DNA of 64,000 bases from a virus (taxonomy: Duplodnaviria; Heunggongvirae; Uroviricota; Caudoviricetes): the IMG/VR virus record IMGVR_UViG_3300025896_000022. One strand, written 5' to 3'. A model generated the notes under the pieces. The model did not search any database and had not been told where the DNA came from. It worked only from the letters and a program-made list of their open reading frames with translations. Made by a program: the position numbers and the translations under genes. Within the stretch, counting starts at the first letter, position 1. Each line of letters opens with the position of its first letter. This document shows, piece after piece, positions 1 to 64,000 of this stretch.

Positions 1-459
1 AATTAAATCATCTTCTTTTTTAGTTGCTTTTTTTTTTATTTTTTTCCATCCTTCTGGATTTATATTTTTTTGCCAATTATATGTTTTTTCTCTAACAATT
101 TCTGCATTGTCAGAGTACCATTTTCTTTTTGTTGCATTTTTTTTAGTATTAATGCATTGTTTACAAATTGCAGATATTTGTTTTTGAAAACGTGTATATT
201 TATTACTACATTTAGAACAAATGTTGTAATTAAAATATTTTAGTAATAATTTTCTTGTACTAAATCCTGTTTTTTTATTATTAATTTTTATTTTTATTTG
301 ATTAAACTTGTCAGGTATTATGATTTTTGGTTTAATAAATATTTCTTTAGTGTATTTATTAGTTGAAGGTGAATAACGAATTCTATAATTACTTAGAACA
401 ACACCATCTTCTCTAATAGAATATTGTTCATTTGTACCTTCAATGAATTTCGATTCCAT
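1..459 (-). CDS. Partial ORF running off the left edge. It has a NUMOD4-like 'YSIREDGVVLSNYR' motif and a CxxC…CxxC cluster, so it may be a homing-endonuclease-like or zinc-finger protein.
   Basis: The reverse complement has ATG at 457-459 and reads through to position 1 with no stop (MESKFIEGTNEQYSIREDGVVLSNYRI…CSKCSNKY…CKQC…). The ORF track omits it because it is incomplete. Confidence 0.3.
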   Translation of the reverse strand, partial: MESKFIEGTNEQYSIREDGVVLSNYRIRYSPSTNKYTKEIFIKPKIIIPDKFNQIKIKINNKKTGFSTRKLLLKYFNYNICSKCSNKYTRFQKQISAICKQCINTKKNATKRKWYSDNAEIVREKTYNWQKNINPEGWKKIKKKATKKEDDLI

Positions 460-461
460 TA

Positions 462-767
462 TTATTCAAATAACACTGCAGGTGCTCCTACATTATACAT
501 TAACATTAAATAGAATCTGATACAATGGATATTTATATCATCAGCTCTACCAAATGATTCACTTAGATTATTATCTACCATTGCTTGAACAAAGCTGCCA
601 CCTGGGTAACCTACTTTCCATTTAGTACATAATATACTTGTACCAATTTGAATAATATGATTTTTTTCAATGTGCATCATTGTGTATGGAAGATATTGTA
701 TTCCATATTTGTCAAAATAGTCAGAAACCAATGCTCTAACTATTTCTTGTTGTTGTTCTGAATTCAT
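462..767 (-). CDS. hypothetical protein
   Basis: 101-aa ORF, tightly packed with its neighbours on the same strand. Confidence 0.4.
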   Translation of the reverse strand: MNSEQQQEIVRALVSDYFDKYGIQYLPYTMMHIEKNHIIQIGTSILCTKWKVGYPGGSFVQAMVDNNLSESFGRADDINIHCIRFYLMLMYNVGAPAVLFE

Positions 768-1087
768 ATAATTTTTTTTAAATTTTTAAGATTTTCAAGT
801 TCAATTGCATGGTGTTTTTCTTCTTCAGTTTCTTCAGGAAGTAAATGTTCAAGTATTTCTGGATAAGGATATTGCCAACTATCTTCACCATGAAAACAGT
901 CTTTATTTTTAAATTTAACTGAACATGCTTTTTCATAACTACCAGTAATTGTACCAACAACACCAATATATTTAGTCATAGTACTTTCAACAAATGCAGG
1001 AAATCCATCAAATTTAAAACCTCTGACTTTTAATCCTACAAGATCTGCATGAAACTTGTCTTTTGTATCTTCAATTACAAAACTCAT
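764..1087 (-). CDS. hypothetical protein
   Basis: 107-aa ORF overlapping the next ORF by 4 nt, which suggests translational coupling. Confidence 0.4.
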   Translation of the reverse strand: MSFVIEDTKDKFHADLVGLKVRGFKFDGFPAFVESTMTKYIGVVGTITGSYEKACSVKFKNKDCFHGEDSWQYPYPEILEHLLPEETEEEKHHAIELENLKNLKKII

Positions 1088-1206
1088 ATTTATTTTCTAT
1101 TTGTTAAATTTATCTACTAAATAGTCTATTACAACACCTGCTAATGTTAAGAATCCAAGTATTGCTAAAAATATTACTATAAATACTATTACATTTTCCA
1201 TAACTT

Positions 1207-1446
1207 TTAGTCTTTTTGGTAATCAAGTACAATATCTATAATCTCATCATATATAGAATTACTGATAAGTTCAATAATTTCTATGTCTCCAGCTTTTACT
1301 GATTCTAATTCGAATTCAGCATTACTTCCTGGAGTACCAGTCATATTATCATCATAACGTTCTTCCTTTTCTTCTGGATGATAAGTTCCACTTACTGTTA
1401 AAAGAACTCTTTCAACAGCAATAGTTTGTTCAATTTTTTTACTCAT
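1207..1446 (-). CDS. hypothetical acidic protein
   Basis: 79-aa ORF. Confidence 0.35.
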   Translation of the reverse strand: MSKKIEQTIAVERVLLTVSGTYHPEEKEERYDDNMTGTPGSNAEFELESVKAGDIEIIELISNSIYDEIIDIVLDYQKD

Positions 1447-1774
1447 TACTTTTTACAATTGATATTAACTTAATTAAACATTCAAGTTCTGCTTCTTCGT
1501 AGGTTTTGAAATTGCCTTTTGAAATATTTGATTGATGTAAACCATTTATATGGTATGTAGATATATTTCCACCATAACTATACTCTGTCATTATACAAGA
1601 GAATATTTTATACTTCTCTCTAAACCATCTGAAAGCTATTGCATTATAACCACTTCTTTCAACAGAATCAATTGGTTGAGCATCTAATATTATAGGTGTA
1701 AAACCACTACCAAAACCTTTTTCTTTTAACCATTCAAAGAATCCTAAAGATTCTAATTCATTATATATTTTCAT
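1439..1774 (-). CDS. hypothetical protein. Its N-terminal 'ELESLGF' motif recurs in ORF 2467..2790.
   Basis: 111-aa ORF. The 'YNELESLGFFEW' segment resembles 'YEQALALKELGFDE' in the 2467..2790 product. Confidence 0.4.
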   Translation of the reverse strand: MKIYNELESLGFFEWLKEKGFGSGFTPIILDAQPIDSVERSGYNAIAFRWFREKYKIFSCIMTEYSYGGNISTYHINGLHQSNISKGNFKTYEEAELECLIKLISIVKSNE

Positions 1775-2549
1775 TTGTTATGTATTTAAAAGTGAATCCA
1801 CCACATTGTTTTTGTTTTTCTTTACAGCATCTAATAATGCCTGATTTACTTATGTTAAGTTGTTTTGATGCAGTACAAATTGAATCAAATTCTTGTATAA
1901 ATGTGTTATCTAAATTATATTGTTGAATAGGTTTACCTATTTGCCCTACATGACCAAAATGAGATTGTAGTTTGTCATAACTCCATAAGTATCCTCCAGC
2001 AGATTTAGAAAAACCTCTTTTTTTAATAGAATGTCCAATAGATGATGAATGTATTCCTGTCTGTCTTTCTGCTTCTCTCAATGATATATATTCTTGTAAA
2101 AATACACCGTCTTTTGAGTATTGATAAACTTTTTTCATAGTAGATTGACAAGTTTTAGTAGTACCTTTAGTTTTACTACCAATTAATTTTTTTGTTTCAT
2201 CACTTAATGTACCTGATTTATCTAAAGTTGTTGTCATCTTGCAATTAAGTCCAGATTTACTAAGTACGTTATAGTATTCTTGCCAGTATCTTTCTCTTTC
2301 ATTTAACAAACTTTCTTTACATTCTTCAACTATAATGAAGTCATGTAGGTCAATACCATACTTATTAAATGAAGCTTTTAATCTAACTTGAGATGAACCT
2401 CCTTTAGGTTCAAAATAAGTTAATATTCTTCTTCTAATATCATTAGATTGACCTATATAAACTCTGTTATTTGGACTTGTTATTTTGTAGATTCCACAAA
2501 TCTTTACATCCTTTCTCAATTTTTCTAATTCTTTCTTCATGAGTATCAC
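1761..2549 (-). CDS. GIY-YIG family homing endonuclease
   Basis: The N-terminus 'GIYKITSPNNRVYIGQSNDIRRRILTYF' is a canonical GIY…YIG…R motif. The 262-aa size with a basic DNA-binding tail fits freestanding Seg/I-TevI-like enzymes. It overlaps the upstream ORF by 83 nt. Confidence 0.7.
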   Translation of the reverse strand: MILMKKELEKLRKDVKICGIYKITSPNNRVYIGQSNDIRRRILTYFEPKGGSSQVRLKASFNKYGIDLHDFIIVEECKESLLNERERYWQEYYNVLSKSGLNCKMTTTLDKSGTLSDETKKLIGSKTKGTTKTCQSTMKKVYQYSKDGVFLQEYISLREAERQTGIHSSSIGHSIKKRGFSKSAGGYLWSYDKLQSHFGHVGQIGKPIQQYNLDNTFIQEFDSICTASKQLNISKSGIIRCCKEKQKQCGGFTFKYITNENI

Positions 2550-2790
2550 TACCTTTTAATTCTATATCTATTTGTTTATTACTACAAATATACAAAAAAT
2601 TTATTGCTTGTTGGTACAGTGGTGAAGTACAAACTATATCATTCAAATCTTCATTTCTCCTACCCATATTTGGTCTTAGTACAAGATGTTTTTTATCTCC
2701 AGTATAATAACCAAAACAAGGTTCATCAAATCCTAATTCTTTTAAAGCTAATGCTTGTTCATATGAAATGAACTCATTTTCTATTTTCAT
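2467..2790 (-). CDS. hypothetical protein
   Basis: 107-aa ORF whose 3' end is overlapped by the GIY-YIG gene. Confidence 0.35.
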   Translation of the reverse strand: MKIENEFISYEQALALKELGFDEPCFGYYTGDKKHLVLRPNMGRRNEDLNDIVCTSPLYQQAINFLYICSNKQIDIELKGSDTHEERIRKIEKGCKDLWNLQNNKSK

Positions 2791-2792
2791 AA

Positions 2793-3173
2793 TTAATCTC
2801 TGTGAAATTCAATTAAATATCCATCTGCAATAAGAATTCTAAGACAAGTATCATCATCAAATAATTGTAATGTAATCTTTGTTCCATCTTGATCAACGCA
2901 ATCAATTACTTGATAACCCTGTCCACTTGATGTTTTACCATCTACTTCTCCAGAAATTTGATGCATTGTTCTATTTTTGCCACTTGTATAATACAATACA
3001 ATATCTCGTAAATGATTTGCATTAAATACAACTGTAACTTCTGAATAAACCCATGGTTGTAATACACCTTTTTCTTTAGTAACAAAAGATGTATATTTTT
3101 TGACAAATGTGTCTTGTGCAAATGTTGTCATGCTCAATATAAATAGTAGAGCTACTAATAGTAGTTTTTTCAT
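2793..3173 (-). CDS. secreted protein with an N-terminal signal peptide
   Basis: MKKLLLVALLFILSMTTFAQ is a signal peptide with an AQ↓D-like cleavage site. Confidence 0.45.
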   Translation of the reverse strand: MKKLLLVALLFILSMTTFAQDTFVKKYTSFVTKEKGVLQPWVYSEVTVVFNANHLRDIVLYYTSGKNRTMHQISGEVDGKTSSGQGYQVIDCVDQDGTKITLQLFDDDTCLRILIADGYLIEFHRD

Positions 3174-3176
3174 AAT

Positions 3177-3425
3177 TTATTGAATATTTTCTTCATAATT
3201 TGTTTGATTCTTTCCAGATCCAGATGTTTGAGTTGTAATTGTTTCACCTCTTGATGTAAAATAGTGGTATTTTGCATTGTCTTCAAAACGATACATTTTT
3301 ATACCATCTTTTTCAAATAAAAAGTCTACTTCAACTTGATTACCTTCAGTACTTGAAGATACTGCTACTTTTTTACAACTTGTCATACCTAATAGTATTA
3401 TTACTATTAATAATAGTTTTTTCAT
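3177..3425 (-). CDS. small lipoprotein
   Basis: MKKLLLIVIILLGMTSCKK is a signal peptide with a lipobox-like LGMTSC. Confidence 0.45.
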   Translation of the reverse strand: MKKLLLIVIILLGMTSCKKVAVSSSTEGNQVEVDFLFEKDGIKMYRFEDNAKYHYFTSRGETITTQTSGSGKNQTNYEENIQ

Positions 3426-3450
3426 TTTAATAAAATTTTTGATTAGTTTA

Positions 3451-3762
3451 TTAGCACCTATGATAATGTTGAATGTTTTCTTTTCTAGTTAACCATTCTA
3501 GATTAATATAGTCGTTATTAGATTTTACTTTATCAATATGATTGACAGTTTCTTTATTGTAAGGATTTGCAACAAAATACTTTGCTACTAATCTATGTAT
3601 TTTTACTTTAGTAACTTTACCATTTGTAGAAATATTACAATAATTATATCCTCTTGCGTTGACATTTTGTTTAAGAATTTGCTTTTTACTATTCTTAAAC
3701 CTTCCTAAACTTGAAATAAAGTAATTAGGGTTCTCTATAAGTTGTTTCCATTGTTCTTTCAT
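3451..3762 (-). CDS. HNH homing endonuclease (NUMOD4 + HNH_3-like)
   Basis: 'NYFISSLGRFKN' is a NUMOD4-like motif. 'HRLVAKYFV…NHIDKVKSNNDYINLEWLTRKEN' is an HNH motif. Confidence 0.7.
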   Translation of the reverse strand: MKEQWKQLIENPNYFISSLGRFKNSKKQILKQNVNARGYNYCNISTNGKVTKVKIHRLVAKYFVANPYNKETVNHIDKVKSNNDYINLEWLTRKENIQHYHRC

Positions 3763-3790
3763 TTACCAAAGATATTAAATTAGCACTCAA

Positions 3791-3818
3791 CTACCAAATT
3801 ATATTTCAAATTTGGTAG
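3791..3818. promoter_or_regulatory. Perfect 10-bp inverted repeat (CTACCAAATT-8 nt-AATTTGGTAG) at the start of a ~520-nt ORF-poor non-coding region
   Basis: Read directly from the sequence. It lies about 30 nt upstream of the HNH gene start on the minus strand. Confidence 0.4.
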
Positions 3819-4433
3819 AAGAATACTAAAAAGCTGCACCCTCTTTTTTACAATTAATATTCAAGCAAGGTTTAAAGCCTTGTGTAAAAGAGTAGGGTCA
3901 CGTAGTTAATATGACGTTTGTTGATTACTACCAATTAAAGTGTAACACAACGGTTCTTTAACTACTTGCTGAGAATCATTACGTGAGTAGTATATCAATT
4001 TAATACTCTTAATATTTATTGCTTTCTCAAGGCAACTCACGTTCATACATTTCTGTATGTATCTTTATGTAAATAACAACTTCATAGATGCTACGTTAAC
4101 TGTAGAGAAGTTTAATCATCATTTTTATTTACAAAGCATCAATGTTTAGGCTATTTTTTACCAACCTTGGTCTTTCAGGGTTACTGGTTTGCTGACTTTA
4201 CTATTAACCCTTTTTCAAACCATCAACCTAACAGCGAGCATTGGTAATTTTTTAAAGAATAGTTTTTTCTATGTTTTTCAACTCATATTTTTGAATTGAT
4301 TGCAACACAAAAGTTTTCTTTCTTTCTTTGTCACATAGTCTTGCTGCTTCTGCTTCAGCTTCTTCTAAAGTTTCCCATTTCTTAGATGGCGAATTCATAC
4401 CTTCTACATGAACCATATAAAACTTTTCCATAA

Positions 4434-5282
4434 TTATCTATTTAATAAAATATTAGAACTTGAACCAAAAACATTATTAGAACCATAAGGAGATACACCT
4501 CTATTTGCCCATACTCTTTCTGTTTCTGCTTTATATAATTCTAGTAACTTAGGTTGAGATAATATTTCTTTTGTCTTAGCATCAAATATTGCTGCTTCAT
4601 AATTACCTTTTGCTAATGCAACTTTTTTCAATGCAGTTTGTTCAGCTTGTTTAGTTTGAGATATAATAGTTGCTGTTTCTTGTAGTACTGCAATCTTTCT
4701 TTCAATAGCTGCTTTATATGATTTAGGTAATTGCATTTTAAGAATTGCAATATTATTTAATGTAAATCCTTCTTTTTCTAATGCTATTGTTAAAGTTTTA
4801 CTTACTTCTGATTCGTATATGTTTCTATGTTGTAACAAACTATCTGATGCAAATCCTACAGCATTATCTAATAACTCTTTTCTGACAATAGTTCTAACTC
4901 TTGAATTAATTAAATCTTCCATATCAACTCTATATTTTATAAATAAATCAGCTGCTCTTGCTCTTTGCAACTGTAAGTTAATAGATACATCTAATCCAAA
5001 TGTAGCTCCATCTGCAGATGTTACATCAATATGTTCATCTGTTGGAGAATCTTCACTATCATCTGCTGTCCAAACTTTATGTTGAACTGATGTTGGATAC
5101 ATAAATACATCCTGTGTTGGTGGGAAATAAAAGATAAATCCACTTGCCATTTCAATATTTGGAACACCTTTATCATTTCCAATTTGATCTACTACTAATG
5201 CAACTTCACTTGAATCAGCTGTTGTACATGATGTTACAATCATTGATAAAACTACTCCTAATAACCATAATGATTTTTTCAT
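4434..5282 (-). CDS. SPFH/band-7 (prohibitin/HflC-like) domain lipoprotein
   Basis: It has a signal peptide plus lipobox (VLSMIVTSC). The C-terminal half has an SPFH-like pattern (…EKEGFTLNNIAILKMQLPKSYKAAIERKIAVLQE…QAEQTALKKVALAKGNYEAA…). Confidence 0.5.
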   Translation of the reverse strand: MKKSLWLLGVVLSMIVTSCTTADSSEVALVVDQIGNDKGVPNIEMASGFIFYFPPTQDVFMYPTSVQHKVWTADDSEDSPTDEHIDVTSADGATFGLDVSINLQLQRARAADLFIKYRVDMEDLINSRVRTIVRKELLDNAVGFASDSLLQHRNIYESEVSKTLTIALEKEGFTLNNIAILKMQLPKSYKAAIERKIAVLQETATIISQTKQAEQTALKKVALAKGNYEAAIFDAKTKEILSQPKLLELYKAETERVWANRGVSPYGSNNVFGSSSNILLNR

Positions 5283-5285
5283 AAT

Positions 5286-5519
5286 CTAATTTTTGTTTAA
5301 TTTGTTTTTAATAATTTTTATTATTTGTTTAAATATCAACATATTCCAAAAAGATGCTGAAAAAATTGTCAAAAGTAGTGATGCTAAACCCATCACAAAG
5401 GCAAATGTAGATGGTTTACTCATTAAATGCAAACTTAACACAACCATTCCTATTGTAGAAATGGCTATGATAAATAAGCAAACTAATAGTAACCAAATAT
5501 TGTTTAATAATTTAGTCAT
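5286..5519 (-). CDS. small integral membrane protein with two predicted TM helices. It may be an NfeD/YqiJ-like partner of the SPFH protein.
   Basis: 77 aa and strongly hydrophobic. It is immediately downstream of the SPFH gene, separated from it by 4 nt. Confidence 0.4.
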   Translation of the reverse strand: MTKLLNNIWLLLVCLFIIAISTIGMVVLSLHLMSKPSTFAFVMGLASLLLTIFSASFWNMLIFKQIIKIIKNKLNKN

Positions 5520-7372
5520 TATATGATCATTTTTTCTTTGATTAATTTATCTACTTTTTTAGATACATATGAAATCATATCATTTGGTAGATTTTCTATG
5601 TTTGTCATTTTAATAAAATAATCAAACATCTCTTCTGAAGGTACTTCTTCATCAATTGCAATTTGAATTACTTGAAATCCTAATGCTTGTGCCATAGTAA
5701 CCTTTTTTCTGGTGTCATTGATAGCAGCTTGACCATTATATCCACTTGCTGCTGGTTGACCATCAGAAATAACAAATAATAATCCTGGATCAGGTGTTTT
5801 ATTTCTAACACGTTTAGCAACAGCATAAATTGCATCGCCATCTCTATTGTAACTTCTTGCTCTTGCAGAACCTAATGCATATGGATCCATGTTTGTTCCT
5901 GGTTCACGATAAATTCTAATAGTACAATCTTGACTTTTTTCATCTGCAGTATGACCATAAATATACAATTGAACATCAGGTTGCTTTTTAAATACTTCAT
6001 TGATGAAAATTGCTGCTTGACGTGCTTTTGGCATTCTTTCACCACAACCCATAGAACCTGATTCATCAATCAATACAGTTATATTAACTTTATTAGTTGT
6101 TACTTGACCAAATCTTTCATAAATAGTTGGCACTCTTTGAATTGCTTCTGCAAGTTTATTAGTATCTAGTCTACCTGAACGCATGGATTTCATAGAAAAC
6201 TGATAATCTTTTGCTTTACGTGAAAATAACTTAGCAAGAACTTGAGCTTTTGTACTATTAATTTTTGTTAAATCTTTTAGATATTTGTTTTTATCAGTTT
6301 CAGATTTTACAAAATAAACTTTACCATCAAATGATTCACCAGTTTTACTAAAATTATGACTTGAAGCCATTGCTCTTTTTTCTTTCATGTCGTCAGTAAA
6401 ATCATCAAAATCATCTTGAAAATCATCTGAATTATCACCATCAGGTGCATTCATCATTCCTTCCATCATTTTTGATGCTAAATCATTCATGTCAGATTTA
6501 CTTGGTTTAGGTGCTTTTCCACCAGAACCTTCATCTTCATTTTCTTCTTTACCTTCGCCTTCACCATCACCTTTTTCTTCTTCTTTCTTTTCTTCTGCAA
6601 CAATGAATTTATCAATTACACCAGAAAGATATTGAGCTTGTCTTTCACAATCTGCAGATGTAATTGGAAATCCATGTTTTTTCATGTAATTTTCAATCTG
6701 CGAAAGAGGTTTTGCAAACTCTTCTACTTCTTCATCAGTTACATGTGCTGGATACCTAAGAAATTTAGTAATAGTTTCAGTAAGTCTTTTTCCAGCATGT
6801 TCTTCTTCACCAAGTGGTTCATATGTTTTATCATATTTATACTGTTTAAATTTTTGAACAAACTTAGAATAACCTGGAAATCTATCTGCTAATTTTTTGT
6901 CAACTCTTTCAGTATTTAGTATTGAAAACATCAAATCTTTTACTGTTGTAGTAGTAGCACTATTTCGCGCATTCATGGTACGTGAGTATTCGCTTCTTGT
7001 TTGCAAGGTTGCAAGAGCTGCATTTTGAATTGCAGCACCATAAAACGCATCTAAAAGCTCTACATCATGATTCATATATTCACCATCTTCTGAACGTAAC
7101 ATGTTCAAAGGAACTGGAATAGTTGTTTTATCACTTACTGCTCTAAGTTTATTTGAATGATCAAATTTTATATCTTTTGGAACACCAATTACTCTAAACA
7201 TAGAACCAATCATTTTGGCTGCGGATCTTAAGTTTTGATTATCTCTTACAAAATAAGAAGAGTAACCTGTTCTACCAGAATCCCAATCAAACAACTTTTT
7301 ACTTGGATCATAAAAAGAATAAGCATCTTCTTCTTTTCTTTTCCACCAGTCTTTTTTAAATTTTATACTCAT
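5519..7372 (-). CDS. cobT: von Willebrand factor A (vWA) domain protein, CobT-like
   Basis: The C-terminal 'VLIDESGSMGCGERMPKARQAAIFINEVF…VISDGQP' is a vWA MIDAS (DxSGS) motif. It has an acidic low-complexity linker and is 617 aa. It sits next to a MoxR/CobS-like AAA+ gene. Confidence 0.55.
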   Translation of the reverse strand: MSIKFKKDWWKRKEEDAYSFYDPSKKLFDWDSGRTGYSSYFVRDNQNLRSAAKMIGSMFRVIGVPKDIKFDHSNKLRAVSDKTTIPVPLNMLRSEDGEYMNHDVELLDAFYGAAIQNAALATLQTRSEYSRTMNARNSATTTTVKDLMFSILNTERVDKKLADRFPGYSKFVQKFKQYKYDKTYEPLGEEEHAGKRLTETITKFLRYPAHVTDEEVEEFAKPLSQIENYMKKHGFPITSADCERQAQYLSGVIDKFIVAEEKKEEEKGDGEGEGKEENEDEGSGGKAPKPSKSDMNDLASKMMEGMMNAPDGDNSDDFQDDFDDFTDDMKEKRAMASSHNFSKTGESFDGKVYFVKSETDKNKYLKDLTKINSTKAQVLAKLFSRKAKDYQFSMKSMRSGRLDTNKLAEAIQRVPTIYERFGQVTTNKVNITVLIDESGSMGCGERMPKARQAAIFINEVFKKQPDVQLYIYGHTADEKSQDCTIRIYREPGTNMDPYALGSARARSYNRDGDAIYAVAKRVRNKTPDPGLLFVISDGQPAASGYNGQAAINDTRKKVTMAQALGFQVIQIAIDEEVPSEEMFDYFIKMTNIENLPNDMISYVSKKVDKLIKEKMII

Positions 7373-7378
7373 GACTTT

Positions 7379-7600
7379 TTATTTTTTATTAAATTCTAAA
7401 ATTATTACATGTGGATTTAATTCTTTAAAAAGTTTTAATTGCTGATTAAGTGGAGAATTTTCATTTTCTAAATTTTCAACATGTAATCGAACACTTTCAA
7501 CTAAATTTCCAATTGTATCATATTTGACAATTTCTTTTTCAATACCATGTATCATGGCTTGCCACATTTGTTTACTTGGTAAACTTCGTTCTTTTTCCAT
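7379..7600 (-). CDS. hypothetical protein
   Basis: 73-aa ORF. Confidence 0.3.
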   Translation of the reverse strand: MEKERSLPSKQMWQAMIHGIEKEIVKYDTIGNLVESVRLHVENLENENSPLNQQLKLFKELNPHVIILEFNKK

Positions 7601-7757
7601 GTTCTTTTTCTATTAAACTTTTCTTTTTTGCACGAAACTCACCCCAATCATTGTTATGACGATTCCACATGTTATATACATTTTCAGGAATATCTTTAAG
7701 TGCAATTAATCCTTGTTTGAATTTTGCAACAATTGTATGTTTATAAGTTTTACCCAT
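7572..7757 (-). CDS. hypothetical basic protein
   Basis: 61-aa ORF. Confidence 0.3.
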   Translation of the reverse strand: MGKTYKHTIVAKFKQGLIALKDIPENVYNMWNRHNNDWGEFRAKKKSLIEKEHGKRTKFTK

Positions 7758-7831
7758 ATTTTTGTAATTTTATGTATGATAAATCCAACACTAACTGTTA
7801 AATTCTGTATTACGGTATGCTATATATAACA

Positions 7832-8455
7832 TTATCGTACTCTTATTTTTTGTTTTTTATTAATCGTTACTGATTGATTTTTTGAAAATGAAATTGCAAG
7901 TTTTATAACTTTTTGCAAAAGTGTTGTTTGCAAAGATTCACCATTTTCAATTAAACTTAAAGTTGAACGATTGATATTTAAATAATCACATAATTGTGAT
8001 TGAGTTAATTTGTAAGACCACCTTACACTTTTGAAAAAATGTGGTAAATCATTAAGAAAATGATCCATATTTTCCAAAAATTCAGTTTTTAATTCAAAAA
8101 ATAAAATTGATTTTGCTTCTTTCATTAGTGCAACATTGAATAAATTTTGATTTATTGCAGTAAATTCAGATATCCAAAACAACTCTTTATTTGAAAGTTG
8201 ATCTAACAAAATATCTTTTTCAAGTATTTCAACTTTTGGTGATAACTGAAGAATTCTTAGTTCTTCAACCCATTTTCTTACATGTTCATTATGCGAGTAA
8301 TGCACGTGTTTTATAGGTCTTTCAACACCAATTGTTGTTTTACCAACATAAACTCCCAAGTCATTTCTTGGATCTTTTAAAACATAAATAAGATTTGTTG
8401 TTTCCATAGTAGTATCTCTTTTTAATAAGATACTAAATAATGTTGGAAAAAACAA
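7832..8455 (-). CDS. GIY-YIG-like nuclease domain protein with a C-terminal XRE-type HTH
   Basis: The N-terminus 'IYVLKDPRNDLGVYVGKTT…R' is GIY-YIG-like. The C-terminus 'LTQSQLCDYLNINRSTLSLIENGE' is HTH_XRE-like. Confidence 0.4.
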   Translation of the reverse strand: MFFPTLFSILLKRDTTMETTNLIYVLKDPRNDLGVYVGKTTIGVERPIKHVHYSHNEHVRKWVEELRILQLSPKVEILEKDILLDQLSNKELFWISEFTAINQNLFNVALMKEAKSILFFELKTEFLENMDHFLNDLPHFFKSVRWSYKLTQSQLCDYLNINRSTLSLIENGESLQTTLLQKVIKLAISFSKNQSVTINKKQKIRVR

Positions 8456-8505
8456 ACAAAATAGCTATTAGTGAAGGATATATCATACAAGATTGCTTGA
8501 TCCTA

Positions 8506-9780
8506 TTAAAACGCAGCAATAATTGATAATACTTTACTACGTTCAGAAGTACCAATACCATCTTCAAAAAGAGGCATAATAACACTTTGAATTGCGCTAG
8601 TAAGTTCAAAACCATCTACAATTAATCCAGCAGTTTGTAAAGTATGTCTTACTGAAACTGGAGTAGATAATTCTTGGTCTTTATATTGTTTTCTAATTTC
8701 ATTAGAAACTTTAACAATAGCAGATGCAGATTTTTCATCAACACCTGTACGAATTTTTAAGATGTTAATTTCATCTTCTTCTTGAGGATATCCTAATTCA
8801 ATAGGAAAAAATCTATCTAACAATGCTCTATCTATAGCGTTAGTACCAGAGTACTCAGAACCTAGATTAGCAGTTGCAAAAAATACAGTTTCTGGATTTA
8901 CTTGAACTTGACGATCACATTCTTCACAAGCGACATCTACAGGTAAATATCTTCTGTTATCTAAACAAGGAAACAAGATATTATTTGCAGCTAAAGGTGC
9001 TCTGTTTAACTCGTCAAGAAGTACAATGCCTCCAGATTTAATGTGTCCAACAAAAGGTGCAAATTCAAATTCTGAATGACCTAATTTACCAATTCTGTGA
9101 ACGCCTAGTAATGCTGATTGAGCATCTTGAACAGTACCCATATCTTGTATGTACAATGGTTTTGCCATTGCTTTTGCAAGGTGATTTAACAATTCTGTTT
9201 TACCTGAACCTGTAGGTCCCATAAGTAAAGTATTTTCACCTCTCAACACATTTCTCACAAGTAAGTACCAGATATCTGGTTCAATGTGAAAACCACAATC
9301 TTCCTTGGTAGGCACTGGATAATTTGCAGAAATTGTACGCTTTAAATTAGTTCCTGCAGGAAGTGCTTCACCAGCAGCAGGTAATGCAAATTTTGCATCC
9401 CAATCAAATTTGTAACCATAAGGTTCATATTTAGTTGCCATTTCTTTTGCTTTTTCCACACCAAATTCTGAATGATCAATCATATAATCAATCAAAAAGT
9501 CTACAAGTGGAATACGTGATGGATCACTAATAGGAAATACATCATTCATGTAATACATTGCTGTAATACCTTCTTTACGAATATGTAAGTGATCTGATTC
9601 AGGAAAATCATAACCATCTGCACAGAATACTGTACCTAATGGAAATTTTACAATGTCAGCAATAGGTGCTGTTATTTTAATATCTTTTACGTTGATAGGT
9701 AAACTTTTTTCAAAAGATTGACCTGCTAATGTTTCAACTTCAAAAGATGTACCGTTTAATAATGCTCTAAATAGGATCAT
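8506..9780 (-). CDS. cobS: AAA+ ATPase of the MoxR / CobS-like family
   Basis: Walker A is 'LLMGPTGSGKTELLNHLA'. Walker B / sensor is 'IVLLDELNRAPLAANNILFPCLD' followed by 'FFATANLG'. This is an AAA_5-type arrangement, and it sits next to a vWA protein. Confidence 0.65.
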   Translation of the reverse strand: MILFRALLNGTSFEVETLAGQSFEKSLPINVKDIKITAPIADIVKFPLGTVFCADGYDFPESDHLHIRKEGITAMYYMNDVFPISDPSRIPLVDFLIDYMIDHSEFGVEKAKEMATKYEPYGYKFDWDAKFALPAAGEALPAGTNLKRTISANYPVPTKEDCGFHIEPDIWYLLVRNVLRGENTLLMGPTGSGKTELLNHLAKAMAKPLYIQDMGTVQDAQSALLGVHRIGKLGHSEFEFAPFVGHIKSGGIVLLDELNRAPLAANNILFPCLDNRRYLPVDVACEECDRQVQVNPETVFFATANLGSEYSGTNAIDRALLDRFFPIELGYPQEEDEINILKIRTGVDEKSASAIVKVSNEIRKQYKDQELSTPVSVRHTLQTAGLIVDGFELTSAIQSVIMPLFEDGIGTSERSKVLSIIAAF

Positions 9781-9804
9781 AATTTAATTTTTAATATTTA
9801 ATAA

Positions 9805-10380
9805 TTACTTTAATGTGGACATAAAACCTCCACAGGTTTCTAAAAAAGAATGAAATCTTTTTAAATCGTCAAGTTTTAAACTGCATTCTGGATGATATTC
9901 GACTACTCCTTTACCTATAACAGGTAACATCACAAAAAAAGTAGGTGTTAATGTGTTTAATTCTTCAATCAGATCATTATTGCTGATTGGATTGTTGTCA
10001 AATGTATACCAATTACCAGTTTTCATATATATTCTGTCGTAATTATACGCTTCTAAGAAATTTATATGTCTTGATAAATGTTTTGCTAGTTCTTCACAGT
10101 CATCAGCATTTTCAACTCCTTTAGATACATCACCTAAATCAAGTTTTTTAATAACTTGAATTTGATTAAGTAATGTTACAAGTAATTTCCAATCTGATTC
10201 TGGTAAAGTAATGCTAGCTCCAGGTAATGTATTTACATAATTATGCATTAATTGCATGTAATCACCTAAATGTTCTGATGAACAATTTTCTGGTATTTCA
10301 GGTAATACAAAATCACCTGTCATTGGATGTAATCCTATTAAATCTACTGACATATATTTAATATTTAAAAAAGGTAACAC
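9805..10380 (-). CDS. hypothetical protein
   Basis: 191-aa ORF. Confidence 0.4.
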   Translation of the reverse strand: MLPFLNIKYMSVDLIGLHPMTGDFVLPEIPENCSSEHLGDYMQLMHNYVNTLPGASITLPESDWKLLVTLLNQIQVIKKLDLGDVSKGVENADDCEELAKHLSRHINFLEAYNYDRIYMKTGNWYTFDNNPISNNDLIEELNTLTPTFFVMLPVIGKGVVEYHPECSLKLDDLKRFHSFLETCGGFMSTLK

Positions 10381-10426
10381 AGATTCGCTATAAAAAACAT
10401 TTGAATCTATGTTACCTTGTTATGTA

Positions 10427-10972
10427 TTATGCAAGACCTCCTTTAAAATCACTAATGTTGAATCCTGATTCATCATTATTATCATCATCTGAATCTAAAT
10501 TACTGAAAGGATTTCGCATTTTTCTGATTTCTTTTTTTAGTGCTTCAAGTTTATCTTCATCTTTGCTATTAACAGCATCATCCATTCTTTTTTTAAAATC
10601 TCTGATTTGTTCTGCAACTGCTGTTGGTAAATTATCAACCATTTTATCAAATTGATCATTTGTTAGTTTTTTTGGTACTTTTTTTGACATTCTTGAAGGT
10701 TTTGTAATACTTTTTATAATGTTTTTTTTAATACCTTGTAACTGATCAATTAAAACATCTACCATACCAATTATTTCCATTGGTTTACCTGTTGACATTG
10801 TTAAAGAAGATTCAGGAAATCCATTTTCATCTTGAGATGCTCCAATAATCAAATGACTATTGTAATCTTCAGAATTGTTTTTAATATTTACTTGAATTTT
10901 TCTCATTTCATTTACTACACACTTTTTTTCTTGATTTTTCATTTTAATTTGTATTTGGTTATTTAAATTCAC
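10427..10972 (-). CDS. hypothetical protein with an acidic C-terminus
   Basis: 181-aa ORF. Confidence 0.4.
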   Translation of the reverse strand: MNLNNQIQIKMKNQEKKCVVNEMRKIQVNIKNNSEDYNSHLIIGASQDENGFPESSLTMSTGKPMEIIGMVDVLIDQLQGIKKNIIKSITKPSRMSKKVPKKLTNDQFDKMVDNLPTAVAEQIRDFKKRMDDAVNSKDEDKLEALKKEIRKMRNPFSNLDSDDDNNDESGFNISDFKGGLA

Positions 10973-11276
10973 TAATTAGATTCTTCAAAAAATCATCGCA
11001 TTCTTCAATCAATTCTGCAATAGGTTTAAGTTTTACAACTACATCACATAATGTATTATAAAATGCAGTTTCCTTAAACATTTCAACATGCTCAGGTTTA
11101 ACTTCTTTCATTGCTGTTGCAATTCCCATTGGTGTTTCTACTTGTTTGGTTATTACATTTTTATCAAGATTTTTGTTCATTGTTTTTAGATAACTTTCTA
11201 ATCTATAATAAACTAATAATAATTCTTGATTAGTTAAACCTGCATACTTTTCTACTTCTTTTTTCTTTGTAGCCAT
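10959..11276 (-). CDS. hypothetical protein
   Basis: 105-aa ORF. Confidence 0.4.
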   Translation of the reverse strand: MATKKKEVEKYAGLTNQELLLVYYRLESYLKTMNKNLDKNVITKQVETPMGIATAMKEVKPEHVEMFKETAFYNTLCDVVVKLKPIAELIEECDDFLKNLISEFK

Positions 11277-11800
11277 TATAGTTGAATATTTTCAGATGAT
11301 AGTGTGTAAAAATTTCTAGGTAATAATCTTCTTTTAATAAACTCGTCTATTATTTCACGAGTTGTTATACCTAATTTCTTTAAAGTTGCGCTTTTTGGCA
11401 ACTCTAACAACCAATCAAAATCTTTTTCACCTATATTAACGTGAGAAAAAATACTATTTACAAGATTTGTTTCATTCTTGTACAATTTTTTTGCTTTCAT
11501 AACATGCAATGCTCTACTTGCTTTATTGTAATCATTTACAATTCTGCTAATAGATATTGGTGATAATGAAGCAATTTGTTCTGGACTATATTCTGTTAGT
11601 CCATACATTAATCTTCTATACATTTGACGTTGAATCAAATTCAAATGAATTCGATCTTGAGTTTCTTGTATATGTTTTGGTTTGTGTTCTGTTTTTGCTT
11701 GATATGTATCAACATATTTTTGCATAATCACATTGCCATTTTTGTCAATTGCAATTGTTCCTTGAGCAGTTGCAGTGATGGATTTAAATTGTTCCTTCAT
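11276..11800 (-). CDS. hypothetical protein, possibly an HTH-containing transcription regulator or sigma-factor-like protein
   Basis: The C-terminal 'LPKSATLKKLGITTREIIDEFIKRR' resembles an HTH or sigma region 4. This is weak evidence. Confidence 0.3.
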   Translation of the reverse strand: MKEQFKSITATAQGTIAIDKNGNVIMQKYVDTYQAKTEHKPKHIQETQDRIHLNLIQRQMYRRLMYGLTEYSPEQIASLSPISISRIVNDYNKASRALHVMKAKKLYKNETNLVNSIFSHVNIGEKDFDWLLELPKSATLKKLGITTREIIDEFIKRRLLPRNFYTLSSENIQL

Positions 11801-11880
11801 TTTTGAGGATTTTAGATGTTTGACATAAAGTTTAAATTAAACAGATTTAAATATCTGTTGTCTTGTCAATAAAAACTGTA

Positions 11881-12075
11881 TTATTTTTTATAGATAACTG
11901 CTTCTAAATCAATGAAATGAGAAGCAGTTTTTAATACAATTAAATTTGTCATGCTTATTGGTGATAATAAAAACATAATGAGATCAATCATCTGAATTTT
12001 ACCTGTAGTTTTATAGGTATCAAATGTCATAAAGTATCCCATTATGTATGTAAATAATATATATAATGCTAACAT
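11881..12075 (-). CDS. small membrane protein
   Basis: 64 aa and hydrophobic. Confidence 0.3.
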   Translation of the reverse strand: MLALYILFTYIMGYFMTFDTYKTTGKIQMIDLIMFLLSPISMTNLIVLKTASHFIDLEAVIYKK

Positions 12076-12077
12076 AA

Positions 12078-12344
12078 TTATTTATTATAAATATATTTAT
12101 GTGGAATAAATAATTCCAATCCTTCAAGTACACTATTTTCTTTAGCTAACTTGTACACTTCTTTAGGTGTTTCTCCTGTTATAACACAATTAAAACCATC
12201 AATATCTTTACCTATTGCAATTACTTTAGGTGATTTAAGATTTTTAATAGCATCTTCAATTGTATATTCTGAATCTAAATCACCATTGCAAGAAAACATA
12301 TTTTCTTCTTGCATTTTTAAAAACATTTCTCCTGATTTACTCAT
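12078..12344 (-). CDS. hypothetical protein
   Basis: 88-aa ORF. Confidence 0.35.
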   Translation of the reverse strand: MSKSGEMFLKMQEENMFSCNGDLDSEYTIEDAIKNLKSPKVIAIGKDIDGFNCVITGETPKEVYKLAKENSVLEGLELFIPHKYIYNK

Positions 12345-12723
12345 TATCTGCAGGTTTTACATTTTTAATATGAATTCCTTTATGCACATTAAATGTTACA
12401 TTTAGTTTTTCAGTTCCTTCAGGAATGTTGTGTTTTTCGTAAAATTCTTCTTTAGATGTATGAGCACCTTCAATAGATTTTGACCATTCCATAAATTCTT
12501 CAAATTCTTCTTCTGAAAGTGCATTGACAAAATCAACCATTTCCAACATTTTTAATACACTATCAAGATCTTCTTGAGTAAGCACATTTTCACCACATTT
12601 AGGACAAGGTGCGTTTAACCATTTTTTATAGTTTTCAACTTTGATAGTTTTATCTATCCAATCACAAGAAGGACTGTCACATTGCAGTCCTCCTGATTTA
12701 CGTTCAATTCTTTGTGTTTCCAT
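12337..12723 (-). CDS. hypothetical protein with a Cys cluster that may bind zinc
   Basis: CDSPSCDW…CPKCGENV. Confidence 0.35.
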   Translation of the reverse strand: METQRIERKSGGLQCDSPSCDWIDKTIKVENYKKWLNAPCPKCGENVLTQEDLDSVLKMLEMVDFVNALSEEEFEEFMEWSKSIEGAHTSKEEFYEKHNIPEGTEKLNVTFNVHKGIHIKNVKPADNE

Positions 12724-12751
12724 GTTAAATTTCTACTGTTTTTGTATATAT

Positions 12752-13036
12752 TTATGAATCAAGGTCTTGTAAAACATTTAAAAACACTCTAATGTTTTCA
12801 ATTGTGTCTGGTGCAAATAACATTGTCGAAACAAAAACTCTACCACGAAGAACAAATTGAGTTCCTTCATTTGGTGCATCTTTTAATTTAATTTGTTCTT
12901 CCTTTGATAAATATCTTACAAATTCAATTAAAATATTACCATCTTCTTGTTTTGTATAATGAATCCTTTTGTTGTAAGATTTTGCTACAAATGCATTTTT
13001 ATATGCAGTTATTTTAGTTATATCTGATTTTGCCAT
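12752..13036 (-). CDS. hypothetical protein
   Basis: 94-aa ORF. Confidence 0.35.
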   Translation of the reverse strand: MAKSDITKITAYKNAFVAKSYNKRIHYTKQEDGNILIEFVRYLSKEEQIKLKDAPNEGTQFVLRGRVFVSTMLFAPDTIENIRVFLNVLQDLDS

Positions 13037-13206
13037 TTACTTTTTATTTAAGTTTAATTTGTCTAACTCGTTACATACATTTGTAATTAATGCATCAATT
13101 TTCTTTGCTACTGGATGAACACTTTTACGTGGAAATAAATCCTGAAGTTGTGACAACATAACATATTGAGATTTTAACTCAATAGTTCTAATAGTTTCTA
13201 CTGGAG

Positions 13207-13446
13207 TCATAATTCTTCTTTTTTGTAAATTTCTAATATTTGTTTATAGTCATACCATTTACCGCAGAAGAAATAAGCATTTTCCCCACTATTAAATGAT
13301 TGTATCTCATTTAACCATTCCGTAAACTTAATAGCAAATTTTTCTGCTAACTCATTAAACATTTCATTCATTCTTGAATAAGAAATATCTTCTCTGTTAT
13401 ATGCATCTAAAATTTCCCTAGTTTGTGCTTGTCTAATTGCTTTCAT
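13207..13446 (-). CDS. hypothetical protein
   Basis: 79-aa ORF. Confidence 0.35.
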   Translation of the reverse strand: MKAIRQAQTREILDAYNREDISYSRMNEMFNELAEKFAIKFTEWLNEIQSFNSGENAYFFCGKWYDYKQILEIYKKEEL

Positions 13447-13448
13447 AA

Positions 13449-13757
13449 TTAAACAAGTTCAGGATAATCATCACATTCTTTATCAATGTGCAATTGTTTT
13501 ACATCTAAATATTCTTTTAAAAACTTTTTGTCAATAACAACATCATAATCTATGACATCATCAAAAAACTCAAGATCTTGTAAAAATACTTCTTCATCTG
13601 TATCTTTGTTTATAATTTTTACAGATAAGTTTTCTTGATTGTATTCTATCATAAGATATTTTACAATTATACCGTCAATTTTTACTCTTTTATCTAAACA
13701 ATAATACTTTTGTATTATATTGCCAAGAATAACTACTTCATATAGTGTTGCTTCCAT
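13449..13757 (-). CDS. hypothetical acidic protein
   Basis: 102-aa ORF. Confidence 0.35.
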   Translation of the reverse strand: MEATLYEVVILGNIIQKYYCLDKRVKIDGIIVKYLMIEYNQENLSVKIINKDTDEEVFLQDLEFFDDVIDYDVVIDKKFLKEYLDVKQLHIDKECDDYPELV

Positions 13758-14062
13758 TATGGCAATGCAAGTTTAGAATTTAAACTAATATGATTTTCTT
13801 GTAAAAATTTGTAATCACTCTCCATTTTACGCATATCTTGTTCGCGTAAATCAGATAGTTTTTTACCAACAGATAACAAGATGTTATTTTGAGTTTTAGT
13901 ATCAAAATCACGTCTTAATAAATAGACAACTTTGTCTATATAATCATTTTCAATTTCTGGTTCTGGTGATAAAAACAAATACATTTTTGTTTTTAGTTCA
14001 TTCCATTTTTGTTTAAACTTTTTCATAATCTTATTTTTTGTTTTTGTGTACTTTTTTTGCAA
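13757..14062 (-). CDS. hypothetical protein
   Basis: 101-aa ORF. Confidence 0.35.
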   Translation of the reverse strand: MQKKYTKTKNKIMKKFKQKWNELKTKMYLFLSPEPEIENDYIDKVVYLLRRDFDTKTQNNILLSVGKKLSDLREQDMRKMESDYKFLQENHISLNSKLALP

Positions 14063-14381
14063 TTCCTGTCATTGATGCTGGATCAATTAAATATGCATCA
14101 ATTAAATCTTTAATGTTTTTCATTTCCCATAAAGGAACTTTTGATATTGTTTTTAAATATTTATCATAAGTTTCATACAATGCTATTGTATCTTCTTCCT
14201 TATGTTCAAAATATATATCAAAGAATTTATCTTCTAACTTTTTAAATTGTAATAAAAAGTTATTTACAAAGTTTTTAAAAACTCCTGTAAACCAGTTTTC
14301 TGCTTTCATGTCAACTATATAGTTCTGAAGCACTTGCGCTGCTATAGCTGTGTGTAATACTTTTAATTCTTGCGGAATCAT
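14031..14381 (-). CDS. hypothetical protein
   Basis: 116-aa ORF. Confidence 0.35.
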   Translation of the reverse strand: MIPQELKVLHTAIAAQVLQNYIVDMKAENWFTGVFKNFVNNFLLQFKKLEDKFFDIYFEHKEEDTIALYETYDKYLKTISKVPLWEMKNIKDLIDAYLIDPASMTGIAKKVHKNKK

Positions 14382-14728
14382 TTTCTTTTAAGTTTTTGAT
14401 TTGATGTATGTAATATTTCAAAACATGTTGGATCAATATTAGCAGCAAATTTATTTCTTTCAATATGCACACTAGATACATCTAAATTAATTTCTTTAGT
14501 AGTTATATCTATTAAAGAAATTTTACTTACCCAAGTAATATCACCAACTGTTGGCACATAATCTTTTAAAGATTTTGGTGCAGTATCAACAACTTTTTTT
14601 TTACTACCTTCATACCAATGAAGTTCTTTTACAATTAATAAAAAAACAACATCCATTTCTTTTGGTATTTCACTATATTTATAACTCATCTTCTGTAATA
14701 GATAAATATGCACTAAATGAAAGTGCAA
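14378..14728 (-). CDS. hypothetical protein. The true start is probably an internal Met.
   Basis: 116-aa ORF overlapping the small membrane ORF 14679..14876. Confidence 0.3.
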   Translation of the reverse strand: MHFHLVHIYLLQKMSYKYSEIPKEMDVVFLLIVKELHWYEGSKKKVVDTAPKSLKDYVPTVGDITWVSKISLIDITTKEINLDVSSVHIERNKFAANIDPTCFEILHTSNQKLKRK

Positions 14729-14876
14729 GTGTTACAAATAGCAATTGTATAATCCAGTCAAATAAACTGTATTTATCAAAAATAAATGCTTTACCTAAAG
14801 TAAACAATCCTTCAAGTAAAAATAATACTAGTAATCCTGCAGTCATTGCAATGATTAGTTTTAACAGATTTCTCAT
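14679..14876 (-). CDS. small membrane protein with two TM helices
   Basis: 65 aa and hydrophobic. Confidence 0.3.
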   Translation of the reverse strand: MRNLLKLIIAMTAGLLVLFLLEGLFTLGKAFIFDKYSLFDWIIQLLFVTLALSFSAYLSITEDEL

Positions 14877-14917
14877 AATTATGATTATTAAATTAATTAT
14901 TCAAATAAATAATATAG

Positions 14918-14946
14918 TGCAATTTTCTCTCTAGCGTTATAGTAGA
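14918..14946. promoter_or_regulatory. Hairpin / inverted repeat TTTCTCTCTA-9 nt-TAGAGAGAAA in a 240-nt intergenic region
   Basis: Read directly from the sequence. A second near-palindrome GTGAAAACACAGTGTTTCAC lies at about 15052-15073. Confidence 0.35.
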
Positions 14947-15127
14947 GAGAAATTACACTATTTGTAGTTGTGTTGTTGATTTAAACCAACAAAAAGTTTA
15001 CTGTCTTTCCAGTTGTCACTCATATACAAATTTGTTACCTGAAAATTACAAAGTGAAAACACAGTGTTTCACACACACGTACCAGTAACAGTAGAAACGA
15101 TCATTTGTACGACCAACATTGTAGAGT

Positions 15128-15343
15128 TTACAAGGATTTATTAGATACGTGTGTGTCCAATATATTTTCTATAGTAGTAGAATTGTATTTTAAAAGAAGT
15201 ATTCTTTCTTGTTTTCCAAATTTTACTTTAATTGCTTCACCAGGAATAACATTAATAATTTCTCCTGTACCAAATTTTGTATGTCTAATAAACTTACCAA
15301 TTTCAAAATCATTATTGCTGACAACTTTTTCTGTCTTTTTCAT
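15128..15343 (-). CDS. hypothetical protein
   Basis: 71-aa ORF. Confidence 0.35.
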   Translation of the reverse strand: MKKTEKVVSNNDFEIGKFIRHTKFGTGEIINVIPGEAIKVKFGKQERILLLKYNSTTIENILDTHVSNKSL

Positions 15344-15434
15344 AATCTTATTTTTTTTTCGTGTAGTTTAATCCAAATGTGAGTTACCATTATAGCACTA
15401 TATAAGCAACATACTGCTTGTAAGTATTCCATAG

Positions 15435-15665
15435 TTAACGTGTTTCAATTGTTATTTCAAAAATATCATTAGACATATCTGCTGCATCAACCATATTTCT
15501 AACTTTAGTAGCTATTTCTTTATGATTGTATCCAAATATTTCAATGATATACTTTGCTTTACCTTCTTTTTTACCATCTGGAATAAAATATTGCATTGAT
15601 GGTTCTGTGGTTTTCCTAACCTTATTGTCAGAAGTACCAACATAAAATGTTTCTGTATATGCCAT
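15435..15665 (-). CDS. hypothetical protein
   Basis: 76-aa ORF. Confidence 0.35.
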   Translation of the reverse strand: MAYTETFYVGTSDNKVRKTTEPSMQYFIPDGKKEGKAKYIIEIFGYNHKEIATKVRNMVDAADMSNDIFEITIETR

Positions 15666-15674
15666 GATTACATG

Positions 15675-16013
15675 TTAAGAATTACCATTAGGATCACGTA
15701 GATCTTCTACTTCATCTTCATCATCCTCTGGAAAATGTTTATTCCATTCATCGGGTGTTATACCTGATATAAGAAATTCTCTATCATCTGTTGATAAGTG
15801 AGGCATAGCATCTTGTATATAAGAACCAGATTGCCATTTATTAAATTGTTCTTGTGTAACATCAATATCTAATGTACGTGTTATACCTGTTAGAGTTGAT
15901 TCTTTTGTTATTTTCATTTCTAATATGTTGTTAATTATTAATTGAGTGAAAGAAATTTGCGGGGTTTTACTACTCTTTAAAAATCTATTATATATATAAG
16001 TAATAAAGAACAT
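15675..16013 (-). CDS. hypothetical protein with an acidic C-terminus
   Basis: 112-aa ORF. Confidence 0.35.
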   Translation of the reverse strand: MFFITYIYNRFLKSSKTPQISFTQLIINNILEMKITKESTLTGITRTLDIDVTQEQFNKWQSGSYIQDAMPHLSTDDREFLISGITPDEWNKHFPEDDEDEVEDLRDPNGNS

Positions 16014-16155
16014 ATATAGATAGATATAAGTTAACTAAGTAGTATTGTATGTGTGTAACTATGTTGTTAACTAGTGTTTTATATGGTTATATAGCCATAT
16101 AGTGACGAGTTTTATTTGTTAAAATACAATATTTTTAAAGTAGATTAATAGTTTA

Positions 16156-16187
16156 GAGGGTGTTTTCATGTCATTATTAACACCCTC
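16156..16187 (-). terminator. hairpin GAGGGTGTT-14 nt-AACACCCTC
   Basis: Perfect 9-bp stem. It belongs to the same 'GAGGGTG/CACCCTC' hairpin family as 17382..17405. Confidence 0.35.
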
Positions 16188-16262
16188 ATGACTATTTTAC
16201 AAACCAATTGTATTTTGTAATCTGTTGTGTGTCAAGGATTTAAAAAAAACTAGTCTCAATTT

Positions 16263-16308
16263 CCTATATATAAGGTATAAGACATTACATCTACTCCTTA
16301 TATATAGG
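16263..16308 (-). terminator. 13-bp perfect inverted repeat CCTATATATAAGG-20 nt-CCTTATATATAGG, 20 nt downstream of the stop of gene 16329..16817. On the minus strand a T8 run follows it.
   Basis: Read directly from the sequence. Confidence 0.5.
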
Positions 16309-16328
16309 TCATTAAGAATTAATAGTTA

Positions 16329-16817
16329 TTAAAGTTCTGCTGTTGCTGTTGATTTAACAGTTGCATTACTTTTAACTACTACATTGTCATGTGCAATTAA
16401 CACATCTTGTTCATTACCTGTTGCGTCATAGGTAGAGAATCTTAAAATTCTTTCACCACCTAGAGTTAACTCGTCACCATCAGCACCTGCACGCTTTATG
16501 TAACTACTAATAGAAGTTTCATAATCAACATTTTTGTTGAGTTGTGCAGCGATGTTCTCAGGTAGTTGAGACTCAAGATATTCTCTGGTGACAATCTTAC
16601 CAGGAACTTGTAAACTCTTATGAGCACTAACAAAAGTCTTTAAGATTTCTGTTGTTGCACGTAATATACATGCGCGTTTTTGCTCACGTATCCAACCATC
16701 AGCACCTATACTGATTGCTGTTTGTTGCAACTGAATATAACCATATTCAGGATTTGATTTATAGTTTGTTATCAAACTATTTGACTTGCTGTTAACTACG
16801 ATTTGTACTGTAGACAT
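16329..16817 (-). CDS. hypothetical protein, paralogue A of a tandem pair
   Basis: 162 aa. Its sequence closely matches ORF 17416..17928 ('ADGWIRE…LNKNVDYETSIS.YIKRAG.DG.ELTLGGERILRF…IAHDN…'). It has its own flanking non-coding regions and terminator. Confidence 0.5.
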   Translation of the reverse strand: MSTVQIVVNSKSNSLITNYKSNPEYGYIQLQQTAISIGADGWIREQKRACILRATTEILKTFVSAHKSLQVPGKIVTREYLESQLPENIAAQLNKNVDYETSISSYIKRAGADGDELTLGGERILRFSTYDATGNEQDVLIAHDNVVVKSNATVKSTATAEL

Positions 16818-17381
16818 AACTAAATTTAATTAAAGATTAATACTAAATTCAATTGGGGGTAGAGAGTAGTATGTAGACAACCTTTTCTCAGGGTGGTTGT
16901 GTACCTCTATTCAAGTGGTTTCGAGTGGTTAAATTTATACTCCTCTGGGAAGTGGAAAAAAATTTTAATAAAGTTGTCTCCACCCTGTGTATAAAGTAGA
17001 CCACTATTTTATAACCATGTGATTATCAGTCATTTGTATTTGTAGTAAAATAATAATAAATGTTGAGAAAGAACTCAATTCAGAGTGGTTTAACTTCTAT
17101 TCAGTGGTGTAACCAAGGATATATTACCACCTATACTTATTGAATAAAGATTGATTTGATGTTGAGAAAGAACTGCTAGTTATTTAGCAGCTCAATCTCA
17201 AATCAATGGGTAGTTATTTATTAAGTTTTTTCCATTCTTTATAATCATTCAAATCAGAAAGTTCTATTTCTTTTAGTACACTTTCATATATTTCTTCAGC
17301 ATGTTTTTGCGATTTTGCAGGGTATACTAATCCCTTGACAATAAAGTATTTCATGAGTTATTTATTAAGAGTTATAAAATA

Positions 17382-17405
17382 AGAGGGTGCAATTACACAC
17401 CCTCT
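17382..17405 (-). terminator. hairpin AGAGGGTG-8 nt-CACCCTCT immediately 3' of the minus-strand gene 17416..17928
   Basis: Perfect 8-bp stem, 10 nt after the stop codon. Confidence 0.45.
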
Positions 17406-17415
17406 TGATTAATTA

Positions 17416-17928
17416 CTACAATTCAGCTTTAGCAGTAGCATCTGATTTAGCAGCCATAACTTCACTGATATTATCATGCGCAATTCTTGCGTCTTGAGAT
17501 AATCCAGATGGATCATACGAAGTGAAGCGTAGTATTCTCTCACCTCCTAATGTTAATTCAACACCATCTTTTCCTGCACGTTTAATGTAAGGAGAGATAG
17601 ATGTTTCATAATCAACATTCTTATTTAATCGTGAACTATAAGATTCAGGAATCTGAGACTCCAGAAACTCGTTCACAATTATTTTACCAGGAAGTGTTAA
17701 GTTTTTACTATTTGCAACAAACTTCTCTAGTATCACAATTTCTGCACGCATTAAAGTACTGCGTGAAGATTCTCTAATCCAACCGTCTGCACTCACAGAC
17801 ATTTCAGATGAATTAAGAGTAATAAAACCATAGTCTGCATTATTTTTATACACACTGATAATTGCGCCATCTTTTCCTGGCTTAATAGAAACATTATTCA
17901 TAATAAAATATTTAATATTTAGTCGCAC
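17416..17928 (-). CDS. hypothetical protein, paralogue B of the tandem pair
   Basis: 170 aa. It matches ORF 16329..16817 over most of its length. Confidence 0.5.
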   Translation of the reverse strand: MRLNIKYFIMNNVSIKPGKDGAIISVYKNNADYGFITLNSSEMSVSADGWIRESSRSTLMRAEIVILEKFVANSKNLTLPGKIIVNEFLESQIPESYSSRLNKNVDYETSISPYIKRAGKDGVELTLGGERILRFTSYDPSGLSQDARIAHDNISEVMAAKSDATAKAEL

Positions 17929-18444
17929 TTATTAGTAGGCAGCGACTTACTCCTGTATTATTTGGGTGGAAGACAGTAGCGACTAACACCCATGTTATTA
18001 TTTATTTGAGTTAAAGTCAAACATTAATAATAAAGTAGACACTAGTGATATAACACTAGTTACAGCAAATGCTGTCATGTACATTACACGATCTGGATTA
18101 GTATTACACCAACCTCCAACTGGAGTGATAGCAATAGTTAGAATCCACAACCACATTGAGATGATGAACAACATCATCTTGAAATTTTCTCTGAGTTTCA
18201 TAATAGAAATTTTTAAAGAGTTATTAATAAAGTTAAAGACTGCCTATATGCATCATATAAATAAATCATGGATGTACAGTCCATGAGTTTTAGTCTGTCA
18301 GGTATCAACGAGTGTTGATGCTACTCTTCCTTGCAGTAGTCACGGAAGTACTTGAACGCTTCTTTCCATGACATAGCAACTATAGAGTATCCTGAGATAA
18401 AATAAATAGTACGCATATGATTACATAATTAGTCTGCATTTCAA

Positions 18445-18494
18445 GGGGGGTAGAGGGTAGATGCGCAAGACTGGGGGAGGCGTTAGGTAGGGGG
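18445..18494 (+). other. G-rich tract (G6, G3, G5, G5 runs) able to form a G-quadruplex, inside a ~360-nt structured non-coding island (18290-18650)
   Basis: Read directly: GGGGGGtagaGGGtagatgcgcaagactGGGGGaGGcgttaggtaGGGGG. The local GC is far above the genome background. Neighbouring hairpins are GCGGTG-attaa-CACCGC and CCCTAGcag…ctaCTAGGG. Confidence 0.4.
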
Positions 18495-18649
18495 TACCAC
18501 CATTCTAACACACAGTATATTTGTATTCCTCCTGTCAAAAAATATTTACAAAATTTTATTACTGCGGTGATTAACACCGCTATTCACTGCAAAAATAAAC
18601 CCTAGCAGAATTAACTACTAGGGTGATTTATGTATTACTATATAGGATA

Positions 18650-18859
18650 TTAGTTAGTGGTCGCTAATAACATATCGCGTTCTTCACTTATTTCACATTC
18701 ATAGTGCCAACTTATATCTGTATCAAATGTAAGTTTAATAAGAGTACCGCCATCTGCTGTTGCTTGAACACCTATTACTTGTCTACCTACTTGGTCTAAA
18801 TCTGTTTTTAAATATACTATTTGACCAAAATCAAAATTACTAGTTACTCTTATACTCAT
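18650..18859 (-). CDS. hypothetical protein
   Basis: 69-aa ORF. Confidence 0.35.
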   Translation of the reverse strand: MSIRVTSNFDFGQIVYLKTDLDQVGRQVIGVQATADGGTLIKLTFDTDISWHYECEISEERDMLLATTN

Positions 18860-18870
18860 GTTGTTGTTGT

Positions 18871-19122
18871 TTAAAGTTCTCTTGTCATTTCAAGAATTAC
18901 TGTATCATATTCGTGTTCACTTATTGCACCAACAAGTTTGTGTACTAATACATCATCTTTAAGAAATACTAATGCTGGTATATTTCTAATGTTATATTTT
19001 CTTGTTAGTTCTTCATCTTTTTCAATGTTGACATTTGTTATTCCTTTTTTATCTTTTAATGTATTTGATAAAACTTTACAAGGTCCACACCAATCTGCAT
19101 AAAATTTTAGTACTGTTATCAT
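18871..19122 (-). CDS. trxA: thioredoxin (small, NrdC/Trx-like)
   Basis: The active site 'WCGPCK' sits at the expected N-terminal position, with the 'FYADWCGPCK' context. Size is 83 aa. Confidence 0.75.
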   Translation of the reverse strand: MITVLKFYADWCGPCKVLSNTLKDKKGITNVNIEKDEELTRKYNIRNIPALVFLKDDVLVHKLVGAISEHEYDTVILEMTREL

Positions 19123-19141
19123 ATTTATATTTTTTTAATTT

Positions 19142-19194
19142 TTTACAAATATATTATAAATTTGTAAAAGTTAAACTTTATTTTATATATTTGT
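19142..19194 (+). promoter_or_regulatory. Divergent promoter region. A 10-bp perfect palindrome (TTTTACAAAT-9 nt-ATTTGTAAAA) overlaps a Bacteroidetes-type promoter (-33 TTTG at 19162-19165, -7 TATATTTG at 19187-19194, 21-nt spacing) for the plus-strand operon that starts at 19219.
   Basis: Read directly. The -7 element matches the TAnnTTTG consensus of Bacteroidetes sigma-A promoters. This is the point where transcription orientation switches. Confidence 0.45.
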
Positions 19195-19218
19195 GGTGTA
19201 ATTAATAACTATTTAAAT

Positions 19219-19581
19219 ATGACAGCAGAAACTAAAATGCCAGAACAACCATCAAAAGAACAAATTATCTCTTGGTACACTGAACAAATTGAAATTGCAA
19301 CATTAAGAAAAACTCTTTCTGAGTTAAATAAAGATATTGCAACATTTGATGCGCAACGTTTAAAAGCAACAATTATGATTGCTCAAATGCAAGAACCTCA
19401 AAAGGCAACTGGTAATGAAATTGAGCATGTTGTTACTCAAGAAGATTTAGATGCAAATCCAGAATTGGTTGAGAACAATGTAAAAGTTGGTGATAAGATT
19501 TTAGTATCTGGAACACCAACTGCAGAAGAACAAGAATTTGAAGAAGATCAAGTTCCAGTTAGAACATTAAAAAAAGAATAA
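19219..19581 (+). CDS. hypothetical protein
   Basis: 120-aa ORF, first gene of the plus-strand block. Confidence 0.4.
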   Translation: MTAETKMPEQPSKEQIISWYTEQIEIATLRKTLSELNKDIATFDAQRLKATIMIAQMQEPQKATGNEIEHVVTQEDLDANPELVENNVKVGDKILVSGTPTAEEQEFEEDQVPVRTLKKE

Positions 19582-19582
19582 G

Positions 19583-19816
19583 ATGTTTAGTAAACCAACA
19601 ACATCGCATTCTTCTTTATTACAGAAGAAAACAAAAATATTAAATGTATTTGTTGTTATGCAAGATGAATTAAAAAAGTTACATGATGAACAAAAAGATT
19701 ATGCAACTAATATTCAAGCAAAATTAAAAGAGTTGTCTGATGAACTTACATCAGTTGAAACAAGTAGAGCAGAGACTACAAAAACCATTAACAAAATTGA
19801 AACAATATTAAAATAA
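19583..19816 (+). CDS. hypothetical coiled-coil protein
   Basis: 77-aa ORF. Confidence 0.35.
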   Translation: MFSKPTTSHSSLLQKKTKILNVFVVMQDELKKLHDEQKDYATNIQAKLKELSDELTSVETSRAETTKTINKIETILK

Positions 19817-20016
19817 TGGAAGATTTTGTAAAACGCATGCACGAAGAGTTAGAGCAGTTAAAAGAAAAAAAAGATAAGTTAAATGACTTTATCACTAATA
19901 ATCCAAAGTTTAGCGAACTAACAAATATCAATAGAATTTTATTGATAAATCAATTTAACGCAATGGAGTTATATTATTATGCTCTTGAATCAAGAATAGA
20001 ATTTATTAACGATTAA
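19816..20016 (+). CDS. hypothetical protein
   Basis: 66-aa ORF whose start overlaps the previous stop (ATGA). Confidence 0.35.
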   Translation: MEDFVKRMHEELEQLKEKKDKLNDFITNNPKFSELTNINRILLINQFNAMELYYYALESRIEFIND

Positions 20017-20025
20017 ATATAAAAA

Positions 20026-20313
20026 ATGTCAGATTTTAAAAAATTAAGAGGAAGAAGAATTTTACTTACTAAACCAGTAAAGAAAGAAAGTGCAATTCAA
20101 TTATCTGCAAATATAGAAGCAGAAATGGATGCAGATGCAATGAAACAATGGACTGCACTTGAAGTATACGCTATTGGGGATGATGTTGAAGAAGTTGCTA
20201 TAGGTGATAAAGTGTATGTACCAACATATGGATTACAACAAGCTGAAATTCTTGAAGTTGGTGGTGCACTAAGAATGATGATTTCTGAAGGAGATATTGC
20301 AATTATTTGGTAA
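20026..20313 (+). CDS. groES: GroES/cpn10-like co-chaperonin (T4 gp31-like)
   Basis: It is 95 aa. 'RILLTKP' followed by a mobile-loop region, then '…EVYAIGDDVEEVAIGDKVYV…ISEGDIAIIW', is collinear with the GroES layout (RVLV…; GDxVl; E.DILAI). Confidence 0.55.
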   Translation: MSDFKKLRGRRILLTKPVKKESAIQLSANIEAEMDADAMKQWTALEVYAIGDDVEEVAIGDKVYVPTYGLQQAEILEVGGALRMMISEGDIAIIW

Positions 20314-20490
20314 AATAATTAGACCTCTACTAGTGCACTGGTATGTATCGAAGATAGGAATTACAGACACTCATTAAAAAGTGTGTTGGCGTGGAGGTCC
20401 TCCAAATCGTAGGTTGGCACAGTTTGTAACTCTGGGGATATTCAAAAGTTACTGATGGCTTAGTCAGTTGTGCCATAAACAACTGTTGAT

Positions 20491-20562
20491 TGCGTGAAGG
20501 TGTAAATGGTTGCATACAGGTCTCATAAACCTAGAGGGGTGGTTCGAGTCCACGACACGCTA
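20491..20562 (+). tRNA. tRNA-like element, possibly tRNA-Met/Ile2 (CAT), with a canonical T-loop GGTTCGAGTCC but several stem mismatches. It may be degenerate.
   Basis: A manual fold gives the anticodon loop CTCATAA, the T-arm GGTGG-TTCGAGT-CCACG and a D-loop AAATGGTT. The acceptor pairs at only 5 of 7 positions. This needs tRNAscan-SE. Confidence 0.3.
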
Positions 20563-20572
20563 CTAAATTACT

Positions 20573-20929
20573 GGGGATGACTGGTTTTGACAGGTCATTA
20601 GTAAGTAGTACAATCAGCCAGAGAGATAACTGTAAACTAAGGTGAATTTAATAAATGACAACAAAGTAATTTCGTTAGATGCTGACCAAGTTAGTGCTAA
20701 CATGAGCAAAGTTTTTTCATTAATTAATGCAGATGTCGAAGAGTTAGAAATAGCTGCGTAGTAAGCATCAACAAGATTTATCAGTTCGATTAAACTGATT
20801 GGTGGTTTTGTCTACATTAGTAGATCCCAGAGTGCTCCTGTAGACTCTTTAAATAAGTATGGGTGCAAAAGCTGTATAAATTGTATTATTGACCATGGTT
20901 TGGACAGGGGTTCGACTCCCCTCATCTCC
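20573..20929 (+). ncRNA. ssrA: tmRNA (ssrA-like, one-piece) carried by the phage
   Basis: The 5' end GGGGATGACTGGTTTTGACAGG matches the tmRNA consensus GGGGnUGnnnnGGnUUCGACnGG. The 3' end GGACAGGGGTTCGACTCCCCTCATCTCCA forms a T-arm (AGGGG-TTCGACT-CCCCT). Its acceptor strand CATCTCC pairs 7/7 (one G·U) with the 5' GGGGATG. The internal tag frame ends …GCA GAT GTC GAA GAG TTA GAA ATA GCT GCG TAG TAA (20729-20764), giving the putative tag A-DVEELEIAA. Confidence 0.7.
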
Positions 20930-21019
20930 ACAAGTGTATGTTATTATAGACAATATCTTATCTATTGTCTATAATAACACACATTAATAACTAATATATT
21001 AGTTAAAAACCTAACAACA

Positions 21020-21415
21020 ATGGATGTAAAAAGAGCACATAAAAAACTTAGATTATCATCACCAGATATAATCAAGTATCAATTACTTACAGAACTCATG
21101 TTCTTTAAGAAAGAAAATTTAATACCTTCTGATTTAGAAATACTTACATTATTAGTAATGTGGGGACCTATTGAGTTAGGTGGTTTTTGTATGGATGCTG
21201 CAAAAGTATTATATCCAGAAACATTACCTGAAGATTTATCACTTCGTTCACAAAATATTAGAAATAGAATTGTTAAATTAGAAAAAAGAAATATTATTGT
21301 TAAATCAAATACTGGTAGAAAAATTATTTCTTTAAATAGTGAAATTAATATCATATCTAATGGAAACATACTATTAGATTATAACTATCTTTCTGTTGAA
21401 CCCATTAAAGCGTAA
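21020..21415 (+). CDS. hypothetical protein
   Basis: 131-aa ORF, first ORF after the RNA locus. Confidence 0.4.
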   Translation: MDVKRAHKKLRLSSPDIIKYQLLTELMFFKKENLIPSDLEILTLLVMWGPIELGGFCMDAAKVLYPETLPEDLSLRSQNIRNRIVKLEKRNIIVKSNTGRKIISLNSEINIISNGNILLDYNYLSVEPIKA

Positions 21416-21788
21416 GTATATAATAGAGAAAACTGCAAAAGATTTAGATATTGCAGTTAATGTAGTTGATGATATAACATCTTTCTATTATAAATCTTTG
21501 CAAAAAAAATTATCATCAGCTAAATTTCATTCTATTAATGTTCCTTGTTTAGGAAATTTTGTAATTAAAAGAAAAACATTAGCAGAAAAAATAAGAAGAA
21601 ATATTTTATTTGTACAGAAAATTGAAAATGATGTTGATATAACAGTTCAAACTTATGAATTAATAATTCAAAAAAGAAAAGATACTGAAGCATTTATTAA
21701 ACTAACAGGATTAATGGATGATGAATACCAAAGAAGACAAGATGTTAAACTTAAAAAACAAGAATATAAAGATGGCAAATCCAATTAG
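21396..21788 (+). CDS. HU/IHF-like DNA-binding protein (putative). It probably starts at TTG.
   Basis: 'KRKYIIEKTAKDLDIAVNVVDDITSFYYKSL…INVPCLGNFVIKRKTLAEKIRRN' follows the HU pattern (K.ELI..IAEK…; V.L.GFG.F.V..R..R.GRNP). Confidence 0.35.
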   Translation: MNPLKRKYIIEKTAKDLDIAVNVVDDITSFYYKSLQKKLSSAKFHSINVPCLGNFVIKRKTLAEKIRRNILFVQKIENDVDITVQTYELIIQKRKDTEAFIKLTGLMDDEYQRRQDVKLKKQEYKDGKSN

Positions 21789-22080
21789 AATATGGAAAAA
21801 TCGTGGACTTATACTAGAAGGTATAAAAAACAATATTTTTAAAACAGAACATGTGGAAAATATTGCAAGTTTTAGAAATGAAATTTGCAATGCTTGTGAT
21901 TTTATTGATAAACAAGGAAGTAAATGTGCTATACCTGGTACACAACCTTGTTGTTCTGAATGTGGATGTTCTTTAAAATTAAAAACAAGATCACTTTCAT
22001 CAGATTGTCCTAAAGGTTTTTGGAAAGCTGAACTTACTGAAGCAGAAGAAGCATCGTTATTAACTCAGTTAAATAAATAA
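21718..22080 (+). CDS. Cys-rich hypothetical protein, putatively zinc-binding
   Basis: CNACDF…CAIPGTQPCCSECGCS…DCPKGFW. Confidence 0.35.
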   Translation: MMNTKEDKMLNLKNKNIKMANPIRIWKNRGLILEGIKNNIFKTEHVENIASFRNEICNACDFIDKQGSKCAIPGTQPCCSECGCSLKLKTRSLSSDCPKGFWKAELTEAEEASLLTQLNK

Positions 22081-22082
22081 TT

Positions 22083-22925
22083 ATGGCAATAGTATTTGAA
22101 GCAACAACACATTCATATGTATCTATAGATCCTGAAGATACAACTAAATGGGTATCTGTAACTACATTATTAAGTTCATTAAAACAACCATTTGATTCAT
22201 TAGCAATTGCTACTAAGTGTTCTCAAAATCAAAAGAATACAAATAAGTGGAAAGGCATGTCTGTTGCAAATATACAAGCAGCATGGAAAAAAGAATCTGA
22301 TCGTGCATGTACATTAGGAAACTGGTATCATGACCAACGTGAGCAAGATATTGTTAGTTGTGAAACTATTGTAAGATACGATGAGTCATTACCTGTAATC
22401 AAACCATTACTTGATGGAACAGGTAAAAAACTTGCACCATTACAAAAGTTAATTAATGGTATATATCCAGAACACATGGTTTATTTAAAATCTGCTGGAA
22501 TTTGTGGTCAATCTGATTTAGTTGAAGTTGTAGATAATACAGTTCATATAACTGATTATAAAACTAATAAAAAAATTGATAAAGAATCTTTTAAAAACTG
22601 GGAAGGTGTTTCTAAAAAAATGCTTGGTCCAGTTTCTCATATGGATGATTGTAATTTAAATCATTATAATCTACAACTCAGTATTTATATGTATATTATA
22701 TTGAAACACAATCCTAACTTAAAACCAGGTAAATTAATAATTCATCATATTACATTTGAAGAAGAAGATGAAAAAGATGAATTTGATTATCCGATTACTA
22801 AAATATCTACTGATGGAGATCCTATTATACGAGATATTGAAGTATTTGAGTTACCATATTTAAAAATAGAAGTAAATGATATTTTACAATGGTATAAAAA
22901 TAATCCTAAACTAATTAAAAAATAA
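22083..22925 (+). CDS. PD-(D/E)xK superfamily nuclease (putative, YqaJ/Cas4-like fold)
   Basis: 'GQSDLVEVVDNTVHITDYKTNKK' has the D…E.K arrangement of PD-(D/E)xK nucleases. Size is 280 aa. Confidence 0.4.
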   Translation: MAIVFEATTHSYVSIDPEDTTKWVSVTTLLSSLKQPFDSLAIATKCSQNQKNTNKWKGMSVANIQAAWKKESDRACTLGNWYHDQREQDIVSCETIVRYDESLPVIKPLLDGTGKKLAPLQKLINGIYPEHMVYLKSAGICGQSDLVEVVDNTVHITDYKTNKKIDKESFKNWEGVSKKMLGPVSHMDDCNLNHYNLQLSIYMYIILKHNPNLKPGKLIIHHITFEEEDEKDEFDYPITKISTDGDPIIRDIEVFELPYLKIEVNDILQWYKNNPKLIKK

Positions 22926-22928
22926 ATA

Positions 22929-23444
22929 ATGATAAGATTATTTGATATTTCCAATGGTACAGTTGTACCAACAGAACATTGTTTTGTATTAAGAGATTTG
23001 AAAATGGTAATGGATTGTTATCCAGAAGATTATCAAAACATATATGCATATTTGTTTTATATGTCTTGTCCAAATCCAGATTTAAATCCATATTTTGATA
23101 CACTAGAACATGAAAAAGAAGAACTTATACTTTCGCAGCTTAATGTCAATTTTAGTACTGAAGATGACACTATCATCCTTGCTCTCGCCTTATGTAAAAA
23201 ACTTTATGAAACCCCTACGTTACGTGCTTACATGGGTATTAAAAGCATGGTGGATAGGTTGGGAATGTATATGGAAACTACTCCTATCGAACATGGTAGG
23301 GATGGAAATATCAATTCTGTGGTTAATGTGGCGGCAAAGTTTGAACAAATTAGAATGTCGTTTAAAGGTGCGTACAAGGATCTTATGGAGGAACAGAAAT
23401 CGCAGGTAAGAGGAGGACAACAAGTTGCTTACGACCAAATGTAA
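22929..23444 (+). CDS. hypothetical protein, a candidate small terminase subunit by position
   Basis: 171 aa, immediately upstream of the large terminase. No motif supports the call. Confidence 0.25.
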   Translation: MIRLFDISNGTVVPTEHCFVLRDLKMVMDCYPEDYQNIYAYLFYMSCPNPDLNPYFDTLEHEKEELILSQLNVNFSTEDDTIILALALCKKLYETPTLRAYMGIKSMVDRLGMYMETTPIEHGRDGNINSVVNVAAKFEQIRMSFKGAYKDLMEEQKSQVRGGQQVAYDQM

Positions 23445-23634
23445 TATTATGAAACTAAATAGATTATACAACTGGTTATTTCATTATAACCCACATACAG
23501 AAAATTGGAATGCATTTCATAGAGATGACCAATCTGCATACTGGAATAAAACAGAAAAAACACATCCTGTATTTACAGCAAAAGAATTTAATGAGTTAAT
23601 AAAAATATTACACACCTCAAATTTATGTATATAA
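23425..23634 (+). CDS. hypothetical protein
   Basis: 69-aa ORF overlapping both neighbours. Confidence 0.3.
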   Translation: MLTTKCNIMKLNRLYNWLFHYNPHTENWNAFHRDDQSAYWNKTEKTHPVFTAKEFNELIKILHTSNLCI

Positions 23635-26600
23635 GTGTACCAACTCATGATTGTGAATTAGATTCATGGTCTGTAACAGACTTTGAAACAAGGGAATTGT
23701 TTGTAGAGTTTCTGACAAAAATGTTCAAGGTTCCTGGTACTTATGAATTTGATGAATGTTCTAACAAGTTTAACGAACAAGCACAGTTATTTAATAAAAA
23801 TAATAAAGTATATTGTGTATCACCTTTACGTTCAAAAGATTATGTAACGTATTGGGATGACCAAAAAGCAAAATGTAGATATGGAGTTATATATAAAAGT
23901 AATGGAAAGACTTGGTATTTAACTAGAGAATATTACATGTGGTTAAATTTTTTGCCTATATATGATAAAGAAGAAGCACGATTTGGATTTGCAAAAGTCA
24001 GAGACGCTCAGTATCATATGGCATTATATGAAGAACTTGCTAGACATTCTTATAAGCATGTTGTTATATTAAAGAAACGTCAGATTGCGTCAAGTTATTA
24101 TCATGGTGCAAAAATGATAAATTACTTTTGGTTTGAAGAAGGTTCTATTAGTAAAATGGCAGGTTCACTTAAAGACTATATTAATGAAAAAGGTACTTGG
24201 CGTTTTCTTGAAGAATATAGAAACTTTTTAAATACTTATACAGCATGGTACAGACCATGTACTCCAGATAAAGTACTTAACTGGGAACAAAAAATTGAAA
24301 TTAATCAAGGTGGTAAAAAACGAGATGTTGGTTTAAAATCAGTTATATTTGGATTAGTACTTGATAAAGATCCTACAAATGGTGTAGGTGGACCATGTAC
24401 ATTATTTTTTCATGAAGAAGCAGGTATTGCACCTAAGATGAATATGACAATGGAATACTTGTTGCCTGCAATGAAATCGGGTATGATATATACTGGTCAA
24501 TTTATTGCAGCAGGTTCAGTAGGAGATTTAGCACAATGTGAACCATTGCGTGAAATGTTAATGAATCCAGATGGTAAAGACATTCTTGCTGTTGAAACTA
24601 ATTTGATTAATGATAAAGGTGAGATTGGAATGTGCGGATTATTTATTCCAGAACAATGGTCAATGTTACCTTGTATTGATGAATATGGTAATTCACAAGT
24701 TGAACTTGCATTAGAAATGATTCTTGCAGAAAGAATAGTATGGAAAAAGAAACTTAAACCAGATGATTATCAACTTCGTATTTCTCAGAAACCTATTAAC
24801 ATTGCTGAAGCATTTGCACATAGAACAAGATCTGTATTTCCATTACACTTGGTAACACAACAACTTAGAAGAATTGAAGAAGGAGAATATTATAAAGAAT
24901 TTTTAGATTTAAATCGTGATGAAACTGGTAAAGTAGTTGCTAAAGAATCTAAAAAAATACCAATATCTGAATTTCCATTATCATCAAAAACTGAAGATAA
25001 AGAAGGTGTTTTAGTTGTATGGGAAAGACCACATAAAGATCCAATATTTGGAATGTATTACGCATCTGTCGATCCAGTTGCTGAAGGAAAGGCAGAGCAT
25101 GTTGATAATATGCTCTATACACCAAAAGGTAGAAAAAGAATAGGTGATATTCAAATAGGTGATAAAGTAACTGGTTCTAATGGAGAAGTTATTAATGTGA
25201 TTGGTGTTTACCCACAAGGAGTTAAAAAAATGTGTAAAATAACGTTTAGTGATGGACATAGTATTAAAGTATGTGAAGATCATTTATGGAATGTAAAATT
25301 AAATGGCGGAACAAAAGGATATATTACACTTTCTGTAAAAGATTTATTAAACAATACTAAAACAATTACATATAATGGAACAGGTAGAAATACTAAAAAA
25401 GAATATACAATTTCTACTTATTATAAAGATAAACAAAATAGAAATAAATGGTCAATACCAATAGTTAAACCTATTAGTTTTGATTTTGGTAAAATATTAC
25501 CTGTTAATCCTTATTTACTAGGTTTACTATTAGGTGATGGAGGATTATCTCAAAAATCTATTAGATTTAGTACAGTTGACACTGAGTTAATAAATTCTAT
25601 TGAACACATATTAGAAGATGACTTATTAATAAAAAAAGTTAAAAATTCAAATTGTGATTATACAATTATTACAAAAGTTGGTTCAAGAAATTCATTAACT
25701 AAAAGATTAAAAGAATTAGGTTTAAAAGGTAAAAGGTCCGAAGATAAATTTATACCACAAGAATACCTATATGCATTAGGATCTTGTAGATTATCTTTAT
25801 TACAAGGATTAATGGATACAGATGGTTCTTATTCAAATCATGGAGCAGAATTTTACTCATCATCAAAAAAATTAGCTTATCAAGTTGTTGAATTAGTACA
25901 ATCATTAGGAGGAATAGCAAAAATAAGATGTAAAAAAACAACTCATTTAGATTCTTATATTGTAAGAGTATTATTGCCTGAATATCTTAATCCTTTTATA
26001 CTAAAAAGAAAAAGAGAAATATATAAACCATCAAAAGTATTTAGCAAATACATAACAAATATAGAATACATTAATGACGCAGAAGCAATATGTATATCTG
26101 TTGATGCTCTTGATAATCTTTATGTTACGGAACATGCTATAGTTACACATAACACAACAACATCAGATTCATTATGTTCTATTTATGTATATAAAACATC
26201 TCAAGAAATTACAACACATAAATCTGATGGCACAATTGAATCTAATATTGAACGCGATAAAATTGTAGCTGCATGGTGTGGTAGATTTGATGATTTAAAT
26301 AAAACACATGAAAGACTTGAGTTAATTATTGAATGGTATAATGCGTGGACAATATGTGAAAATAACGTTAGTGCATTTATTCAGCATATGATTGCGCGTA
26401 GAAAACAAAAGTATTTAGTACCAAAAAATCAAATTATGTTTCTTAAAGAAATACAAGCAAACATGAATGTATTTCAAGAATATGGTTGGAAAAATGTTGG
26501 TACTATGTTTAAAGTAAATATTATACCATATGGTAAACAATTTCTTGAAGAAGAATTAGATTATGAAACTAAAACAGATGGTACTATTGTCAAAACTACA

Positions 26601-26888
26601 TATGGTGTAGAAAGAATACCAGACATCATGTTGTTAAAAGAAATGGCAGCATATAGAGATGGATTAAACGTGGATAGGATTATTGCTTTTTGTGCATTAG
26701 TTGCATTTGCAAAAGTGCAAGAATCCAATCGTGGTTACACTAAACGTGTTGAAAGAGAAGATGATAATTTGCAAAAGTCAAATAAAAATGCTAAATTGAG
26801 AGTGAGTCCATTTAGACATATGGGTGGTTCATATTCAATTAATTCATCTATGAGAAAACCTCATAATCCTTTTAAAAACATAAGATAA
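23625..26888 (+). CDS. terL: terminase large subunit (TerL) with an in-frame intein of about 347 aa carrying a LAGLIDADG homing endonuclease
   Basis: It has an ATPase-like N-terminal half and a Walker-B-like 'CTLFFHEEAG'. The nuclease-domain first catalytic motif 'SVDPVAEGK…' is interrupted by an intein. The intein shows a Hint N-block (GRKRIGDIQIGDKVTGSNGEVINV), two LAGLIDADG motifs (LLGLLLGDGGL; LQGLMDTDGSY) and a C-terminal '…VTHN|T' junction. The extein resumes 'TTTSDSLCSIYVY', matching the 'D.sa' part of the terminase nuclease motif. Confidence 0.7.
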   Translation: MYISVPTHDCELDSWSVTDFETRELFVEFLTKMFKVPGTYEFDECSNKFNEQAQLFNKNNKVYCVSPLRSKDYVTYWDDQKAKCRYGVIYKSNGKTWYLTREYYMWLNFLPIYDKEEARFGFAKVRDAQYHMALYEELARHSYKHVVILKKRQIASSYYHGAKMINYFWFEEGSISKMAGSLKDYINEKGTWRFLEEYRNFLNTYTAWYRPCTPDKVLNWEQKIEINQGGKKRDVGLKSVIFGLVLDKDPTNGVGGPCTLFFHEEAGIAPKMNMTMEYLLPAMKSGMIYTGQFIAAGSVGDLAQCEPLREMLMNPDGKDILAVETNLINDKGEIGMCGLFIPEQWSMLPCIDEYGNSQVELALEMILAERIVWKKKLKPDDYQLRISQKPINIAEAFAHRTRSVFPLHLVTQQLRRIEEGEYYKEFLDLNRDETGKVVAKESKKIPISEFPLSSKTEDKEGVLVVWERPHKDPIFGMYYASVDPVAEGKAEHVDNMLYTPKGRKRIGDIQIGDKVTGSNGEVINVIGVYPQGVKKMCKITFSDGHSIKVCEDHLWNVKLNGGTKGYITLSVKDLLNNTKTITYNGTGRNTKKEYTISTYYKDKQNRNKWSIPIVKPISFDFGKILPVNPYLLGLLLGDGGLSQKSIRFSTVDTELINSIEHILEDDLLIKKVKNSNCDYTIITKVGSRNSLTKRLKELGLKGKRSEDKFIPQEYLYALGSCRLSLLQGLMDTDGSYSNHGAEFYSSSKKLAYQVVELVQSLGGIAKIRCKKTTHLDSYIVRVLLPEYLNPFILKRKREIYKPSKVFSKYITNIEYINDAEAICISVDALDNLYVTEHAIVTHNTTTSDSLCSIYVYKTSQEITTHKSDGTIESNIERDKIVAAWCGRFDDLNKTHERLELIIEWYNAWTICENNVSAFIQHMIARRKQKYLVPKNQIMFLKEIQANMNVFQEYGWKNVGTMFKVNIIPYGKQFLEEELDYETKTDGTIVKTTYGVERIPDIMLLKEMAAYRDGLNVDRIIAFCALVAFAKVQESNRGYTKRVEREDDNLQKSNKNAKLRVSPFRHMGGSYSINSSMRKPHNPFKNIR
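25110..26153 (+). mobile_element. intein (Hint domain plus LAGLIDADG endonuclease) within terL. The C-terminal boundary is well defined (His-Asn 26148-26153, then Thr+1). The N-terminal boundary is approximate.
   Basis: See the TerL entry. The residue at the inferred N-terminal junction is not a canonical Cys/Ser, so the exact start may lie a few codons away. Confidence 0.6.
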
Positions 26889-26919
26889 TAATATATAACT
26901 TCGTCAAAATATATAAATT

Positions 26920-29649
26920 ATGCCAAAAATATATAACGCACTCCAGTTAAAAAATGGTGCAAAATCAGATTATAATAGAATGGGTACTATTACCCAACCT
27001 GTACAATTTTTATTAAATAAAGATAAAGATGAACAGTGGGCAGCATGGAATATGGACTGGCATGAAATGCAAGGTTTAAAGATGATTAGACGTAATGCAC
27101 GTAGGTTATTAAAAAATTATAAACTTGCAAATGGTATTATTGATAAATCTGATTACATTATTGAAGAAGATAATGAAATGGCTGATCTTATTGATACATT
27201 AACCAAAGAAGATGAATCAGCATTTGAGTTAAAATTTTTTCCAATTATACCTAATGTTATTAATGTATTAACTGGTGAATTTGCTAAACGTAATGATCGT
27301 ATATCATACAGAGCAGTTGATGATTTTTCATTTAATGAATTATCTGAAATGAAAAGAGGCATGATTGAAGAAAATCTTGTTCATTACGCAGAACAAAAAA
27401 TGCAAGAAACCATTCAACAAATGAGTTTAGACTTGCAAGATGAGCAACAAGCGCAACAAGCTCAGCAAATGATGTCACCAGATAATTTAAAATCACTTCC
27501 TGAAATTGAACAATTCTTTAAAAAAGATTATCGTTCAATGGTAGAACAATGGGCATCTCATCAGCACAATGTTGATACTGAACGTTTTACAATGAAAGAA
27601 CTTGAAAATCTTGCGTTTAGAGATATGCTAATTGCAGATAGAGAGTTTTGGCATTTTAACATGCGTGAAGATGATTATGAAATTGAATTATGGAATCCAC
27701 TATTAACATTTTACCATAAATCACCAGAAGCAAGATATATATCTCAATCTAACTGGGCAGGTAGAATGGATCTTATGACTATTTCTGACATCATTGATAA
27801 GTATGGTTACATGATGAATGAAGAACAAATGGCTGCACTTGAAGTAATATATCCAGTAAAATCTGCAGGATATATGTTACCTGGTGTACAAAATGATGGT
27901 TCTTTTTATGATGCCACTAGATCGCATGATTGGAATGTAGAAGGACCTTCATTAGGAATGCGTCAATTTACTGCACATAGGGATTCAGTTTTAAATACAG
28001 GTGATGATATTATTTATAGAATCTTAAATGAATCAGAAGATTTAATGGATTTTAGTAATTATTCTTTATTACGTGTTACTACAGTATATTGGAAATCACA
28101 AAGAATGGTTGGTCATTTGACCAAATTTACTGAGGATGGTATTCCTGTTGAAATGATTATTGATGAAAATTATAAAGTAACAGATAAACCAGTTTATGAC
28201 AATACTGTTTTAAAAAATAAATCAAAAGATAACTTAGTATTTGGTGAGCACATAGATTGGATATGGATTAATCAAACATGGGGTGGTATTAAGATAGGTC
28301 CAAATAGACCATCATTTTATGGTAATAATGATAGTACTGGATTTTCTCCTATATACTTAAATGTTAGACCAGTAAAGTTTCAATTTAAAGGAGACTTTAC
28401 TTTATATGGTTGTAAGTTACCTGTTGAAGGTTGTGTATTCTCTGATAGAAATACAAAATCAAGAGCACTAGTTGATAAAATGAAACCTTTTCAAGTAGGA
28501 TATAATTTGGTTAATAATCAGATTGCAGACATACTTGTTGATGAATTAGGTACAGTTATTATGCTTGATCAAAATGCATTACCACGTCACTCTATGGGTG
28601 AAGATTGGGGTAAAGATAATTTTGCAAAAGCATATGTTGCCATGAAGAATTTTCAAATGTTGCCTTTAGATACATCTATAACTAATACTGAAAATGCATT
28701 AAACTTTCAACATTATCAAGTACTTAATTTAGAACAGACACAACGTTTATTATCGCGTATACAATTAGCAGGATATTTCAAAAATCAAGCATTTGAAGCA
28801 ATTGGTATTACACCACAAAGATTAGGTGGTGCAACATCGCAAGAAACTGCAACTGGAATTACACAAGCATTAAATCAATCATTCTCACAAACTGAAATGT
28901 ATTTTGTACAACATTCAGAAAACTTAATGCCACGTATTCATCAAATGCGAACAGATCTTGCACAATACTATCATTCTAATCGACCAAGTATTAGATTGCA
29001 GTATATGACCTCTATGGATGAAAAAGTTAATTTTGAAATAAATGGTACTGAATTACTTGCAAGAGAGTTGAATGTGTTCCCTTCTACTAAAGTAAATCAA
29101 CGTGCAATAACAGAACAAATTAGAGGACTAGCTCTTTCTAATAATACTGCTGGTGCATCAATATATGATTTAGGTAATATTATCAAAGCAGATAGTATGG
29201 CAGAAATTACGCATGTATTGAAAGGTATTGAAGAAAAAGTTACTAAAGAAAAACAATCTGAACAACAATCTGCACAACAAGGTATTCAAATGCAACAACA
29301 AGCAGAAACTGAAAGACAAGATAAGAAACTTGCTTTTGAAGCAGAACAAGCTGCGTTGGATAGAGAAAATAACAAAATGGTTGCAGAGATACGTTCTGCT
29401 GGAATGACTGCAATGCAAGATAGAGATGCAAATAATCAAAATGATTATATTGATACGTTAAAATATCTCGATGAAAAAAATGCAAGAAATGAATCTGCAT
29501 CATTGGCAAGAGATAAAGAAATAAATTCACAAGTTAACGAACAAACTAAAGCAAATTTACAACGTCAAGATTTACAAGTACGTGAAAGAATTGCTGATAA
29601 ACAAGTTCAAGTTGCTACTATAAACAAAAATAAATATGATAAAAAATAA
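26920..29649 (+). CDS. portal protein (putative, unusually large at 909 aa)
   Basis: It is the first large gene after terL. It has a Q-rich coiled-coil C-terminus. The call is by position only. Confidence 0.4.
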   Translation: MPKIYNALQLKNGAKSDYNRMGTITQPVQFLLNKDKDEQWAAWNMDWHEMQGLKMIRRNARRLLKNYKLANGIIDKSDYIIEEDNEMADLIDTLTKEDESAFELKFFPIIPNVINVLTGEFAKRNDRISYRAVDDFSFNELSEMKRGMIEENLVHYAEQKMQETIQQMSLDLQDEQQAQQAQQMMSPDNLKSLPEIEQFFKKDYRSMVEQWASHQHNVDTERFTMKELENLAFRDMLIADREFWHFNMREDDYEIELWNPLLTFYHKSPEARYISQSNWAGRMDLMTISDIIDKYGYMMNEEQMAALEVIYPVKSAGYMLPGVQNDGSFYDATRSHDWNVEGPSLGMRQFTAHRDSVLNTGDDIIYRILNESEDLMDFSNYSLLRVTTVYWKSQRMVGHLTKFTEDGIPVEMIIDENYKVTDKPVYDNTVLKNKSKDNLVFGEHIDWIWINQTWGGIKIGPNRPSFYGNNDSTGFSPIYLNVRPVKFQFKGDFTLYGCKLPVEGCVFSDRNTKSRALVDKMKPFQVGYNLVNNQIADILVDELGTVIMLDQNALPRHSMGEDWGKDNFAKAYVAMKNFQMLPLDTSITNTENALNFQHYQVLNLEQTQRLLSRIQLAGYFKNQAFEAIGITPQRLGGATSQETATGITQALNQSFSQTEMYFVQHSENLMPRIHQMRTDLAQYYHSNRPSIRLQYMTSMDEKVNFEINGTELLARELNVFPSTKVNQRAITEQIRGLALSNNTAGASIYDLGNIIKADSMAEITHVLKGIEEKVTKEKQSEQQSAQQGIQMQQQAETERQDKKLAFEAEQAALDRENNKMVAEIRSAGMTAMQDRDANNQNDYIDTLKYLDEKNARNESASLARDKEINSQVNEQTKANLQRQDLQVRERIADKQVQVATINKNKYDKK

Positions 29650-29766
29650 TTATAGCGTTGTAGTCGAAAAAAATTACAAATAATTTTGCATATATGTAAA
29701 TCTTTAAGATTTAATTATGTAGATTATATATGAAGAAGAATAAGAACCAAACTAACAACAAAAAAA

Positions 29767-31011
29767 ATGAGTGCAGAAAAAGACAATTTAACAGTTGATA
29801 ATGTTACAATAGATAACATTGATGATTTTTTACCAATGCCTGGTGCAGAAAGTATTGTAACAGGTGAGGATAATGAGGATAAACAAAATTTATTTTCTTC
29901 TCCTAATAAATCAGTTAATCTTGATTTCTTAGATGAAGATGATAAAAGTAAAGGAAGTCCAGATGAAACTTCACAAGCAATTGCAGAACTAGATGATGCA
30001 TTAGAAAGTGGTGAAGAAGAAGATTTTAAACCTAAAGGTGGTAGAAAAAAAACTGACAAAAGTGGATTAGTTGATTTTTTAAAGAAAAGAATTGAAGGTA
30101 ATGAAATGTTTGCATTTGATGATTATGATGATTCAAAGCAAAGTTTAGATGATTATCTTGGAGGACTTACTGAGAAAGATGTTGAGGAATTATGGAAAGC
30201 AAATGTAGACAACATGAAAAATGAAGTTGCTGCAGCTACCCCAAAAGAGTTCTTTGAAAGTTTACCTGATGAATTACAATATGCTGCAGAGTATGTTGCA
30301 AAAGGGGGACAAGATTTAAAAGGTTTATTTAGAGCACTTGCACAAGTTGAAGAAGTAAGATCACTTGATCCAAGACAACCAGAACATCAGGAAATGATTG
30401 TAAGACAATATTTACAAGCATCTGGTTTTGGAGGTGGAGATCAAGAATTAATAGAAGACCAAATTCAAGAATGGTTTGATAATGGTAATCTTCAAAAGAA
30501 AGCATCTCAATTTCAACCAAAGTTGAATGATATGCAAGAACAAGTTGTTCAATCAAAACTTGCACAACAAGAAGCATTTAAACAAGATCAACAAGCAAAA
30601 AAAGAAGCATATATGCAAAACATATATGAAACATTAAAACCATCAGAATTGAATGGTGTTAAGATTGATAATAAAAGACAAAAAATGTTGTGGGATGAAT
30701 TAACCACAGTAAAATATGAAAGTCTTACTGGTAGACCAACCAATTTACTTGGTAAGTTATTAGAAGATTATCAATTTGGTCAAAAACCAAGATATGATTT
30801 AATTGCTGAAACATTATGGTTACTTTCTGATCCAGATGATTATAAAGAAAACATAAGAAAACAAGCAAAAAATGAAGCAGTTCAAAATACTGTAAGACAG
30901 TTAAAAACTGAAGAAGCACGTAAATTATCTTCTTATGTAAAAGAAGATGATGAAGAGGAAAAGACATCATCAAAAAGATTATCAAAACCTCAAAATATAT
31001 TTAGAAGATAA
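29767..31011 (+). CDS. acidic scaffolding-like protein (putative)
   Basis: 414 aa, very rich in D/E/K and predicted helical. Located between the portal candidate and the capsid candidate. Confidence 0.35.
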   Translation: MSAEKDNLTVDNVTIDNIDDFLPMPGAESIVTGEDNEDKQNLFSSPNKSVNLDFLDEDDKSKGSPDETSQAIAELDDALESGEEEDFKPKGGRKKTDKSGLVDFLKKRIEGNEMFAFDDYDDSKQSLDDYLGGLTEKDVEELWKANVDNMKNEVAAATPKEFFESLPDELQYAAEYVAKGGQDLKGLFRALAQVEEVRSLDPRQPEHQEMIVRQYLQASGFGGGDQELIEDQIQEWFDNGNLQKKASQFQPKLNDMQEQVVQSKLAQQEAFKQDQQAKKEAYMQNIYETLKPSELNGVKIDNKRQKMLWDELTTVKYESLTGRPTNLLGKLLEDYQFGQKPRYDLIAETLWLLSDPDDYKENIRKQAKNEAVQNTVRQLKTEEARKLSSYVKEDDEEEKTSSKRLSKPQNIFRR

Positions 31012-31052
31012 CAACAAATAAATTTATAACATAACCTTAATTATTTTTAAAA

Positions 31053-32696
31053 ATGAGTACACCTGTATTAAACAATGGTCTCTTCCTACGCGATACAACT
31101 TACAAAGTTAGTTCGCATGTAGATTCTTACCATTTGCAGAATATGCTTAAAACTTCAGAACCTATGGATTTAGGACCTGTTGATTTATGGGCAATGACGC
31201 AAAAGGTAGAAATGCCACTTTATCAAATGGCATCTTTTGGTGGTAAAAACACCATAATGGTAGACAATGCTCGCGGAGAGTACAAATGGCAAACACCAAT
31301 TGTACAAGATCTTCCATACATTGTTGAAGATGTAGAACCAACTCAAACTTCTTTAGGAGCTGATGGTACTAACTTCAAAATCAAAATTAACAGACGTATG
31401 TTTGGTTCTGGTGATATTATCACTTATGACAAATATAAAGGTCTTGAGTTGTATATTGTTCCTAGTGAAGATATTTTACCTTCTGGTGATGGTTTCATTT
31501 ATACTGTACAATTAGTAAACAATAGTAATACTGCAACTTTAGATAAAAAATATCTTAAACCAGGTACTAAATTCTTCAGAAAAGGTTCTGCAAGAGGTGA
31601 GTATGGAGAGAAATTTTCTGATATTGGAGAATTGCAAAATGGTTTCAGAGAGTACTACAACTTTGTTGGAGGTGCTGAAGCTCATGTACATTATTCTATT
31701 TCTTCTCGTGCTGACATGATGATGAAAGGTGGTCTTAATGCAGATGGTACAGTTCCTGTAACTGAAATCTGGAGATCATTTGATAAAAATCTTGATCCAT
31801 CTATCACTAAGATTGATGACATGGTTAAAACAATGGGTAAAGATTGGATTAAGAAATCTTATGACAATGGTAACTTAACTCGTTCATTTGTAACTAATCT
31901 TGAAGCAGCTCACTTATCTAAAGTAGCAAATGACATCGAAACTTATTTGATGTGGGGACAAGGTGGTAGAATTAAACAAGATGGTCCAGATGATATTAGA
32001 TTATCTGTAGGTCTTTGGTCTCAGTTGGATAACTCTTTCAAAAGAATTTACAACAAAAATAGTTTTAACTTGGAATTGTTTAGAAGTGAAATTTTCAACT
32101 TCTACAATGGTAAAGTAGAATTTAAAGGACCAGATCCAAATAGACAAATCATTGTTCAAACTGGTATGGCTGGTATGCGTATGGTAAATGAGGCAATCAA
32201 AAAAGAAGCATTTAGTGGTGCAACTGGTGGTGGTCTAATTGCTAACATGGATCAATCTGGTACTGGTGCTATCTCTGGTAAAAATGCAATGGACTTGAAT
32301 TTTGGATTTGCATTTACATCTTACACAATTCCTTTCTTGGCAAATGTGAAATTTGTATTGAATCCTGCATTTGACAATGTTCATACAAATGATATTGAGA
32401 ATCCAATCATTGATGGTTATCCATTATCTTCTTACAACTTTATTGTGTTTGATATTACTGATAACACTAATGATAACATTTTCTTGTTGAAACTTAAATG
32501 GGATAGTGAGATGAAATGGTTCTATCAAAATGGTACTATGGACTATATGGGTAGATCTCAAGGATTTGCATCTTCTGGAAACTTCAATGGTTATAGAGTA
32601 TTTATGACTCAAACAATGCCAAGTATCTGGGTAAAAGATCCAACTAAAGTGTTAAAAATTGTTATGAGAAACCCTATTACTGGTGGTTCATTCTAA
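31053..32696 (+). CDS. major virion structural protein (candidate major capsid protein)
   Basis: 547 aa, directly after the scaffold-like gene. Three consecutive perfect hairpins in the downstream intergenic region, starting with ACTGAGAGAA-8 nt-TTCTCTCAGT at 32716..32743, indicate an expression boundary. Confidence 0.35.
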   Translation: MSTPVLNNGLFLRDTTYKVSSHVDSYHLQNMLKTSEPMDLGPVDLWAMTQKVEMPLYQMASFGGKNTIMVDNARGEYKWQTPIVQDLPYIVEDVEPTQTSLGADGTNFKIKINRRMFGSGDIITYDKYKGLELYIVPSEDILPSGDGFIYTVQLVNNSNTATLDKKYLKPGTKFFRKGSARGEYGEKFSDIGELQNGFREYYNFVGGAEAHVHYSISSRADMMMKGGLNADGTVPVTEIWRSFDKNLDPSITKIDDMVKTMGKDWIKKSYDNGNLTRSFVTNLEAAHLSKVANDIETYLMWGQGGRIKQDGPDDIRLSVGLWSQLDNSFKRIYNKNSFNLELFRSEIFNFYNGKVEFKGPDPNRQIIVQTGMAGMRMVNEAIKKEAFSGATGGGLIANMDQSGTGAISGKNAMDLNFGFAFTSYTIPFLANVKFVLNPAFDNVHTNDIENPIIDGYPLSSYNFIVFDITDNTNDNIFLLKLKWDSEMKWFYQNGTMDYMGRSQGFASSGNFNGYRVFMTQTMPSIWVKDPTKVLKIVMRNPITGGSF

Positions 32697-32715
32697 TAAT
32701 TGATTATATTTGTAA

Positions 32716-32743
32716 ACTGAGAGAATGTAAAAGTTCTCTCAGT
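32716..32743 (+). terminator. perfect 10-bp stem hairpin ACTGAGAGAA-TGTAAAAG-TTCTCTCAGT after the structural gene
   Basis: Read directly. It is followed by two more inverted repeats, TGTAAGAC…GTCTTACA (about 32758-32793) and CTCCTAA…TTAGGAG (about 32796-32835). Confidence 0.45.
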
Positions 32744-32889
32744 TATTACAAAAAATGTGTAAGACAGGAATGCGCGATCTGGATAGTCTTACATACTCCT
32801 AAGATATAACAACCTTGACGTGGTTTAGGAGCTTTTACTAATAGTTATAAAAACAGAGAGAAACAGAATAAATAACCAAATTAACAAAC

Positions 32890-33906
32890 ATGGAAGTAAC
32901 AGTAATCGACAAACATCAGTCGTTAAAAAGAAACAGTTCATTGACAATTAGACCTTATGTTGACCAAGACATGGCAAACATGGGATTAGAAAAGTATCAA
33001 ATGGCATTATTTGAAGGAGTATTTCATGAGGAATCTCTTGCTTGTTTAGAATACAATGGTATTAGAAGATATGTATCTGGATTAAATGAATTTGCTCCAG
33101 AAATTAAATTGATGCCAACTGAACAAAAAGAAGCAGCAATTAAAGACATTAGAAAAACAGTTGCACAACTTGAAAGAGAATTAGCAGCAAATGTACTTGA
33201 TGAATCTGATCCTGATTTTTGGAATAAAGTAAAATTACTTAAACCAGATAATGATGATTTTTGGGGAAAAATAACTATGAGATTTGGTAATGAACCAGTT
33301 TTTTTAGATCCTGTAACGGATCCATATGATTTAATTAAATTACGTGGTATTGAAGCAGGTGGATTTAGCATAGTTGCAAAATCATTAGAAGATGCAAGAA
33401 GAGGTTCATCTCAATTTAAATTTTATTTAGATAAATATGAAGAAACTGCTACATTAAAAACTGAAGTTAAAAAAATCAGAAATAAAGCATTATCTGAATT
33501 GCAAAAATTATATGATAAGAATGCAAATAAATTATTTTATGTATGTAAAGTAATTGATCCTAATTCTACTCAATATAAAAAGTCTACTCCACTTGATATA
33601 CTTTATGACAACATGGATAAGTATATTAATGGTGAAACTGTTGATAAAGACAAGAAAAAAACTGCAAGTAAATTTTTAGAAGTAGCAACTCTTGATATGG
33701 AAACTCTTAAGTTAAGAGCAGTCATAAAAGATTCTAATTACTATAAATTAATTGCTACACGAGGAGATGGTAATATCTATCACATGAAGTCAGGTTCAAT
33801 GTTAGGTAAAAATCCTTCAGACATTTTATTATATTTAAAGAATCCTTTAAATGAAGATATTCTTTTAGATGTAACAACAAATGTTGAACATTACTGGAAC
33901 GTTTAA
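32890..33906 (+). CDS. structural-module hypothetical protein
   Basis: 338-aa ORF. Confidence 0.4.
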   Translation: MEVTVIDKHQSLKRNSSLTIRPYVDQDMANMGLEKYQMALFEGVFHEESLACLEYNGIRRYVSGLNEFAPEIKLMPTEQKEAAIKDIRKTVAQLERELAANVLDESDPDFWNKVKLLKPDNDDFWGKITMRFGNEPVFLDPVTDPYDLIKLRGIEAGGFSIVAKSLEDARRGSSQFKFYLDKYEETATLKTEVKKIRNKALSELQKLYDKNANKLFYVCKVIDPNSTQYKKSTPLDILYDNMDKYINGETVDKDKKKTASKFLEVATLDMETLKLRAVIKDSNYYKLIATRGDGNIYHMKSGSMLGKNPSDILLYLKNPLNEDILLDVTTNVEHYWNV

Positions 33907-34062
33907 TTTAAAACTATATATTATGTCATTTAATAAAACACAATTAGGTAAAGATGCAAAAGAAGCAAAAAAACCTGTAAGTAAACAAAATGCAAAACCA
34001 ATTATATCATCTATGAAGTATGGTGGTATGAAAGGTGGTAAAAAATGTTAATATAAATTACA

Positions 34063-34773
34063 ATGACCAATACACTTATACAAATAAAAATTAAACAGCG
34101 TTTAAACAAACTTGCTTCACTTGATTATGATAACATTGAGTGTTGGCAAGTCAGTGAAGCATTTAATAAAGCGCAACTTGAATGGTTTCGTAGACAAGTG
34201 CATGGTCATAACCAAGGTAAAGAAGGTGATGAATCAACTAAAATGAATATTGATGATATTCAAATATTGATTACAAATACTACATCAACTTGGAATGCAA
34301 CAAAACATGATTTGTATTATGAAACAGAACCATTACCATCTGATTATTTGTATTTCAAAAGATTGTCAGTAAATTGTATTTCAGAGTGTTGTCCTAAACC
34401 GCGACCAATGATTACATATCTTGCACAAGTTGGTGATATAGATAATTTACTTGCTGATAATTTTAGAAGTCCAAGTGCACAATGGGGTGAAACTCTTTGT
34501 ACAATTTCTGGAAATAGAATTAAAATTTATACAAATGGTGAATTTAATTTAGGTACACCAACATTATACTATTTTAGAAAACCAGTTGAAATTGCATTTA
34601 CTGGTTGTATGAATCCAAGTGATGGTAGTGTCGCAACATCTGATATATCTTGTGAATTTAAAGATGATATAGTTGAAATGATTATAGATGAAACATGTTC
34701 TATTTTAGCTGGTGACGTTGAATCAATGAGTCAGTTTCAAAGAGAAAAACAAAATGCAACATTAAACAATTAA
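34063..34773 (+). CDS. structural-module hypothetical protein
   Basis: 236-aa ORF. Confidence 0.4.
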   Translation: MTNTLIQIKIKQRLNKLASLDYDNIECWQVSEAFNKAQLEWFRRQVHGHNQGKEGDESTKMNIDDIQILITNTTSTWNATKHDLYYETEPLPSDYLYFKRLSVNCISECCPKPRPMITYLAQVGDIDNLLADNFRSPSAQWGETLCTISGNRIKIYTNGEFNLGTPTLYYFRKPVEIAFTGCMNPSDGSVATSDISCEFKDDIVEMIIDETCSILAGDVESMSQFQREKQNATLNN

Positions 34774-34783
34774 AAATATAAAT

Positions 34784-35227
34784 ATGGATTTTGCAGGAGA
34801 TTTTAAATTAAATAAATTAAAAAGAGCAGGAGTTTCTGGTGGTTCATCACTTGAAAGTCAAACAGCCTCTTGTGTAAGTGAACTAATGAATGCTGCTACT
34901 AGTTTTCATAAGTTACATTTAAAAGTAACTGGTTTAGGTTCATTTGCTGCTCATAAAGCATTGAATGAATTATATGATGCAATGCCTGGACATGCTGATG
35001 ATTTAGCAGAAGGATTCCAAGGTGCTGCAGAAAAATTATTAAGTTATGAAGATTCTGCACCAAGAATTTTGAATTCTGTAGAAGAATCATTATCTTATAT
35101 AAGAGATTTATATCAACAAGTAACTTCATTACAAGCAGTTATGCCTTATAGTGAAATTGTAAATGACCTTGATATGGTCAAAAGTACACTGAATAGTATT
35201 AAATATAAATTACTATTCCTCAAATAA
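34784..35227 (+). CDS. structural-module hypothetical protein
   Basis: 147-aa ORF. Confidence 0.4.
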   Translation: MDFAGDFKLNKLKRAGVSGGSSLESQTASCVSELMNAATSFHKLHLKVTGLGSFAAHKALNELYDAMPGHADDLAEGFQGAAEKLLSYEDSAPRILNSVEESLSYIRDLYQQVTSLQAVMPYSEIVNDLDMVKSTLNSIKYKLLFLK

Positions 35228-35259
35228 TAATGTATTATTAACTTTAAATATTTTAAATT

Positions 35260-36909
35260 ATGTCTTATTTTCCACACGCCTACCAGAAGGCACTTGTAGC
35301 CAATTCGTTGATTACTGCATCTGGAACAGCAAGTTCTGCTTTAACAGCAGGTCAACTTGCATTAATTAATGCGCAAACTAATGTTTCTGCTGATTTATCT
35401 TCAGGTACATCTTTGACTTATTCTGCTACTCCTTTAGCTTATTTAGCACAAGGTAGTTTTCACACATCAGATAAATTAGGACCTTTTCATGGAGGTTATA
35501 AAGAATCTGTTAAGTCAAAAGGTATCAATCCTAAGTATATTAGTAAATTTACTTTAAGTTTGCCTTCTACTCCAATTCAAGATATTCAACAAATTCCTGT
35601 TGCTTCTTTATGCAGTGTTACTTGTAATACTACTTATAGATTACGTCTTGACATTAAAGGTTCTTCTGCTTTACGTTTTCTTACTCATAATGCATATTAC
35701 ACGTTAGATGCGCATACAGGATGTTGTGATTCAAGTTCTAATAATGTAGATCCAAACATTGTATTGTTAGGATGGGCAGATAGACTTGCATTATATCCAA
35801 CTGTAAAAGATTTTGTACAAGGAACTGTATGGAATAGAGTATTAAACTCTGGAACAGGTACAGGTGTTACTGCAACAACTACTCAACAATATTTAACTGT
35901 TGGTACAGTTACAGGTATTGCTGCTGGTCAAAGAGTTGTATTTACTCCAACTACTGGTTCTGTATGTTCTTCTGGAAATATTACAGGTAATGTATTTACT
36001 GCTACAAGTTTAACTGGTGCAGGATTATTTTCTGTAGGTCAAATTTTAACTGGTGCTGGAGTAGCTGCTGGTACTCAAATTACTAGATTAATTAGTGGTG
36101 GTGGTGGTGCAGGTTCTGTATTTGAAGTAAATGTATCACAAGATACTGGTACAATTACAACTATTACTTCAACATCTCCTATAACTGCCTATGTTAAATC
36201 AATTGCTAGTTCAAATGTTTCTTTATATGCTGCAACTACTTTAAATACTGTAAATACTACTGATATTACTGCATTTACAACTGGTATTATTGCTAATACC
36301 GCTGTTAAATTTTATAAAGCAATAACAACTGCAACATATACAACTTTAACAGGTGATACTAATCCTGATTCAGTTGAATCATTTTTAGAAATTGTTGGCG
36401 CATATGTTGATACTACTTTTGGTGATTGTTCATTCTCTCCAAGAGATCATGTTGAATATCAACCAGTTGAAATTTATGCTTCTGTTACTGCATTAGATCC
36501 ATTAGGAAATCAATGTTTAGCATCTTGTTTTGTACCAACTGAAATTCAACAAGCTGTTCAAGGTAAAGGATTTGGTGAAACTTTAATAAGAGAATTAATT
36601 CTTGCTAAAAGATACCAACAAGAACCATGGCAACAAGATCCACGTTTGAGAGAGGTGCTTGATTATAATCCTTTTGGTGAAGTTACACGTACTGGTAAAT
36701 ATCTTATTTATAATTTATTACACAGTGTTCCACGTAAATCTAATCCTTCTGGAATGATGGATAATGATCAATATTTAATTAGAATTTTTGTACCTGTAAC
36801 TTCTACTGTTGCTGCAGCTCGTACATCAATGTCTGCTTTTGAAACAAATATTGACAACTGGATGGTTACTGCTGGTAATCAAGATGCAAGATTTGTATTG
36901 TTAGCATAA
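35260..36909 (+). CDS. abundant virion structural protein (candidate major capsid or tail sheath), rich in T/S/G/A
   Basis: 549 aa. A textbook rho-independent terminator follows it immediately, suggesting high expression. Confidence 0.4.
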   Translation: MSYFPHAYQKALVANSLITASGTASSALTAGQLALINAQTNVSADLSSGTSLTYSATPLAYLAQGSFHTSDKLGPFHGGYKESVKSKGINPKYISKFTLSLPSTPIQDIQQIPVASLCSVTCNTTYRLRLDIKGSSALRFLTHNAYYTLDAHTGCCDSSSNNVDPNIVLLGWADRLALYPTVKDFVQGTVWNRVLNSGTGTGVTATTTQQYLTVGTVTGIAAGQRVVFTPTTGSVCSSGNITGNVFTATSLTGAGLFSVGQILTGAGVAAGTQITRLISGGGGAGSVFEVNVSQDTGTITTITSTSPITAYVKSIASSNVSLYAATTLNTVNTTDITAFTTGIIANTAVKFYKAITTATYTTLTGDTNPDSVESFLEIVGAYVDTTFGDCSFSPRDHVEYQPVEIYASVTALDPLGNQCLASCFVPTEIQQAVQGKGFGETLIRELILAKRYQQEPWQQDPRLREVLDYNPFGEVTRTGKYLIYNLLHSVPRKSNPSGMMDNDQYLIRIFVPVTSTVAAARTSMSAFETNIDNWMVTAGNQDARFVLLA

Positions 36910-36932
36910 CATTATAATATATATTCAAATAT

Positions 36933-36966
36933 GAGGAGAGATTAAAAGTCTCTCCTCTTTTTGTTT
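36933..36966 (+). terminator. rho-independent terminator GAGGAGAGA-TTAAAAG-TCTCTCCTC-TTTTTGTTTT
   Basis: Perfect 9-bp GC-containing stem plus a T-run, 24 nt after the stop of gene 35260..36909. Confidence 0.8.
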
Positions 36967-37021
36967 TATTTAATTTTTTTTCGTAAATTCTTATTGTAAT
37001 GATATTAATACTAAATTAGTT

Positions 37022-37588
37022 ATGGCAATTAGACATACACTCGCATTAGACATTCCAGAAACAGCATGTGAAAATATTTTAAGAATATTTGATGCATCTG
37101 TATATGGATTAGGATTAGAAATTGATTGTCCAAGACTTGATATTTATTTACCAGGATTCTCACTTCCAGTGTATTATACACAAGAAGATGGGTTAACTCC
37201 AGGTTTTATGTCAAATTTTTCAACAGCAGATTTAGGTATTACATCACATGATCAACCTGCTGGTACATTCCCTGATGGATTATATACAATAAGATATAGT
37301 GTATCGCCTAATGAAACTGTTAATGTGCAGTATTATCATTTAAGAACAACAACATTAGTAAATACATATTATAGAGAAATCTGTAAAGTACAATTACAAG
37401 CATGTGAACCAAATGCAGAACAACATCAAAAACTACATGATTTAAGATATATTAAAATGTACATTGATGCTGCAAAAGCAAAAGCAGAATATTGTCATGC
37501 TCCTGTTCAAGCTGTAGAAATGTATGAATATGCTGAAAGATTATTAGCAAAGTATCTTACTGGATGTTGTGTATCATGTAACAAATAA
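37022..37588 (+). CDS. structural-module hypothetical protein
   Basis: 188 aa, ending in a CC…C.C cluster. Confidence 0.4.
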   Translation: MAIRHTLALDIPETACENILRIFDASVYGLGLEIDCPRLDIYLPGFSLPVYYTQEDGLTPGFMSNFSTADLGITSHDQPAGTFPDGLYTIRYSVSPNETVNVQYYHLRTTTLVNTYYREICKVQLQACEPNAEQHQKLHDLRYIKMYIDAAKAKAEYCHAPVQAVEMYEYAERLLAKYLTGCCVSCNK

Positions 37589-37606
37589 CCAATAAAATAA
37601 AATAAT

Positions 37607-37744
37607 ATGATTTGTAATAACTGTAAAACTACATTAAGTTGTGGTTGTCAACAAAGAAAAGCATCTGATGGTACTATGGTATGTAGTAGTTGTTTATCAA
37701 ATTATGAAACTACTTTAGCAAATAATAAAAACTTGAATAAGTAA
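37607..37744 (+). CDS. small Cys-rich (zinc-ribbon-like) protein of 45 aa, not in the ORF track
   Basis: MICNNCKTTLSCGCQQRK…MVCSSCLSNYE has a CxxC…CxC…CxxC pattern and fills a gap between genes. Confidence 0.3.
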   Translation: MICNNCKTTLSCGCQQRKASDGTMVCSSCLSNYETTLANNKNLNK

Positions 37745-37968
37745 TGGATCCTTTAACTCGTATTAATGAAATATTTGCTCAAACTATATACGCTAAATAC
37801 AAGCGTAAAAGATATGGTTTAAAAAATTGTTCTGCTACTATAACTGAAGAGTTAGCAGATGATTTACGCAATTTAGTTATACGTGCAAAAGAAATGGAAA
37901 ATTGTAGTTGTGTTATGAGCAGTGGTTGTTCATTATCAATAATTGAAGAAAAAATTAATACATTATAA
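37744..37968 (+). CDS. hypothetical protein
   Basis: 74-aa ORF. Confidence 0.3.
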   Translation: MDPLTRINEIFAQTIYAKYKRKRYGLKNCSATITEELADDLRNLVIRAKEMENCSCVMSSGCSLSIIEEKINTL

Positions 37969-39559
37969 AATGGCAATACCAGTAACTAATCCAGGTTCTA
38001 ATAGAGATAACTGTCCTAAAATATCTACATCATGTGTGATATGGCAAGGACCAGATATTCCATGTATTGACTTATGTGGTGGTGATTCAATTGATGAAGT
38101 TGTATTTAAACTTGCTACTTTATTATGTACTATTTCTGATGGTTTGTTAGATGTATCAACTTTAGATTTTCAATGTTTAGTTGATTTGGAAACTGAACAA
38201 ATACCTACTAATTTGCAAAGTACTATACAACTTATTATATCACATATATGTAATAATATAAATGTATCTTCTTTTGCAAGAGTAGCATCATTTACTTCTA
38301 CTGGTGAAGCAATATTAGTATTACCTGAATGTTTATATTATACTGATGAAAATAATGATTTAATTACATCATTACCTCAATCAGATTATAATACTTATGT
38401 AGCAAATAAAGTATGTGATGTTATATTAATAGTAAATACGCATACACAAAGTATTGGTAATTTAACTGGTAGAGTTAATACTTTACAAGCATTAGTTGAA
38501 TCAATAGAACCATTATCTATACCAGATATTTATGTTGTATCACAATGTGCTTCAGATTTTTTACCTGATCGACAAATATTAATACAAGATGCTTTTACTA
38601 ATTTAGAAAAAAACTATTGTGATTTTAAATCATTTATTGGTACAAGTACTTCTTTGTATAATAGTATAAATAGTCAAATACCAAATTTATCTAGTTTTCG
38701 TCAATTGGTATATCCTGATTTACAAATGGGTAATTTAGTTGATTGGGTAGCAACTCCTACACGATTAAGTGATACTATAACAAATTTATGGTTAACTATT
38801 GGTGATATAAGAACTAAGTTTCAATCTTATTTAGATGAGATAGTTACAATACCATGTATACTTGCTTTACCTGAAAATGTTGCAGTTACAACTATTGCAT
38901 CTAGTTATGCTACATTAGTATTTGATTCATCTTCACTTGGTGGAATTGAAAGACCATTATCATATAAAGTTGATATTTATAATACTAGTGATACATTGTT
39001 TACAACACCATTATTTTCTCAAATTGTAAATGAAACAGATTTTCAAAAAACTATTAATATATCAAGTGTAAATATTTTACCAGCAACTTCTTATAGAATT
39101 AATGTATCTTCAATTTATACTTGCGGTGCATCAGTTCCTGCATTTATTATTTCAGAATTATTAACTGCAACTAATTTATATACATTAGATTATACAAATA
39201 CTGGTGTTACTAGCACTGTTAGTTGTGGTGGAGATAGTTATGATTTAGAAGTTCAAACTGTAACATTAAGTTTAATTACTATAATTGGTTCTATACCTAA
39301 AGTTAATGACTACACTGAACCATTACAAATAACTATAAGATATGAATCAACTAGTTGTGGTTTACCAGAAATCAGTTATACTGATGTAACTTATGAAATA
39401 GCAGTTGGTGATAGTGATGTTATTTTTGATTATATTTCTAAACAACCAGTTATATGTTTAGATAAATCTTGTTCAGATGAAATAACAACTCTTGCATGTG
39501 GAGTATATATTTCTAAACCTGGAATTGAGTTTACTGATAAATTATTACCTTGTGTATAA
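37943..39559 (+). CDS. tail fiber or adhesin family protein carrying the shared N-terminal Cys motif
   Basis: The N-terminal 'SCVIWQGPDIPCIDLCGGDSIDEVVFKLATLLC' is shared with ORFs 39579 and 41072. Size is 538 aa. Confidence 0.45.
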   Translation: MKKKLIHYKMAIPVTNPGSNRDNCPKISTSCVIWQGPDIPCIDLCGGDSIDEVVFKLATLLCTISDGLLDVSTLDFQCLVDLETEQIPTNLQSTIQLIISHICNNINVSSFARVASFTSTGEAILVLPECLYYTDENNDLITSLPQSDYNTYVANKVCDVILIVNTHTQSIGNLTGRVNTLQALVESIEPLSIPDIYVVSQCASDFLPDRQILIQDAFTNLEKNYCDFKSFIGTSTSLYNSINSQIPNLSSFRQLVYPDLQMGNLVDWVATPTRLSDTITNLWLTIGDIRTKFQSYLDEIVTIPCILALPENVAVTTIASSYATLVFDSSSLGGIERPLSYKVDIYNTSDTLFTTPLFSQIVNETDFQKTINISSVNILPATSYRINVSSIYTCGASVPAFIISELLTATNLYTLDYTNTGVTSTVSCGGDSYDLEVQTVTLSLITIIGSIPKVNDYTEPLQITIRYESTSCGLPEISYTDVTYEIAVGDSDVIFDYISKQPVICLDKSCSDEITTLACGVYISKPGIEFTDKLLPCV

Positions 39560-39578
39560 CAATTAAAAATTAATAAAT

Positions 39579-40394
39579 ATGTCTTGTCCAAATAATAATT
39601 GTGATTCATCTTGTACTTGTAACCAATGTTGTCCACCAGTACTACCACCAATTCCACCTACACCTCCAAGTTGTATAGGAACGGAATGTGATGAAATATA
39701 TAATGCTGCATGTGTAACATATACAGGTAATACTATTGATTGTTTAAATATACCAAATGGTTCATCATTAAATAATATTATTCAAGTATTAGCACAAAAA
39801 CTTTGTGATTGTGATACAGGTAGATGTTTAAGTCCATTAGAATTATTTTTTAATAGAATTGCTTCAATAAATAATAATGCAAAAGTTTACAATGAAAATT
39901 CTAATGTAAAAGATATACTTAATACTATATTTGAAAAAGGAGGATTAGTTTTTAAAAAATGTAAATACTGTTGTCCTAATAGTTCATTTTATGCACTTTC
40001 ATTAAATGCATCAAATAGAGATGAAATTTATGAGTTATGCAATAATGGTCTTGGATATCCTATTCAAGTTCCTTTATTAAATAGTGAACTAAATTATATT
40101 TCATGTGCAACAACATTTTTAACTTTGTTTGATGATACTTTAGGAAACAATGTATCAGCATTAACACCATCAACAATTTATGAATTTGGAGGCTTTAATG
40201 GTAATTCTGGATTGTGTGAATTAAATAAAATTTTACCATCTTTATTTACAACTGAAGAAATTACTTCTTTAATGTATAAGATAAATGAACGTGATTTGTT
40301 TGTGGCATGTGATACAGTTAATGGAAATATTTTTATTGGTAGTCGTACAAATTATAAAGATTACTTATGTCAACTTGAAAATAATTGTAAATAA
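39579..40394 (+). CDS. tail fiber or adhesin family protein carrying the shared N-terminal Cys motif
   Basis: 'ACVTYTGNTIDCLNIPNGSSLNNIIQVLAQKLCDC', preceded by a Pro-rich linker. Confidence 0.45.
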   Translation: MSCPNNNCDSSCTCNQCCPPVLPPIPPTPPSCIGTECDEIYNAACVTYTGNTIDCLNIPNGSSLNNIIQVLAQKLCDCDTGRCLSPLELFFNRIASINNNAKVYNENSNVKDILNTIFEKGGLVFKKCKYCCPNSSFYALSLNASNRDEIYELCNNGLGYPIQVPLLNSELNYISCATTFLTLFDDTLGNNVSALTPSTIYEFGGFNGNSGLCELNKILPSLFTTEEITSLMYKINERDLFVACDTVNGNIFIGSRTNYKDYLCQLENNCK

Positions 40395-40416
40395 TAATTA
40401 AAAAAAATAAATAACC

Positions 40417-41052
40417 ATGAGTTCATTTGTAAATCCTATAATAAAGTATATTCAACAAATTATTGCAATTAGTCAAAATGATGAAATAAGCATTTCTCAA
40501 GCTTTTGCAAATAATAATTTTATTGAAATTACAAATTCATCTGATAATATAGTACCAGATAATTCAACATTATATTTAATAAGTCCATTTTTATATAATA
40601 ATGTTTATATATTAGAACAAACACTTACATGTTTACAAAATGGATTTGGTGTTCCTTTAAATGTACCATTTAACTACGAATCACAAAAAATATCAAATGA
40701 TCAAGTATCAATAAAAAATATTAAAGATTTACATATAACTACAACAGCATGTAATACTTTTAGTTCAAGTTCTTTAGAATTAAATGAATTGATTTTAAAT
40801 AAATATTGGAATTATCCAATAACTGAACGTGGTGGATATTATGAATATGGTTTAACTGAATTTAATACATTTAGTAATGAATCAGGATTATCTGATATAA
40901 TTACATATTTAAAAACATTACCTACTAGTGTTAATGAATATAATACATTACAATATGTATTAGAACAATTTGTTAATGGAGGATTTGCAGCATTTAATTA
41001 TAATGATACATTATATGCAGGTACACCAGCAGGTTTTTGTAATTGGTATTAA
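40417..41052 (+). CDS. structural-module hypothetical protein
   Basis: 211-aa ORF. Confidence 0.4.
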   Translation: MSSFVNPIIKYIQQIIAISQNDEISISQAFANNNFIEITNSSDNIVPDNSTLYLISPFLYNNVYILEQTLTCLQNGFGVPLNVPFNYESQKISNDQVSIKNIKDLHITTTACNTFSSSSLELNELILNKYWNYPITERGGYYEYGLTEFNTFSNESGLSDIITYLKTLPTSVNEYNTLQYVLEQFVNGGFAAFNYNDTLYAGTPAGFCNWY

Positions 41053-41071
41053 TTAAATAAAAAAAATAATT

Positions 41072-43294
41072 ATGTTTCCAAATATTCCATGTACTGATTG
41101 TGATCCATGTCCAACACCAGTTGTACCAGTTCCAATACCAGATTTGTCAGAATTAGTTTGTAGTATTTTCTATGATGACACATGCGTGTTTTATTCTGGG
41201 GAAGATATTCCTTGTGCAGGTATACTAAATGGAATGTTTTTAAATGAAGTATTACAAATATTAAGTAATACTTCATGTACTTATTGTGGTGGCATACCAA
41301 AAGTATTACAACCATTAAAATTAACAAAAGATGTTTGTGGTAGAAAAAGTGATAGTCCATCATATGAACTAGTATATGTATATAGACCAACAGGGGTTTT
41401 TTCTGATGTAATAAGTAATAATGATATAATTTATGAATCAGATAGAATAACAAAATATGTAGGTAATAATTTAATTTATGGCGCAAGAACATTTGATGCA
41501 AGTAGACTTACAATAATAAATATTAATGACAATGGTATTGTAACTTTAAATACAACAATTGCTTCTATAACACCAGCACCTGAATCATCTAATAATGAAT
41601 TTAATACTTGTGTTGATGCAACAGTAAATGATTTAATATTATCTATAATTGGAACTGATATAAAAATTTATGATGATCCTTATTTAGGAAATCCATTACC
41701 ATTAACTGATGTATTAACTGAAACATATTATTTTGCAACACAAACTTTGTATGGTTGTGAAAGTACTTTTACTTGGATTTTAGTTAGTGTTGGTACAGTA
41801 TACCAACCTGAAGCAGATTCACCTCAAACATTTTGTACAAATTCAACAGTGGCAAATTTAGTTGCATATGGTGATAATATTAAATGGTATACAGCATCAA
41901 CAGGTGGTACATTATTAGCAAATACAACTCAACTAGTTTCTGGTGTAACATACTATTGTTCTCAAACTACAGGAACTTGTGAAAGTGAAATAAGAACAGC
42001 AGTTCTTGCAACAATTGGAATACCATCAACTCCTATTGCAGTTAATCAAACATTTTGTTCTGTACCAACGCCAACAATTGCAGACTTAGTAGTGACAGGT
42101 ACAACTGGTACAGTAAAATGGTATACAACTGCAATTGGTGGAACAGCATTATCATCTGGAACTAATTTGATTTCAGGAACTACTTATTATGTATCACAAA
42201 CTATAGGTTCTTGTGAAAGTGCTAAAAAATCAATTTCTATTATAGTAACTACAAAAGTAACACCATTATTTACACAAGTTTCTAATGTATGTTCAGGTGT
42301 AACAATGATTCCATTACCAACTACATCAACAAATGGTATTACAGGAACTTGGTCTCCTGCACTAAATAATACAACAAATACACTATACACGTTTACTCCA
42401 ACTACAGGATTGTGTGCCAATACAACTACAATGACAATAGGAGTTGATACAGTTGCTACTCCAACAGTATCTGCACAAACATTTTGTGGTGGTGGAACTG
42501 TAAGTAATCTTGTTGCAACTGGTACTAATTTAAAATGGTATAATGTTGCAACTGGTGGAACTGCTTTATATAGTTCTGTACCTTTAGTAACAGGTACATA
42601 TTATGTATCTCAAACACTTGGAATTTGTGAAAGTGCAAGAGTATCTTGTGCAGTTACTACATCAAATTTTGTTTTTTCATTAAGAAATGCTGAACATACA
42701 ACATATAGTGATGGAACACCAATACCACAAATAACAAATAATACAGAATGGACAACTGACCCTAGTACTGGATTACCTAGAACAACTGGTGCTTGGTGCT
42801 ATTATAATAATGATCCTGCAAATGGTGCTGTTTATGGCAAACTGTACAATTGGTATGCTGTAGCAGGAATATATAATGCAGCATCACTAGCAAACCCAGT
42901 ATTAAGAAAACAATTTGCACCAAATGGTTATCGTGTTCCAACATTTACGGAGGGATATAATTTTATTAATTGTTTAGGTGGAACATCTGTTGCAGGAGGA
43001 AAGATGAAAGAAGCAGGTACAACACATTGGCAAAGTCCTAACACAGACGCTACAAATAGTAGTGGTTTTACTGGCTTACCTGGAGGTTATCGTAATTACA
43101 ATGGTCCATTTTATAATATTAATTTAAATAATTATTATTTTTTTTCTACAGAAAATGAATTACATGATTCAAATGGAGTAGTAATAGAGATTCAGGGTGC
43201 AGTAATGTATTTAGATTATCGTTATTCAGTAGTAAATTTGTCAGGAGCTCGTAAAAGTAATGGAATGTCAATAAGATTAATCGCAGATATTTAA
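41072..43294 (+). CDS. tail fiber protein with an N-terminal Cys motif, about 4 tandem Ig-like repeats and a C-terminal FISUMP (Fibrobacter succinogenes major paralogous, TIGR02145-like) domain
   Basis: Repeats follow the pattern '(V/I)KWY(T/N)..TGGT.L……L.(S)G.TYY.SQT.G.CES.' The C-terminus 'GAWCYYNNDPANGAVYGKLYNWYAV…GYRVPT…GGKMKEAGTTHWQSPNTDATNSSGFTGLPGGYR' matches the FISUMP consensus. Confidence 0.6.
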   Translation: MFPNIPCTDCDPCPTPVVPVPIPDLSELVCSIFYDDTCVFYSGEDIPCAGILNGMFLNEVLQILSNTSCTYCGGIPKVLQPLKLTKDVCGRKSDSPSYELVYVYRPTGVFSDVISNNDIIYESDRITKYVGNNLIYGARTFDASRLTIININDNGIVTLNTTIASITPAPESSNNEFNTCVDATVNDLILSIIGTDIKIYDDPYLGNPLPLTDVLTETYYFATQTLYGCESTFTWILVSVGTVYQPEADSPQTFCTNSTVANLVAYGDNIKWYTASTGGTLLANTTQLVSGVTYYCSQTTGTCESEIRTAVLATIGIPSTPIAVNQTFCSVPTPTIADLVVTGTTGTVKWYTTAIGGTALSSGTNLISGTTYYVSQTIGSCESAKKSISIIVTTKVTPLFTQVSNVCSGVTMIPLPTTSTNGITGTWSPALNNTTNTLYTFTPTTGLCANTTTMTIGVDTVATPTVSAQTFCGGGTVSNLVATGTNLKWYNVATGGTALYSSVPLVTGTYYVSQTLGICESARVSCAVTTSNFVFSLRNAEHTTYSDGTPIPQITNNTEWTTDPSTGLPRTTGAWCYYNNDPANGAVYGKLYNWYAVAGIYNAASLANPVLRKQFAPNGYRVPTFTEGYNFINCLGGTSVAGGKMKEAGTTHWQSPNTDATNSSGFTGLPGGYRNYNGPFYNINLNNYYFFSTENELHDSNGVVIEIQGAVMYLDYRYSVVNLSGARKSNGMSIRLIADI
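42680..43294 (+). repeat. FISUMP-domain coding segment, copy 1. It has a roughly 70-80% nucleotide-similar paralogue at 51520..52060.
   Basis: Aligned by eye: tggtgcttggtgctattataataatgatcctgcaaatgg… against tggagcatggtgctattataataatgattctgcaaataa…. Confidence 0.5.
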
Positions 43295-43335
43295 TATGAT
43301 ATGGTTTGTTGGTTTTCCATATTGTATGAGAACTT

Positions 43336-43366
43336 CCCTCGTGTAACAGCGAGGGTTGTTTTTTAT
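43336..43366 (+). terminator. rho-independent terminator CCCTCG-TGTAACAG-CGAGGG-TTGTTTTTTAT
   Basis: Read directly, about 40 nt after the stop of the fiber gene. Confidence 0.65.
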
Positions 43367-43385
43367 AATAAAAAAATAACTACAT

Positions 43386-44678
43386 TTGTATAACTCTAAA
43401 TATTTAATTATGAGATTAATTAGTAAATTGGTCTATCAAGGACTTACAAGAAAAAATTCAAATCAAAAAGAAGCTGATAGATTAAAATTATCTTTAAATG
43501 ATTACATGTCAATTAAAAAAAATACTTTAGATATTATAAAAAATATGACTGAAGATCAAGTAATGGATGATGTATTTTTTTATAACATAGACAAACGTGT
43601 TTTAATACAACAACCCCAAGAATCTAAAGTGACTGAAATACACCAAAATCTTGAAACTGGCACAAGTAAAATTTCAGCAATTTCTTCTACAGAACCTAAG
43701 ACACCAGAAGAAATAATAAAACTATTAGGAATAGATATAACACAATGGAAATTATCACAATTCTGGAACAAAGAACAAAATAATAAATGGTTAGTTTCTG
43801 CATTAATAACAAGAGTTCCATTACAAGAAAAAATACAAATATCATTTCTACAAGAATTAGCGACTTATAAATTACCAATATTTCCAAAACTAGACCCTGC
43901 AATTATTAATTCAGATTCATCTGAAAAAGTTTGTGGGGTTATTTCATTACAAGATTTACATTTTGGTAAAGTAGGTAATGAAAACATGAATGACATTATG
44001 GAAAAAGCAGTGCTATACCTAGTTGGTAAAGCATATCGTAATTATCATATTGAAAAAATTATATTTATTATTGGACCAGATACTTTAAATATGGATACTT
44101 TTGATGGTACTACAACAAAAGGAACTCCTGTTGAAAATTCTGAAGTAGCAACTAAAGCATATGTAAAAGCATTTGATGCTGTATGTAGTGCAATTACAAC
44201 ATTAAAGAATTTTTGTGAAAATCTTGAAGTAGTATTTATTCCAGGTAATCATGATAGGTTATCTTCTTATCATATGATACATGCAGCATCCCAAGTATTT
44301 AGACAACAATATGATATAACTTTTAATGTAGAATATGCTGAACGTAAAGTAATTACTTATGGTAAAAATATGATTGCTGTTGAACATGGTGATGCTTCTT
44401 CTAAAAATAATCCTTTAGTGTATGCTGTTGAGTTTCCTGATCAATGGGGAAAATCAAATCATAGAATGTTATATACAGGGCATTATCATGGTAGAAAAAC
44501 TAAAGAAGTAATTACTGAAAATGAAGAACAAGGATTTGTTACTAGAATCATACCTGCATTAACTTCATCAGATTATTATCATTATCATAATAAATGGACT
44601 GGAAATCAACGTTCTGCTATTATGCACATACATCATGCAGATAAAGGATTAATATCTGAATTTGTATACTCAGTATAA
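43386..44678 (+). CDS. calcineurin-like metallophosphoesterase (MPP superfamily) embedded in the tail module
   Basis: Motifs in order are 'DLHFG', 'IIGPDTLNMD', 'FIPGNHDR', 'VEHGD' and 'GHYHG'. This is the canonical MPP arrangement (D.H…GD…GNH[DE]…H…GH.H). Confidence 0.55.
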   Translation: MYNSKYLIMRLISKLVYQGLTRKNSNQKEADRLKLSLNDYMSIKKNTLDIIKNMTEDQVMDDVFFYNIDKRVLIQQPQESKVTEIHQNLETGTSKISAISSTEPKTPEEIIKLLGIDITQWKLSQFWNKEQNNKWLVSALITRVPLQEKIQISFLQELATYKLPIFPKLDPAIINSDSSEKVCGVISLQDLHFGKVGNENMNDIMEKAVLYLVGKAYRNYHIEKIIFIIGPDTLNMDTFDGTTTKGTPVENSEVATKAYVKAFDAVCSAITTLKNFCENLEVVFIPGNHDRLSSYHMIHAASQVFRQQYDITFNVEYAERKVITYGKNMIAVEHGDASSKNNPLVYAVEFPDQWGKSNHRMLYTGHYHGRKTKEVITENEEQGFVTRIIPALTSSDYYHYHNKWTGNQRSAIMHIHHADKGLISEFVYSV

Positions 44679-44738
44679 TATATATCACCAATTGTTTTAA
44701 TATGTACATAATTTTTAGTAAATTCTTAATGTAAACAA

Positions 44739-45314
44739 ATGTCAAACAAACCAGATTTAAATGCACCAAGATTTAGAAAAACAAGTGAAGGTACTCTTAA
44801 TATGGAGTTTATAAAATTGTTAAAACAAAAAGTACCATCAAGTGTAAATTTATCAAATGAACAAATTAAAAATATAATTAAAACGTTCAATGAAAATATT
44901 TGGAAAACTGTTATAGATAAACGCGATGGCGTTGAGTTACCTGAATTAATTGGTCATATGTTTATAGGTACTTGTCCAAAATCAAAAAAGAAAAATATTG
45001 ATTTTAAAGCAAGTGAAAACTATAAACAAACTGTACAACATAGAAATTGGGAAAGTGATCAACATTTGGCAAAAATATTTTTTACAAATTTTGGTAGTAA
45101 ATATAGATTTAAAAATCATGAGTTATGGGCATTTAATGCAACTAGAGATTTTAGTAGAGAAGTTGCAAGAGTATATCCTTTTACTTGGAAAAAATATTTA
45201 CAAATAGATCCAAAAGTTAAAATATCAAATATCTATAAAACAAATAGTTATAGATTAGAAAAAAAAGATACTGAACAAGAACAACTCAAAGATTATGATG
45301 AGTTCGATTTATAA
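44739..45314 (+). CDS. structural-module hypothetical protein
   Basis: 191-aa ORF. Confidence 0.4.
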   Translation: MSNKPDLNAPRFRKTSEGTLNMEFIKLLKQKVPSSVNLSNEQIKNIIKTFNENIWKTVIDKRDGVELPELIGHMFIGTCPKSKKKNIDFKASENYKQTVQHRNWESDQHLAKIFFTNFGSKYRFKNHELWAFNATRDFSREVARVYPFTWKKYLQIDPKVKISNIYKTNSYRLEKKDTEQEQLKDYDEFDL

Positions 45315-45322
45315 ATAATATT

Positions 45323-45994
45323 ATGACAACAATAGGAGAAGTTTTATCAAGAGTACGTAATCAGATAAAAGCAGTTAAACAAGATGCTTTTTTAACTGAT
45401 AGATTTTTGTATTCTATGATTATGAAACATGCAAAAATGCTTGTTCGTAGACAAGATATACAAAATAGAATAATGAAGTTTAATAGTGTATTTCAAGTAT
45501 TAAACTATGTTGAACTAATTGAAGTAGATAAAGCTGAATCTAAATGTCATGGTATTACATCAGGTTGTACGTTTAAGCGTACAAAAGATAAACTACCTAA
45601 CTTAATGGAAGGACACTGGGGACCTATATTTAGAAGTGTATCTTCATTAGATTTGTCAGAAGAAATTTCACCAACTTATTCTATTACTTATGAAAAAATG
45701 GCAAATCAAAAAACATTTAAATATAACAATAAAAAATACTATTGGTATATTGATGGTTATTTATATTTTCCAAATTTAGAATGGGATGCTGTACGCATAG
45801 AAGGAATTTTTGAAGGTGATATTAGTTCATATAATTGCGATGTAACTGATGATTGTTTATATATACAAGATAAAAGTTTTTCAATACCAGAATATTTATA
45901 TGCTGAAATTGAACAAAATGTAGTAAAAGATTTAGGAGCAATGATTAGTGTTCCATCTGATACTCAACAAGATAATAGAAATATAATAAATTAA
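45323..45994 (+). CDS. structural-module hypothetical protein, possibly baseplate
   Basis: 223-aa ORF. Confidence 0.4.
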   Translation: MTTIGEVLSRVRNQIKAVKQDAFLTDRFLYSMIMKHAKMLVRRQDIQNRIMKFNSVFQVLNYVELIEVDKAESKCHGITSGCTFKRTKDKLPNLMEGHWGPIFRSVSSLDLSEEISPTYSITYEKMANQKTFKYNNKKYYWYIDGYLYFPNLEWDAVRIEGIFEGDISSYNCDVTDDCLYIQDKSFSIPEYLYAEIEQNVVKDLGAMISVPSDTQQDNRNIIN

Positions 45995-45998
45995 TACT

Positions 45999-47102
45999 AT
46001 GGCATTAGTTGAACCACAATACAGAACTTTTGATGATCTTATAGACAGTGTCAAAATAGATTTATATACATGGGATCTTGAAGGATTAATTAATCCACAA
46101 CAACTTATTAAAGTTGCAATGCGTGTTAATTATGATTTAGGTTTGCGTATAAATCAATCACGTTCAAAAGCAATAGAAATACATAAAGGCAAAGGTAAAA
46201 TGCCTGATGATTTTTATGTACTTAATTTTGCATTAGTATGCGAAGAAAGACAAGTAGATGAAATACCAACATATAATAAAACTTATACTGAAGGTATTTT
46301 AGAAGGTGTAACTCTTGCTGAAAACTTTTTAGCAGATAAATTTGTTAATCAATCTACAACAATAGTAGATATTACGCAAGGTGCAAATATAATCAATCAT
46401 CAATTACATACACAAAACATTATTGTACAAGCATTTGCAAACGATGGTTCTGTATTAGATTTTGATGTAACAATAATTGATTCTGAAAATATTACAATTG
46501 ATTCATTATCAATGACAACTATACCAAATGTAAAAGTAATCATAATGGGAGCAAAAATTAGTACAATAGGTACTGGTTCTGGTTCTTGTCCTGCATTACT
46601 TGATTGTGCATCTAATGGTACACCGCAAGTACATTATGTTACAAATGGTAGAAGAGTTGATAGTAAAAAATTAATTCCTTTAAGTATGCAAAAATCTAAA
46701 TCAATTACTGATGATTGTTTTAATTTAAATACAAAAAGTCATTATGATGCATTTTTAAGAAATGGATATTTACATGTTAATTTTGATGAAGGTGTTGTTT
46801 ATGTAAATTATCAATCTTTAATGGAAGATGATGATGGTAACTTATTAATACTTGATCATCCTTATTGTAATGAGTATTATGAATATGCAATTAAACAACG
46901 TATTTATGAGAACTTATTTATGAGTGGTGAAACTGTATCAAATCATTTACAGTTAATGGAACAAAAATTACGTGCTGCAAGAACAATTGCTTTATCATTT
47001 GTAAATACTCCAGATTTTGGTGAAATGAAACGTACATGGGAAATGAATAGAAGAGCACAATATCACAATTACTACAATATGTTTAAGAGTAAAGTTTATT
47101 AA
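45999..47102 (+). CDS. structural-module hypothetical protein, possibly baseplate
   Basis: 367 aa. Its stop overlaps the start of the giant gene. Confidence 0.4.
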   Translation: MALVEPQYRTFDDLIDSVKIDLYTWDLEGLINPQQLIKVAMRVNYDLGLRINQSRSKAIEIHKGKGKMPDDFYVLNFALVCEERQVDEIPTYNKTYTEGILEGVTLAENFLADKFVNQSTTIVDITQGANIINHQLHTQNIIVQAFANDGSVLDFDVTIIDSENITIDSLSMTTIPNVKVIIMGAKISTIGTGSGSCPALLDCASNGTPQVHYVTNGRRVDSKKLIPLSMQKSKSITDDCFNLNTKSHYDAFLRNGYLHVNFDEGVVYVNYQSLMEDDDGNLLILDHPYCNEYYEYAIKQRIYENLFMSGETVSNHLQLMEQKLRAARTIALSFVNTPDFGEMKRTWEMNRRAQYHNYYNMFKSKVY

Positions 47103-47104
47103 TC

Positions 47105-50100
47105 ATGAGTGAAGATAAAAATAATTCAGGTGCTGCACCGCAGTTAATGAATAGTTTTATGAAAGGAATGAATAAAGATAACTCTGATGTTTTTGTTCCT
47201 GAAAGTGTTTGGATAAATGCTATTAATGCTGTAACTAATTCACATAATGGTGAACTTGGTTCAATTGGTAATGAGCAATCAAACTTATACTGTGAAACTT
47301 TTCCTTATCAGGTAATTGGTATATTAAATAAATATAAAACTGAATGGGTAGTATTTTCAACAGATAATACAAGTTCAGAAATTGGTTTATTTGATGAAAG
47401 TACTTGCGCGTATATTTCTTTAGTTAATGATCCTTGTTTAAATTTTAGTACATTTAATTTAATAACTGGTGCAGTTAAAATGAATTATGATTGTACATAT
47501 TCTGCATACTGGCAAGATAATTTGAATCCAGATAGAACAATGAATTTGGATCCTACACGCATACCATATATTTGTACTCCAAGTTCAGATCCAGATGCAT
47601 GTGGTGTTGAAGTATGTAGTGAAAATTTAGATTGTGATAAATTAAGATTACATCCATTAGTAAAACAAGCATGTGTTAAAGTAAGTAAATCTACAGGATC
47701 AGGTCAATTAAATAATGGTACATATCAAGCAGTTATTGCATATTCTGAAAATGGAATAAAATTGACTGATTATAGTATGCCAAGTAATCCACAAGGATTA
47801 TGGGATCATTCTGGTATTGGTGGTTCATTAGACATAACAATAACTGATTTAGATCAAAACTTTGAAGAGTTTCAATTAGTTGTAATTGGTACTGTAAATC
47901 AACAAACAACAGCAAAGATTATTGGATATTATTCTATTAATCAATCACAAATACATTTAGATTTAATTAATGCTTCATTAATAACTGCAGACCTTTCTAC
48001 TATACCATTAAAAAAAGTAGTATATGAAAAAAGTGATAAAATGTTTGATATTGGTGGTTACTTATTACGTAGTGGTGTAACATCTCAACCATTTTTTAAT
48101 TATCAACCATTAGCAAATACTATAAAAGTAAACTGGGTTGCTGTGCAATATCCGTCAGATTACTATTGGAATGGTGGTAATGAAGTTGGATACATGCGTG
48201 ATGAAGTATATTCATTTTTTATTAGATGGGTATATAAAACTGGTGCACGTTCTGCATCATTTCATATTCCTGGAAGAGTTTCTCGTACAGCAGATATGAC
48301 TGACATTGATGTACGAGCAAATGATATTTTAGAATCAACAAGAAATAAATGTTGGCAAGTATACGATACTTCAACAATTACATCAACTTCACATGTAAGA
48401 AGACCTGATGGTGGTATTATTATTGCAAAAGGTGATATGGCATATTGGGAATCAACTGAGTCATATCCAAATAGTAAACCTGAAATATGGGGTGAATTAT
48501 GTAATAAACTAATTAGACATCATAAGATGCCATCTAATGAAACTACTCATATACATGATACAACAGGTGAATTCATAAATATATTAGGTGTTGAGTTTAC
48601 AAATATATCTCAACCAATAGATATACATAATAAACCAATAACTGATATTATTGGATATGAAATATTAAGAGGTTCTCGTGAAGGTAATAGAAGTATATTA
48701 GCAAAAGGTATATTTAATAATATGGTTGAGTATCCTTTAGATGGTGTAAAATCTAAAAAAGGATTATATCAAAACTATCCATATAATGATGTCAGTAGTG
48801 ATCCTTTTATGGAAACACCTGCGTCATTAGTATATAAAAAAGATATATTCTCTTTTCATGCACCTGAAAATAACTTAGTTAAACCATATGTTGGTAATGG
48901 AGGATATGTAAGAATTTATACTGAAGAAATTGGTGAATCAGTTACTACACCAGAACTTGCATACATGCATCCTAAGTTTAAATTTATACATGAAGATGCA
49001 TTTGGAGCTGTTGCTGCTATTGCTGCTGGATATGCATTACTTGAACTACTTGGATCAACTGATACTAAATCAAGTTCTGTAGGTCATTTTACAGCACCGC
49101 TTTCTGGAGAAATAACTTCAACAATAATTCCATGGGTTACAACAGCGGCAGGTGGAAGTAATCTTGGGGAATCAAATGCTGTCGAAAGAATTCCAACATT
49201 AAACTTTGATTCAGAAAGTAGCACAACTAAAAAATCAGGAACTGCGTCAATATATTCAGATTTTTTAATTCATAATGTAAATTCTGATACAAATTCTGCA
49301 ACATCTGGACCAGGTGGTATTGCACAAGGTGTTACTATTGCAGCTACAGCTTTAGAAATATTTACTGCAATAGGTCAAGGAATTATGACTTTTAATAAAG
49401 TATTTGATATATGGTTAAAAATAATATATGATATTATTTCATATAAAGATTATGTTATACAATTAAATAGTCATAGTTTTTATGCATCACATGATCATGT
49501 ACAAAATATAAATGTACCATTTGGAATACAACCTTCTTTTAATAGAACTATAAAATCAAATGCTTCTAAATATATTGGTTCAGGATTACAAGATTTTAGT
49601 AATTCTCACAAAGTTAACAATGTTAATAGAACAAAATTTTTAGCATTACAATTAGATAATGAATTACCATTTACGTTAAATACTGATGAGTCAAGAAATT
49701 TAATTCCAGATACAAATAATGCATTTGTAACATTTAAAGATTCTGGTAAACGTAATGGTTGGACTGTATCTTATTATGGTGCAATTAAATATGATTATCA
49801 AAATCAATATGGACAATTATATGCAATAACACAAATACCTATTAATTCATGTGTTTATGATATTACTGATAATATATCTTTAAAACATAGCTCATCTCAA
49901 ATATTTGGTGGTGATGTTTATATAAATAGATATACTGAAAAAAATCCATATTATTTTTATAACACTTGGTTAACTGATGTTACTAATGGTACAACGTGGA
50001 ATTATCAAAATTATATTAACGGACCACAACCTGCTTATTGGTTAAATTCTGAATTATATGATGCTTCAAAATTTGGCATACATATAAATTGGCATTTAAT

Positions 50101-52060
50101 ACCAACTTTTGATATAAATTCACCTGGAGATTATTATAATTTTCATGGTAAAGAGGCAACTGGAACTCCAAGTACAAGTTTTCAAAATGCATGGATGTAT
50201 TTGTTTAATAATGGTATACGTGATTTTTTTACTGAATCAGAATTAAACCTTGCATTTAGAGACTATGGTGAAAATAGTTGGGAGAAATTTTATGATCCAG
50301 TTGGTGATTCATTTACTGATATATCATTAATGTTTAGAGCAGACTTAATAACAAAACCTACATACTATGAATATGACTTATCACTCAGCGCATCCAAATT
50401 GTACAGTAACTTCTCATCTTGGTCAAATCTCCTTCCAAGGGACTATGATCCTGCCATCTATACAACATGTTTTGAATACTACCCAAGAAGGGTTATCTAT
50501 TCATTACAACAGCAAGAAGGACTTAAAAGAGATAACTGGAGAAACTATTTACAATTTAACTATAGAGACTTTGAAGGAAAAGTAAATACTTTTAAATCAT
50601 TAAATGCACAAGGTTCTTTAATATTATTTGAAGATACTGAACCTATGCAGTTTGTTGGTGTTGATACATTTCAATCTACTGCTGGTGTAAAATATACAAC
50701 TGGAGATGCTGGATTGTTTCAACAAAATATGCAATCTATTGTTAATGCAGATGACTCATTTCAATATGGTACTAGTATTTCTAGTAAATCTGTTATCAAT
50801 ACACCATATGGATTATTTTGGGTATCACAAAATACTGGTAAAATATTTAATTATGCAGGTAGTGGTATTACAGATATATCTATTGGTGGAATGAAGTATT
50901 GGTTTTTACAAAATATACCATCACCATTATTAAAAGTATATCCTGATTTTCCATTATATGATAATGTAGTAGAAGGTATTTCTATTCAAACTGTATTTGA
51001 TTCACAATATGAATTAATATATTTTACTAAAAAAGATTATTTACCTAAACCTGAATTTGCAAATATTAAAGACTGTTTAGTTTTTGTACCTGGTGAAGGA
51101 TTTTTTATTAATGCTTCTATATGTCCAGGATTTAATACAGGAACTACACAAGTAAAAACTTGTAAACCTGGATTTACATATAATCCACAAACTGATTTAT
51201 GTGAGAAAGTTGTTACAACAAATATATGTCCAACTGGTTCCACATATCAAAATGGTTCATGCGTCATAGTTAATGAATATCGCGCAGTATGTTGTGATAC
51301 AGTTGCGCCAACTGTAACTTTAGTACAATCATTTTGTACTGCAGCTACTGTTGCAGATTTAGTTGCAACAGGGATAACAATTAAATGGTATAATGTTGCT
51401 ACAGGTGGTATTCCATTATTAACAACAACTCCGTTAAATACTGGTAATTATTATGCATCACAAACAATTGCTGGTTGTGAAGGACCAAGATCATTAGTTA
51501 ATGTAACTTGTTTTTCATTTATTTCTGCACCAAAAAATTTAGATGTAACAAATTATCGTAATGGTGATGCAATTCCTCAAGTAACTGATCCAACTGCATG
51601 GTTAAATCTAACTACTGGAGCATGGTGCTATTATAATAATGATTCTGCAAATAATACAACTTATGGAAAATTATACAATTGGTATGCTGTTAATGATCCA
51701 AGAGGATTGGCTCCAATTGGATGGCATATTCCAACTGCAACTGAATATAATACATTTTTTGCTTGTTTAGGAGGAAGTGGAATAGCAGGAAGTAAAATGA
51801 AAGAAATAGGTACTAGTCATTGGACATCTCCTAATACAGGTGCAACAAATAGTAGCGGTTTTACTGGTTTACCTGGTGGGTATCGTACTAGTTATAGTTT
51901 ATTTTACAATATTAATACTGATGGTAGTTGGTGGGGTTCATCAGAAACTAATACAACAAGTGCATGGAATTTTTTAATGAATTATAATCAAACATACGCA
52001 CTAAGTTCTGCTAGTGATAAAAATGCAGGTTTATCTGTTCGTTTGTTTAAAGATGTTTAA
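47105..52060 (+). CDS. giant tail fiber or baseplate-associated adhesin of 1651 aa, with a C-terminal Ig-like repeat and FISUMP domain
   Basis: The C-terminus '…IKWYNVATGGIPLLTTTPLNTGNYYASQTIAGCEGPRS…GAWCYYNNDSANNTTYGKLYNWYAVNDPRGLAPIGWHIPTATEY…GSKMKEIGTSHWTSPNTGATNSSGFTGLPGGYR' is paralogous to the C-terminus of ORF 41072. Confidence 0.55.
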   Translation: MSEDKNNSGAAPQLMNSFMKGMNKDNSDVFVPESVWINAINAVTNSHNGELGSIGNEQSNLYCETFPYQVIGILNKYKTEWVVFSTDNTSSEIGLFDESTCAYISLVNDPCLNFSTFNLITGAVKMNYDCTYSAYWQDNLNPDRTMNLDPTRIPYICTPSSDPDACGVEVCSENLDCDKLRLHPLVKQACVKVSKSTGSGQLNNGTYQAVIAYSENGIKLTDYSMPSNPQGLWDHSGIGGSLDITITDLDQNFEEFQLVVIGTVNQQTTAKIIGYYSINQSQIHLDLINASLITADLSTIPLKKVVYEKSDKMFDIGGYLLRSGVTSQPFFNYQPLANTIKVNWVAVQYPSDYYWNGGNEVGYMRDEVYSFFIRWVYKTGARSASFHIPGRVSRTADMTDIDVRANDILESTRNKCWQVYDTSTITSTSHVRRPDGGIIIAKGDMAYWESTESYPNSKPEIWGELCNKLIRHHKMPSNETTHIHDTTGEFINILGVEFTNISQPIDIHNKPITDIIGYEILRGSREGNRSILAKGIFNNMVEYPLDGVKSKKGLYQNYPYNDVSSDPFMETPASLVYKKDIFSFHAPENNLVKPYVGNGGYVRIYTEEIGESVTTPELAYMHPKFKFIHEDAFGAVAAIAAGYALLELLGSTDTKSSSVGHFTAPLSGEITSTIIPWVTTAAGGSNLGESNAVERIPTLNFDSESSTTKKSGTASIYSDFLIHNVNSDTNSATSGPGGIAQGVTIAATALEIFTAIGQGIMTFNKVFDIWLKIIYDIISYKDYVIQLNSHSFYASHDHVQNINVPFGIQPSFNRTIKSNASKYIGSGLQDFSNSHKVNNVNRTKFLALQLDNELPFTLNTDESRNLIPDTNNAFVTFKDSGKRNGWTVSYYGAIKYDYQNQYGQLYAITQIPINSCVYDITDNISLKHSSSQIFGGDVYINRYTEKNPYYFYNTWLTDVTNGTTWNYQNYINGPQPAYWLNSELYDASKFGIHINWHLIPTFDINSPGDYYNFHGKEATGTPSTSFQNAWMYLFNNGIRDFFTESELNLAFRDYGENSWEKFYDPVGDSFTDISLMFRADLITKPTYYEYDLSLSASKLYSNFSSWSNLLPRDYDPAIYTTCFEYYPRRVIYSLQQQEGLKRDNWRNYLQFNYRDFEGKVNTFKSLNAQGSLILFEDTEPMQFVGVDTFQSTAGVKYTTGDAGLFQQNMQSIVNADDSFQYGTSISSKSVINTPYGLFWVSQNTGKIFNYAGSGITDISIGGMKYWFLQNIPSPLLKVYPDFPLYDNVVEGISIQTVFDSQYELIYFTKKDYLPKPEFANIKDCLVFVPGEGFFINASICPGFNTGTTQVKTCKPGFTYNPQTDLCEKVVTTNICPTGSTYQNGSCVIVNEYRAVCCDTVAPTVTLVQSFCTAATVADLVATGITIKWYNVATGGIPLLTTTPLNTGNYYASQTIAGCEGPRSLVNVTCFSFISAPKNLDVTNYRNGDAIPQVTDPTAWLNLTTGAWCYYNNDSANNTTYGKLYNWYAVNDPRGLAPIGWHIPTATEYNTFFACLGGSGIAGSKMKEIGTSHWTSPNTGATNSSGFTGLPGGYRTSYSLFYNINTDGSWWGSSETNTTSAWNFLMNYNQTYALSSASDKNAGLSVRLFKDV
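51520..52060 (+). repeat. FISUMP-domain coding segment, copy 2
   Basis: see 42680..43294. Confidence 0.5.
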
Positions 52061-52079
52061 TAAATAAAATAATAATAAA

Positions 52080-53051
52080 ATGGCATGTACTTGTACAAAT
52101 CCAACTGATACTCAGGTAGTTAGAAATGGTATTACATATTGTCAACAGTTAACTACTGTTGCAGCAAATCCTTGTCCTGTTGGTTGTAGTTTTAATATTG
52201 CAACTAATTTATGTACATGTACTGAAACTGCTGAACCAATTGTAGAAGCATTACTTATACCAGTAAATATAAAAGATTATTTAAATGAAATTAATTGGAC
52301 AATAAGTTATGATCCAAAATTAAAAATATGGTTATCATTTCATGATTGGCATCCAGAATGGTTGATACCATCTAATGATCATTTTTTAACTATTAAAACT
52401 AAAACTGATTTAGATTCATTAGGAGGTATAATTCCTGGTGCATTACCTGAAACAAAAATATGGAGACATAATGTTAGAACAGATAGTTATGTAAACTTTT
52501 ATAATGATAATTATCCATGGGAAGTTGAGTATCAAATAGCTACACCAAATGCAATTACTACTTTAAGAAGTATTGAATATACACTTGACGTATATAAATA
52601 TTTTAATAATGGTAAAGATATTTTTCATAAATTAGATCAAAATTTTGATAGAGTTGTGGTATATAATTCTGAACAGATTTCTGGTAACTTATTATTAAAT
52701 TTGAAAACTAAAAATAATCCACTTGATTTATTAAATTATCCATCACCATCAGCAAATGGTATTGATATTCAGTTTAGTAAAGAAGAAAATAAATTTAGAT
52801 TTAATCAGTTTTTTGATGTTACAAATGATAGAGGCGAATACTCAGGTGTTCAAGTACCTATGTGGGTAACTGCACCTGATGGTTATCATAAAGTATTAAA
52901 TCCTGTTAATACAGATTATTTTAAAATTGCAACTGAGCATAAAAAGTTTAGACACTATGGTAATAGATTAATATTACGTAAAAACATAAGTGGTGAAAAC
53001 AAAATGATATTGAAATTTGTTAATAATAAATATTTACTAAGTCCTCGATAA
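52080..53051 (+). CDS. structural-module protein with a Cys-rich N-terminus
   Basis: MACTCTNP…CPVGCSF…CTCTE. Size is 323 aa. Confidence 0.4.
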   Translation: MACTCTNPTDTQVVRNGITYCQQLTTVAANPCPVGCSFNIATNLCTCTETAEPIVEALLIPVNIKDYLNEINWTISYDPKLKIWLSFHDWHPEWLIPSNDHFLTIKTKTDLDSLGGIIPGALPETKIWRHNVRTDSYVNFYNDNYPWEVEYQIATPNAITTLRSIEYTLDVYKYFNNGKDIFHKLDQNFDRVVVYNSEQISGNLLLNLKTKNNPLDLLNYPSPSANGIDIQFSKEENKFRFNQFFDVTNDRGEYSGVQVPMWVTAPDGYHKVLNPVNTDYFKIATEHKKFRHYGNRLILRKNISGENKMILKFVNNKYLLSPR

Positions 53052-53052
53052 T

Positions 53053-56000
53053 ATGGCAACTAATAAAGAAATACTATTAAAGTTTATTAATGAACAATCA
53101 CAAAGAGTTCAATCTGATATATCTCGACAAGGATATAAAAGAGATTCTCCTTATGTTGATAGACCTAAAAATGTAATACAAGGACAACCTGGTCAACCTA
53201 CACCTATAACAATGCAAGGAGTGGACAAAACTCTTATGGGTACAGATGAACATGGAAATCAAAAAATAATGCATCCTGGACAAGAATATGAGTTTCCTGG
53301 TTCTGAAGTTACTGAAACTCCTATTGCTAAAAATGGTGGTGATATGATTAAACGTGCAGATGGTTCTTATTCACATAGAGGATTATGGGATAACATTAGA
53401 GCAGCAAAAGGTTCTGGTAAAAAAGCAACTGCTCAAATGTTGCAACAAGAAAAAAAAATAAAATCAGAATATAAAAATGGTGGTTCATTATTGACAAAAA
53501 CAATTACTTGTAATAATTGTGGTTGGTCATGGAAAGCTGCAGATGGTGGTAATGATGTTAACACTTGTCATAAATGTGGTAAAGAAGTTCTTATAAAAGC
53601 ACAAGCAGGTGGTGACACATATAAGTTTGGACCTATACCAATTACTAATGGTGACTTTTATGATGTTGATTTGACTAAACAACAATATGGTGGTGGAAAT
53701 ATGATAGATGTTTCTGTTAATCAACCAATTGTAGTTCCATCACAAGGTAGTTATCCATTAAGTTATAGAGATAGAGGACCAGTAAATGCTGCAGGTATTC
53801 CAAGTGATGAAGAAGGTGTTTTATTTACAAATGCAAAAAAAGTAAGCAGAATTGATGAACAAGGTAAACCATTAACACGTAATCAGATTGCAGAAAATCA
53901 AATTATGTGGAATGCGCAAAAACAAGCATATGGTCCTGCACAACAAGATTTTAATATCTGGAAAAACAATGAACAAAATACTAGTCAAGGATTTTATAAT
54001 ACAAAAGAATATGATAAATTAATAAGTAAACGTAATGAAGGTCCTGATGTAGGTATAGAAGGTTTATGTGATCCAAATTTTTCACACACAAAATGTGGCA
54101 TATCAAAACAAGGTGCAAAAGAAAATAAAGCAGACTGGTCTAAAAAACAACTTGGTGGTGAAAATCAAGATGAACTTGAGTGGATTAAAAAATATGTTAG
54201 TTCACCTAAGTATAGAGAACGCATAACAAATGCTGGTTATGATAATCCTGATAAACAAATAAATAAAAGATTACAAAATTTAGAAAATGTAAATATTGCA
54301 GAAAATCCTAATATACAAGGTAGTCAGTATAATCCAAATGAAAATACTATTGAAACTAATTATCCTGCAGATTTAGAATATTATAATATACATAAAAATC
54401 TATATCCTACAAGACCAGAATTAAGTAGTGTTATAGCACACGAACTTGCACATGCAGAAACTAATAGATCACATTCAGCAACATCATTGTTAAACAAACA
54501 TGATAGAGAACAACTAAAAAATAGATTAGTTCCTGATGCTGATGAAGATTTACAAGTGTATATTGATAATTATTTAAGACAAGATAAATCACATCATAAT
54601 ATCATACCTGAAGAAAACAAAGCAGATATAAATGCATATAGATATGATTTACGTAATCAATATGATGCTGGTACTCAAGACTTTACTAAAGAACATTTAG
54701 ATAAATCACCAAGTTCATTTGCAAAAGAAAGATTATTAAAAAATTATTCTGATGAAGATTTAATATGGTTAATGAATAATGTTGCACAGAACAATTCAGA
54801 TAATAATCAAATGCCTATTGCACAAATAGGTGGATTAACTTTTCTACAACCAACTAGTAATAAATTACCAGAAGGATATATAATACCTTATTCTGTTCCT
54901 AGTACTGAAAGAGCTGGATCAATTGGGGGAACAAATGGAGAACCTGCTTATTTAATTCCTAATTTTAAATATGGGCATCCTATATATGATCCTGTAGAAG
55001 AATTTAAAAGAACAGGAGAACATTTGGGTGGTCCATTTAAAACATGGCAAGAAGCAGATGAATGGGAAAGAACTGTAAGACATCCAGCAGTTGAAAAAAA
55101 GCAAACAATTATGTTTCCTCAAGAACAGTTTCAATATGGTGGTGATAAATTTTTACCAAAAGATGAAAGAGATAATTCTCGTGCATCAGTTGATAATACA
55201 AGAGTAAATAATTTTAATGATGCAAGATTATTTTCTAAAACTGCAAGAAATAAAACTCAAAAAGAAATTGATAAAGAAATTATTGAAGAAAGAAATAAAA
55301 AAATTGAGGCAAGTATAAATGCGTCACAACATGGTGGTCATTATACTAAAGAAAATTGGAGACAAAAGTTAGCAGATGAAACACAAGCAACTGGAGATAA
55401 ACTAAGAATATTTCCAAATGATGCACATAGTGCAATTGATGACTATCTTAATCCAGGAGTATTTATTGGTAATATGGCATCTAAATTAGGCAGTGCACCA
55501 TTACGCGCGCAACAAGAAGATTCATATATGCCATATGTAACATCAATTGGTGAACCTGTTGTAATGGGAGCTGTTGGTGAACTTGCTGCACCATATATAA
55601 ATAAAGCAGGTAAAGTTGTTAAAAAAGCATTAGGTACAGAAGAAGGTTTATTATCTAATGCATATAAAATAAATCCTTATGCAGAAAGATTAAACAATCC
55701 AAATAAATCATATAGAGTTGCAGGAATGAATGCTTTTGAAGATTTTCAAAATACAGGAGTATTAAGAAGTATAGCTCCTAAAATTGAAACTAATTTTGCA
55801 GAAGGAATACTACCAGCTAGACCTACATCTTTTCCATCATTTCAAAAAGGATATGCAGATATGAGTTATGCTTCTCCAAAAGGTGCTGTTGTATTTGAAA
55901 CAGAACTTCCTACATTTAGAAGAGGAGATATAAATCCAGTAACAGGTTTTCCTATTAGAGGAAGACATTATGCACATAGAGTTATAAATCCTGAAACAGG

Positions 56001-57519
56001 TGGAGCATTATCTGAAATTCCAGCAGCTGATATAAAAGTATTTGGAGATAAACCACATTGGTTACAAGGATATAAAGAAGTTGGAAATACTAATTCAGGA
56101 TTTAAAACAAGTATAGCTCCTGAGTTAAGACAAGGATTAAGAACAGCAGGTTTATCTTTTGCATCTTCTGTAGAAAATACTGGAAACATATCAAAAAATT
56201 TAAAAAATTTAAATTTTGCTAAAGATTGGGCATCTAAATATGGGTATGAGTTACCAGAAAATTTAACAAGAATTTCTCAATCTGATGAACTTACTAATAG
56301 AACTATAAGAGGTTTAGCAAATAGACATAATACTTTTGTTAGAGGAGTAAGTACAAACTGGGAACACCTTGCTCAAAAAAATCCAGAAATAATAAAACAT
56401 CTTGAAAATCAAGGTTTTAATCTTGAAACAGAAGAAGGTTCAAAAGCTGCTGCAGAATACATGAGTTCACATCAACCTATAAATACAGGATATGGTAGAT
56501 TTGGTTTAAAAGAAAACGAGAATGCATTATATTTATCAAACTCAGTTCCAACTGCAGAAGGATATACATATGGAAATGGTTATGTAGTTAAAGTTAAAAG
56601 ACCAACAGATTTTTCATCAGCAAATAGAGAAGACTGGTTAACAAATAATGATTTTGATGTAAATCTTGGATTTAAAGGTTCACCATTTGGAAAGGGTATT
56701 GTTAAAAATGATTATATAAAAAGATTCCCAACAAACTTTAGAGAAACTCTTGCTATAACAGGAGATCCTGATAAAATGGTAAAATTACAGAATGCTGTAA
56801 AACAAAAAGAATTAATATATAATGATTTGGCACATCAATCATGGAGAAATTATAATGATAAAATTGATCTTTTAAAATATAAAACAGATCCTGATTATAG
56901 AAATAGATTTTTCATTGATGATGCAGAGAATAGATTTTTTTTAAGAAATTCTCCTAATATTTTTGATAAAATGCATATGAAGTATTTACAAAATGCAAAA
57001 AATTTATCAGAAACATATTATAATTCATTACCTTTAGTTGATATAGTAAAAGGTGTTTATGGTGATCCTGATGTATGGAAAGCATTTGGTAAAAATCTTT
57101 TTGGTAAACTAGATCCTTTTTCACATTATGCAATTAAAGGAAAAGAAGGTGAAAAAGTTTTAGAAGTTTTAAGATCAACTAAAGTTAATCCTGAAACTTG
57201 GGAAAATACTTCACGTGCTCATATAAACAAGTATACAAATAAATTAACTAGAAGAAAAGAAGGTGGTGAAAATATTAATTATAAGTTTCAAATAGGTAGT
57301 AATGCATTATCAAAATTTATAACACCAAAAGAAATGGGTGGATTATTTTACAAAGATGAAAATGGTACTTTACCACATAACCAATCAGTAAAGAAGTATC
57401 TTGCACCTGAACAAACATTAATTAATTTTATGACTAAGATGCAAAAAGAAAATGGTGGTGCTGTACCCTTTGAAGATTATTACAAAGCAAACATAATAAA
57501 TTCAAGAAATAAATCGTAA
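53053..57519 (+). CDS. giant low-complexity virion protein of 1488 aa (an internal/ejected or tape-measure-like candidate) with an HExxH zincin-like motif and a zinc ribbon
   Basis: 'SVIAHELAHAETNRSH' is an HExxH motif. 'CNNCGWSW…CHKCGKEV' is a CxxC…CxxC ribbon. The composition is rich in N/K/G/Y/E. Confidence 0.4.
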   Translation: MATNKEILLKFINEQSQRVQSDISRQGYKRDSPYVDRPKNVIQGQPGQPTPITMQGVDKTLMGTDEHGNQKIMHPGQEYEFPGSEVTETPIAKNGGDMIKRADGSYSHRGLWDNIRAAKGSGKKATAQMLQQEKKIKSEYKNGGSLLTKTITCNNCGWSWKAADGGNDVNTCHKCGKEVLIKAQAGGDTYKFGPIPITNGDFYDVDLTKQQYGGGNMIDVSVNQPIVVPSQGSYPLSYRDRGPVNAAGIPSDEEGVLFTNAKKVSRIDEQGKPLTRNQIAENQIMWNAQKQAYGPAQQDFNIWKNNEQNTSQGFYNTKEYDKLISKRNEGPDVGIEGLCDPNFSHTKCGISKQGAKENKADWSKKQLGGENQDELEWIKKYVSSPKYRERITNAGYDNPDKQINKRLQNLENVNIAENPNIQGSQYNPNENTIETNYPADLEYYNIHKNLYPTRPELSSVIAHELAHAETNRSHSATSLLNKHDREQLKNRLVPDADEDLQVYIDNYLRQDKSHHNIIPEENKADINAYRYDLRNQYDAGTQDFTKEHLDKSPSSFAKERLLKNYSDEDLIWLMNNVAQNNSDNNQMPIAQIGGLTFLQPTSNKLPEGYIIPYSVPSTERAGSIGGTNGEPAYLIPNFKYGHPIYDPVEEFKRTGEHLGGPFKTWQEADEWERTVRHPAVEKKQTIMFPQEQFQYGGDKFLPKDERDNSRASVDNTRVNNFNDARLFSKTARNKTQKEIDKEIIEERNKKIEASINASQHGGHYTKENWRQKLADETQATGDKLRIFPNDAHSAIDDYLNPGVFIGNMASKLGSAPLRAQQEDSYMPYVTSIGEPVVMGAVGELAAPYINKAGKVVKKALGTEEGLLSNAYKINPYAERLNNPNKSYRVAGMNAFEDFQNTGVLRSIAPKIETNFAEGILPARPTSFPSFQKGYADMSYASPKGAVVFETELPTFRRGDINPVTGFPIRGRHYAHRVINPETGGALSEIPAADIKVFGDKPHWLQGYKEVGNTNSGFKTSIAPELRQGLRTAGLSFASSVENTGNISKNLKNLNFAKDWASKYGYELPENLTRISQSDELTNRTIRGLANRHNTFVRGVSTNWEHLAQKNPEIIKHLENQGFNLETEEGSKAAAEYMSSHQPINTGYGRFGLKENENALYLSNSVPTAEGYTYGNGYVVKVKRPTDFSSANREDWLTNNDFDVNLGFKGSPFGKGIVKNDYIKRFPTNFRETLAITGDPDKMVKLQNAVKQKELIYNDLAHQSWRNYNDKIDLLKYKTDPDYRNRFFIDDAENRFFLRNSPNIFDKMHMKYLQNAKNLSETYYNSLPLVDIVKGVYGDPDVWKAFGKNLFGKLDPFSHYAIKGKEGEKVLEVLRSTKVNPETWENTSRAHINKYTNKLTRRKEGGENINYKFQIGSNALSKFITPKEMGGLFYKDENGTLPHNQSVKKYLAPEQTLINFMTKMQKENGGAVPFEDYYKANIINSRNKS

Positions 57520-57568
57520 ATTAGTAATGTAATCATGTGATAATAAACATGTAACTAAAACTTTCAAT

Positions 57569-59230
57569 ATGCAAAATTCAAATCAAAATAGATGTCCTGA
57601 GTGTGAAAAAAATAATGAATCATTATTGTATAGACAAACTATGGAAGAAGGTGGTGATTGGATTCAAGGTGCTATAAAGCATCCTGGTAGATGTACTCCA
57701 GGTTCTCCTAACTATGACTGTCCAAAAGGTAGTCCACAATGGAATCTTGCACAAAGATTTAAACATGGTGACTTACACAAGGAACAAGATGGTGGTCAAC
57801 AAAAAGATGAAATGATGCAAATTATTATGGCATATGCTCAGTTACATCAAGTTAAACCAGAAGTTGTTATTCAAGAAATACAAAAGTTATCTCCTGAAGA
57901 ACAAAAACAAGCAATGCAAACTATGGTCACTGAATTACAAGGTGATCAAGGTCAGCAACCAGAATCACAAGTTGCTGAACAAACTGAAAATCCTCAAGAA
58001 GGACAGTATGCAAATGGAGGTGATATTCCTACTGGTAATCTTTATGGTGGAAATGAATACAGATATGATAATGGTGGTAATTATCCTATTTCTGGTGCAA
58101 CAGGTTTAGGTAATGGTGTGCCTTATATAGTACCAGCATTAAACTCAGCAACAGGTGATTCACCAATGTATGAACCATTAAAAGCAATAACTGGTTTTAT
58201 GGGACTTGCAACTGCATTAGGTGGTGCAGGATTAGGATATGGTAAAGCAGCACAATGGGCAGGTAATAAAATACTACCAAATGGTGCAACAAAAAATGAT
58301 TTTAATACTTCATTAAATAAAGTAAATAATAAAATAAAAGGATACATGGATTTTGGTTCTGATTTAAATACAGATGTGTTTAAGTCAAATACTCAAAAAG
58401 CACCTGTTGTCAATAATAGTAATGTACCAAATATAGATTATAATAAACCTGTGACTGGTCCTGAATATCAAGGTGAATATGATACTATGGTAACAGCTTA
58501 TGGTGGTGTTATTCCACAAGCACAATTTGGAATTACTGTTCCACAAGGAGCACCATACGCACAACCAAATAATGCACCTGATCCAAATCAATTTCCACAA
58601 AATAACACAACTGATGCATTTACAAGATCACAAGGTCAACAAGCATACACTCAATATAATAATGCAGTAAAATCTTTTGCAAATCCTTTTGATACAAATA
58701 ATATGTCTCAATCTGAATTAAATAGTTTTGATGCAAATAAAAAACCAGAAAATTGGTATACTAAAAATATGCCAGGAGGTGCAAGTACATTTGGAAAACC
58801 ATTAGTATCAACTACATATGCACAACAACCAACTCAAGATATAAATGTTCATCCTGATAGTAATTCTAATTTGCATGATTATGTACAAAAAGGTATTGCA
58901 GGTGCAGGAGCATTTGAAAACTATTTAAGTTACATGAATAATAGATCTGCAAAAAATGATTATAATGCAATGATAAAAAGAAAAGGAAATACAGATTATA
59001 GAAGTTCTGCTAATCCTGCAAATGCACAAGGTAACTATACTATGAATGTAGGATTCCAAAACTTTCAACCTGGAATGCATACGCCTCAACAAGATTTTGG
59101 AACAACTGCAAAATATGGTGGTACTTCTAAAAGACAACTTTATAAATCAGGTGGAGAATATCAAGTATCAGAAGATGAGTTATTACAACTTATGAGAGAT
59201 GGTGCTGAAATTGAATTCATTAATAAATAA
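57569..59230 (+). CDS. low-complexity, prion-like virion protein rich in Q/N/G/Y/P, with an N-terminal zinc ribbon
   Basis: The N-terminus is 'CPECEKNNE…CTPGSPNYDCPKG'. Runs rich in Q, N, G and Y follow it. Size is 553 aa. Confidence 0.4.
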   Translation: MQNSNQNRCPECEKNNESLLYRQTMEEGGDWIQGAIKHPGRCTPGSPNYDCPKGSPQWNLAQRFKHGDLHKEQDGGQQKDEMMQIIMAYAQLHQVKPEVVIQEIQKLSPEEQKQAMQTMVTELQGDQGQQPESQVAEQTENPQEGQYANGGDIPTGNLYGGNEYRYDNGGNYPISGATGLGNGVPYIVPALNSATGDSPMYEPLKAITGFMGLATALGGAGLGYGKAAQWAGNKILPNGATKNDFNTSLNKVNNKIKGYMDFGSDLNTDVFKSNTQKAPVVNNSNVPNIDYNKPVTGPEYQGEYDTMVTAYGGVIPQAQFGITVPQGAPYAQPNNAPDPNQFPQNNTTDAFTRSQGQQAYTQYNNAVKSFANPFDTNNMSQSELNSFDANKKPENWYTKNMPGGASTFGKPLVSTTYAQQPTQDINVHPDSNSNLHDYVQKGIAGAGAFENYLSYMNNRSAKNDYNAMIKRKGNTDYRSSANPANAQGNYTMNVGFQNFQPGMHTPQQDFGTTAKYGGTSKRQLYKSGGEYQVSEDELLQLMRDGAEIEFINK

Positions 59231-59324
59231 CAAAAAGTTAATCTAAATAGGAAAAAACAAATTATATTTGTAAATTCTAAATGTAATAGGTTTACCGATT
59301 TTTAACTTTAAACTCTAAAAGTTT

Positions 59325-62300
59325 ATGTACAATATTAGAATAAAACAATTACCTAAAACAGGTGAACAGAGAAATTATAGTTTAGTAGATAGAAATGATT
59401 TATATATCAAAGTAAATCCATTAAATAGTGATACTAATGTTAAAAATACTATTAGTGCAGTACCACGTGAAGAAGCAAATATAGAAGCGGAAGGTGGAGA
59501 AACTGTTATTGGTGATATTAATGGTGATGGATTTTTAGAACATAATACTATTGTAGGTAAACGTCATACACAAGGTGGTGTACCATTAAATGTTGCACCA
59601 GGTTCATTTATATTTTCTGATACTAAAAAGTTAAAAATAAAAGATCCTGAAATTTTAAATTTATTTGGAGTTAGTCCAAGTAAAGGTGGAGTTACTCCTG
59701 CTGCTATTGCAAAAAAATATCAGACAAATAATTACATGAATGTTTTGAAATCTGATGATACAGATGAAATTTCAAAACGCACAGCATCTAAAATGTTAGA
59801 AAACAATTTAGAAAAACTTGGCATGCTTGCATTAGTTCAAGAATCTATGAAAGGATTTCCTGACGGTATACCAGCAATTGCTGAATCTGTTATGGCAGGT
59901 CTTCAAGGACAACAAAGTCAAGGTCAACCACAACAACCAGGTCAAGAACAAGGTGAAGGTGTTGCACATGAAGTAATGGAAGGTCAAGAAGAACCAGGTG
60001 AACAAGAAGGAAAAATGCGTTATGGTGGCGCATACTATCAAAGAGCTGGTATTGTTACACAAAAACAAAAACCATATATTCCAACAAATACATATAAAGT
60101 TGGTCCAGATACTTCTGAAGGTTATTTAGATAGAGTTGGTGATGCTAATATATTTCGTAGTTCTTCTAGGGATATTGTAGATCCTAGAATGTATGAAGCA
60201 ACACAAAAACTTAATCCTTTTTCTGACAGAGTTGAAGGAGTAGGTGATTACATTTCTAATGCATGGTCTGCACCACAAAAAGAAATGAATAATTTATTGA
60301 CAGGGTATTATGAATCTCCTATGGATACTGCTGCAAGATATTCAGAAATAAACCCAACAGTGAGATTTATTGGGGATGTTGCATCTGATCCAATGATGTG
60401 GCCTGAAGCAGCATATGCAGTTAGTAAAGGAGCAGTAAAACTTACTGGTAAAGCAATAAAAAAAGCAGTTCCGTATGCAGAAAAAGTTGCAGAATTAACT
60501 GTAAGATATGGAAAACAAGCTGCTGATTTTTTATCTCAGTATATTGGCAAAATTCCTTTTGAACAAGTTTTAGCAAAAGGTTCTATAATTGCTAGTAAAG
60601 GACTTCAAGCATCTACACATGTAGGAAATGAATCTTCAAAAGATGGTTATGAAAGAATAATTCATGCAAAATTAAATGGTGAAGATGGTCAAATTGGATT
60701 AAAAAATAATAAATGGTTTGACACATATACAGGAAAAGAAATTACTAAATTTGGAAAGTATAATCCTATACAAAATGTAAATAGTATGTCGCCTATGTCT
60801 AATATAATTCCATTAGATACTACAACTGTTGAACAAGATAGAATACCTGAAGAAGATAATGCTGGTATTCCTGAAATGCCACAAACTAGTGTGTCACCAC
60901 AACAAAGACAAGTTATACCAAGTGTACAACAACAAACACCAGTAAAATCTAATACAACATTTAGACCACATAATTTACAATATACAATTCCTTCTGGACC
61001 TCATAAAGGTAAAGTTGTTGATGCATATGCATCTAAAGATACATTAACATATCAAGAACCTGGTACTGACAAATTTGTTTATGTACCTGGTACATTTGCT
61101 TATGGTGGCAGTTTACCAAAACATCAAGGTACGATACCAGGTGTTCCAAGTACTGTACAAGGACAACCAGTAGTAGTTCCAACTCATGGTGGTACATATA
61201 CAAATCAACCATCTGATATAATGCATTTACCAAGTACACCAATTGGTACTCCAAATATGAAAGCGGATCCAAGATGGATAGGTACAAAATATAAAACTGA
61301 ATGGGAACCTGCAGTTAAAACTGCATTATCAACTCCTGAAGGTGCGAAAGCAGTTGATGAATATTTAACTTCTTATGGTGGTAAATATGGTCCAAATATT
61401 TTAAAACAATTAGAAGGATTAACTGGACAAGCAAGAACTGATAAAACTTTAGCTTTAGCAACAGACACAAAACCAGGTCCTTTTCATGAAGCAATTGCAT
61501 CTGCAATAGTTCCTAGACAACCTGTTGTGCCACCAACACCAGGAAAAAAACAAGCATTTTCTTGTGTAAATGGTGTAGTTACTACAGTTAAGTATCCTGA
61601 TAATGGTGCTATACCTGCAGGTGCATTTGCAAACAAAGTAGATGCTGAAGCAATATGTGCACCTAAAAAAGATATTATATCAAGTGCACCAGAACAGAAA
61701 AAAAATACACCATGGTGGATACAAGATAGTGTACAGTATGCAAATGAAATGGGTGATAGTGTAAATAAATATGAACCTACTATGCAACAGGTAGATGTAA
61801 CAACACCTGGTTATGTATTAAAAGATCCAGCTGCAAGACTTGCTGCACAAAAAGAACAAGCTGCAAGACAACAAGAAGGATTATATGGTAGTACTGCTGG
61901 TAATGTAGCAGGTGCATCTATGGTAGGAGTTGGTGATAAAGAACTTGGTGCATCAAGAGATATAATTGGAGATGTAGAAAATCAAAATGTTGATATTGTA
62001 AATCAAGCAGCAGGAACAAATGCACAAATAGTTAATCAAGGTAATTTATTAAAAGGTCAAGCATTACAAAAATATATTGCTGAATCTGCAACTGCAAATC
62101 AACAATATGATAATGCTAGACGTGATTTAAGAAATAGACAAACAAATGCTTTTGTTAATGGTACAACAAATTGGATGGCACATAAACAAATGGAAGATGT
62201 ATTATTTCCTAATGTTGCAGTAAATTCTATTACAGGTGATGTAACTTTTCCACATGGAAGAGCAGCATATGATGCACAAGGTAATGAAGTTTATAATCCT

Positions 62301-62594
62301 TATGTAAATCCAATGTCTGGAAAAAGTGCAAGTAATAAATATGATGCATCAGATTATTTTGAACTTAAAAAGAAACTTAAAGAACAATATCCAAATGCAT
62401 CTGATGATGATTTAATGCAAGCATTAAAACTTCAAATGACTGGTAAATATACACAAGAATCAAATAGTCAACCAATTTCAAAACAACAAATGATTCTGCC
62501 AACTAAACAATCAAGATATGGTGGATACATTAAAAAATATGGTGGAGTAGTAAATGAATATGGTGCATTACCATTATACTTTTTTGAAGATTAA
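59325..62594 (+). CDS. giant low-complexity virion protein of 1089 aa with a Q/P/G-rich tract
   Basis: 'GLQGQQSQGQPQQPGQEQGEG'. The C-terminal 'RYGGYIKKYGG' carries the same (K/R)YGG element found in the two preceding proteins. Confidence 0.4.
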   Translation: MYNIRIKQLPKTGEQRNYSLVDRNDLYIKVNPLNSDTNVKNTISAVPREEANIEAEGGETVIGDINGDGFLEHNTIVGKRHTQGGVPLNVAPGSFIFSDTKKLKIKDPEILNLFGVSPSKGGVTPAAIAKKYQTNNYMNVLKSDDTDEISKRTASKMLENNLEKLGMLALVQESMKGFPDGIPAIAESVMAGLQGQQSQGQPQQPGQEQGEGVAHEVMEGQEEPGEQEGKMRYGGAYYQRAGIVTQKQKPYIPTNTYKVGPDTSEGYLDRVGDANIFRSSSRDIVDPRMYEATQKLNPFSDRVEGVGDYISNAWSAPQKEMNNLLTGYYESPMDTAARYSEINPTVRFIGDVASDPMMWPEAAYAVSKGAVKLTGKAIKKAVPYAEKVAELTVRYGKQAADFLSQYIGKIPFEQVLAKGSIIASKGLQASTHVGNESSKDGYERIIHAKLNGEDGQIGLKNNKWFDTYTGKEITKFGKYNPIQNVNSMSPMSNIIPLDTTTVEQDRIPEEDNAGIPEMPQTSVSPQQRQVIPSVQQQTPVKSNTTFRPHNLQYTIPSGPHKGKVVDAYASKDTLTYQEPGTDKFVYVPGTFAYGGSLPKHQGTIPGVPSTVQGQPVVVPTHGGTYTNQPSDIMHLPSTPIGTPNMKADPRWIGTKYKTEWEPAVKTALSTPEGAKAVDEYLTSYGGKYGPNILKQLEGLTGQARTDKTLALATDTKPGPFHEAIASAIVPRQPVVPPTPGKKQAFSCVNGVVTTVKYPDNGAIPAGAFANKVDAEAICAPKKDIISSAPEQKKNTPWWIQDSVQYANEMGDSVNKYEPTMQQVDVTTPGYVLKDPAARLAAQKEQAARQQEGLYGSTAGNVAGASMVGVGDKELGASRDIIGDVENQNVDIVNQAAGTNAQIVNQGNLLKGQALQKYIAESATANQQYDNARRDLRNRQTNAFVNGTTNWMAHKQMEDVLFPNVAVNSITGDVTFPHGRAAYDAQGNEVYNPYVNPMSGKSASNKYDASDYFELKKKLKEQYPNASDDDLMQALKLQMTGKYTQESNSQPISKQQMILPTKQSRYGGYIKKYGGVVNEYGALPLYFFED

Positions 62595-62616
62595 TATATT
62601 ATAAAACAATAATTAC

Positions 62617-64000
62617 ATGGCAACATTTATTAAAGGCGTAACCGATGAGTTTCCACAACAAAATTTATATAAACCTGATTATAGTTTTCTTACTCAGGTG
62701 TATGGAACTCGTCAAGCAGAATATGATCGTGGATTTGATTATGTAAAAAATATAATTAATTCTGCATTAAATAGTCCATTGACTTCAGCATCAAATGAAG
62801 AATATCGTAAAGAGTTATTTAAAAAAATACAAGGTTCTTTAAAAGATATTACAAATTTAGATTTATCAAATCCTGCAAATATTAGTATTGCAAACTCACT
62901 TGTTGATCCAATTACTAAAGATAAAGAGTTAGCACGTGATATGGCACTAACAAAATATTATAGTACTGAAATTGGAAAGTATAATTCAATGAAGGAAAGT
63001 GATGATATTAAAGTAAGAGCACAAGCAAGTGATTATAGTTTAGCATACATGAATCAAGGTATTTCTGAATTAAAAAGTTCTAAACGTGGTGATGGTAGTA
63101 TATTAAAAGCACAACCAAAAAACTTTGTCAAATTTGCTGATATGGATAATTTTGTTCAGGAAAGAATGAAAGAACTTAAATTTGAAAGAGTTGTTGATAA
63201 AGTTACTGGTTTATATAAAGAAACTATTACCAATGGTAAAGGAACTGAAATGTCTTTTGCAAAATTCTACAAAGATCAAGTTCAACAATTTGGTGGATTT
63301 AATGAACAACTTGGTGTAATAGGAGCAGTAGATAGTGAAAATGCTATTCAAGAAGAAATGACTACAAGTAAAGTTTCAAGAGAACAAGCAATACAAAGTA
63401 TTTCTAACAAATTAATTACACCAGTAAAAGAACAAGCAGTAAAAACTCAAGATGAATCAGTATCACAATTAGATGATATAAAAGAAAAAATAGAACTTTT
63501 TGATAGAGAACATCCTGATGGTATTCCTGTTACTAAAAAAGAATATTATGACAATTTAGTAAATACAAAAACTGCATTAGAAAAAGATACAGCAAATGCT
63601 GTTAAAGATAATAAAGATATTGATACTGGTGGTGCAAATCACATTGTATCAAATTTACAAAATTTATTTAAAAATAATGCATTAAATAGTAGAGCAATAA
63701 AATGGGGTACTGACTATGCAACTTTAACAGCAAAGTATGAAATAGATGAAAATAAAGTTGGTTTAGAGTTATATAAAATTCAAGCAGATAAGCAAATGGC
63801 ATTTGCAAAAATGAACAATGATAACTTTATGAAAAATAAAGAACTTGCTCAACAAAAAACTATTGCAGATAATAACCTTGAATTTGAATATAAAAAAGCT
63901 GCTGCTAGTGGTGCAATATCTTCTAGTCATATTATTAGTACAAAACAAACTGATTTAGCAATGCCTGCAATACAAGTTTTATCACAAGCATTAACATCAT
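62617..64000 (+). CDS. partial ORF continuing beyond the right edge. It is a structural-module hypothetical protein.
   Basis: ATG at 62617 (MATFIKGVTDEF…) with an open frame to the window end. Confidence 0.4.
   Translation, partial: MATFIKGVTDEFPQQNLYKPDYSFLTQVYGTRQAEYDRGFDYVKNIINSALNSPLTSASNEEYRKELFKKIQGSLKDITNLDLSNPANISIANSLVDPITKDKELARDMALTKYYSTEIGKYNSMKESDDIKVRAQASDYSLAYMNQGISELKSSKRGDGSILKAQPKNFVKFADMDNFVQERMKELKFERVVDKVTGLYKETITNGKGTEMSFAKFYKDQVQQFGGFNEQLGVIGAVDSENAIQEEMTTSKVSREQAIQSISNKLITPVKEQAVKTQDESVSQLDDIKEKIELFDREHPDGIPVTKKEYYDNLVNTKTALEKDTANAVKDNKDIDTGGANHIVSNLQNLFKNNALNSRAIKWGTDYATLTAKYEIDENKVGLELYKIQADKQMAFAKMNNDNFMKNKELAQQKTIADNNLEFEYKKAAASGAISSSHIISTKQTDLAMPAIQVLSQALTS

Follow-up and report, generated by a model that had tools for sequence, protein, structure and literature searches.

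A probable two-unit viral locus: a core MoxR-class ATPase–vWA gene pair and a putatively mobile hairpin–SPFH cassette

Does a viral gene cluster that sets an SPFH/band-7 lipoprotein beside an AAA+ ATPase and a vWA protein encode one machine, or do separate units adjoin there? We addressed this question at positions 4434-9780 of a 64,000-nucleotide stretch of Caudoviricetes DNA (IMG/VR record IMGVR_UViG_3300025896_000022), referred to here as the window; a preliminary description had proposed a four-gene functional module at this site. Coordinates were confirmed for every element described there (Table 1). All window genes of note lie on the minus strand, in the transcription order ATPase, HTH-ORF insert, vWA, hairpin, SPFH. 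Because of this orientation, the small two-transmembrane (2-TM) hairpin protein, real and tightly coupled to the SPFH gene as first described, lies upstream of it in transcription and not after it, and the gap between the two is 3 nt rather than 4. The vWA stop and the hairpin start share the sequence TAATG (1-nt overlap), and the ORF p59 begins 2 nt beyond the SPFH gene. This tight packing from vWA to p59 suggests a single transcript. On the other side of the pair, the block p174–p105–p181–p191, for which no Pfam or NCBIfam matches were found, accompanies the ATPase and vWA genes throughout the phage family. From the data below, we consider it highly likely that the region comprises two separable units, a core ATPase–vWA pair and a mobile hairpin–SPFH cassette, and not one machine.

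Table 1. Positions of the features of the locus within the window
Feature	Coordinates	Strand	Evidence or distribution
Small ORF p59, 2 nt downstream of SPFH	4252..4431	-	92% identical in L003, L070 only; PHROG 28324 E=6.9e-5
SPFH/Band-7 lipoprotein, 282 aa, type A	4434..5282	-	Pfam Band_7; PHROG 200
2-TM hairpin mini-protein, 77 aa	5286..5519	-	Start overlaps vWA stop; adjoins SPFH
CobT-like vWA protein, 617 aa	5519..7372	-	Intact MIDAS; PHROG 17276 CobT, PHROG 1576
Small ORF p73	7379..7600	-	This genome only; second indel vs L003
Small ORF p61, between ATPase and vWA genes	7572..7757	-	78% identity match in L003 only
Genome-specific insertion, ~0.69 kb, one ORF with HTH	7801..8487 (approx.)	-	Gap in all relatives; HTH_3
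MoxR-class AAA+ ATPase, 424 aa	8506..9780	-	Pfam AAA_5 + CbbQ_C; PHROG 249
Upstream block p174–p105–p181–p191	9805..11800	-	tblastn, same order in nearly all of L003–L035

The identification of the SPFH/band-7 lipoprotein held up well. Its product matched Pfam Band_7 (PF01145) far above the cutoff (E=1.9e-16, 61.1 bits; cutoff 23.6), with residues 22–214 aligned to profile positions 3–171 of 176, and PHROG 200 "lipoprotein" (E=9.6e-37). The N terminus, MKKSLWLLGVVLSMIVTS followed by C, reads as a signal peptide with the lipobox VTSC, and Cys19 of this lipobox is invariant in 22 close and 10 distant homologs, including those of phiE125, cr126_1, a P1-like element, and MbpS (alignments A1 and A3). 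These features mark the protein as a predicted bacterial lipoprotein. The SPFH domain is followed by what appears to be a long C-terminal helical region, in which an AF2 model of poor quality (pLDDT 51) placed a helix at residues 187–260. Searched against the PDB, the protein found prohibitin-2 and prohibitin-1 as its best matches (E of ~1e-3, residues 100–281). From the invariant cysteine and these solved relatives, we infer that the SPFH domain faces the periplasm. Such genes are common in phages: in the cultured-phage collection, 369 records matched PHROG 200, and hundreds of clusters exist in the wider protein collection. Homologs of the window protein fell into 363–563 protein clusters, and 36 other viral contigs have copies that are 75–90% identical. 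Annotated phage SPFH genes (PHROG 200, MbpS/MbpV, phiE125 gp43/gp44, cr126_1 gp042/gp043, Burkholderia CSP3 orf75, and PM0222 of a Pasteurella prophage) belong to the same protein family. The literature treats them as morons or as candidate HflC mimics or secretion helpers (PMC10269572, PMC7150955, PMC9872710), and the Pasteurella prophage protein was reported in outer-membrane vesicles (PMC9872710).

The SPFH gene is a known kind of gene; its partner is newly defined. The hairpin consists of two hydrophobic spans joined by a short conserved loop (LMSKPST) and a Lys-rich C-tail of 19 aa, and the 77-aa protein had no Pfam, NCBIfam, or PHROG match. Members of its family are 57–95 aa long, with a loop consensus of approximately L-M/L-N-x-x-S/N-T/S. 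A homologous hairpin was encoded directly upstream of SPFH in all 12 SPFH-bearing loci of the phage family. Two versions of the cassette, type A and type B, occur among the relatives and are ~30% identical to each other; of the 34 type-A loci, 31 have the hairpin directly before SPFH, and no hairpin was detectable in the other 3 or in several type-B loci. When an HMM built from type-A contexts was run on 4,835 ORFs (1.36 Mb) from independent loci, all 50 matches lay directly upstream of an SPFH gene and none lay elsewhere. The same arrangement was found in phiE125 (gp44–gp43), in crAss-like cr126_1 (gp043–gp042), and in Bacteroidota genomes, and an unannotated ORF in P1-like MH445381 proved to be a hairpin next to SPFH; in phiE125, cr126_1, and the P1-like element, the upstream 2-TM hairpin carries the same loop motif. 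PHROG splits these proteins among several small groups (1130, 32105, 11110, and others) instead of recognizing one family. The linkage points to the hairpin as a true, conserved partner of phage SPFH lipoproteins.

The closest layouts to this gene pair are the SPFH–NfeD operons (Pyrococcus PH1510–PH1511, Escherichia coli YqiJ–YqiK and QmcA–YbbJ, and Bacillus subtilis YuaF–FloT), as the preliminary description had noted in likening the pair to stomatin–NfeD. There too, a small membrane-protein gene sits tightly coupled and immediately upstream of SPFH, and the two are inherited and transferred together. The operon-like layout stands; the identity of the partner does not. An OB-fold could not fit beside two TM spans and a 19-aa tail, so the 77-aa protein, too short and with no Pfam hit, was rejected as NfeD (PF01957): unlike the partner in those operons, it is a bare 2-TM hairpin. 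Unlike in those operons also, the SPFH domain of the window is predicted to lie outside the cytoplasm because the protein is a lipoprotein. NfeD partners have been described for SPFH1, SPFH2, and SPFH5 only and not for the periplasm-facing SPFH3 and SPFH4 (PMC2636767).

The protein itself is also comparable to SPFH3 and SPFH4, the HflK/HflC–FtsH and prohibitin cages: these have an SPFH domain with long C-terminal helices on the extracytoplasmic side of an energy-transducing membrane. The prohibitin matches are of low identity, and JGI labels the SPFH homologs "regulator of protease activity HflC." Unlike HflK/HflC, the locus has a single SPFH gene instead of a K/C pair, the protein is anchored by lipid and not by an N-terminal TM helix, and no FtsH-like gene adjoins the cassette in the window. 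With no NCBIfam match to HflK or HflC either, the assignment to these proteins was rejected. In one related locus (L068), a TM-anchored AAA protein is encoded upstream of the cassette.

A small membrane protein of this kind might serve host lysis, the hairpin acting as a class-II-holin-like protein or antiholin whose membrane assembly is organized or timed by SPFH. We consider this role unlikely. In its size, its pair of TM spans, and its charged C-tail, the hairpin resembles a holin. The Kayvirus genes for a small TM protein, MbpV, and an SPFH protein, MbpS, lie between the endolysin gene lysK and tgl, and in crAss-like cr126_1 a peptidoglycan hydrolase gene lies two genes downstream. MbpV was called holin-like by its authors (PMC7150955), although unlike the window hairpin it has one TM span. 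Against a lysis function, however, no endolysin adjoins the cassette in the window, and in the ten type-A contexts examined the neighbors were recombination and replication genes (ERF, YqaJ, PDDEXK), with no adjacent endolysin. Moreover, close relatives do without the cassette yet must lyse their hosts.

The distribution of the cassette across genomes bears directly on whether it belongs to the ATPase–vWA pair. The hairpin and SPFH genes followed vWA in 11 of the 31 testable relatives, and the pair was kept without SPFH in the other 20; a check of co-occurrence between SPFH and the pair was thus mixed, leaning against a module. Both Bacteroides phage relatives also have no SPFH gene, and five of the cassette-less relatives, found in neither SPFH scan, are contigs of 120–124 kb, compared with 123.3 kb for the window's own contig. 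Conversely, about 80 other viral contigs (~35 with type A and 44 with type B, up to 322 kb in length) encoded these cassettes at 67–95% identity, and neither an ATPase nor a vWA gene lay within 10 kb of them; this count is drawn from loci of ±10 kb around each match in scans that favor close relatives, such that a farther pair is possible in the large SPFH contigs. The two gene sets therefore separate in both directions. Type A was 75–95% identical among contigs with hardly any further gene in common with the window; its neighbors there include ERF, YqaJ, PDDEXK, DUF932, and HAD proteins. Type B was 67–82% identical in its 44 contigs. The type-B SPFH of L006 was closer to that of an unrelated contig (82%) than to that of family member L009 (75%). 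Within the family, the cassette is patchy across the vWA tree, and where it is missing vWA is directly followed by other genes. These patterns suggest that the hairpin and SPFH genes form an accessory cassette of two genes, transferred horizontally between many unrelated phages. The ORF p59 appears to go along with it in this lineage only (L003 and L070 among the relatives).

The same data weigh against a single device in which a cytoplasmic MoxR–vWA chaperone assembles, loads, or remodels an SPFH scaffold through the hairpin tails, which we regard as quite improbable. In its favor, besides the close packing of vWA, hairpin, SPFH, and p59, a cassette of one type or the other fills the exact post-vWA slot in four distinct family clades, its start overlapping the vWA stop. 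This recurrence could reflect selection for coexpression and not mere permissiveness of the site. However, in addition to the separability described above, the SPFH domain is predicted to be exported, whereas neither the MoxR nor the vWA protein has a signal peptide or TM segment. Among named phages the two gene sets are nearly disjoint, SPFH occurring mostly in Staphylococcus and Burkholderia phages and the ATPase mostly in cyanophages, and no MoxR–SPFH link emerged from a literature search. The four-gene module as first proposed is not upheld.

The pair itself is a constant feature of this phage family. The ATPase and vWA genes adjoined each other in all 33 related viral contigs (IMG/VR) and also in the Bacteroides phages BS162P1 and MT835482, which is consistent with a core, vertically inherited pair. 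The ATPase combines an extra N-terminal domain of ~170 aa with an AAA_5 domain (E=8.9e-18, 65.1 bits) and a CbbQ_C lid (E=7e-9, 36.2 bits), and both its Walker A (GPTGSGKT) and Walker B (LLDE) motifs are intact. The 617-aa protein was correctly recognized at the outset as a vWA protein with a MIDAS motif: an N-terminal domain and an acidic linker precede a C-terminal vWA domain whose MIDAS residues (DESGS...SDG) do not vary among 34 members of the family. It fell below the Pfam thresholds for VWA (22.1 bits, cutoff 23.8) and CobT_C (17.2 bits, cutoff 21), the latter being exceeded by its homologs in L001 and L002 (30.7 and 43.8 bits). With intact Walker and MIDAS motifs in adjacent genes, the two proteins form a MoxR-class AAA+/vWA chaperone-like pair. 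An AAA_5 and CbbQ_C ATPase beside a vWA/MIDAS protein of ~620 aa is the arrangement of NorQ/NorD, CbbQ/CbbO, CobS/CobT, and the viral "cobST," and the vWA architecture is that of CobT and NorD; unlike in the known pairs, the ATPase bears its extra N-terminal domain.

Viral cobST clusters have been proposed to hijack host CobN (PMC8651126), and as a true CobS/CobT the pair would be auxiliary metabolic genes that boost cobalamin synthesis in this way, a reading that we find very unlikely. PHROG labels the proteins CobS ("porphyrin biosynthesis") and CobT, and the best solved match of the vWA family profile was CobT (9uka_G, E=3.4e-7; NorD, E=1.5e-4), including the acidic linker and a GxLD motif before the vWA domain. 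By comparison, the ATPase profile scored 198 bits against midasin, 88 against NorQ, and 73 against CbbQ versus 41 (40.8) against CobS, and it thus appears nearer to the first three than to CobS; the pair has a mixed affinity. Neither protein matched an NCBIfam CobS or CobT model (E<=0.01) or the Pfam CobS_N or CobT N-terminal families (E<=0.1), no CobN-family match was found among the large ORFs scanned in the window, and in gut-phage relatives the pair lies among DNA polymerase and RecA genes. Of the earlier assignment to a MoxR/CobS-type AAA_5 ATPase, the AAA_5 domain and the MoxR class were retained; as a cobaltochelatase CobS, the protein was rejected. We caution that the pair should not be annotated as cobalamin-biosynthesis genes.

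An insertion specific to this genome splits the pair; it is absent from all 33 relatives, including the closest, L003, in which the ATPase and vWA proteins are 94% and 89% identical. Its ORF (8407..7832 from ATG, 191 aa, with an upstream TTG at 8455) encodes a C-terminal XRE-type HTH (HTH_3, 25.4 bits, cutoff 23). The insert had been called GIY-YIG-like with an HTH; the insertion and the HTH were supported, and a GIY-YIG homing endonuclease was not, there being no Pfam GIY-YIG (PF01541) match at E<=0.1, a BLASTP E value of 0.5 to the window's genuine GIY-YIG gene, and only HTH regulators by phmmer against the PDB. An N-terminal "IYVL...YVGKT" motif resembling GIY-YIG is visible by eye only. 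Nearby, p61 had no family match (Pfam, PHROG), and p73 had no tblastn match in any relative and corresponds to a gap in L003 (alignment A2).

How might the two units work? By analogy with NorQ/NorD, CbbQ/CbbO, and CobS/CobT, the ATPase–vWA pair is most likely cytoplasmic; a hexamer of the ATPase would grip the vWA adaptor and remodel a target protein or load metal into it. The insertion that splits the pair here would be selfish. Immediately 3' of the conserved block, the cassette would be the first element of a plastic accessory region, cotranscribed with vWA only because of its position there. We tentatively propose that the hairpin adopts an N-in/C-in topology with its conserved loop in the periplasm, and that the SPFH protein, exported and lipid anchored, oligomerizes into a prohibitin- or HflK/C-like cage, putatively on the periplasmic face of the inner membrane, with the hairpin as its membrane-embedded partner. 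Such a cage could fence off a patch of membrane early in infection, its likeliest purpose being membrane protection or a block on superinfecting phage; alternatively, it could modulate a host membrane protease such as FtsH. PADLOC defense models gave no match for SPFH, hairpin, vWA, or p59 and only weak, generic P-loop matches for the ATPase. While this cage and exclusion mechanism is at present a possibility drawn by analogy, the two-unit architecture is much the firmer part, and we judge the account that combines them to be reasonably probable.

A bolder proposal, which we regard as doubtful, is that hairpin–SPFH is an autonomous, undescribed, horizontally spreading phage device that excludes superinfecting phage or counters host defenses acting on the envelope. 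If so, it would represent a periplasm-facing SPFH cage with a non-NfeD partner, used early in infection or from prophages by phages of Gram-negative hosts, its carriers including freshwater Bacteroidota phages, crAss-like and Burkholderia phages, and P1-like elements. In a weaker variant of this proposal, the MoxR–vWA pair would cooperate with the cassette in the family where both are cotranscribed. More broadly, our results remove the tempting but unsupported idea of a MoxR–SPFH machine, the cassette appearing independent of the neighboring pair. The functional unit of these common phage SPFH genes now emerges as a cassette of two genes, SPFH and its specific hairpin partner, apparently exchanged at 75–95% protein identity between otherwise unrelated phages, and it defines a construct of ~1.1 kb for study in phiE125, P1-like plasmid-prophages, crAss-like phages, or other tractable systems.

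The window forms part of a tailed-phage genome (terminase, portal protein and major head protein at 23.6–32.7 kb; GC content, ~29%) and matches a 123.3-kb metagenomic contig; its left 18 kb consists of small minus-strand genes. Gene identities were checked by ORF listing together with profile searches, and hydropathy and motif inspection served to call TM spans and lipoprotein status; each gene named in the preliminary description was found to be present. The stop codon of the vWA gene overlaps the start codon of the mini-protein gene, and the two junctions that follow measure 3 nt and 2 nt. The mini-protein gene adjoins the SPFH gene, as had been described, but the order is reversed: because the genes lie on the minus strand, the mini-protein gene is upstream. 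Neither sigma-70-type promoter sites (44 found versus 53.9 expected) nor Bacteroidota-type sites (13 versus 8.4) exceeded chance, so transcription units were inferred from gene spacing only.

Positions, strands and supporting evidence for features of the window
Feature	Position	Strand	Evidence
AAA_5 ATPase with CbbQ_C lid	9780..8506	-	Profile search
vWA protein, 617 aa, MIDAS residues DESGS...SDG	7372..5519	-	ORF listing and profile searches
Mini-protein (hairpin), 77 aa, two TM spans	5519..5286	-	ORF listing
SPFH protein, 282 aa, lipobox	5282..4434	-	Profile search (Band_7, E=1.9e-16)
Insert ORF with HTH	7832-8455	-	
GIY-YIG+NUMOD1 protein	1761-2549	-	Precomputed Pfam, source contig
HNH_3/NUMOD4 protein	3451-3762	-	Precomputed Pfam, source contig
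Small lipoprotein	3177-3425	-	DUF4884 match
Interval between p59 and HNH gene, ~490 bp	3763-4251		
46-aa ORF	3906-4046		
Full-length tmRNA	20573-20933	+	Rfam RF00023, 85.2 bits versus gathering score 47, E=1.3e-31
1087-aa ORF	23625-26888	+	Terminase large-subunit PHROGs
Two large late proteins	41072-43294, 47105-52060	+	Ig_7 (CHU_C-associated) and Fib_succ_major domains

Co-occurrence of these genes was assessed by IMG/VR searches anchored on each gene in turn, with loci covering only 10 kb on each side of the match. The vWA-anchored search returned 33 loci, in every one of which the ATPase gene lay directly upstream of the vWA gene, along with a conserved block of small ORFs (p174–p105–p181–p191). 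Where downstream sequence was sufficient (31 loci), an SPFH gene was present in 11, always in the same slot and with a 2-TM mini-protein, the hairpin, ahead of it; in the other 20, other small genes directly followed vWA. The slot after vWA held a type-A version of this hairpin–SPFH cassette in the window and its closest relative, L003, and a type-B version (~30% identical to type A) in three other clades of the vWA tree, a simple neighbor-joining tree. Five contigs lacking the cassette are 120–124 kb long (the source contig is 123.3 kb), and none appeared in either SPFH-anchored scan. In two remoter relatives, Bacteroides phage BS162P1 and gut contig MT835482, the ATPase–vWA pair adjoins DNA polymerase and RecA genes, and an SPFH gene is absent.

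Anchoring on the type-A SPFH gene recovered 36 further contigs of up to 322 kb (75–90% identity), and the type-B anchor recovered 44 (67–82% identity); no ATPase or vWA gene was detected within 10 kb on any of them. Type-A loci have almost no other gene in common with the window, and among the neighbors examined at ten of them are ERF, YqaJ and PDDEXK nucleases, DUF932, HAD, an AAA protein and a PolB-like exonuclease. An unrelated 162-kb contig carries an SPFH protein 95% identical to that of L003. These anchored searches indicate that the cassette has been exchanged horizontally. Type-B divergence tracks vWA divergence, but vertical inheritance of type B within the family is weakened by closer copies in unrelated contigs: the type-B SPFH protein of locus L006 is 82% identical to one such contig versus 75% to a family member. 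Given loci with the pair and no SPFH gene, and contigs with the cassette and no pair within 10 kb, each unit is found without the other. The region therefore consists of two separable units plus an insertion, not the four-gene functional module first proposed.

Scans of the sequence collections relied on short peptide patterns, which favor close relatives; two such patterns detected no type-A SPFH gene in 185,579 species-representative bacterial and archaeal genomes. Viral and metagenomic data, by contrast, contain type A in great abundance. The 120 matches listed by a second homologue search, whose seed alignment mixed type A and type B with sequences from named phages, were again all type A. 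Relatives of type B are present in Bacteroidota genomes, some on 300–900-kb contigs.

In most loci, a 57–95-aa 2-TM protein is encoded directly upstream of SPFH, including 12 of 12 SPFH-bearing family loci and 31 of 34 testable type-A loci. The loop of the hairpin is short and uncharged (consensus roughly L-M/L-N-x-x-S/N-T/S), and the C-terminal tail is basic. When an HMM built from type-A-context hairpins only was used to search 87 other loci (1.36 Mb; 4,835 six-frame ORFs), it gave 50 matches at E<=0.01, each immediately upstream of an SPFH gene and none elsewhere. Thus, the hairpin is the SPFH partner, and the pairing of SPFH lipoprotein and small membrane protein noted earlier is a real conserved unit. 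The hairpins, which are not NfeD proteins, matched neither Pfam nor NCBIfam families and are divided among several small PHROGs that carry no functional label. This arrangement, with the loop motif, recurs in Burkholderia phage phiE125 (gp44–gp43), crAss-like phage cr126_1 (gp043–gp042), P1-like element MH445381, where the 78-aa hairpin ORF is unannotated, and Bacteroidota genomes including Parafilimonas, Ilyomonas limi and Alistipes. The related pair of staphylococcal Kayviruses is MbpV–MbpS, and MbpV has a single TM span (PMC7150955). The SPFH protein of Flavobacterium phage FL-1, considered as a hairpin fusion for its two N-terminal TM spans, gave no match to the hairpin HMM.

A third small membrane protein (about 117–124 aa, one N-terminal TM span) often accompanies the cassette. 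It lies between hairpin and SPFH in ~10 loci (L038, L039, L042-L044, L047, L048, L053, L055, L056) and directly after SPFH in two (L041, L067). In an unrelated type-A contig, hairpin–SPFH is immediately preceded by a gene (L068:8653-9699) for a 348-aa protein that combines a TM segment at the N-terminus with a classical AAA domain (PF00004, E=8.5e-13), a single case reminiscent of FtsH with HflK/C.

The family profile of the ATPase scored 198 bits against midasin, 88 against NorQ, 73 against CbbQ and only 41 against CobS; NCBIfam gave a subthreshold match to GvpN and no CobS model. Among solved structures, the vWA family profile matched CobT best (E=3.4e-7) and then NorD (E=1.5e-4), and the vWA domain exceeds the CobT_C threshold in relatives. 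Judged by these profiles, the two genes are a MoxR-class AAA+/CobT-like vWA pair; the CobT-like and MoxR-class assignments of the preliminary description stand, but CobS is not supported. Earlier work noted viral cobST clusters and suggested that they hijack host CobN (PMC8651126). A demonstrable cobaltochelatase found no support here, the ATPase being nearer NorQ/CbbQ and no large ORF scanned in the window matching a CobN family. The pair probably remodels a cytoplasmic target. Pfam gave no match to the N-terminal domain of either protein. In two gut Bacteroides-phage relatives (L001:5554-7410 and L002:5956-7755), the vWA N-terminal domain carries HExxH in intact form (HEGCH), with EDERIE after it; across the window family (32 sequences), these positions read IQNAA and LNTERID (residues ~110-160 of the window protein). 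This domain may have a metallopeptidase-like fold that has become inactive.

Alignment to L003, the nearest relative (ATPase, 94% identical; vWA protein, 89%), revealed a discrete ~0.69-kb insertion in the ATPase–vWA spacer that carries one ORF, absent from all 33 relatives; a second, small indel gives rise to the small ORF p73. The C-terminal HTH_3 domain of the insert ORF was supported, as first described, but every test of the suggested GIY-YIG fold was negative. Several free-standing homing-endonuclease-type ORFs lie in the early arm: GIY-YIG+NUMOD1 and HNH_3/NUMOD4 proteins and, grouped with them, the insert ORF.

Elsewhere in the window, the tmRNA gene, also called by ARAGORN (predicted tag peptide ADQVSANMSKVFSLINADVEELEIAA), sits where the minus-strand early arm switches to the plus-strand late arm. 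Two separate stretches of the 1087-aa ORF, 59-489 and 487-845, match PHROGs of the terminase large subunit, and for the second there are further matches to PHROGs of DNA primase and DnaC-like P-loop proteins; the ORF is unusually long for a terminase, and it may be a fusion or bear an insertion. Long ORFs are lacking in the interval from p59 (the small ORF directly 3' of SPFH) to the HNH gene, which contains just the 46-aa one and matches no Rfam family at the gathering threshold. A DNA search of cultured phages gave no result. The Ig_7/Fib_succ_major proteins and the DUF4884 lipoprotein, together with SPFH-B relatives in MAGs of Bacteroidia, Chitinophagales and Cytophagaceae, point to a Bacteroidota host.

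The best solved relatives of the SPFH protein are prohibitin-2 and prohibitin-1; an AF2 model from 22 close homologues reached only pLDDT 51 and pTM 0.34. Its lipid anchor places the SPFH domain outside the cytoplasm, a feature common to the phage lipoprotein, HflK/C and prohibitins, and such periplasm-facing groups have no known NfeD partner (PMC2636767). We infer that the lipoprotein would assemble, on the inner-membrane surface that faces the periplasm, into a cage like that of prohibitins or HflK/C, with the hairpin, whose basic termini suggest an N-in/C-in topology, as its membrane-embedded partner. We found no paper in which these SPFH genes are assigned a function in phages, the hairpin partner is described or MoxR is linked to SPFH, and no component matched a PADLOC defense model. 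From the very high SPFH conservation across unrelated phages, the position of the cassette among early and recombination genes and its occurrence in both temperate and virulent phages, we infer that it would act on a conserved feature of the host envelope. Modulation of FtsH or lysis timing would be alternative roles; our leading guess is that the cassette serves in superinfection exclusion or membrane protection.

Follow-up and report, generated by a model that had tools for sequence, protein, structure and literature searches.

A conserved C-rich tract ahead of a 31-codon gene in phages that probably infect Bacteroidota: a G-run island read as the antisense image of a candidate sense-strand control region

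In lambdoid phages, a few nut sites per genome lie in sense orientation in a terminator-rich early region and work with the cognate N protein; they are near-identical within a phage and differ between phages, one of them stands immediately upstream of a small phage gene, and their boxB hairpin is bound by the cognate N. Phage-specific promoters, of the T7/T3/SP6 polymerase type or of the T4 MotA-box type, have a consensus that precedes many genes of a temporal class. The locus analysed here, a G-rich island in a 64,000-nt (64-kb) stretch of phage DNA (the whole of which is called the window), can be compared with both. As with nut sites, its motif matches within a genome and differs between phages; however, the element is linear and has no boxB-type hairpin, the adjacent peptide of 31 aa is not arginine-rich, and no boxA-like element was identified. 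As with phage-specific promoters, a motif of about 25 nt, made of an invariant core and a genome-specific block, stands at a fixed short distance before genes, but it belongs to one small module and not to a whole temporal class, and the window proteins tested yielded no RNA polymerase, sigma factor or activator (the window is about half of the genome).

Rho-loading (rut) sites, such as those of lambda tR1 (rutA/rutB) and of the leaders of mgtA, corA and rho, resemble the locus in being C-rich, G-poor, unstructured sense stretches between a likely promoter and a gene. Their sequence is normally poorly conserved, whereas in this locus invariance across a diverse clade extends to the C runs, to the distances between them and to several bases next to them, and, unlike in rut sites, part of the element is reused, with a genome-specific block, before other genes. 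The PeSLs of T4-type phages (PMC2839356; PMC4122927) are repeated cassettes in which a terminator is combined with a promoter, and they are described as mediating indels in hyperplastic regions (PMC4122927). The motif of this locus is likewise a short intergenic repeat among small genes in a variable early region, and some of its copies are joined to a terminator hairpin; in contrast to PeSLs, it holds no host-type promoter consensus and occurs in 2–5 copies in one module, and the island copy carries an additional multi-run tract of about 60 nt. Finally, G-quadruplex elements of promoters and leaders share with the island the clustered, conserved G runs and the high G4Hunter-type score, but the loops are long here, the number of runs varies from two to four, and the copy of the motif at 16855 has one run.

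The first-pass annotation, made from the letters alone, described positions 18290–18650 as a GC- and G-rich, structured, non-coding island with G-quadruplex potential in an AT-rich phage genome. What it saw on the plus strand is accurate: the G6, G3, G5 and G5 runs lie at 18445–18450, 18455–18457 (within GAGGG), 18473–18477 and 18490–18494, and the hairpins that it named are all present, ATCAAC-gagt-GTTGAT at 18304–18319, GCGGTG-attaa-CACCGC at 18564–18580 and CCCTAG...CTAGGG at 18600–18623. The island is also as exceptional in composition as had been stated. Three of the six G5+ runs of the window fall within 18445–18494, no plus-strand C5+ run occurs anywhere in the 64 kb, and among 1000 mononucleotide shuffles of the window none brought three or more G5+ runs together within 50 nt, while 17 brought two or more. 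The G4Hunter-type score, computed with our own implementation, reaches 1.66 in a 50-nt span, where the next best place in the window has 0.70, and 1.92 in a 25-nt span; the GC content of the locality is 0.45–0.46 against 0.29 for the window.

The functional strand of the island is likely the minus, C-rich strand, which the annotation overlooked, as it did a 31-aa gene (18416–18321) inside the very interval that it reported; the features read on this strand are collected in Table 1. The neighbouring genes are all on the minus strand, and no Shine-Dalgarno sequence was found before the genes of the window. A neighbouring gene has a homologue in a Bacteroidota scaffold, and the clade, whose contigs come from freshwater samples, probably consists of uncultured phages infecting Bacteroidota.

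Table 1. Features of the island and of the related sites in the window, listed in minus-strand order
Feature	Position	Strand	Details
Intrinsic terminator of the upstream 69-aa gene (18650–18859)	18599..18624	−	ACCCTAGTAG-TTAATT-CTGCTAGGGT, then TTATTTTT
Second short hairpin	18564..18580	−	GCGGTG-TTAAT-CACCGC in minus sense; present in all close relatives
AT-rich conserved block, candidate host-type promoter	18536..18560	−	ATAAAATTTTGTAAATATTTTTTG; boxes AAAATTTTG and TATTTTTTG resemble the Bacteroidota −7 element
Purine-rich conserved block	18495..18522	−	AAATATACTGTGTGTTAGAATGGTGGTA; clade consensus TG..GAGAATG.G.GTA; covered by sequence model R1
C-rich, G-poor tract	18445..18494	−	Three C runs: 18494–18490, 18477–18473, 18450–18445
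Recurrent motif	18434..18460	−	Genome-specific block and last C run (CTACCCTCTACCCCCC), TTGAAATG, then CAG (18436–18434)
Small gene, 31 aa	18321..18416	−	MRTIYFISGYSIVAMSWKEAFKYFRDYCKEE; homologues of 29–33 aa in all 23 sequences examined
Hairpin 1, overlapping the small-gene stop codon	18301..18322	−	Conserved stem, without U tract
Conserved word between the two hairpins	18293..18303	−	ACCTGACAGAC; CCTGCGCAGGAC in distant relatives; in all sequences listed
Hairpin 2 with T-rich tail	18256..18286	−	TCATGGACTGTACATCCATGA TTTATTTATA; predicted intrinsic terminator closing the small-gene unit
Degenerate third motif copy	17965..17979	−	CTACTGTCTTCCACC; 3 mismatches; before the paralogous 161-aa gene 17416–17901
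Second motif copy	16855..16869	−	CTACTCTCTACCCCC; 0 mismatches; 37 nt before the start codon of gene 16329–16817 (162 aa)

In related phages, a comparison that the first-pass annotation had itself proposed, the island is conserved. It keeps the same syntenic place across the clade (GC 0.30–0.46), and when 185,579 bacterial and archaeal genomes were scanned for the pattern, 9 matches came up, at chance level and in GC-rich taxa; the earlier suggestion of DNA acquired from elsewhere is not supported. The sequence model R1 finds a single match, with E between 1e-12 and 1e-23, in each locus of the related phages and none in about 50 unrelated control loci; among GenBank phages, no match was found to the region by megablast or blastn, or to the 161-aa protein and another window protein by tblastn. 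The tract is composed of 0.58 C and 0.08 G in the window and of 0.38–0.70 C and 0.04–0.22 G in the 23 homologues, and this asymmetry extends through the variable linkers between the runs. Across 16 diverse sequences the C columns of runs 2 and 3 are invariant, as is the CAG that follows the last run by 8–10 nt, and columns T12, G13, A20, G21 and A22 of the purine-rich block are at least 90% conserved. The invariance of the C runs and of the CAG, at the level of single nucleotides, exceeds what a generic rut site needs. Runs of at least four C/G number two, three or four by lineage (two in the distant group, four in the L087 type), and in the relative L006 the last run was lost to an 89-nt insertion. 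The position and length of the tract ahead of an ORF of 29–33 aa are kept in every relative, the last C run ending 27–32 nt before the ATG of the small gene in 23 of 23 sequences (28 nt in the window). That the island and its spacing persist among phages with no more than 44–48% identity in the neighbouring protein points to function rather than mere homology.

This conservation is accompanied by no fold within the tract. For 22 distinct homologues, the RNAalifold consensus amounts to 0.0 kcal/mol in the sense and −0.13 kcal/mol in the antisense direction, with no helix in the tract, and no conserved pairing was found there among nine close relatives. Rfam 15 at gathering thresholds gave a single match in the whole window, a tmRNA at 20573–20933, and none in the island; at E ≤ 10 the matches in the region are at chance level only (e.g. 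mir-3747 with 29.6 bits, its gathering score being 63), and ARAGORN reported the tmRNA at 20573 and no tRNA-like or tmRNA-like element in the island. The folding z-scores of the whole 448-nt gap (−2.8 on the plus and −3.2 on the minus strand) are driven by the flanking hairpins. The description of the island as structured is not supported, and the flanking hairpins are independent elements of the terminator type and not parts of one fold. The annotation had named two findings that would tell against it, a credible protein homologue of the ORF at 18380–18577 and the absence of any conserved structure: no such homologue appeared in Pfam or PHROG, and the tract has no conserved fold on either strand. 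For its further proposals, a replication origin or a packaging-related element, evidence was found for neither. Two pairings considered in the course of the analysis, one over a long range between the GGTGGTA block and the last C run and the other in a local GGTA-CCCCC-TACC hairpin, were rejected; substitutions in relatives break the pairs of both when judged by eye, and RNAalifold found nothing.

The flanking hairpins are separate terminator-like elements that bracket a putative transcription unit of about 300 nt. The upstream gene ends in a terminator (18624–18599), where the terminator scan counts 10 stem pairs and a T run after them, and the relatives have equivalent GC-rich hairpins with a T run. 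The scan gave 6 sites against 0.3 expected and recovers the hairpins at 18304–18319 and 18600–18623, as well as 18286–18266 in hairpin 2. Compensatory double changes affect 3 of the 7 pairs of hairpin 1 among eight close relatives, the distant relatives have a hairpin of another sequence at the same position, and 3 of the 7 pairs of hairpin 2 also carry compensatory changes. In sequences of the L001/L003 type, as read from the alignment, the stem of the second short hairpin at 18564–18580 (GGUG...CGCC) pairs, through G–U, only in the minus sense.

The candidate promoter at the head of the unit is near-invariant in the close group; in the groups further away its alignment is not clear. In L003 and L063 the AT-rich block contains TATTTTTG, an exact TAnnTTTG, which the window matches at 7 of 8 positions (18544–18536); part of the block is duplicated inside the L006 insertion, and part is deleted in L010, where one box is kept. 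No convincing −33 element was found before it, only a weak one, and the promoter form TTG-N17-22-TAnnTTTG has no consistent match in the leaders across the clade. Neither TAnnTTTG (50 and 67 per strand, about 47 expected) nor the generic promoter motif TTTGGTAAATATTTTT (15 matches, 11 expected) is enriched in the window, which contains elsewhere, at 19157–19193, a promoter with the full Bacteroidota-type match, TTTG-N21-TATATTTG.

Judged by the codon positions of its variable sites (15 at the third, 7 and 8 at the others), the small gene is real and conserved. Its peptide would have a hydrophobic N-terminal half, with a hydrophobic stretch of about 14–15 residues, and a charged tail. An exact-sequence look-up of the 31-aa ORF returned no record, and the gene was not found among recorded gene calls.

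The last part of the tract recurs elsewhere. Besides the island copy, the motif recurs on the minus strand at 16855–16869 and, in a degenerate version, at 17965–17979, against 0.36 matches expected. Three window genes, and several genes in each related genome, have it 28–64 nt before their ATG; its orientation is sense in every case, and a terminator-like hairpin often directly precedes it. The copy at 16855–16869 has a single G5 run; the third copy sits in a GGGTG...CACCC hairpin, and in L058 and L006 a perfect hairpin, GGGTGGTA-N8-TACCACCC, has its loop and 3′ arm at the position of the third copy. Extra small genes in L001, L010 and L058 each have a copy in front, and the 120-kb and 124-kb relatives hold at least two exact matches of their own variant, in one module among the matches listed. 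The last C run and the 8–10 nt preceding it are alike within a genome and different between genomes (phage-specific blocks are, for example, CTACCCTCTA and CAACACCTATA). Over the 12 nt before the run, the mean number of matches is 7.6 of 12 within and 5.5 between genomes (permutation 0/20000, a test that ignores kinship and behind which about 7 independent lineages are estimated). The shared block measures about 15 nt only, and homogenisation does not extend to the sequence flanking the copies.

The R1 model does not recover the 16855 copy in the window, and a homology of the whole 75 nt between the island and that copy, suspected by eye, was accordingly discarded; in the relatives, the copies before the paralogous genes are weak partial matches to R1 (E 0.013–0.35). 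A model of the neighbouring 160-aa protein had no significant fold match. By these sequence comparisons the motif recurs and evolves in concert, and the fact that each phage genome has its own version suggests either a factor encoded by the phage or gene conversion.

The best reading of these observations is that the island would be the antisense image of a sense-strand control region before the 31-codon gene, and neither a folded RNA nor foreign DNA. The region would cover about 100 nt upstream in a minus-strand unit running from about 18560 to 18256, in which an AT-rich promoter-like block would be followed by the purine-rich block, the unstructured tract with its three C runs, the 31-codon gene and two hairpins, the second of which would serve as intrinsic terminator. 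With middling confidence, the tract itself is taken to be a cis-regulatory 5′ leader of the small gene that would act as single-stranded RNA and combine a Rho-type composition with a phage-specific motif. What we infer is its transcription, its recognition by Rho or by some specific protein, and the regulatory outcome.

The Rho-type composition can be stated in numbers. The C>G bubble comprises 109 window starts, with an area of 1737 and a maximum %C−%G of 30.8, and ranks at the top of the 573 minus-sense bubbles of the 64 kb; the longest (YC)N9-13 chain in the tract has 4 members, where the rut descriptor is at least 4. The tested E. coli templates beyond the rut descriptors (bubble >78, area >700, chain ≥4) all terminated with Rho (PMC6144790), the descriptors being those of E. 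coli and the host here probably belonging to the Bacteroidota. The tract is also unstructured and untranslated; if transcribed, it would offer the RNA context of a rut site. With the composition of a Rho-loading site, it could govern continued transcription into the unit, in a region whose genes are each bracketed by terminators. Through the motif, a phage-encoded factor (or gene conversion) would tie the small gene to its two neighbours, the paralogous genes that encode about 160 aa each.

Another way of looking at the tract is to consider it as duplex DNA, a promoter or operator specific to the phage or to the module, in which a transcription factor or a polymerase specificity element of the phage itself would recognise the genome-specific block together with the C run; the start point would then lie near the invariant CAG, giving leaders of 17–55 nt, and the two upstream C runs would be extra binding sites. 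This is possible, if rather doubtful. It would account for the placing of the motif 28–64 nt before several ATGs, in sense only and often after a terminator-like hairpin, for the CAG at a fixed 8–10 nt past the run, and for the leaders in which the canonical TTG-N17-22-TAnnTTTG is not consistently present; likeness within a genome and divergence between genomes is, moreover, the pattern of phage-specific promoters. The copies are nevertheless so few (three in 64 kb, at least two exact ones in the 120-kb and 124-kb relatives) that they do not form a genome-wide promoter class, and the window proteins tested included no polymerase or sigma factor. A duplex-binding protein would not need the bias of C over G that runs through the variable linkers, and the conserved AT-rich block upstream would be left without a role.

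It is improbable that the motif is mainly a recombination substrate, similar to PeSLs, whose likeness within genomes comes from gene conversion between cassette boundaries. The copies are indeed direct repeats flanking small variable genes, with the extra genes of L001, L010 and L058 among them, and some lie within a terminator-like hairpin right after a stop codon. The shared block of about 15 nt with unhomogenised flanks fits this origin poorly, as do the absence of a host-type promoter consensus from the motif and the persistence of the island copy, with its spacing, across phages with a neighbouring protein of 44–48% identity. Recombination of this kind would be compatible with a regulatory role and does not exclude it.

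More improbable still is that the G runs of the plus (template) strand fold as a G-quadruplex, forming a switch or roadblock at the DNA level for transcription or replication. The potential noted in the first-pass annotation is real in the window sequence, where the score over 50 nt lies above the criterion of about 1.5 and far above the rest of the window; conservation is highest in the columns of the G runs, and relatives of the L087 type hold four of them. The four tracts, however, are not kept. With two to four runs among the relatives, two in the distant group and the last one lost in L006, a conserved four-tract quadruplex is unlikely; in the window the loops of 4, 15 and 12 nt depart from the canonical G3+N1-7, and the 16855–16869 copy has its single G5 run. 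The conserved non-G positions nearby and the fixed spacing to the ATG would also go unexplained.

A structured non-coding or antisense RNA from the plus strand, for example a type I antitoxin with the small ORF as its toxin, is very improbable. The adjoining ORF with its hydrophobic half and charged tail invites the idea, as do the negative z-scores of the 448-nt gap, which are due to the flanking hairpins; yet the tract has no conserved plus-strand helix and no Rfam match, no conserved plus-strand promoter box was found in 18290–18445, the hydrophobic stretch of about 14–15 residues is too short for a membrane helix, and the same motif also precedes the 160-aa genes. That the 65-aa ORF (18380–18577, minus strand) is a genuine protein-coding gene is barely credible, for although it is open in the window sequence, it has no match in Pfam or PHROG, its frame is broken or altered in relatives (stop-free spans of 13 to 111 codons), it shares sequence with the conserved 31-aa gene in another frame and it lies in C-rich sequence, which is intrinsically poor in stop codons; the earlier statement that the tract is non-coding agrees with this.

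A more specific reading can also be proposed, tentative and on balance unlikely as it is. The element may be a new kind of linear, structure-free recognition site, composed of a C run and 8–10 phage-specific nucleotides, that is read by a factor of the same module (the 31-aa peptide or the 160-aa paralogues) for processive antitermination or autoregulation. It would be a counterpart of N/nut in hosts without Shine-Dalgarno initiation, and the multi-run leader might double as a strong Rho-loading site masked by the factor.

If the tract is a local promoter only, the interest of the locus is modest. Its analysis nevertheless uncovers a conserved 31-codon gene that is missing from the recorded gene calls found, and shows by example that a "G-quadruplex island" can turn out to be a sense-strand element seen from its antisense strand. 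Regulation in Bacteroidota phages is almost unexplored, and their hosts have unusual promoters and no Shine-Dalgarno pairing. In such phages, the element would provide a mutable handle on a phage-specific regulatory circuit and, at the same time, a site outside the model organisms that is a candidate for strong Rho loading.

The window is an AT-rich segment of a tailed-phage genome (29% GC) whose proteins include a large terminase, a portal and a major head protein, and the G-rich tract sits in a gap of 448 nt that separates the minus-strand genes 17998-18201 and 18650-18859. The plus-strand G runs described in the first-pass annotation are there exactly as claimed: of the six runs of five or more G in the 64 kb, three lie within this single 50-nt stretch, a clustering matched by none of 1000 shuffles, and the G4Hunter-type score of the tract is 1.66 (best elsewhere in the window, 0.70). 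The three short hairpins that it reported are also real, two of them being called terminator-like by the scan, and the region holds six terminator-like sites where 0.3 are expected. The 65-aa ORF called here was rightly suspected of being non-coding, as it has no family matches and its frame is not kept open among relatives.

A 31-aa minus-strand ORF that had not been flagged is, judging from its sequence, treated as a real small gene; a protein of 29-33 aa is conserved in all 23 homologous sequences examined, and substitutions are concentrated at third codon positions. The leader, that is, the conserved region directly 5' of this gene, has nearly no indels across the clade, and the spacing between the end of the last run and the ATG is 27-32 nt in every sequence. 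In the two hairpins that follow the gene, 6 of the 14 pairs carry compensatory substitutions. The conserved word between them, (C)CTGNNCAGG(A)C, is found at homologous positions in loci L076-L102 and resembles the CAG(G)AC located 3' of the last C run, and the window has CAGACTAA at both places. An ATG directly 3' of the last C run is conserved too (TTG in the window group), and the ORF that it opens varies in frame and length, from 1 to 66 codons, being in frame with the small gene in loci L094 and L095 only.

Features of the small-gene region (parts 1-9, in minus-strand order) and of the rest of the window
Feature	Position	Strand	Remarks
Terminator of upstream gene	18624-18599	-	part 1
Short hairpin	18580-18564	-	part 2
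AT-rich block	18560-18536	-	part 3; conserved; two boxes like the Bacteroidota -7 element
Purine-rich block	18522-18495	-	part 4; conserved; 3' end GGTGGTA
C-rich tract	18494-18445	-	part 5; three runs
CAG	8 nt past last run	-	part 6; invariant
ATG of small gene	28 nt past last run	-	part 7
31-codon gene	18416-18321	-	part 8
Hairpin over stop codon, conserved word ACCTGACAGAC, hairpin and U tract		-	part 9
Word (C)CTGNNCAGG(A)C	18293-18303	-	between the post-gene hairpins
TTG after last run	18442-18440	-	
TAnnTTTG box TATATTTG	18516-18523	+	exact; directed away from island; last G not kept in relatives
162-aa gene	16329-16817	-	paralogue of 161-aa gene
161-aa gene	17416-17901	-	paralogue of 162-aa gene
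Motif copy	16869-16855	-	37 nt 5' of 162-aa gene ATG
Motif copy, degenerate	17979-17965	-	5' of 161-aa gene
Long non-coding stretch	16880-17200	-	5' of 162-aa gene; repeated words, by eye, including CCACT(C)TGAATAGAGG and CCACCCTGAGAAAAGG
Divergent intergenic region	19123-19218		between minus- and plus-strand gene blocks
Promoter TTTG-N21-TATATTTG	19157-19193	+	full; within divergent region
TATATTTG box	starts 19153	-	within divergent region
tmRNA gene	20573-20933	+	Rfam RF00023, 85 bits; tag peptide ADQVSANMSKVFSLINADVEELEIAA (ARAGORN prediction)
Large terminase	23625-26888	+	1087 aa, intein-bearing; Hint domain 503-546, LAGLIDADG_3 domain 721-778; PHROG matches are unrelated intein-bearing families
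GIY-YIG/NUMOD homing endonuclease gene	1761-2549	-	free-standing
MoxR/CbbQ-type AAA+ ATPase and VWA/CobT-like protein	8506-9780 and 5519-7372	-	a pairing common among aquatic phages

Nothing similar to the region was found among GenBank phages, and homologues are present in IMG/VR and metagenome contigs. In the close group the entire gap can be aligned (71-88% identity), with invariant G runs and variable linkers. Wider relatives, gathered by searching with an alignment of the neighbouring ~160-aa paralogous protein (protein identity 44-83%, GC 0.32-0.46), nearly all have, directly 5' of the small ORF, a cluster of two to four C5-7 runs on the gene-sense strand. With a sequence-only model of the leader, every related locus yields a single strong match (E 1e-12 to 1e-23), and there is none in approximately 50 unrelated viral loci, GC-rich bacterial loci or a Bacteroidota chromosome segment. 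A pattern scan in which each bacterial species was represented by one genome gave chance matches only. Because of this distribution, the element is taken as specific to the present phage clade and inherited, and the earlier suggestion of DNA acquired from elsewhere is not upheld.

No Shine-Dalgarno sequence precedes any gene of the window; the same has been described for Bacteroidia (PMC6847099). A full promoter is present in the divergent intergenic region, and the leaders have no consistent canonical promoter. The sense strand of the tract forms the strongest C>G bubble in the window and contains a (YC)N9-13 chain of four members; its values exceed the levels at which every E. coli template tested showed Rho-dependent termination (PMC6144790). 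The main rival explanation is that the motif might be a module-specific promoter or operator recognised at the DNA level, in which case transcription would start close to the invariant CAG. The C enrichment reaches into the variable linkers, which fits a single-strand property better than a duplex binding site. The composition of the tract, its C-rich linkers and the upstream AT-rich block are the reasons for favouring the reading in which the tract would be a transcribed, unstructured 5' leader of the small gene.

The sequence at the 3' end of the tract, CTACCCTCTACCCCC, is found again before the 162-aa gene and, in degenerate form, before its 161-aa paralogue, always on the same strand (three matches observed, 0.36 expected). 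These two proteins are 55% identical and belong to a family of more than 100 metagenomic members with no Pfam domain; the AlphaFold model of the ~160-aa protein is confident (pLDDT 88) and has no significant fold match in the PDB, the OB-fold-like matches being weak. A 268-aa homologue encoded on a 1.09-Mb scaffold with neighbours typical of Bacteroidota (L103, 8001-8807) lacks the C-run leader; this version has a hydrophobic C-terminal tail. Related phages contain two to five motif copies, always sense-oriented to the next gene, and the leader model gives only weak partial matches on the other copies, covering the motif. In the 124-kb and 120-kb relatives, searched with their own variant, two of the matches listed are exact, both in the module formed by the small gene and the ~160-aa paralogues. 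The 8-10 nt directly 5' of the run are common to the copies inside one genome and differ among genomes (CTACYCTCTA in the window, CAACACCTAWA in L087, ACCCTKTA in L092, CAACCCAYWA in L097, CACCACA in L098/L101, ACAGCA in L099 and ACGTCA in L095). Over the 12 nt before the run, identity averages 7.6 positions within genomes versus 5.5 between them (0/20000 permutations, a p-value that is too optimistic, the genomes being related). Gene conversion between cassette boundaries, with a parallel in the PeSL cassettes of T4-type phages (PMC4122927), may contribute to this within-genome similarity.

The idea of a structured RNA is unsupported, since RNAalifold finds no consensus helix on either strand among 22 distinct sequences, Rfam gives no match, and the pairings tried by eye were rejected, being broken by observed substitutions; the conserved property is primary sequence and spacing. 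The proposed quadruplex potential holds for the high-scoring window copy, but its loops are long (4, 15 and 12 nt) and relatives keep two, three or four runs, L006 having lost one through an 89-nt insertion, and it is improbable that quadruplex formation is the function being conserved. That insertion (contig IMGVR_UViG_3300031952_000005, 4735-4826) lies within the leader in place of the first C run and looks like a partial duplicate of the upstream AT-rich promoter-like block.

The first-pass observation stands, and its interpretation in part: the island has no fold and no known family, is conserved, and is best read as the sense-strand cis-regulatory region of a small gene that had escaped notice. 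Acting as a transcribed leader, the region would load Rho, a specific protein or both and in this way control entry into the terminator-bracketed unit, while the motif would connect the small-gene unit to the neighbouring paralogous genes.

What the first reader, a model, noticed from the sequence alone, without database searches (positions are those of the whole stretch)
20573..20929. The phage carries a complete tmRNA (ssrA-like) gene whose proteolysis tag ends in …EIAA rather than ALAA
The 5' end (GGGGATGACTGGTTTTGACAGG), the T-arm (AGGGG-TTCGACT-CCCCT) and a 7-bp acceptor pairing (GGGGATG/CATCTCC, one G·U) are 357 nt apart and bracket an internal tag frame ending GCA GAT GTC GAA GAG TTA GAA ATA GCT GCG TAG TAA. 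Phage-borne tmRNAs are uncommon. The inferred tag (A)DVEELEIAA would differ from typical bacterial …YALAA tags, so the phage could redirect or blunt host trans-translation and tagging during infection. The resume codon lies unusually far (about 157 nt) from the 5' end, so the tag start is uncertain.
Basis: partly seen in the sequence, partly recalled or inferred. Interest (0 to 1): 0.8.

Follow-up and report, generated by a model that had tools for sequence, protein, structure and literature searches.

The report
Phage tmRNA with long conserved tag
The phage does carry a complete ribosome-rescue RNA (tmRNA), and it belongs to a large group found almost only in viruses whose encoded protein tag is three to four times the usual length and contains an invariant motif of unknown purpose.

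Summary
The tmRNA at 20573-20930 (+) is real. ARAGORN calls it, and Rfam RF00023 scores 85.2 bits (threshold 47, E 1e-31, full length).

Translation should resume at the canonical site, GAC 20657 (nt 85). That gives a 34-aa tag, DNKVISLDADQVSANMSKVFSLINADVEELEIAA, followed by UAG UAA.

"EIAA" is not a real departure. In 84 related tags, 80 have V, L, I, M or F as the antepenultimate residue. All end in AA (78) or VA (6), like canonical degrons.

The unusual part is a clade of tmRNAs:
- It occurs in at least 107 viral contigs.
- It occurs in 1 of 185,579 species genomes, on a 4.9-kb MAG contig.
- Among deposited phages it is found only in Cellulophaga phage phi14:2, where it is unannotated.
- Its tRNA-like domain is Bacteroidota-type, its PK1 core is nearly invariant, and its tags are 26-45 aa.
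- The tags share the core Q-x-x-A-N-M-x-x-V-[FHY]-[SN]-[LI]-[LI], which is under peptide-level selection.

No reader of this motif was found.

The phi14:2 tmRNA lies within the gap holding two published abundant "non-coding RNAs" of unknown function.

Verdict: a new variant of a known kind, of moderate to high interest.

The parts
20573..20930 (+). tmRNA gene (358 nt up to discriminator A; CCA not encoded, the next bases are CAA)
   Evidence: ARAGORN; Rfam RF00023 85.2 bits, E 1e-31, model positions 1-374
20573..20579 (+). Acceptor stem, 5' strand GGGGAUG (G3 forms the G3.U70 wobble)
   Evidence: Sequence. G1-C, G2-C and G3.U are invariant and positions 4-6 co-vary in 80 full-length relatives
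20906..20930 (+). T-arm (AGGGG-UUCGACU-CCCCU), acceptor 3' strand CAUCUCC and discriminator A
   Evidence: Sequence. T-stem 100% paired, with 3 of 5 pairs showing compensatory change
20591..20618 (+). Helix 2, 5' strand (pairs with 20871-20902)
   Evidence: 21 pairs, 95.7-100% paired, 15 with changes on both sides
20871..20902 (+). Helix 2, 3' strand (GCUG...AUUGUAUUAUUGACCAUGGUUUG)
20615..20644 (+). PK1-region core CAGCCAGAGAGAUAACUGUAAACUAAGGUG. It contains a small hairpin, CAG 20619-20621 pairing with CUG 20630-20632
   Evidence: Exact match in 107 viral contigs and in 1 of 185,579 species genomes. 26 of 34 members retrieved by tag peptide have it exactly. A fourth hairpin pair co-varies A-U / C-G. 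The second pseudoknot stem was not identified
20657..20758 (+). Tag reading frame, 34 codons from resume codon GAC: DNKVISLDADQVSANMSKVFSLINADVEELEIAA
   Evidence: The Rfam alignment places the consensus resume codon here. The frame is open from this site in all 71 distinct relatives, with 7 length classes that are all multiples of 3. ARAGORN's alternative start is GCT 20681, in the same frame
20687..20728 (+). Conserved tag core QVSANMSKVFSLIN (family motif Q-x-x-A-N-M-x-x-V-[FHY]-[SN]-[LI]-[LI])
   Evidence: Q, A, N, M and V are invariant with free third codon positions. pN/pS is 0.43 in frame and 0.92/1.35 off frame. Alignment A2
20759..20764 (+). Tandem stop codons UAG UAA
   Evidence: Sequence; ARAGORN
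20780..20799 (+). Post-tag hairpin A (AUCAGUU-CGAUUA-AACUGAU)
   Evidence: 7 pairs, 99% paired, 5 with compensatory change
20804..20827 (+). Hairpin B (GG...GUCUAC-AUUA-GUAGAU-CC)
   Evidence: GG/CC invariant. 6-bp stem 82% paired, 4 pairs with compensatory change
20829..20863 (+). Hairpin C (AGAGU/ACUCU). Its loop CCUGUA (20837-20842) can pair with UAUGGG (20858-20863), giving a candidate 3' pseudoknot
   Evidence: Hairpin C: 5 of 5 pairs compensatory, but in only 8-9 sequences. The pseudoknot stem is only 69.8% paired, with one compensatory pair
20491..20562 (+). tRNA-like gene (anticodon CAU) 10 nt upstream, probably co-transcribed
   Evidence: Rfam tRNA 25.5 bits, below the threshold of 29. 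Homologous and syntenic with tRNA-Met(CAU) genes upstream of the tmRNA in relatives

Best explanation
This is a functional one-piece tmRNA encoded by a crAss-like phage of a Bacteroidota (probably Flavobacteriia) host. It belongs to a clade of tmRNAs found almost only in viral contigs.

Proposed mechanism, step by step:
1. The RNA is transcribed rightward, probably together with the tRNA(CAU)-like gene 10 nt upstream (inferred).
2. The host's RNase P and 3' trimming process it, and the host adds CCA, which the gene does not encode (inferred).
3. Host AlaRS charges it with alanine through the invariant G3.U70 pair. The element is shown; the charging is inferred.
4. It enters stalled ribosomes with host SmpB and EF-Tu. 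No SmpB gene is present in the window (shown); the entry step is inferred.
5. Translation resumes at GAC 20657 and adds Ala plus DNKVISLDADQVSANMSKVFSLINADVEELEIAA before UAG UAA. The frame and the position are shown comparatively.
6. The C-terminal [V/L/I/M]-A-A works as a ClpXP-type degron (inferred by analogy).
7. The invariant core ...Q-x-x-A-N-M-x-x-V-[FHY]-[SN]-[LI]-[LI]... is a second determinant read as peptide by a factor not yet identified, such as an adaptor or another AAA+ protease.

Net effect: the phage supplies its own ribosome-rescue capacity during infection and gives the rescued products a phage-specified fate.

The confidence of 0.78 applies to 'functional tmRNA with a long tag that starts at the canonical site'. 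The sub-claim that the core is a recognition determinant for an adaptor or protease is held at about 0.4.
For: Identity as a tmRNA:
- ARAGORN and Rfam both call it.
- On 34 relatives, 95.9% of cells pair against 39-48% for slid controls. 36 of 62 pairs are compensatory, and 0 of 500 shuffles reach that.
- The alanine identity element and discriminator A are invariant in 80 members.

Host machinery:
- The tRNA-like domain is nearly identical at both ends to host-type Bacteroidota tmRNAs, including the non-encoded CCA.
- No SmpB, Clp or Lon family appears among the 54 window ORFs.

Tag:
- In 71 of 71 distinct relatives, the distance from the canonical resume codon to the ANM anchor is a multiple of 3, across 7 length classes.
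- Stops in that segment: 0 of 71 in frame 0, against 48 and 22 in the other two frames.
- The core shows synonymous-site variation with invariant residues. pN/pS is 0.43 in frame against 0.92 and 1.35 off frame.
- The C-terminus is hydrophobic-A-A or hydrophobic-V-A in 80 of 84 tags.

Virus specificity:
- The PK1 core occurs in 107 viral contigs but in only 1 of 185,579 species genomes.
- 266 tag-ORF clusters were found, none on a listed contig longer than about 124 kb.

Expression (indirect):
- phi14:2 carries an unannotated member at record positions 4031-4500.
- That lies in the g004-g006 gap.
- The published RNA-seq found abundant, early, non-declining rightward 'non-coding RNAs' in that gap (bioRxiv 10.1101/2020.03.07.982082).
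Against: - There is no direct evidence of expression, charging or tagging for this window.
- A full PK1 pseudoknot could not be demonstrated. Only a 3-4 bp hairpin is supported.
- The 3' pseudoknot has weak support.
- The N-terminal third of the tag shows no clear peptide-level constraint: pN/pS is 0.55-0.89 and overlaps the off-frame values. ARAGORN picks a later start.
- No candidate reader of the core motif was found. No protein family is adjacent across lineages, and no genuine protein carries the motif.
- The helix predicted by AlphaFold is not significantly amphipathic.
- The coordinates of g005 in phi14:2 could not be verified.
Confidence: 0.78

Rival explanations
1. Ribosome rescue only. 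The phage tmRNA just boosts rescue capacity. The long tag core is conserved for reasons unrelated to the fate of the tagged protein, such as efficient elongation or termination on the tmRNA, or an RNA-level interaction.
For: No reader of the motif was found. RNAalifold proposes pairing between the PK1 core (GAGA..ACU) and the KVFS codons.
Against: Members with the identical PK1 core encode V-H-N-I-L (GTT CAT AAC ATC) in place of V-F-S-L-L (GTA TTC TCT CTA). That destroys the proposed pairing while keeping the peptide pattern. Invariant residues vary at their synonymous sites, which points to selection on the peptide.
Confidence: 0.12
2. Decoy or inhibitor. The RNA competes with host tmRNA for SmpB, AlaRS or ribosomes to shut down host trans-translation, as reported for the CDS-less tmRNA-like RNA of mycobacteriophage DS6A.
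For: The tRNA-like domain is host-like. The DS6A precedent is cited in PMC11915505.
Against: A decoy needs no reading frame. Here the frame is open in all members, is selected at the peptide level, and always ends in a degron-like C-terminus with a stop codon.
Confidence: 0.05
3. Conventional small protein gene. The 39-aa GTG ORF (20642-20761), or a 19-aa ORF starting at the invariant ATG 20702, is translated by normal initiation, and the tmRNA resemblance is incidental or vestigial.
For: The ATG in the core is invariant. Gene callers annotate such ORFs in many metagenomes.
Against: The codons upstream of the ATG (Q, A, N) are invariant as amino acids but vary at synonymous sites. The starts chosen by gene callers differ between relatives. 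The frame begins exactly at the canonical post-PK1 resume position, inside a fully co-varying tmRNA scaffold.
Confidence: 0.03
4. Host gene or attachment-site remnant. The tmRNA is a bacterial ssrA gene, or a fragment of one, next to an integrated prophage.
For: Phages often integrate into ssrA. Host-type tmRNAs were indeed found at the ends of viral contigs.
Against: The gene is complete and sits between phage genes on both sides, with no integrase family detected. Its tag and PK1 differ from the host type, which has a 9-aa GENNYALAA tag. The same clade is present in the circular genome of the lytic phage phi14:2 and essentially absent from 185,579 species genomes.
Confidence: 0.02

Closest known systems
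Standard one-piece bacterial tmRNA (SsrA; Rfam RF00023)
   Same: It has an alanine-accepting tRNA-like domain with G3.U70, a long helix 2, and an internal frame without a start codon that begins about 12 nt after the PK1 region. The U(-5)A(-4) context, the stop codon and the hydrophobic-Ala-Ala C-terminus also match.
   Different: The tag is 26-45 aa (34 here), against a modal 10 aa (PMC11915505), and has an invariant internal motif. The PK1 sequence is atypical and the second stem was not found. The 3' domain is reduced to two hairpins plus at most one pseudoknot, instead of PK2-PK4. It is found in viral genomes and not cellular ones.
Bacteroidota host ssrA (tag GENNYALAA)
   Same: The 5' and 3' ends of the tRNA-like domain are nearly identical (GGGGnUGACnGGUUUUGACAG ... 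GUUUGGAC-T arm-CAnCUCCAC|AA). The resume codon starts with G, and CCA is not encoded.
   Different: The host type is about 395 nt with a 9-aa tag and a different PK1 (AGAGC/GCUCU type). The phage type is 301-474 nt with a long tag and its own conserved PK1 core.
Other phage-encoded tmRNAs (e.g. the two-piece ssrA of OM43 phage Melnitz and pelagimyophages; the CDS-less RNA of mycobacteriophage DS6A)
   Same: The gene is carried by lytic phages, often beside tRNA genes. Its function in infection is unknown, and the proposed roles are maintaining the translation machinery or tagging proteins for degradation (PMC9004378).
   Different: Melnitz's tmRNA is two-piece and groups phylogenetically with alphaproteobacterial (SAR11) tmRNAs and those of their phages, and DS6A lacks a tag frame. 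This clade keeps a host-type tRNA-like domain but has a virus-specific mRNA-like domain with a long conserved tag.
Mollicutes ssrA tags read by Lon
   Same: They show that a longer-than-usual tag can carry different or extra recognition determinants and switch protease specificity (PMC9382460).
   Different: Mollicutes tags end in NYAFA and evolved because those bacteria lack an active ClpXP. The phage tags keep the canonical hydrophobic-A-A end, and there is no sequence resemblance.
SspB-binding part of the E. coli tag (AANDENY)
   Same: It is a two-part tag: an upstream determinant for an adaptor plus a C-terminal LAA for ClpX (PMC9382460). This is the best functional analogy for 'conserved core plus hydrophobic-AA end'.
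   Different: No adaptor is known or was found here, and the core is longer (about 13 aa) and unrelated in sequence.

Membership tests
tmRNA (RF00023) | Significant match to the family covariance model over its full length | tested here: met
   85.2 bits against a gathering score of 47, E 1.3e-31, model positions 1-374. ARAGORN agrees.
tmRNA (RF00023) | tRNA-like domain: 7-bp acceptor stem with G3.U70, discriminator A, and a T-arm with a GUUCGAnUC loop | tested here: met
   Sequence. Invariant G3.U70 and co-varying stem in 80 members. Acceptor stem and T-arm are 100% paired.
tmRNA (RF00023) | Long helix 2 connecting the tRNA-like domain to the mRNA-like domain | tested here: met
   21 pairs, 15 of them with compensatory changes.
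tmRNA (RF00023) | Pseudoknot PK1 immediately upstream of the resume codon | tested here: inconclusive
   A conserved 30-nt block lies at the right place. Only a 3-4 bp hairpin is supported, with one co-varying pair. The second stem was not identified.
tmRNA (RF00023) | Internal frame without an initiation codon, starting a few nt after PK1 and ending in a stop, encoding a tag with a non-polar ...AA C-terminus | tested here: met
   In frame in 71 of 71 relatives, with 0 stops in frame 0. 70 distinct peptides. C-terminus [VLIM]-A-A.
tmRNA (RF00023) | Pseudoknots PK2-PK4 between the tag stop and helix 2 | tested here: inconclusive
   Two co-varying hairpins plus a third hairpin with one weakly supported pseudoknot stem. 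Posterior probability in the Rfam alignment is low here. From prior knowledge, these pseudoknots are replaceable in E. coli and reduced in several lineages.
tmRNA (RF00023) | Alanylation, SmpB/EF-Tu binding, and tagging of stalled nascent chains | not testable with these tools
   Needs biochemistry or proteomics.
Cellular Bacteroidota ssrA | 9-aa tag GENNYALAA (or a close variant) and the host-type PK1 | tested here: not met
   The host-type sequences recovered (L111-L143) all encode GENNYALAA and a different PK1. The window encodes a 34-aa tag.
Cellular Bacteroidota ssrA | Resides in a bacterial chromosome | tested here: not met
   The PK1 core occurs in 1 of 185,579 species genomes, on a 4.9-kb MAG contig. 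The window has phage structural genes on one side and phage early-type genes on the other.
Mollicutes-type Lon-directed long tags | C-terminal NYAFA-like motif | tested here: not met
   The tags end in [VLIM]AA or VA.
crAss-like phages (context of the gene) | crAss-specific structural proteins | tested here: met
   Pfam CrAss_Ring_1, CrAss_Ring_2 and crAss001_48. The capsid protein is only 22-28% identical to any deposited phage, so the relationship is distant.

The most novel reading that the evidence does not exclude
A clade of tmRNAs in phages of Bacteroidota has evolved its own tagging code. It combines a host-compatible tRNA-like domain with a 26-45-aa tag whose invariant core (Q..ANM..V[FHY][SN][LI][LI]) is read by a dedicated, still unknown phage or host factor. 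During infection, products of stalled ribosomes would then be routed to a phage-specified fate, such as selective degradation, sequestration or signalling, instead of the host's default pathway. The same RNA would be one of the highly abundant 'non-coding RNAs' of unknown function reported in the crAss-like model phage phi14:2.
Probability: 0.35. Interest if true: 0.8.

Novelty: new variant of a known kind. Interest (0 to 1): 0.6.

Why it matters
What phage tmRNAs do is an open question. Published ideas are limited to "maintain the hijacked machinery" or "tag host proteins" (PMC9004378).

This clade offers a concrete handle. Its tag has clearly diverged from the host's and is under peptide-level selection. 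That implies the sequence of the tag matters to the phage, and not only the rescue of the ribosome.

The clade is widespread: at least 107 viral contigs and 266 tag-ORF clusters. It also has one cultured member, phi14:2 with Cellulophaga baltica, for which infection RNA-seq already exists and shows an abundant unexplained RNA in the region that contains the tmRNA.

That makes the question directly testable. It would also correct the annotation of a model crAss-like phage.

Tried and rejected
- **Amphipathic helix.** The helical hydrophobic moment of the tags is no higher than in shuffled tags (16-60% of shuffles score as high). AlphaFold does model residues 9-33 as a helix (pLDDT 80), but this is weak evidence for a 34-aa peptide.
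- **RNA pairing as the cause of core conservation.** RNAalifold pairs the PK1 core with the KVFS codons. I rejected this because the VVHNIL variants keep the same PK1 core but lose the complementarity.
- **A dedicated neighbouring partner gene.** I clustered 3,083 flanking ORFs from 108 loci. No family is present in more than 28 loci.
- **SmpB, Clp or Lon encoded in the window.** None was found among 54 ORFs with Pfam.
- **A cellular or phage protein carrying the motif.** All 120 listed hits in the 5.8-billion-cluster database are 28-78-aa ORF artefacts over tmRNAs.
- **Other cultured phages with this tag.** Only phi14:2 was found. DNA searches of the phage collection gave only a 38-bp hit.
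- **Second stem of PK1.** Not found by inspection or from the variants.
- **Peptide-level constraint on the N-terminal tag segment.** Inconclusive.
- **Sigma-70 promoter and terminator scan.** Not above the shuffle expectation, and it does not model Bacteroidota promoters.
- **Literature.** No paper describing this clade or its tag was found. The supplements of the phi14:2 preprint and the journal version are not held, so g005's coordinates are unverified.

Full report
**1. Observation**

- GGGGATG at 20573-20579.
- T-arm AGGGG/TTCGACT/CCCCT at 20906-20922.
- CATCTCC at 20923-20929, pairing with the 5' end through one G.U at position 3.
- Discriminator A at 20930.
- An internal frame ending GAA ATA GCT GCG TAG TAA at 20747-20764.

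ARAGORN finds exactly one tmRNA in the 64-kb window, at 20573-20931. The Rfam tmRNA model RF00023 matches end to end at 85.2 bits, against a gathering score of 47, with E = 1.3e-31.

**2. Context**

The window is a phage:
- It has a large terminase, a portal and a major capsid protein (PHROGs).
- It has the crAss-specific Pfam families CrAss_Ring_1, CrAss_Ring_2 and crAss001_48.
- GC content is about 29%, and the strand switch lies at about 18-20 kb.

The phage is only distantly related to anything deposited. Its capsid protein is 28% identical to that of a Leptolyngbya phage and 22-23% identical to gut crAss-like phages. DNA searches of 50,697 phage records gave a single 38-bp exact hit.

The tmRNA lies in the first rightward transcription unit after the strand switch, upstream of the packaging genes.

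**3. The 38-bp hit led to a clade**

The hit is in Cellulophaga phage phi14:2 (Crassvirales, Steigviridae), inside a 470-nt tmRNA that neither GenBank nor RefSeq annotates. ARAGORN calls it, and Rfam scores it at 46 bits with E 5e-16.

The shared 30-nt block CAGCCAGAGAGATAACTGTAAACTAAGGTG (window 20615-20644) occurs as follows:
- Exactly in 107 IMG/VR viral contigs, many of them 90-117 kb.
- In only one of 185,579 species-representative bacterial and archaeal genomes. That one is a 4.9-kb contig binned into a Flavobacteriales MAG.

About 20-25 of these loci are syntenic with the window. The rest, including phi14:2, have different flanking genes, so the RNA is shared by several phage lineages.

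A search that did not rely on the 30-nt block used the tag peptide profile. It retrieved further members, and 26 of 34 of them had the block exactly. A protein-database search found 266 clusters of tiny ORF artefacts (28-78 aa among the 120 listed) laid over such tags. No listed hit is on a contig longer than about 124 kb, and no genuine longer protein carries the motif.

Among deposited phages, only phi14:2 has this tag type.

**4. RNA structure**

I counted pairs on 34 non-redundant members:
- 95.9% of cells form standard pairs, against 39-48% when partners are slid by 1-3 columns.
- 36 of 62 pairs show changes on both sides.
- 0 of 500 shuffles reach this.

The acceptor stem keeps G1-C, G2-C, G3.U70 and discriminator A in all 80 full-length members, while positions 4-6 co-vary. 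G3.U70 is the alanine identity element (established knowledge). Helix 2, the T-arm and two post-tag hairpins co-vary strongly.

A third hairpin, together with a candidate pseudoknot (CCUGUA 20837-20842 with UAUGGG 20858-20863), has only weak support.

For PK1, I could support only a 3-4 bp hairpin, CAG/CUG. Its fourth pair is A-U in some variants and C-G in others. A second stem was not found.

The 3' domain is reduced compared with the four-pseudoknot textbook form.

**5. The tag**

Where the frame starts:
- The Rfam alignment puts the consensus resume codon on GAC 20657, which is nt 85. E. coli resumes at nt 90 (prior knowledge).
- It is preceded by UAAAU, which has the same U(-5)A(-4) as E. 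coli's UAGUC.
- ARAGORN chose a later in-frame GCT (nt 109). Its choices jump between 85 and 170 among close relatives.

I located the canonical site with a frame-blind rule, the first G[GA][CA] following WWW[TC] after the PK1 block. Every one of 71 distinct upstream segments then places the invariant GCN-AAY-ATG anchor at a multiple of three. The distances are 18, 24, 27, 30, 39, 42 and 51 nt. Stops occur in 0 of 71 segments in that frame, against 48 and 22 of 71 in the other two frames.

The window's tag is therefore most likely (A)DNKVISLDADQVSANMSKVFSLINADVEELEIAA, 34 encoded residues followed by UAG UAA. Tags in the clade are 26-45 aa. The most frequent tag length in the tmRNA database is 10 aa (PMC11915505).

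**6. The tag core is selected as peptide**

The tags align into three parts:
- A variable N-terminal part.
- An invariant core, Q-x-x-A-N-M-x-x-V-[FHY]-[SN]-[LI]-[LI].
- A variable linker of about 0-20 aa, then [VLIM]-A-A.

In 62 distinct 14-codon cores, Q, A, N, M and V never change, while their third positions vary freely (Ala uses GCT/GCA/GCC/GCG, Val uses GTA/GTT/GTG, Asn uses AAC/AAT). Mean entropy at codon positions 1, 2 and 3 is 0.78, 0.58 and 1.11. pN/pS is 0.43 in frame, against 0.92 and 1.35 in the shifted frames.

RNAalifold proposed an RNA-level explanation, pairing of the core with the PK1 block. It fails because VVHNIL-type and KVFSLL-type tags share the identical PK1 block but have unrelated nucleotides at these codons.

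The N-terminal part shows no clear peptide constraint and behaves like a spacer.

**7. The C-terminus is ordinary**

Among 84 distinct tags the antepenultimate residue is V 38, L 17, I 13, M 11, A 3, F 1 and E 1. The last two residues are AA in 78 tags and VA in 6.

Canonical tags commonly end in LAA, which ClpX reads (PMC9382460). So '...EIAA' is a conservative variant and gives no reason to think proteolysis is blunted.

**8. Relation to the host**

Host-type Bacteroidota tmRNAs were recovered at the ends of prophage-like viral contigs. They are 336-399 nt long (all but one 393-399 nt) and encode GENNYALAA from a GGC resume codon.

Their tRNA-like domains are almost the same as the window's. 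The 5' ends read GGGGAUGACCGGUUUUGACAG against GGGGAUGACUGGUUUUGACAG. The 3' ends read ...GUUUGGAC-T arm-CAUCUCCAC|AA in both, and neither encodes CCA.

The mRNA-like domain differs in PK1, in the tag and in the 3' pseudoknots.

Three facts make a Bacteroidota (Flavobacteriia) host that supplies all protein partners the economical reading: the host-like tRNA-like domain, the Cellulophaga host of phi14:2, and the absence of any SmpB, Clp or Lon family among 54 window ORFs.

**9. Expression, by inference from a relative**

[quoted passage not shown] They are transcribed rightward at higher levels than most genes. They are present from the earliest time point and do not decline. Their 'functions ... 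remain to be determined' (bioRxiv 10.1101/2020.03.07.982082).

In the RefSeq record that uses this gene naming, g004 ends at 2904 and g006 starts at 4602. The tmRNA occupies 4031-4500 on the + strand.

An abundant, stable, early RNA is what a tmRNA would look like. I could not verify g005's coordinates because the supplements are not held, so this identification is an inference.

**10. Mechanism**

The proposed mechanism is as set out step by step under the best explanation: host processing and CCA addition, alanylation through G3.U70, ribosome entry with host SmpB and EF-Tu, resumption at GAC 20657, and termination at UAG UAA. The hydrophobic-A-A end would act as a Clp-type degron.

The invariant core would be a second determinant for an unidentified reader. 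Two cases are analogous: the SspB-binding half of the E. coli tag, and the extended Lon-directed tags of Mollicutes (PMC9382460).

I found no candidate reader:
- No protein family is consistently adjacent across lineages.
- No protein in the large database carries the motif.
- The helix predicted by AlphaFold is not significantly amphipathic.

**11. What is known and what is new**

Phage tmRNAs are documented:
- About 2.3% of phage genomes carry one (PMC9004378).
- The tmRNA database covers RefSeq viruses (PMC11915505).
- Flavobacterial phage papers mention a tmRNA in passing (PMC8776804, PMC11590407).

I found no description of this clade, of its extended conserved tag, or of the phi14:2 tmRNA.

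The clade-level picture is a new variant of a known kind.

**12. Verdict**

The tmRNA is real and very probably functional. The actual oddity is the long, virus-specific tag with a conserved motif. It has a tractable cultured model in phi14:2. Interest: 0.6.

Noticed in passing
window 20491-20562 (+): tRNA-like gene with anticodon CAU. It scores 25.5 bits, just under Rfam's tRNA threshold of 29, and ARAGORN misses it. It has a mismatch at one end of each of the four helices, and the sequence is nearly the same in several relatives. It is homologous and syntenic with tRNA-Met(CAU) genes upstream of the tmRNA in related phages. In the window it sits only 10 nt from the tmRNA, because a ~63-aa ORF present in most relatives is missing here.
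   Followed up: partly
window 20314-20490 (+): Conserved non-coding stretch between the ORF ending at 20313 and the tRNA-like gene. It is 84-90% identical in syntenic relatives. Part of it (about 20384-20447) also occurs in non-syntenic tmRNA-bearing contigs L008 and L014. It has no Rfam match, and its folding energy is no better than shuffles (z = -0.04).
   Followed up: partly
window 20935-20983: Near-perfect palindrome with 21-nt arms and a 7-nt spacer, immediately after the tmRNA 3' end. It carries a TAGACA-17-TATAAT promoter-like match on both strands and is unique in the window. It could be a 3' processing or termination hairpin, or an operator/promoter for the downstream gene.
   Followed up: partly
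window 23625-26888 (+): The large terminase subunit is 1087 aa because of an intein-like insert. Hint matches at residues 503-546 and LAGLIDADG_3 at 721-778. Relatives align only over the first ~496 residues in one piece.
   Followed up: partly
L001 1837-2521 (= phi14:2 record about 2905-3589): The second abundant 'non-coding RNA' region reported for phi14:2 (the g004-g005 junction) remains unexplained. There is no Rfam hit at E <= 0.1, no ARAGORN call, and no blastn similarity to the window's upstream non-coding region.
   Followed up: partly
window 8506-9780 and 5519-7372 (-): A MoxR-like AAA+ ATPase (AAA_5, CbbQ_C) and, about 1.1 kb away on the same strand, a CobT/vWA-like protein. Such pairs are common in phages. 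I found no link to the tmRNA.
   Followed up: no
window 16329-16817 and 17416-17928 (-): Tandem paralogous ORFs of 162 and 170 aa, both ending in ...AEL and with no Pfam match. They are conserved in the syntenic relatives.
   Followed up: no
L007 3286-6973: One 100-kb viral contig carries the tmRNA-type PK1 block and long tag frame directly upstream of an array of 20 tRNA genes. ARAGORN did not call the tmRNA there, so the clade is probably under-detected by standard tools.
   Followed up: no
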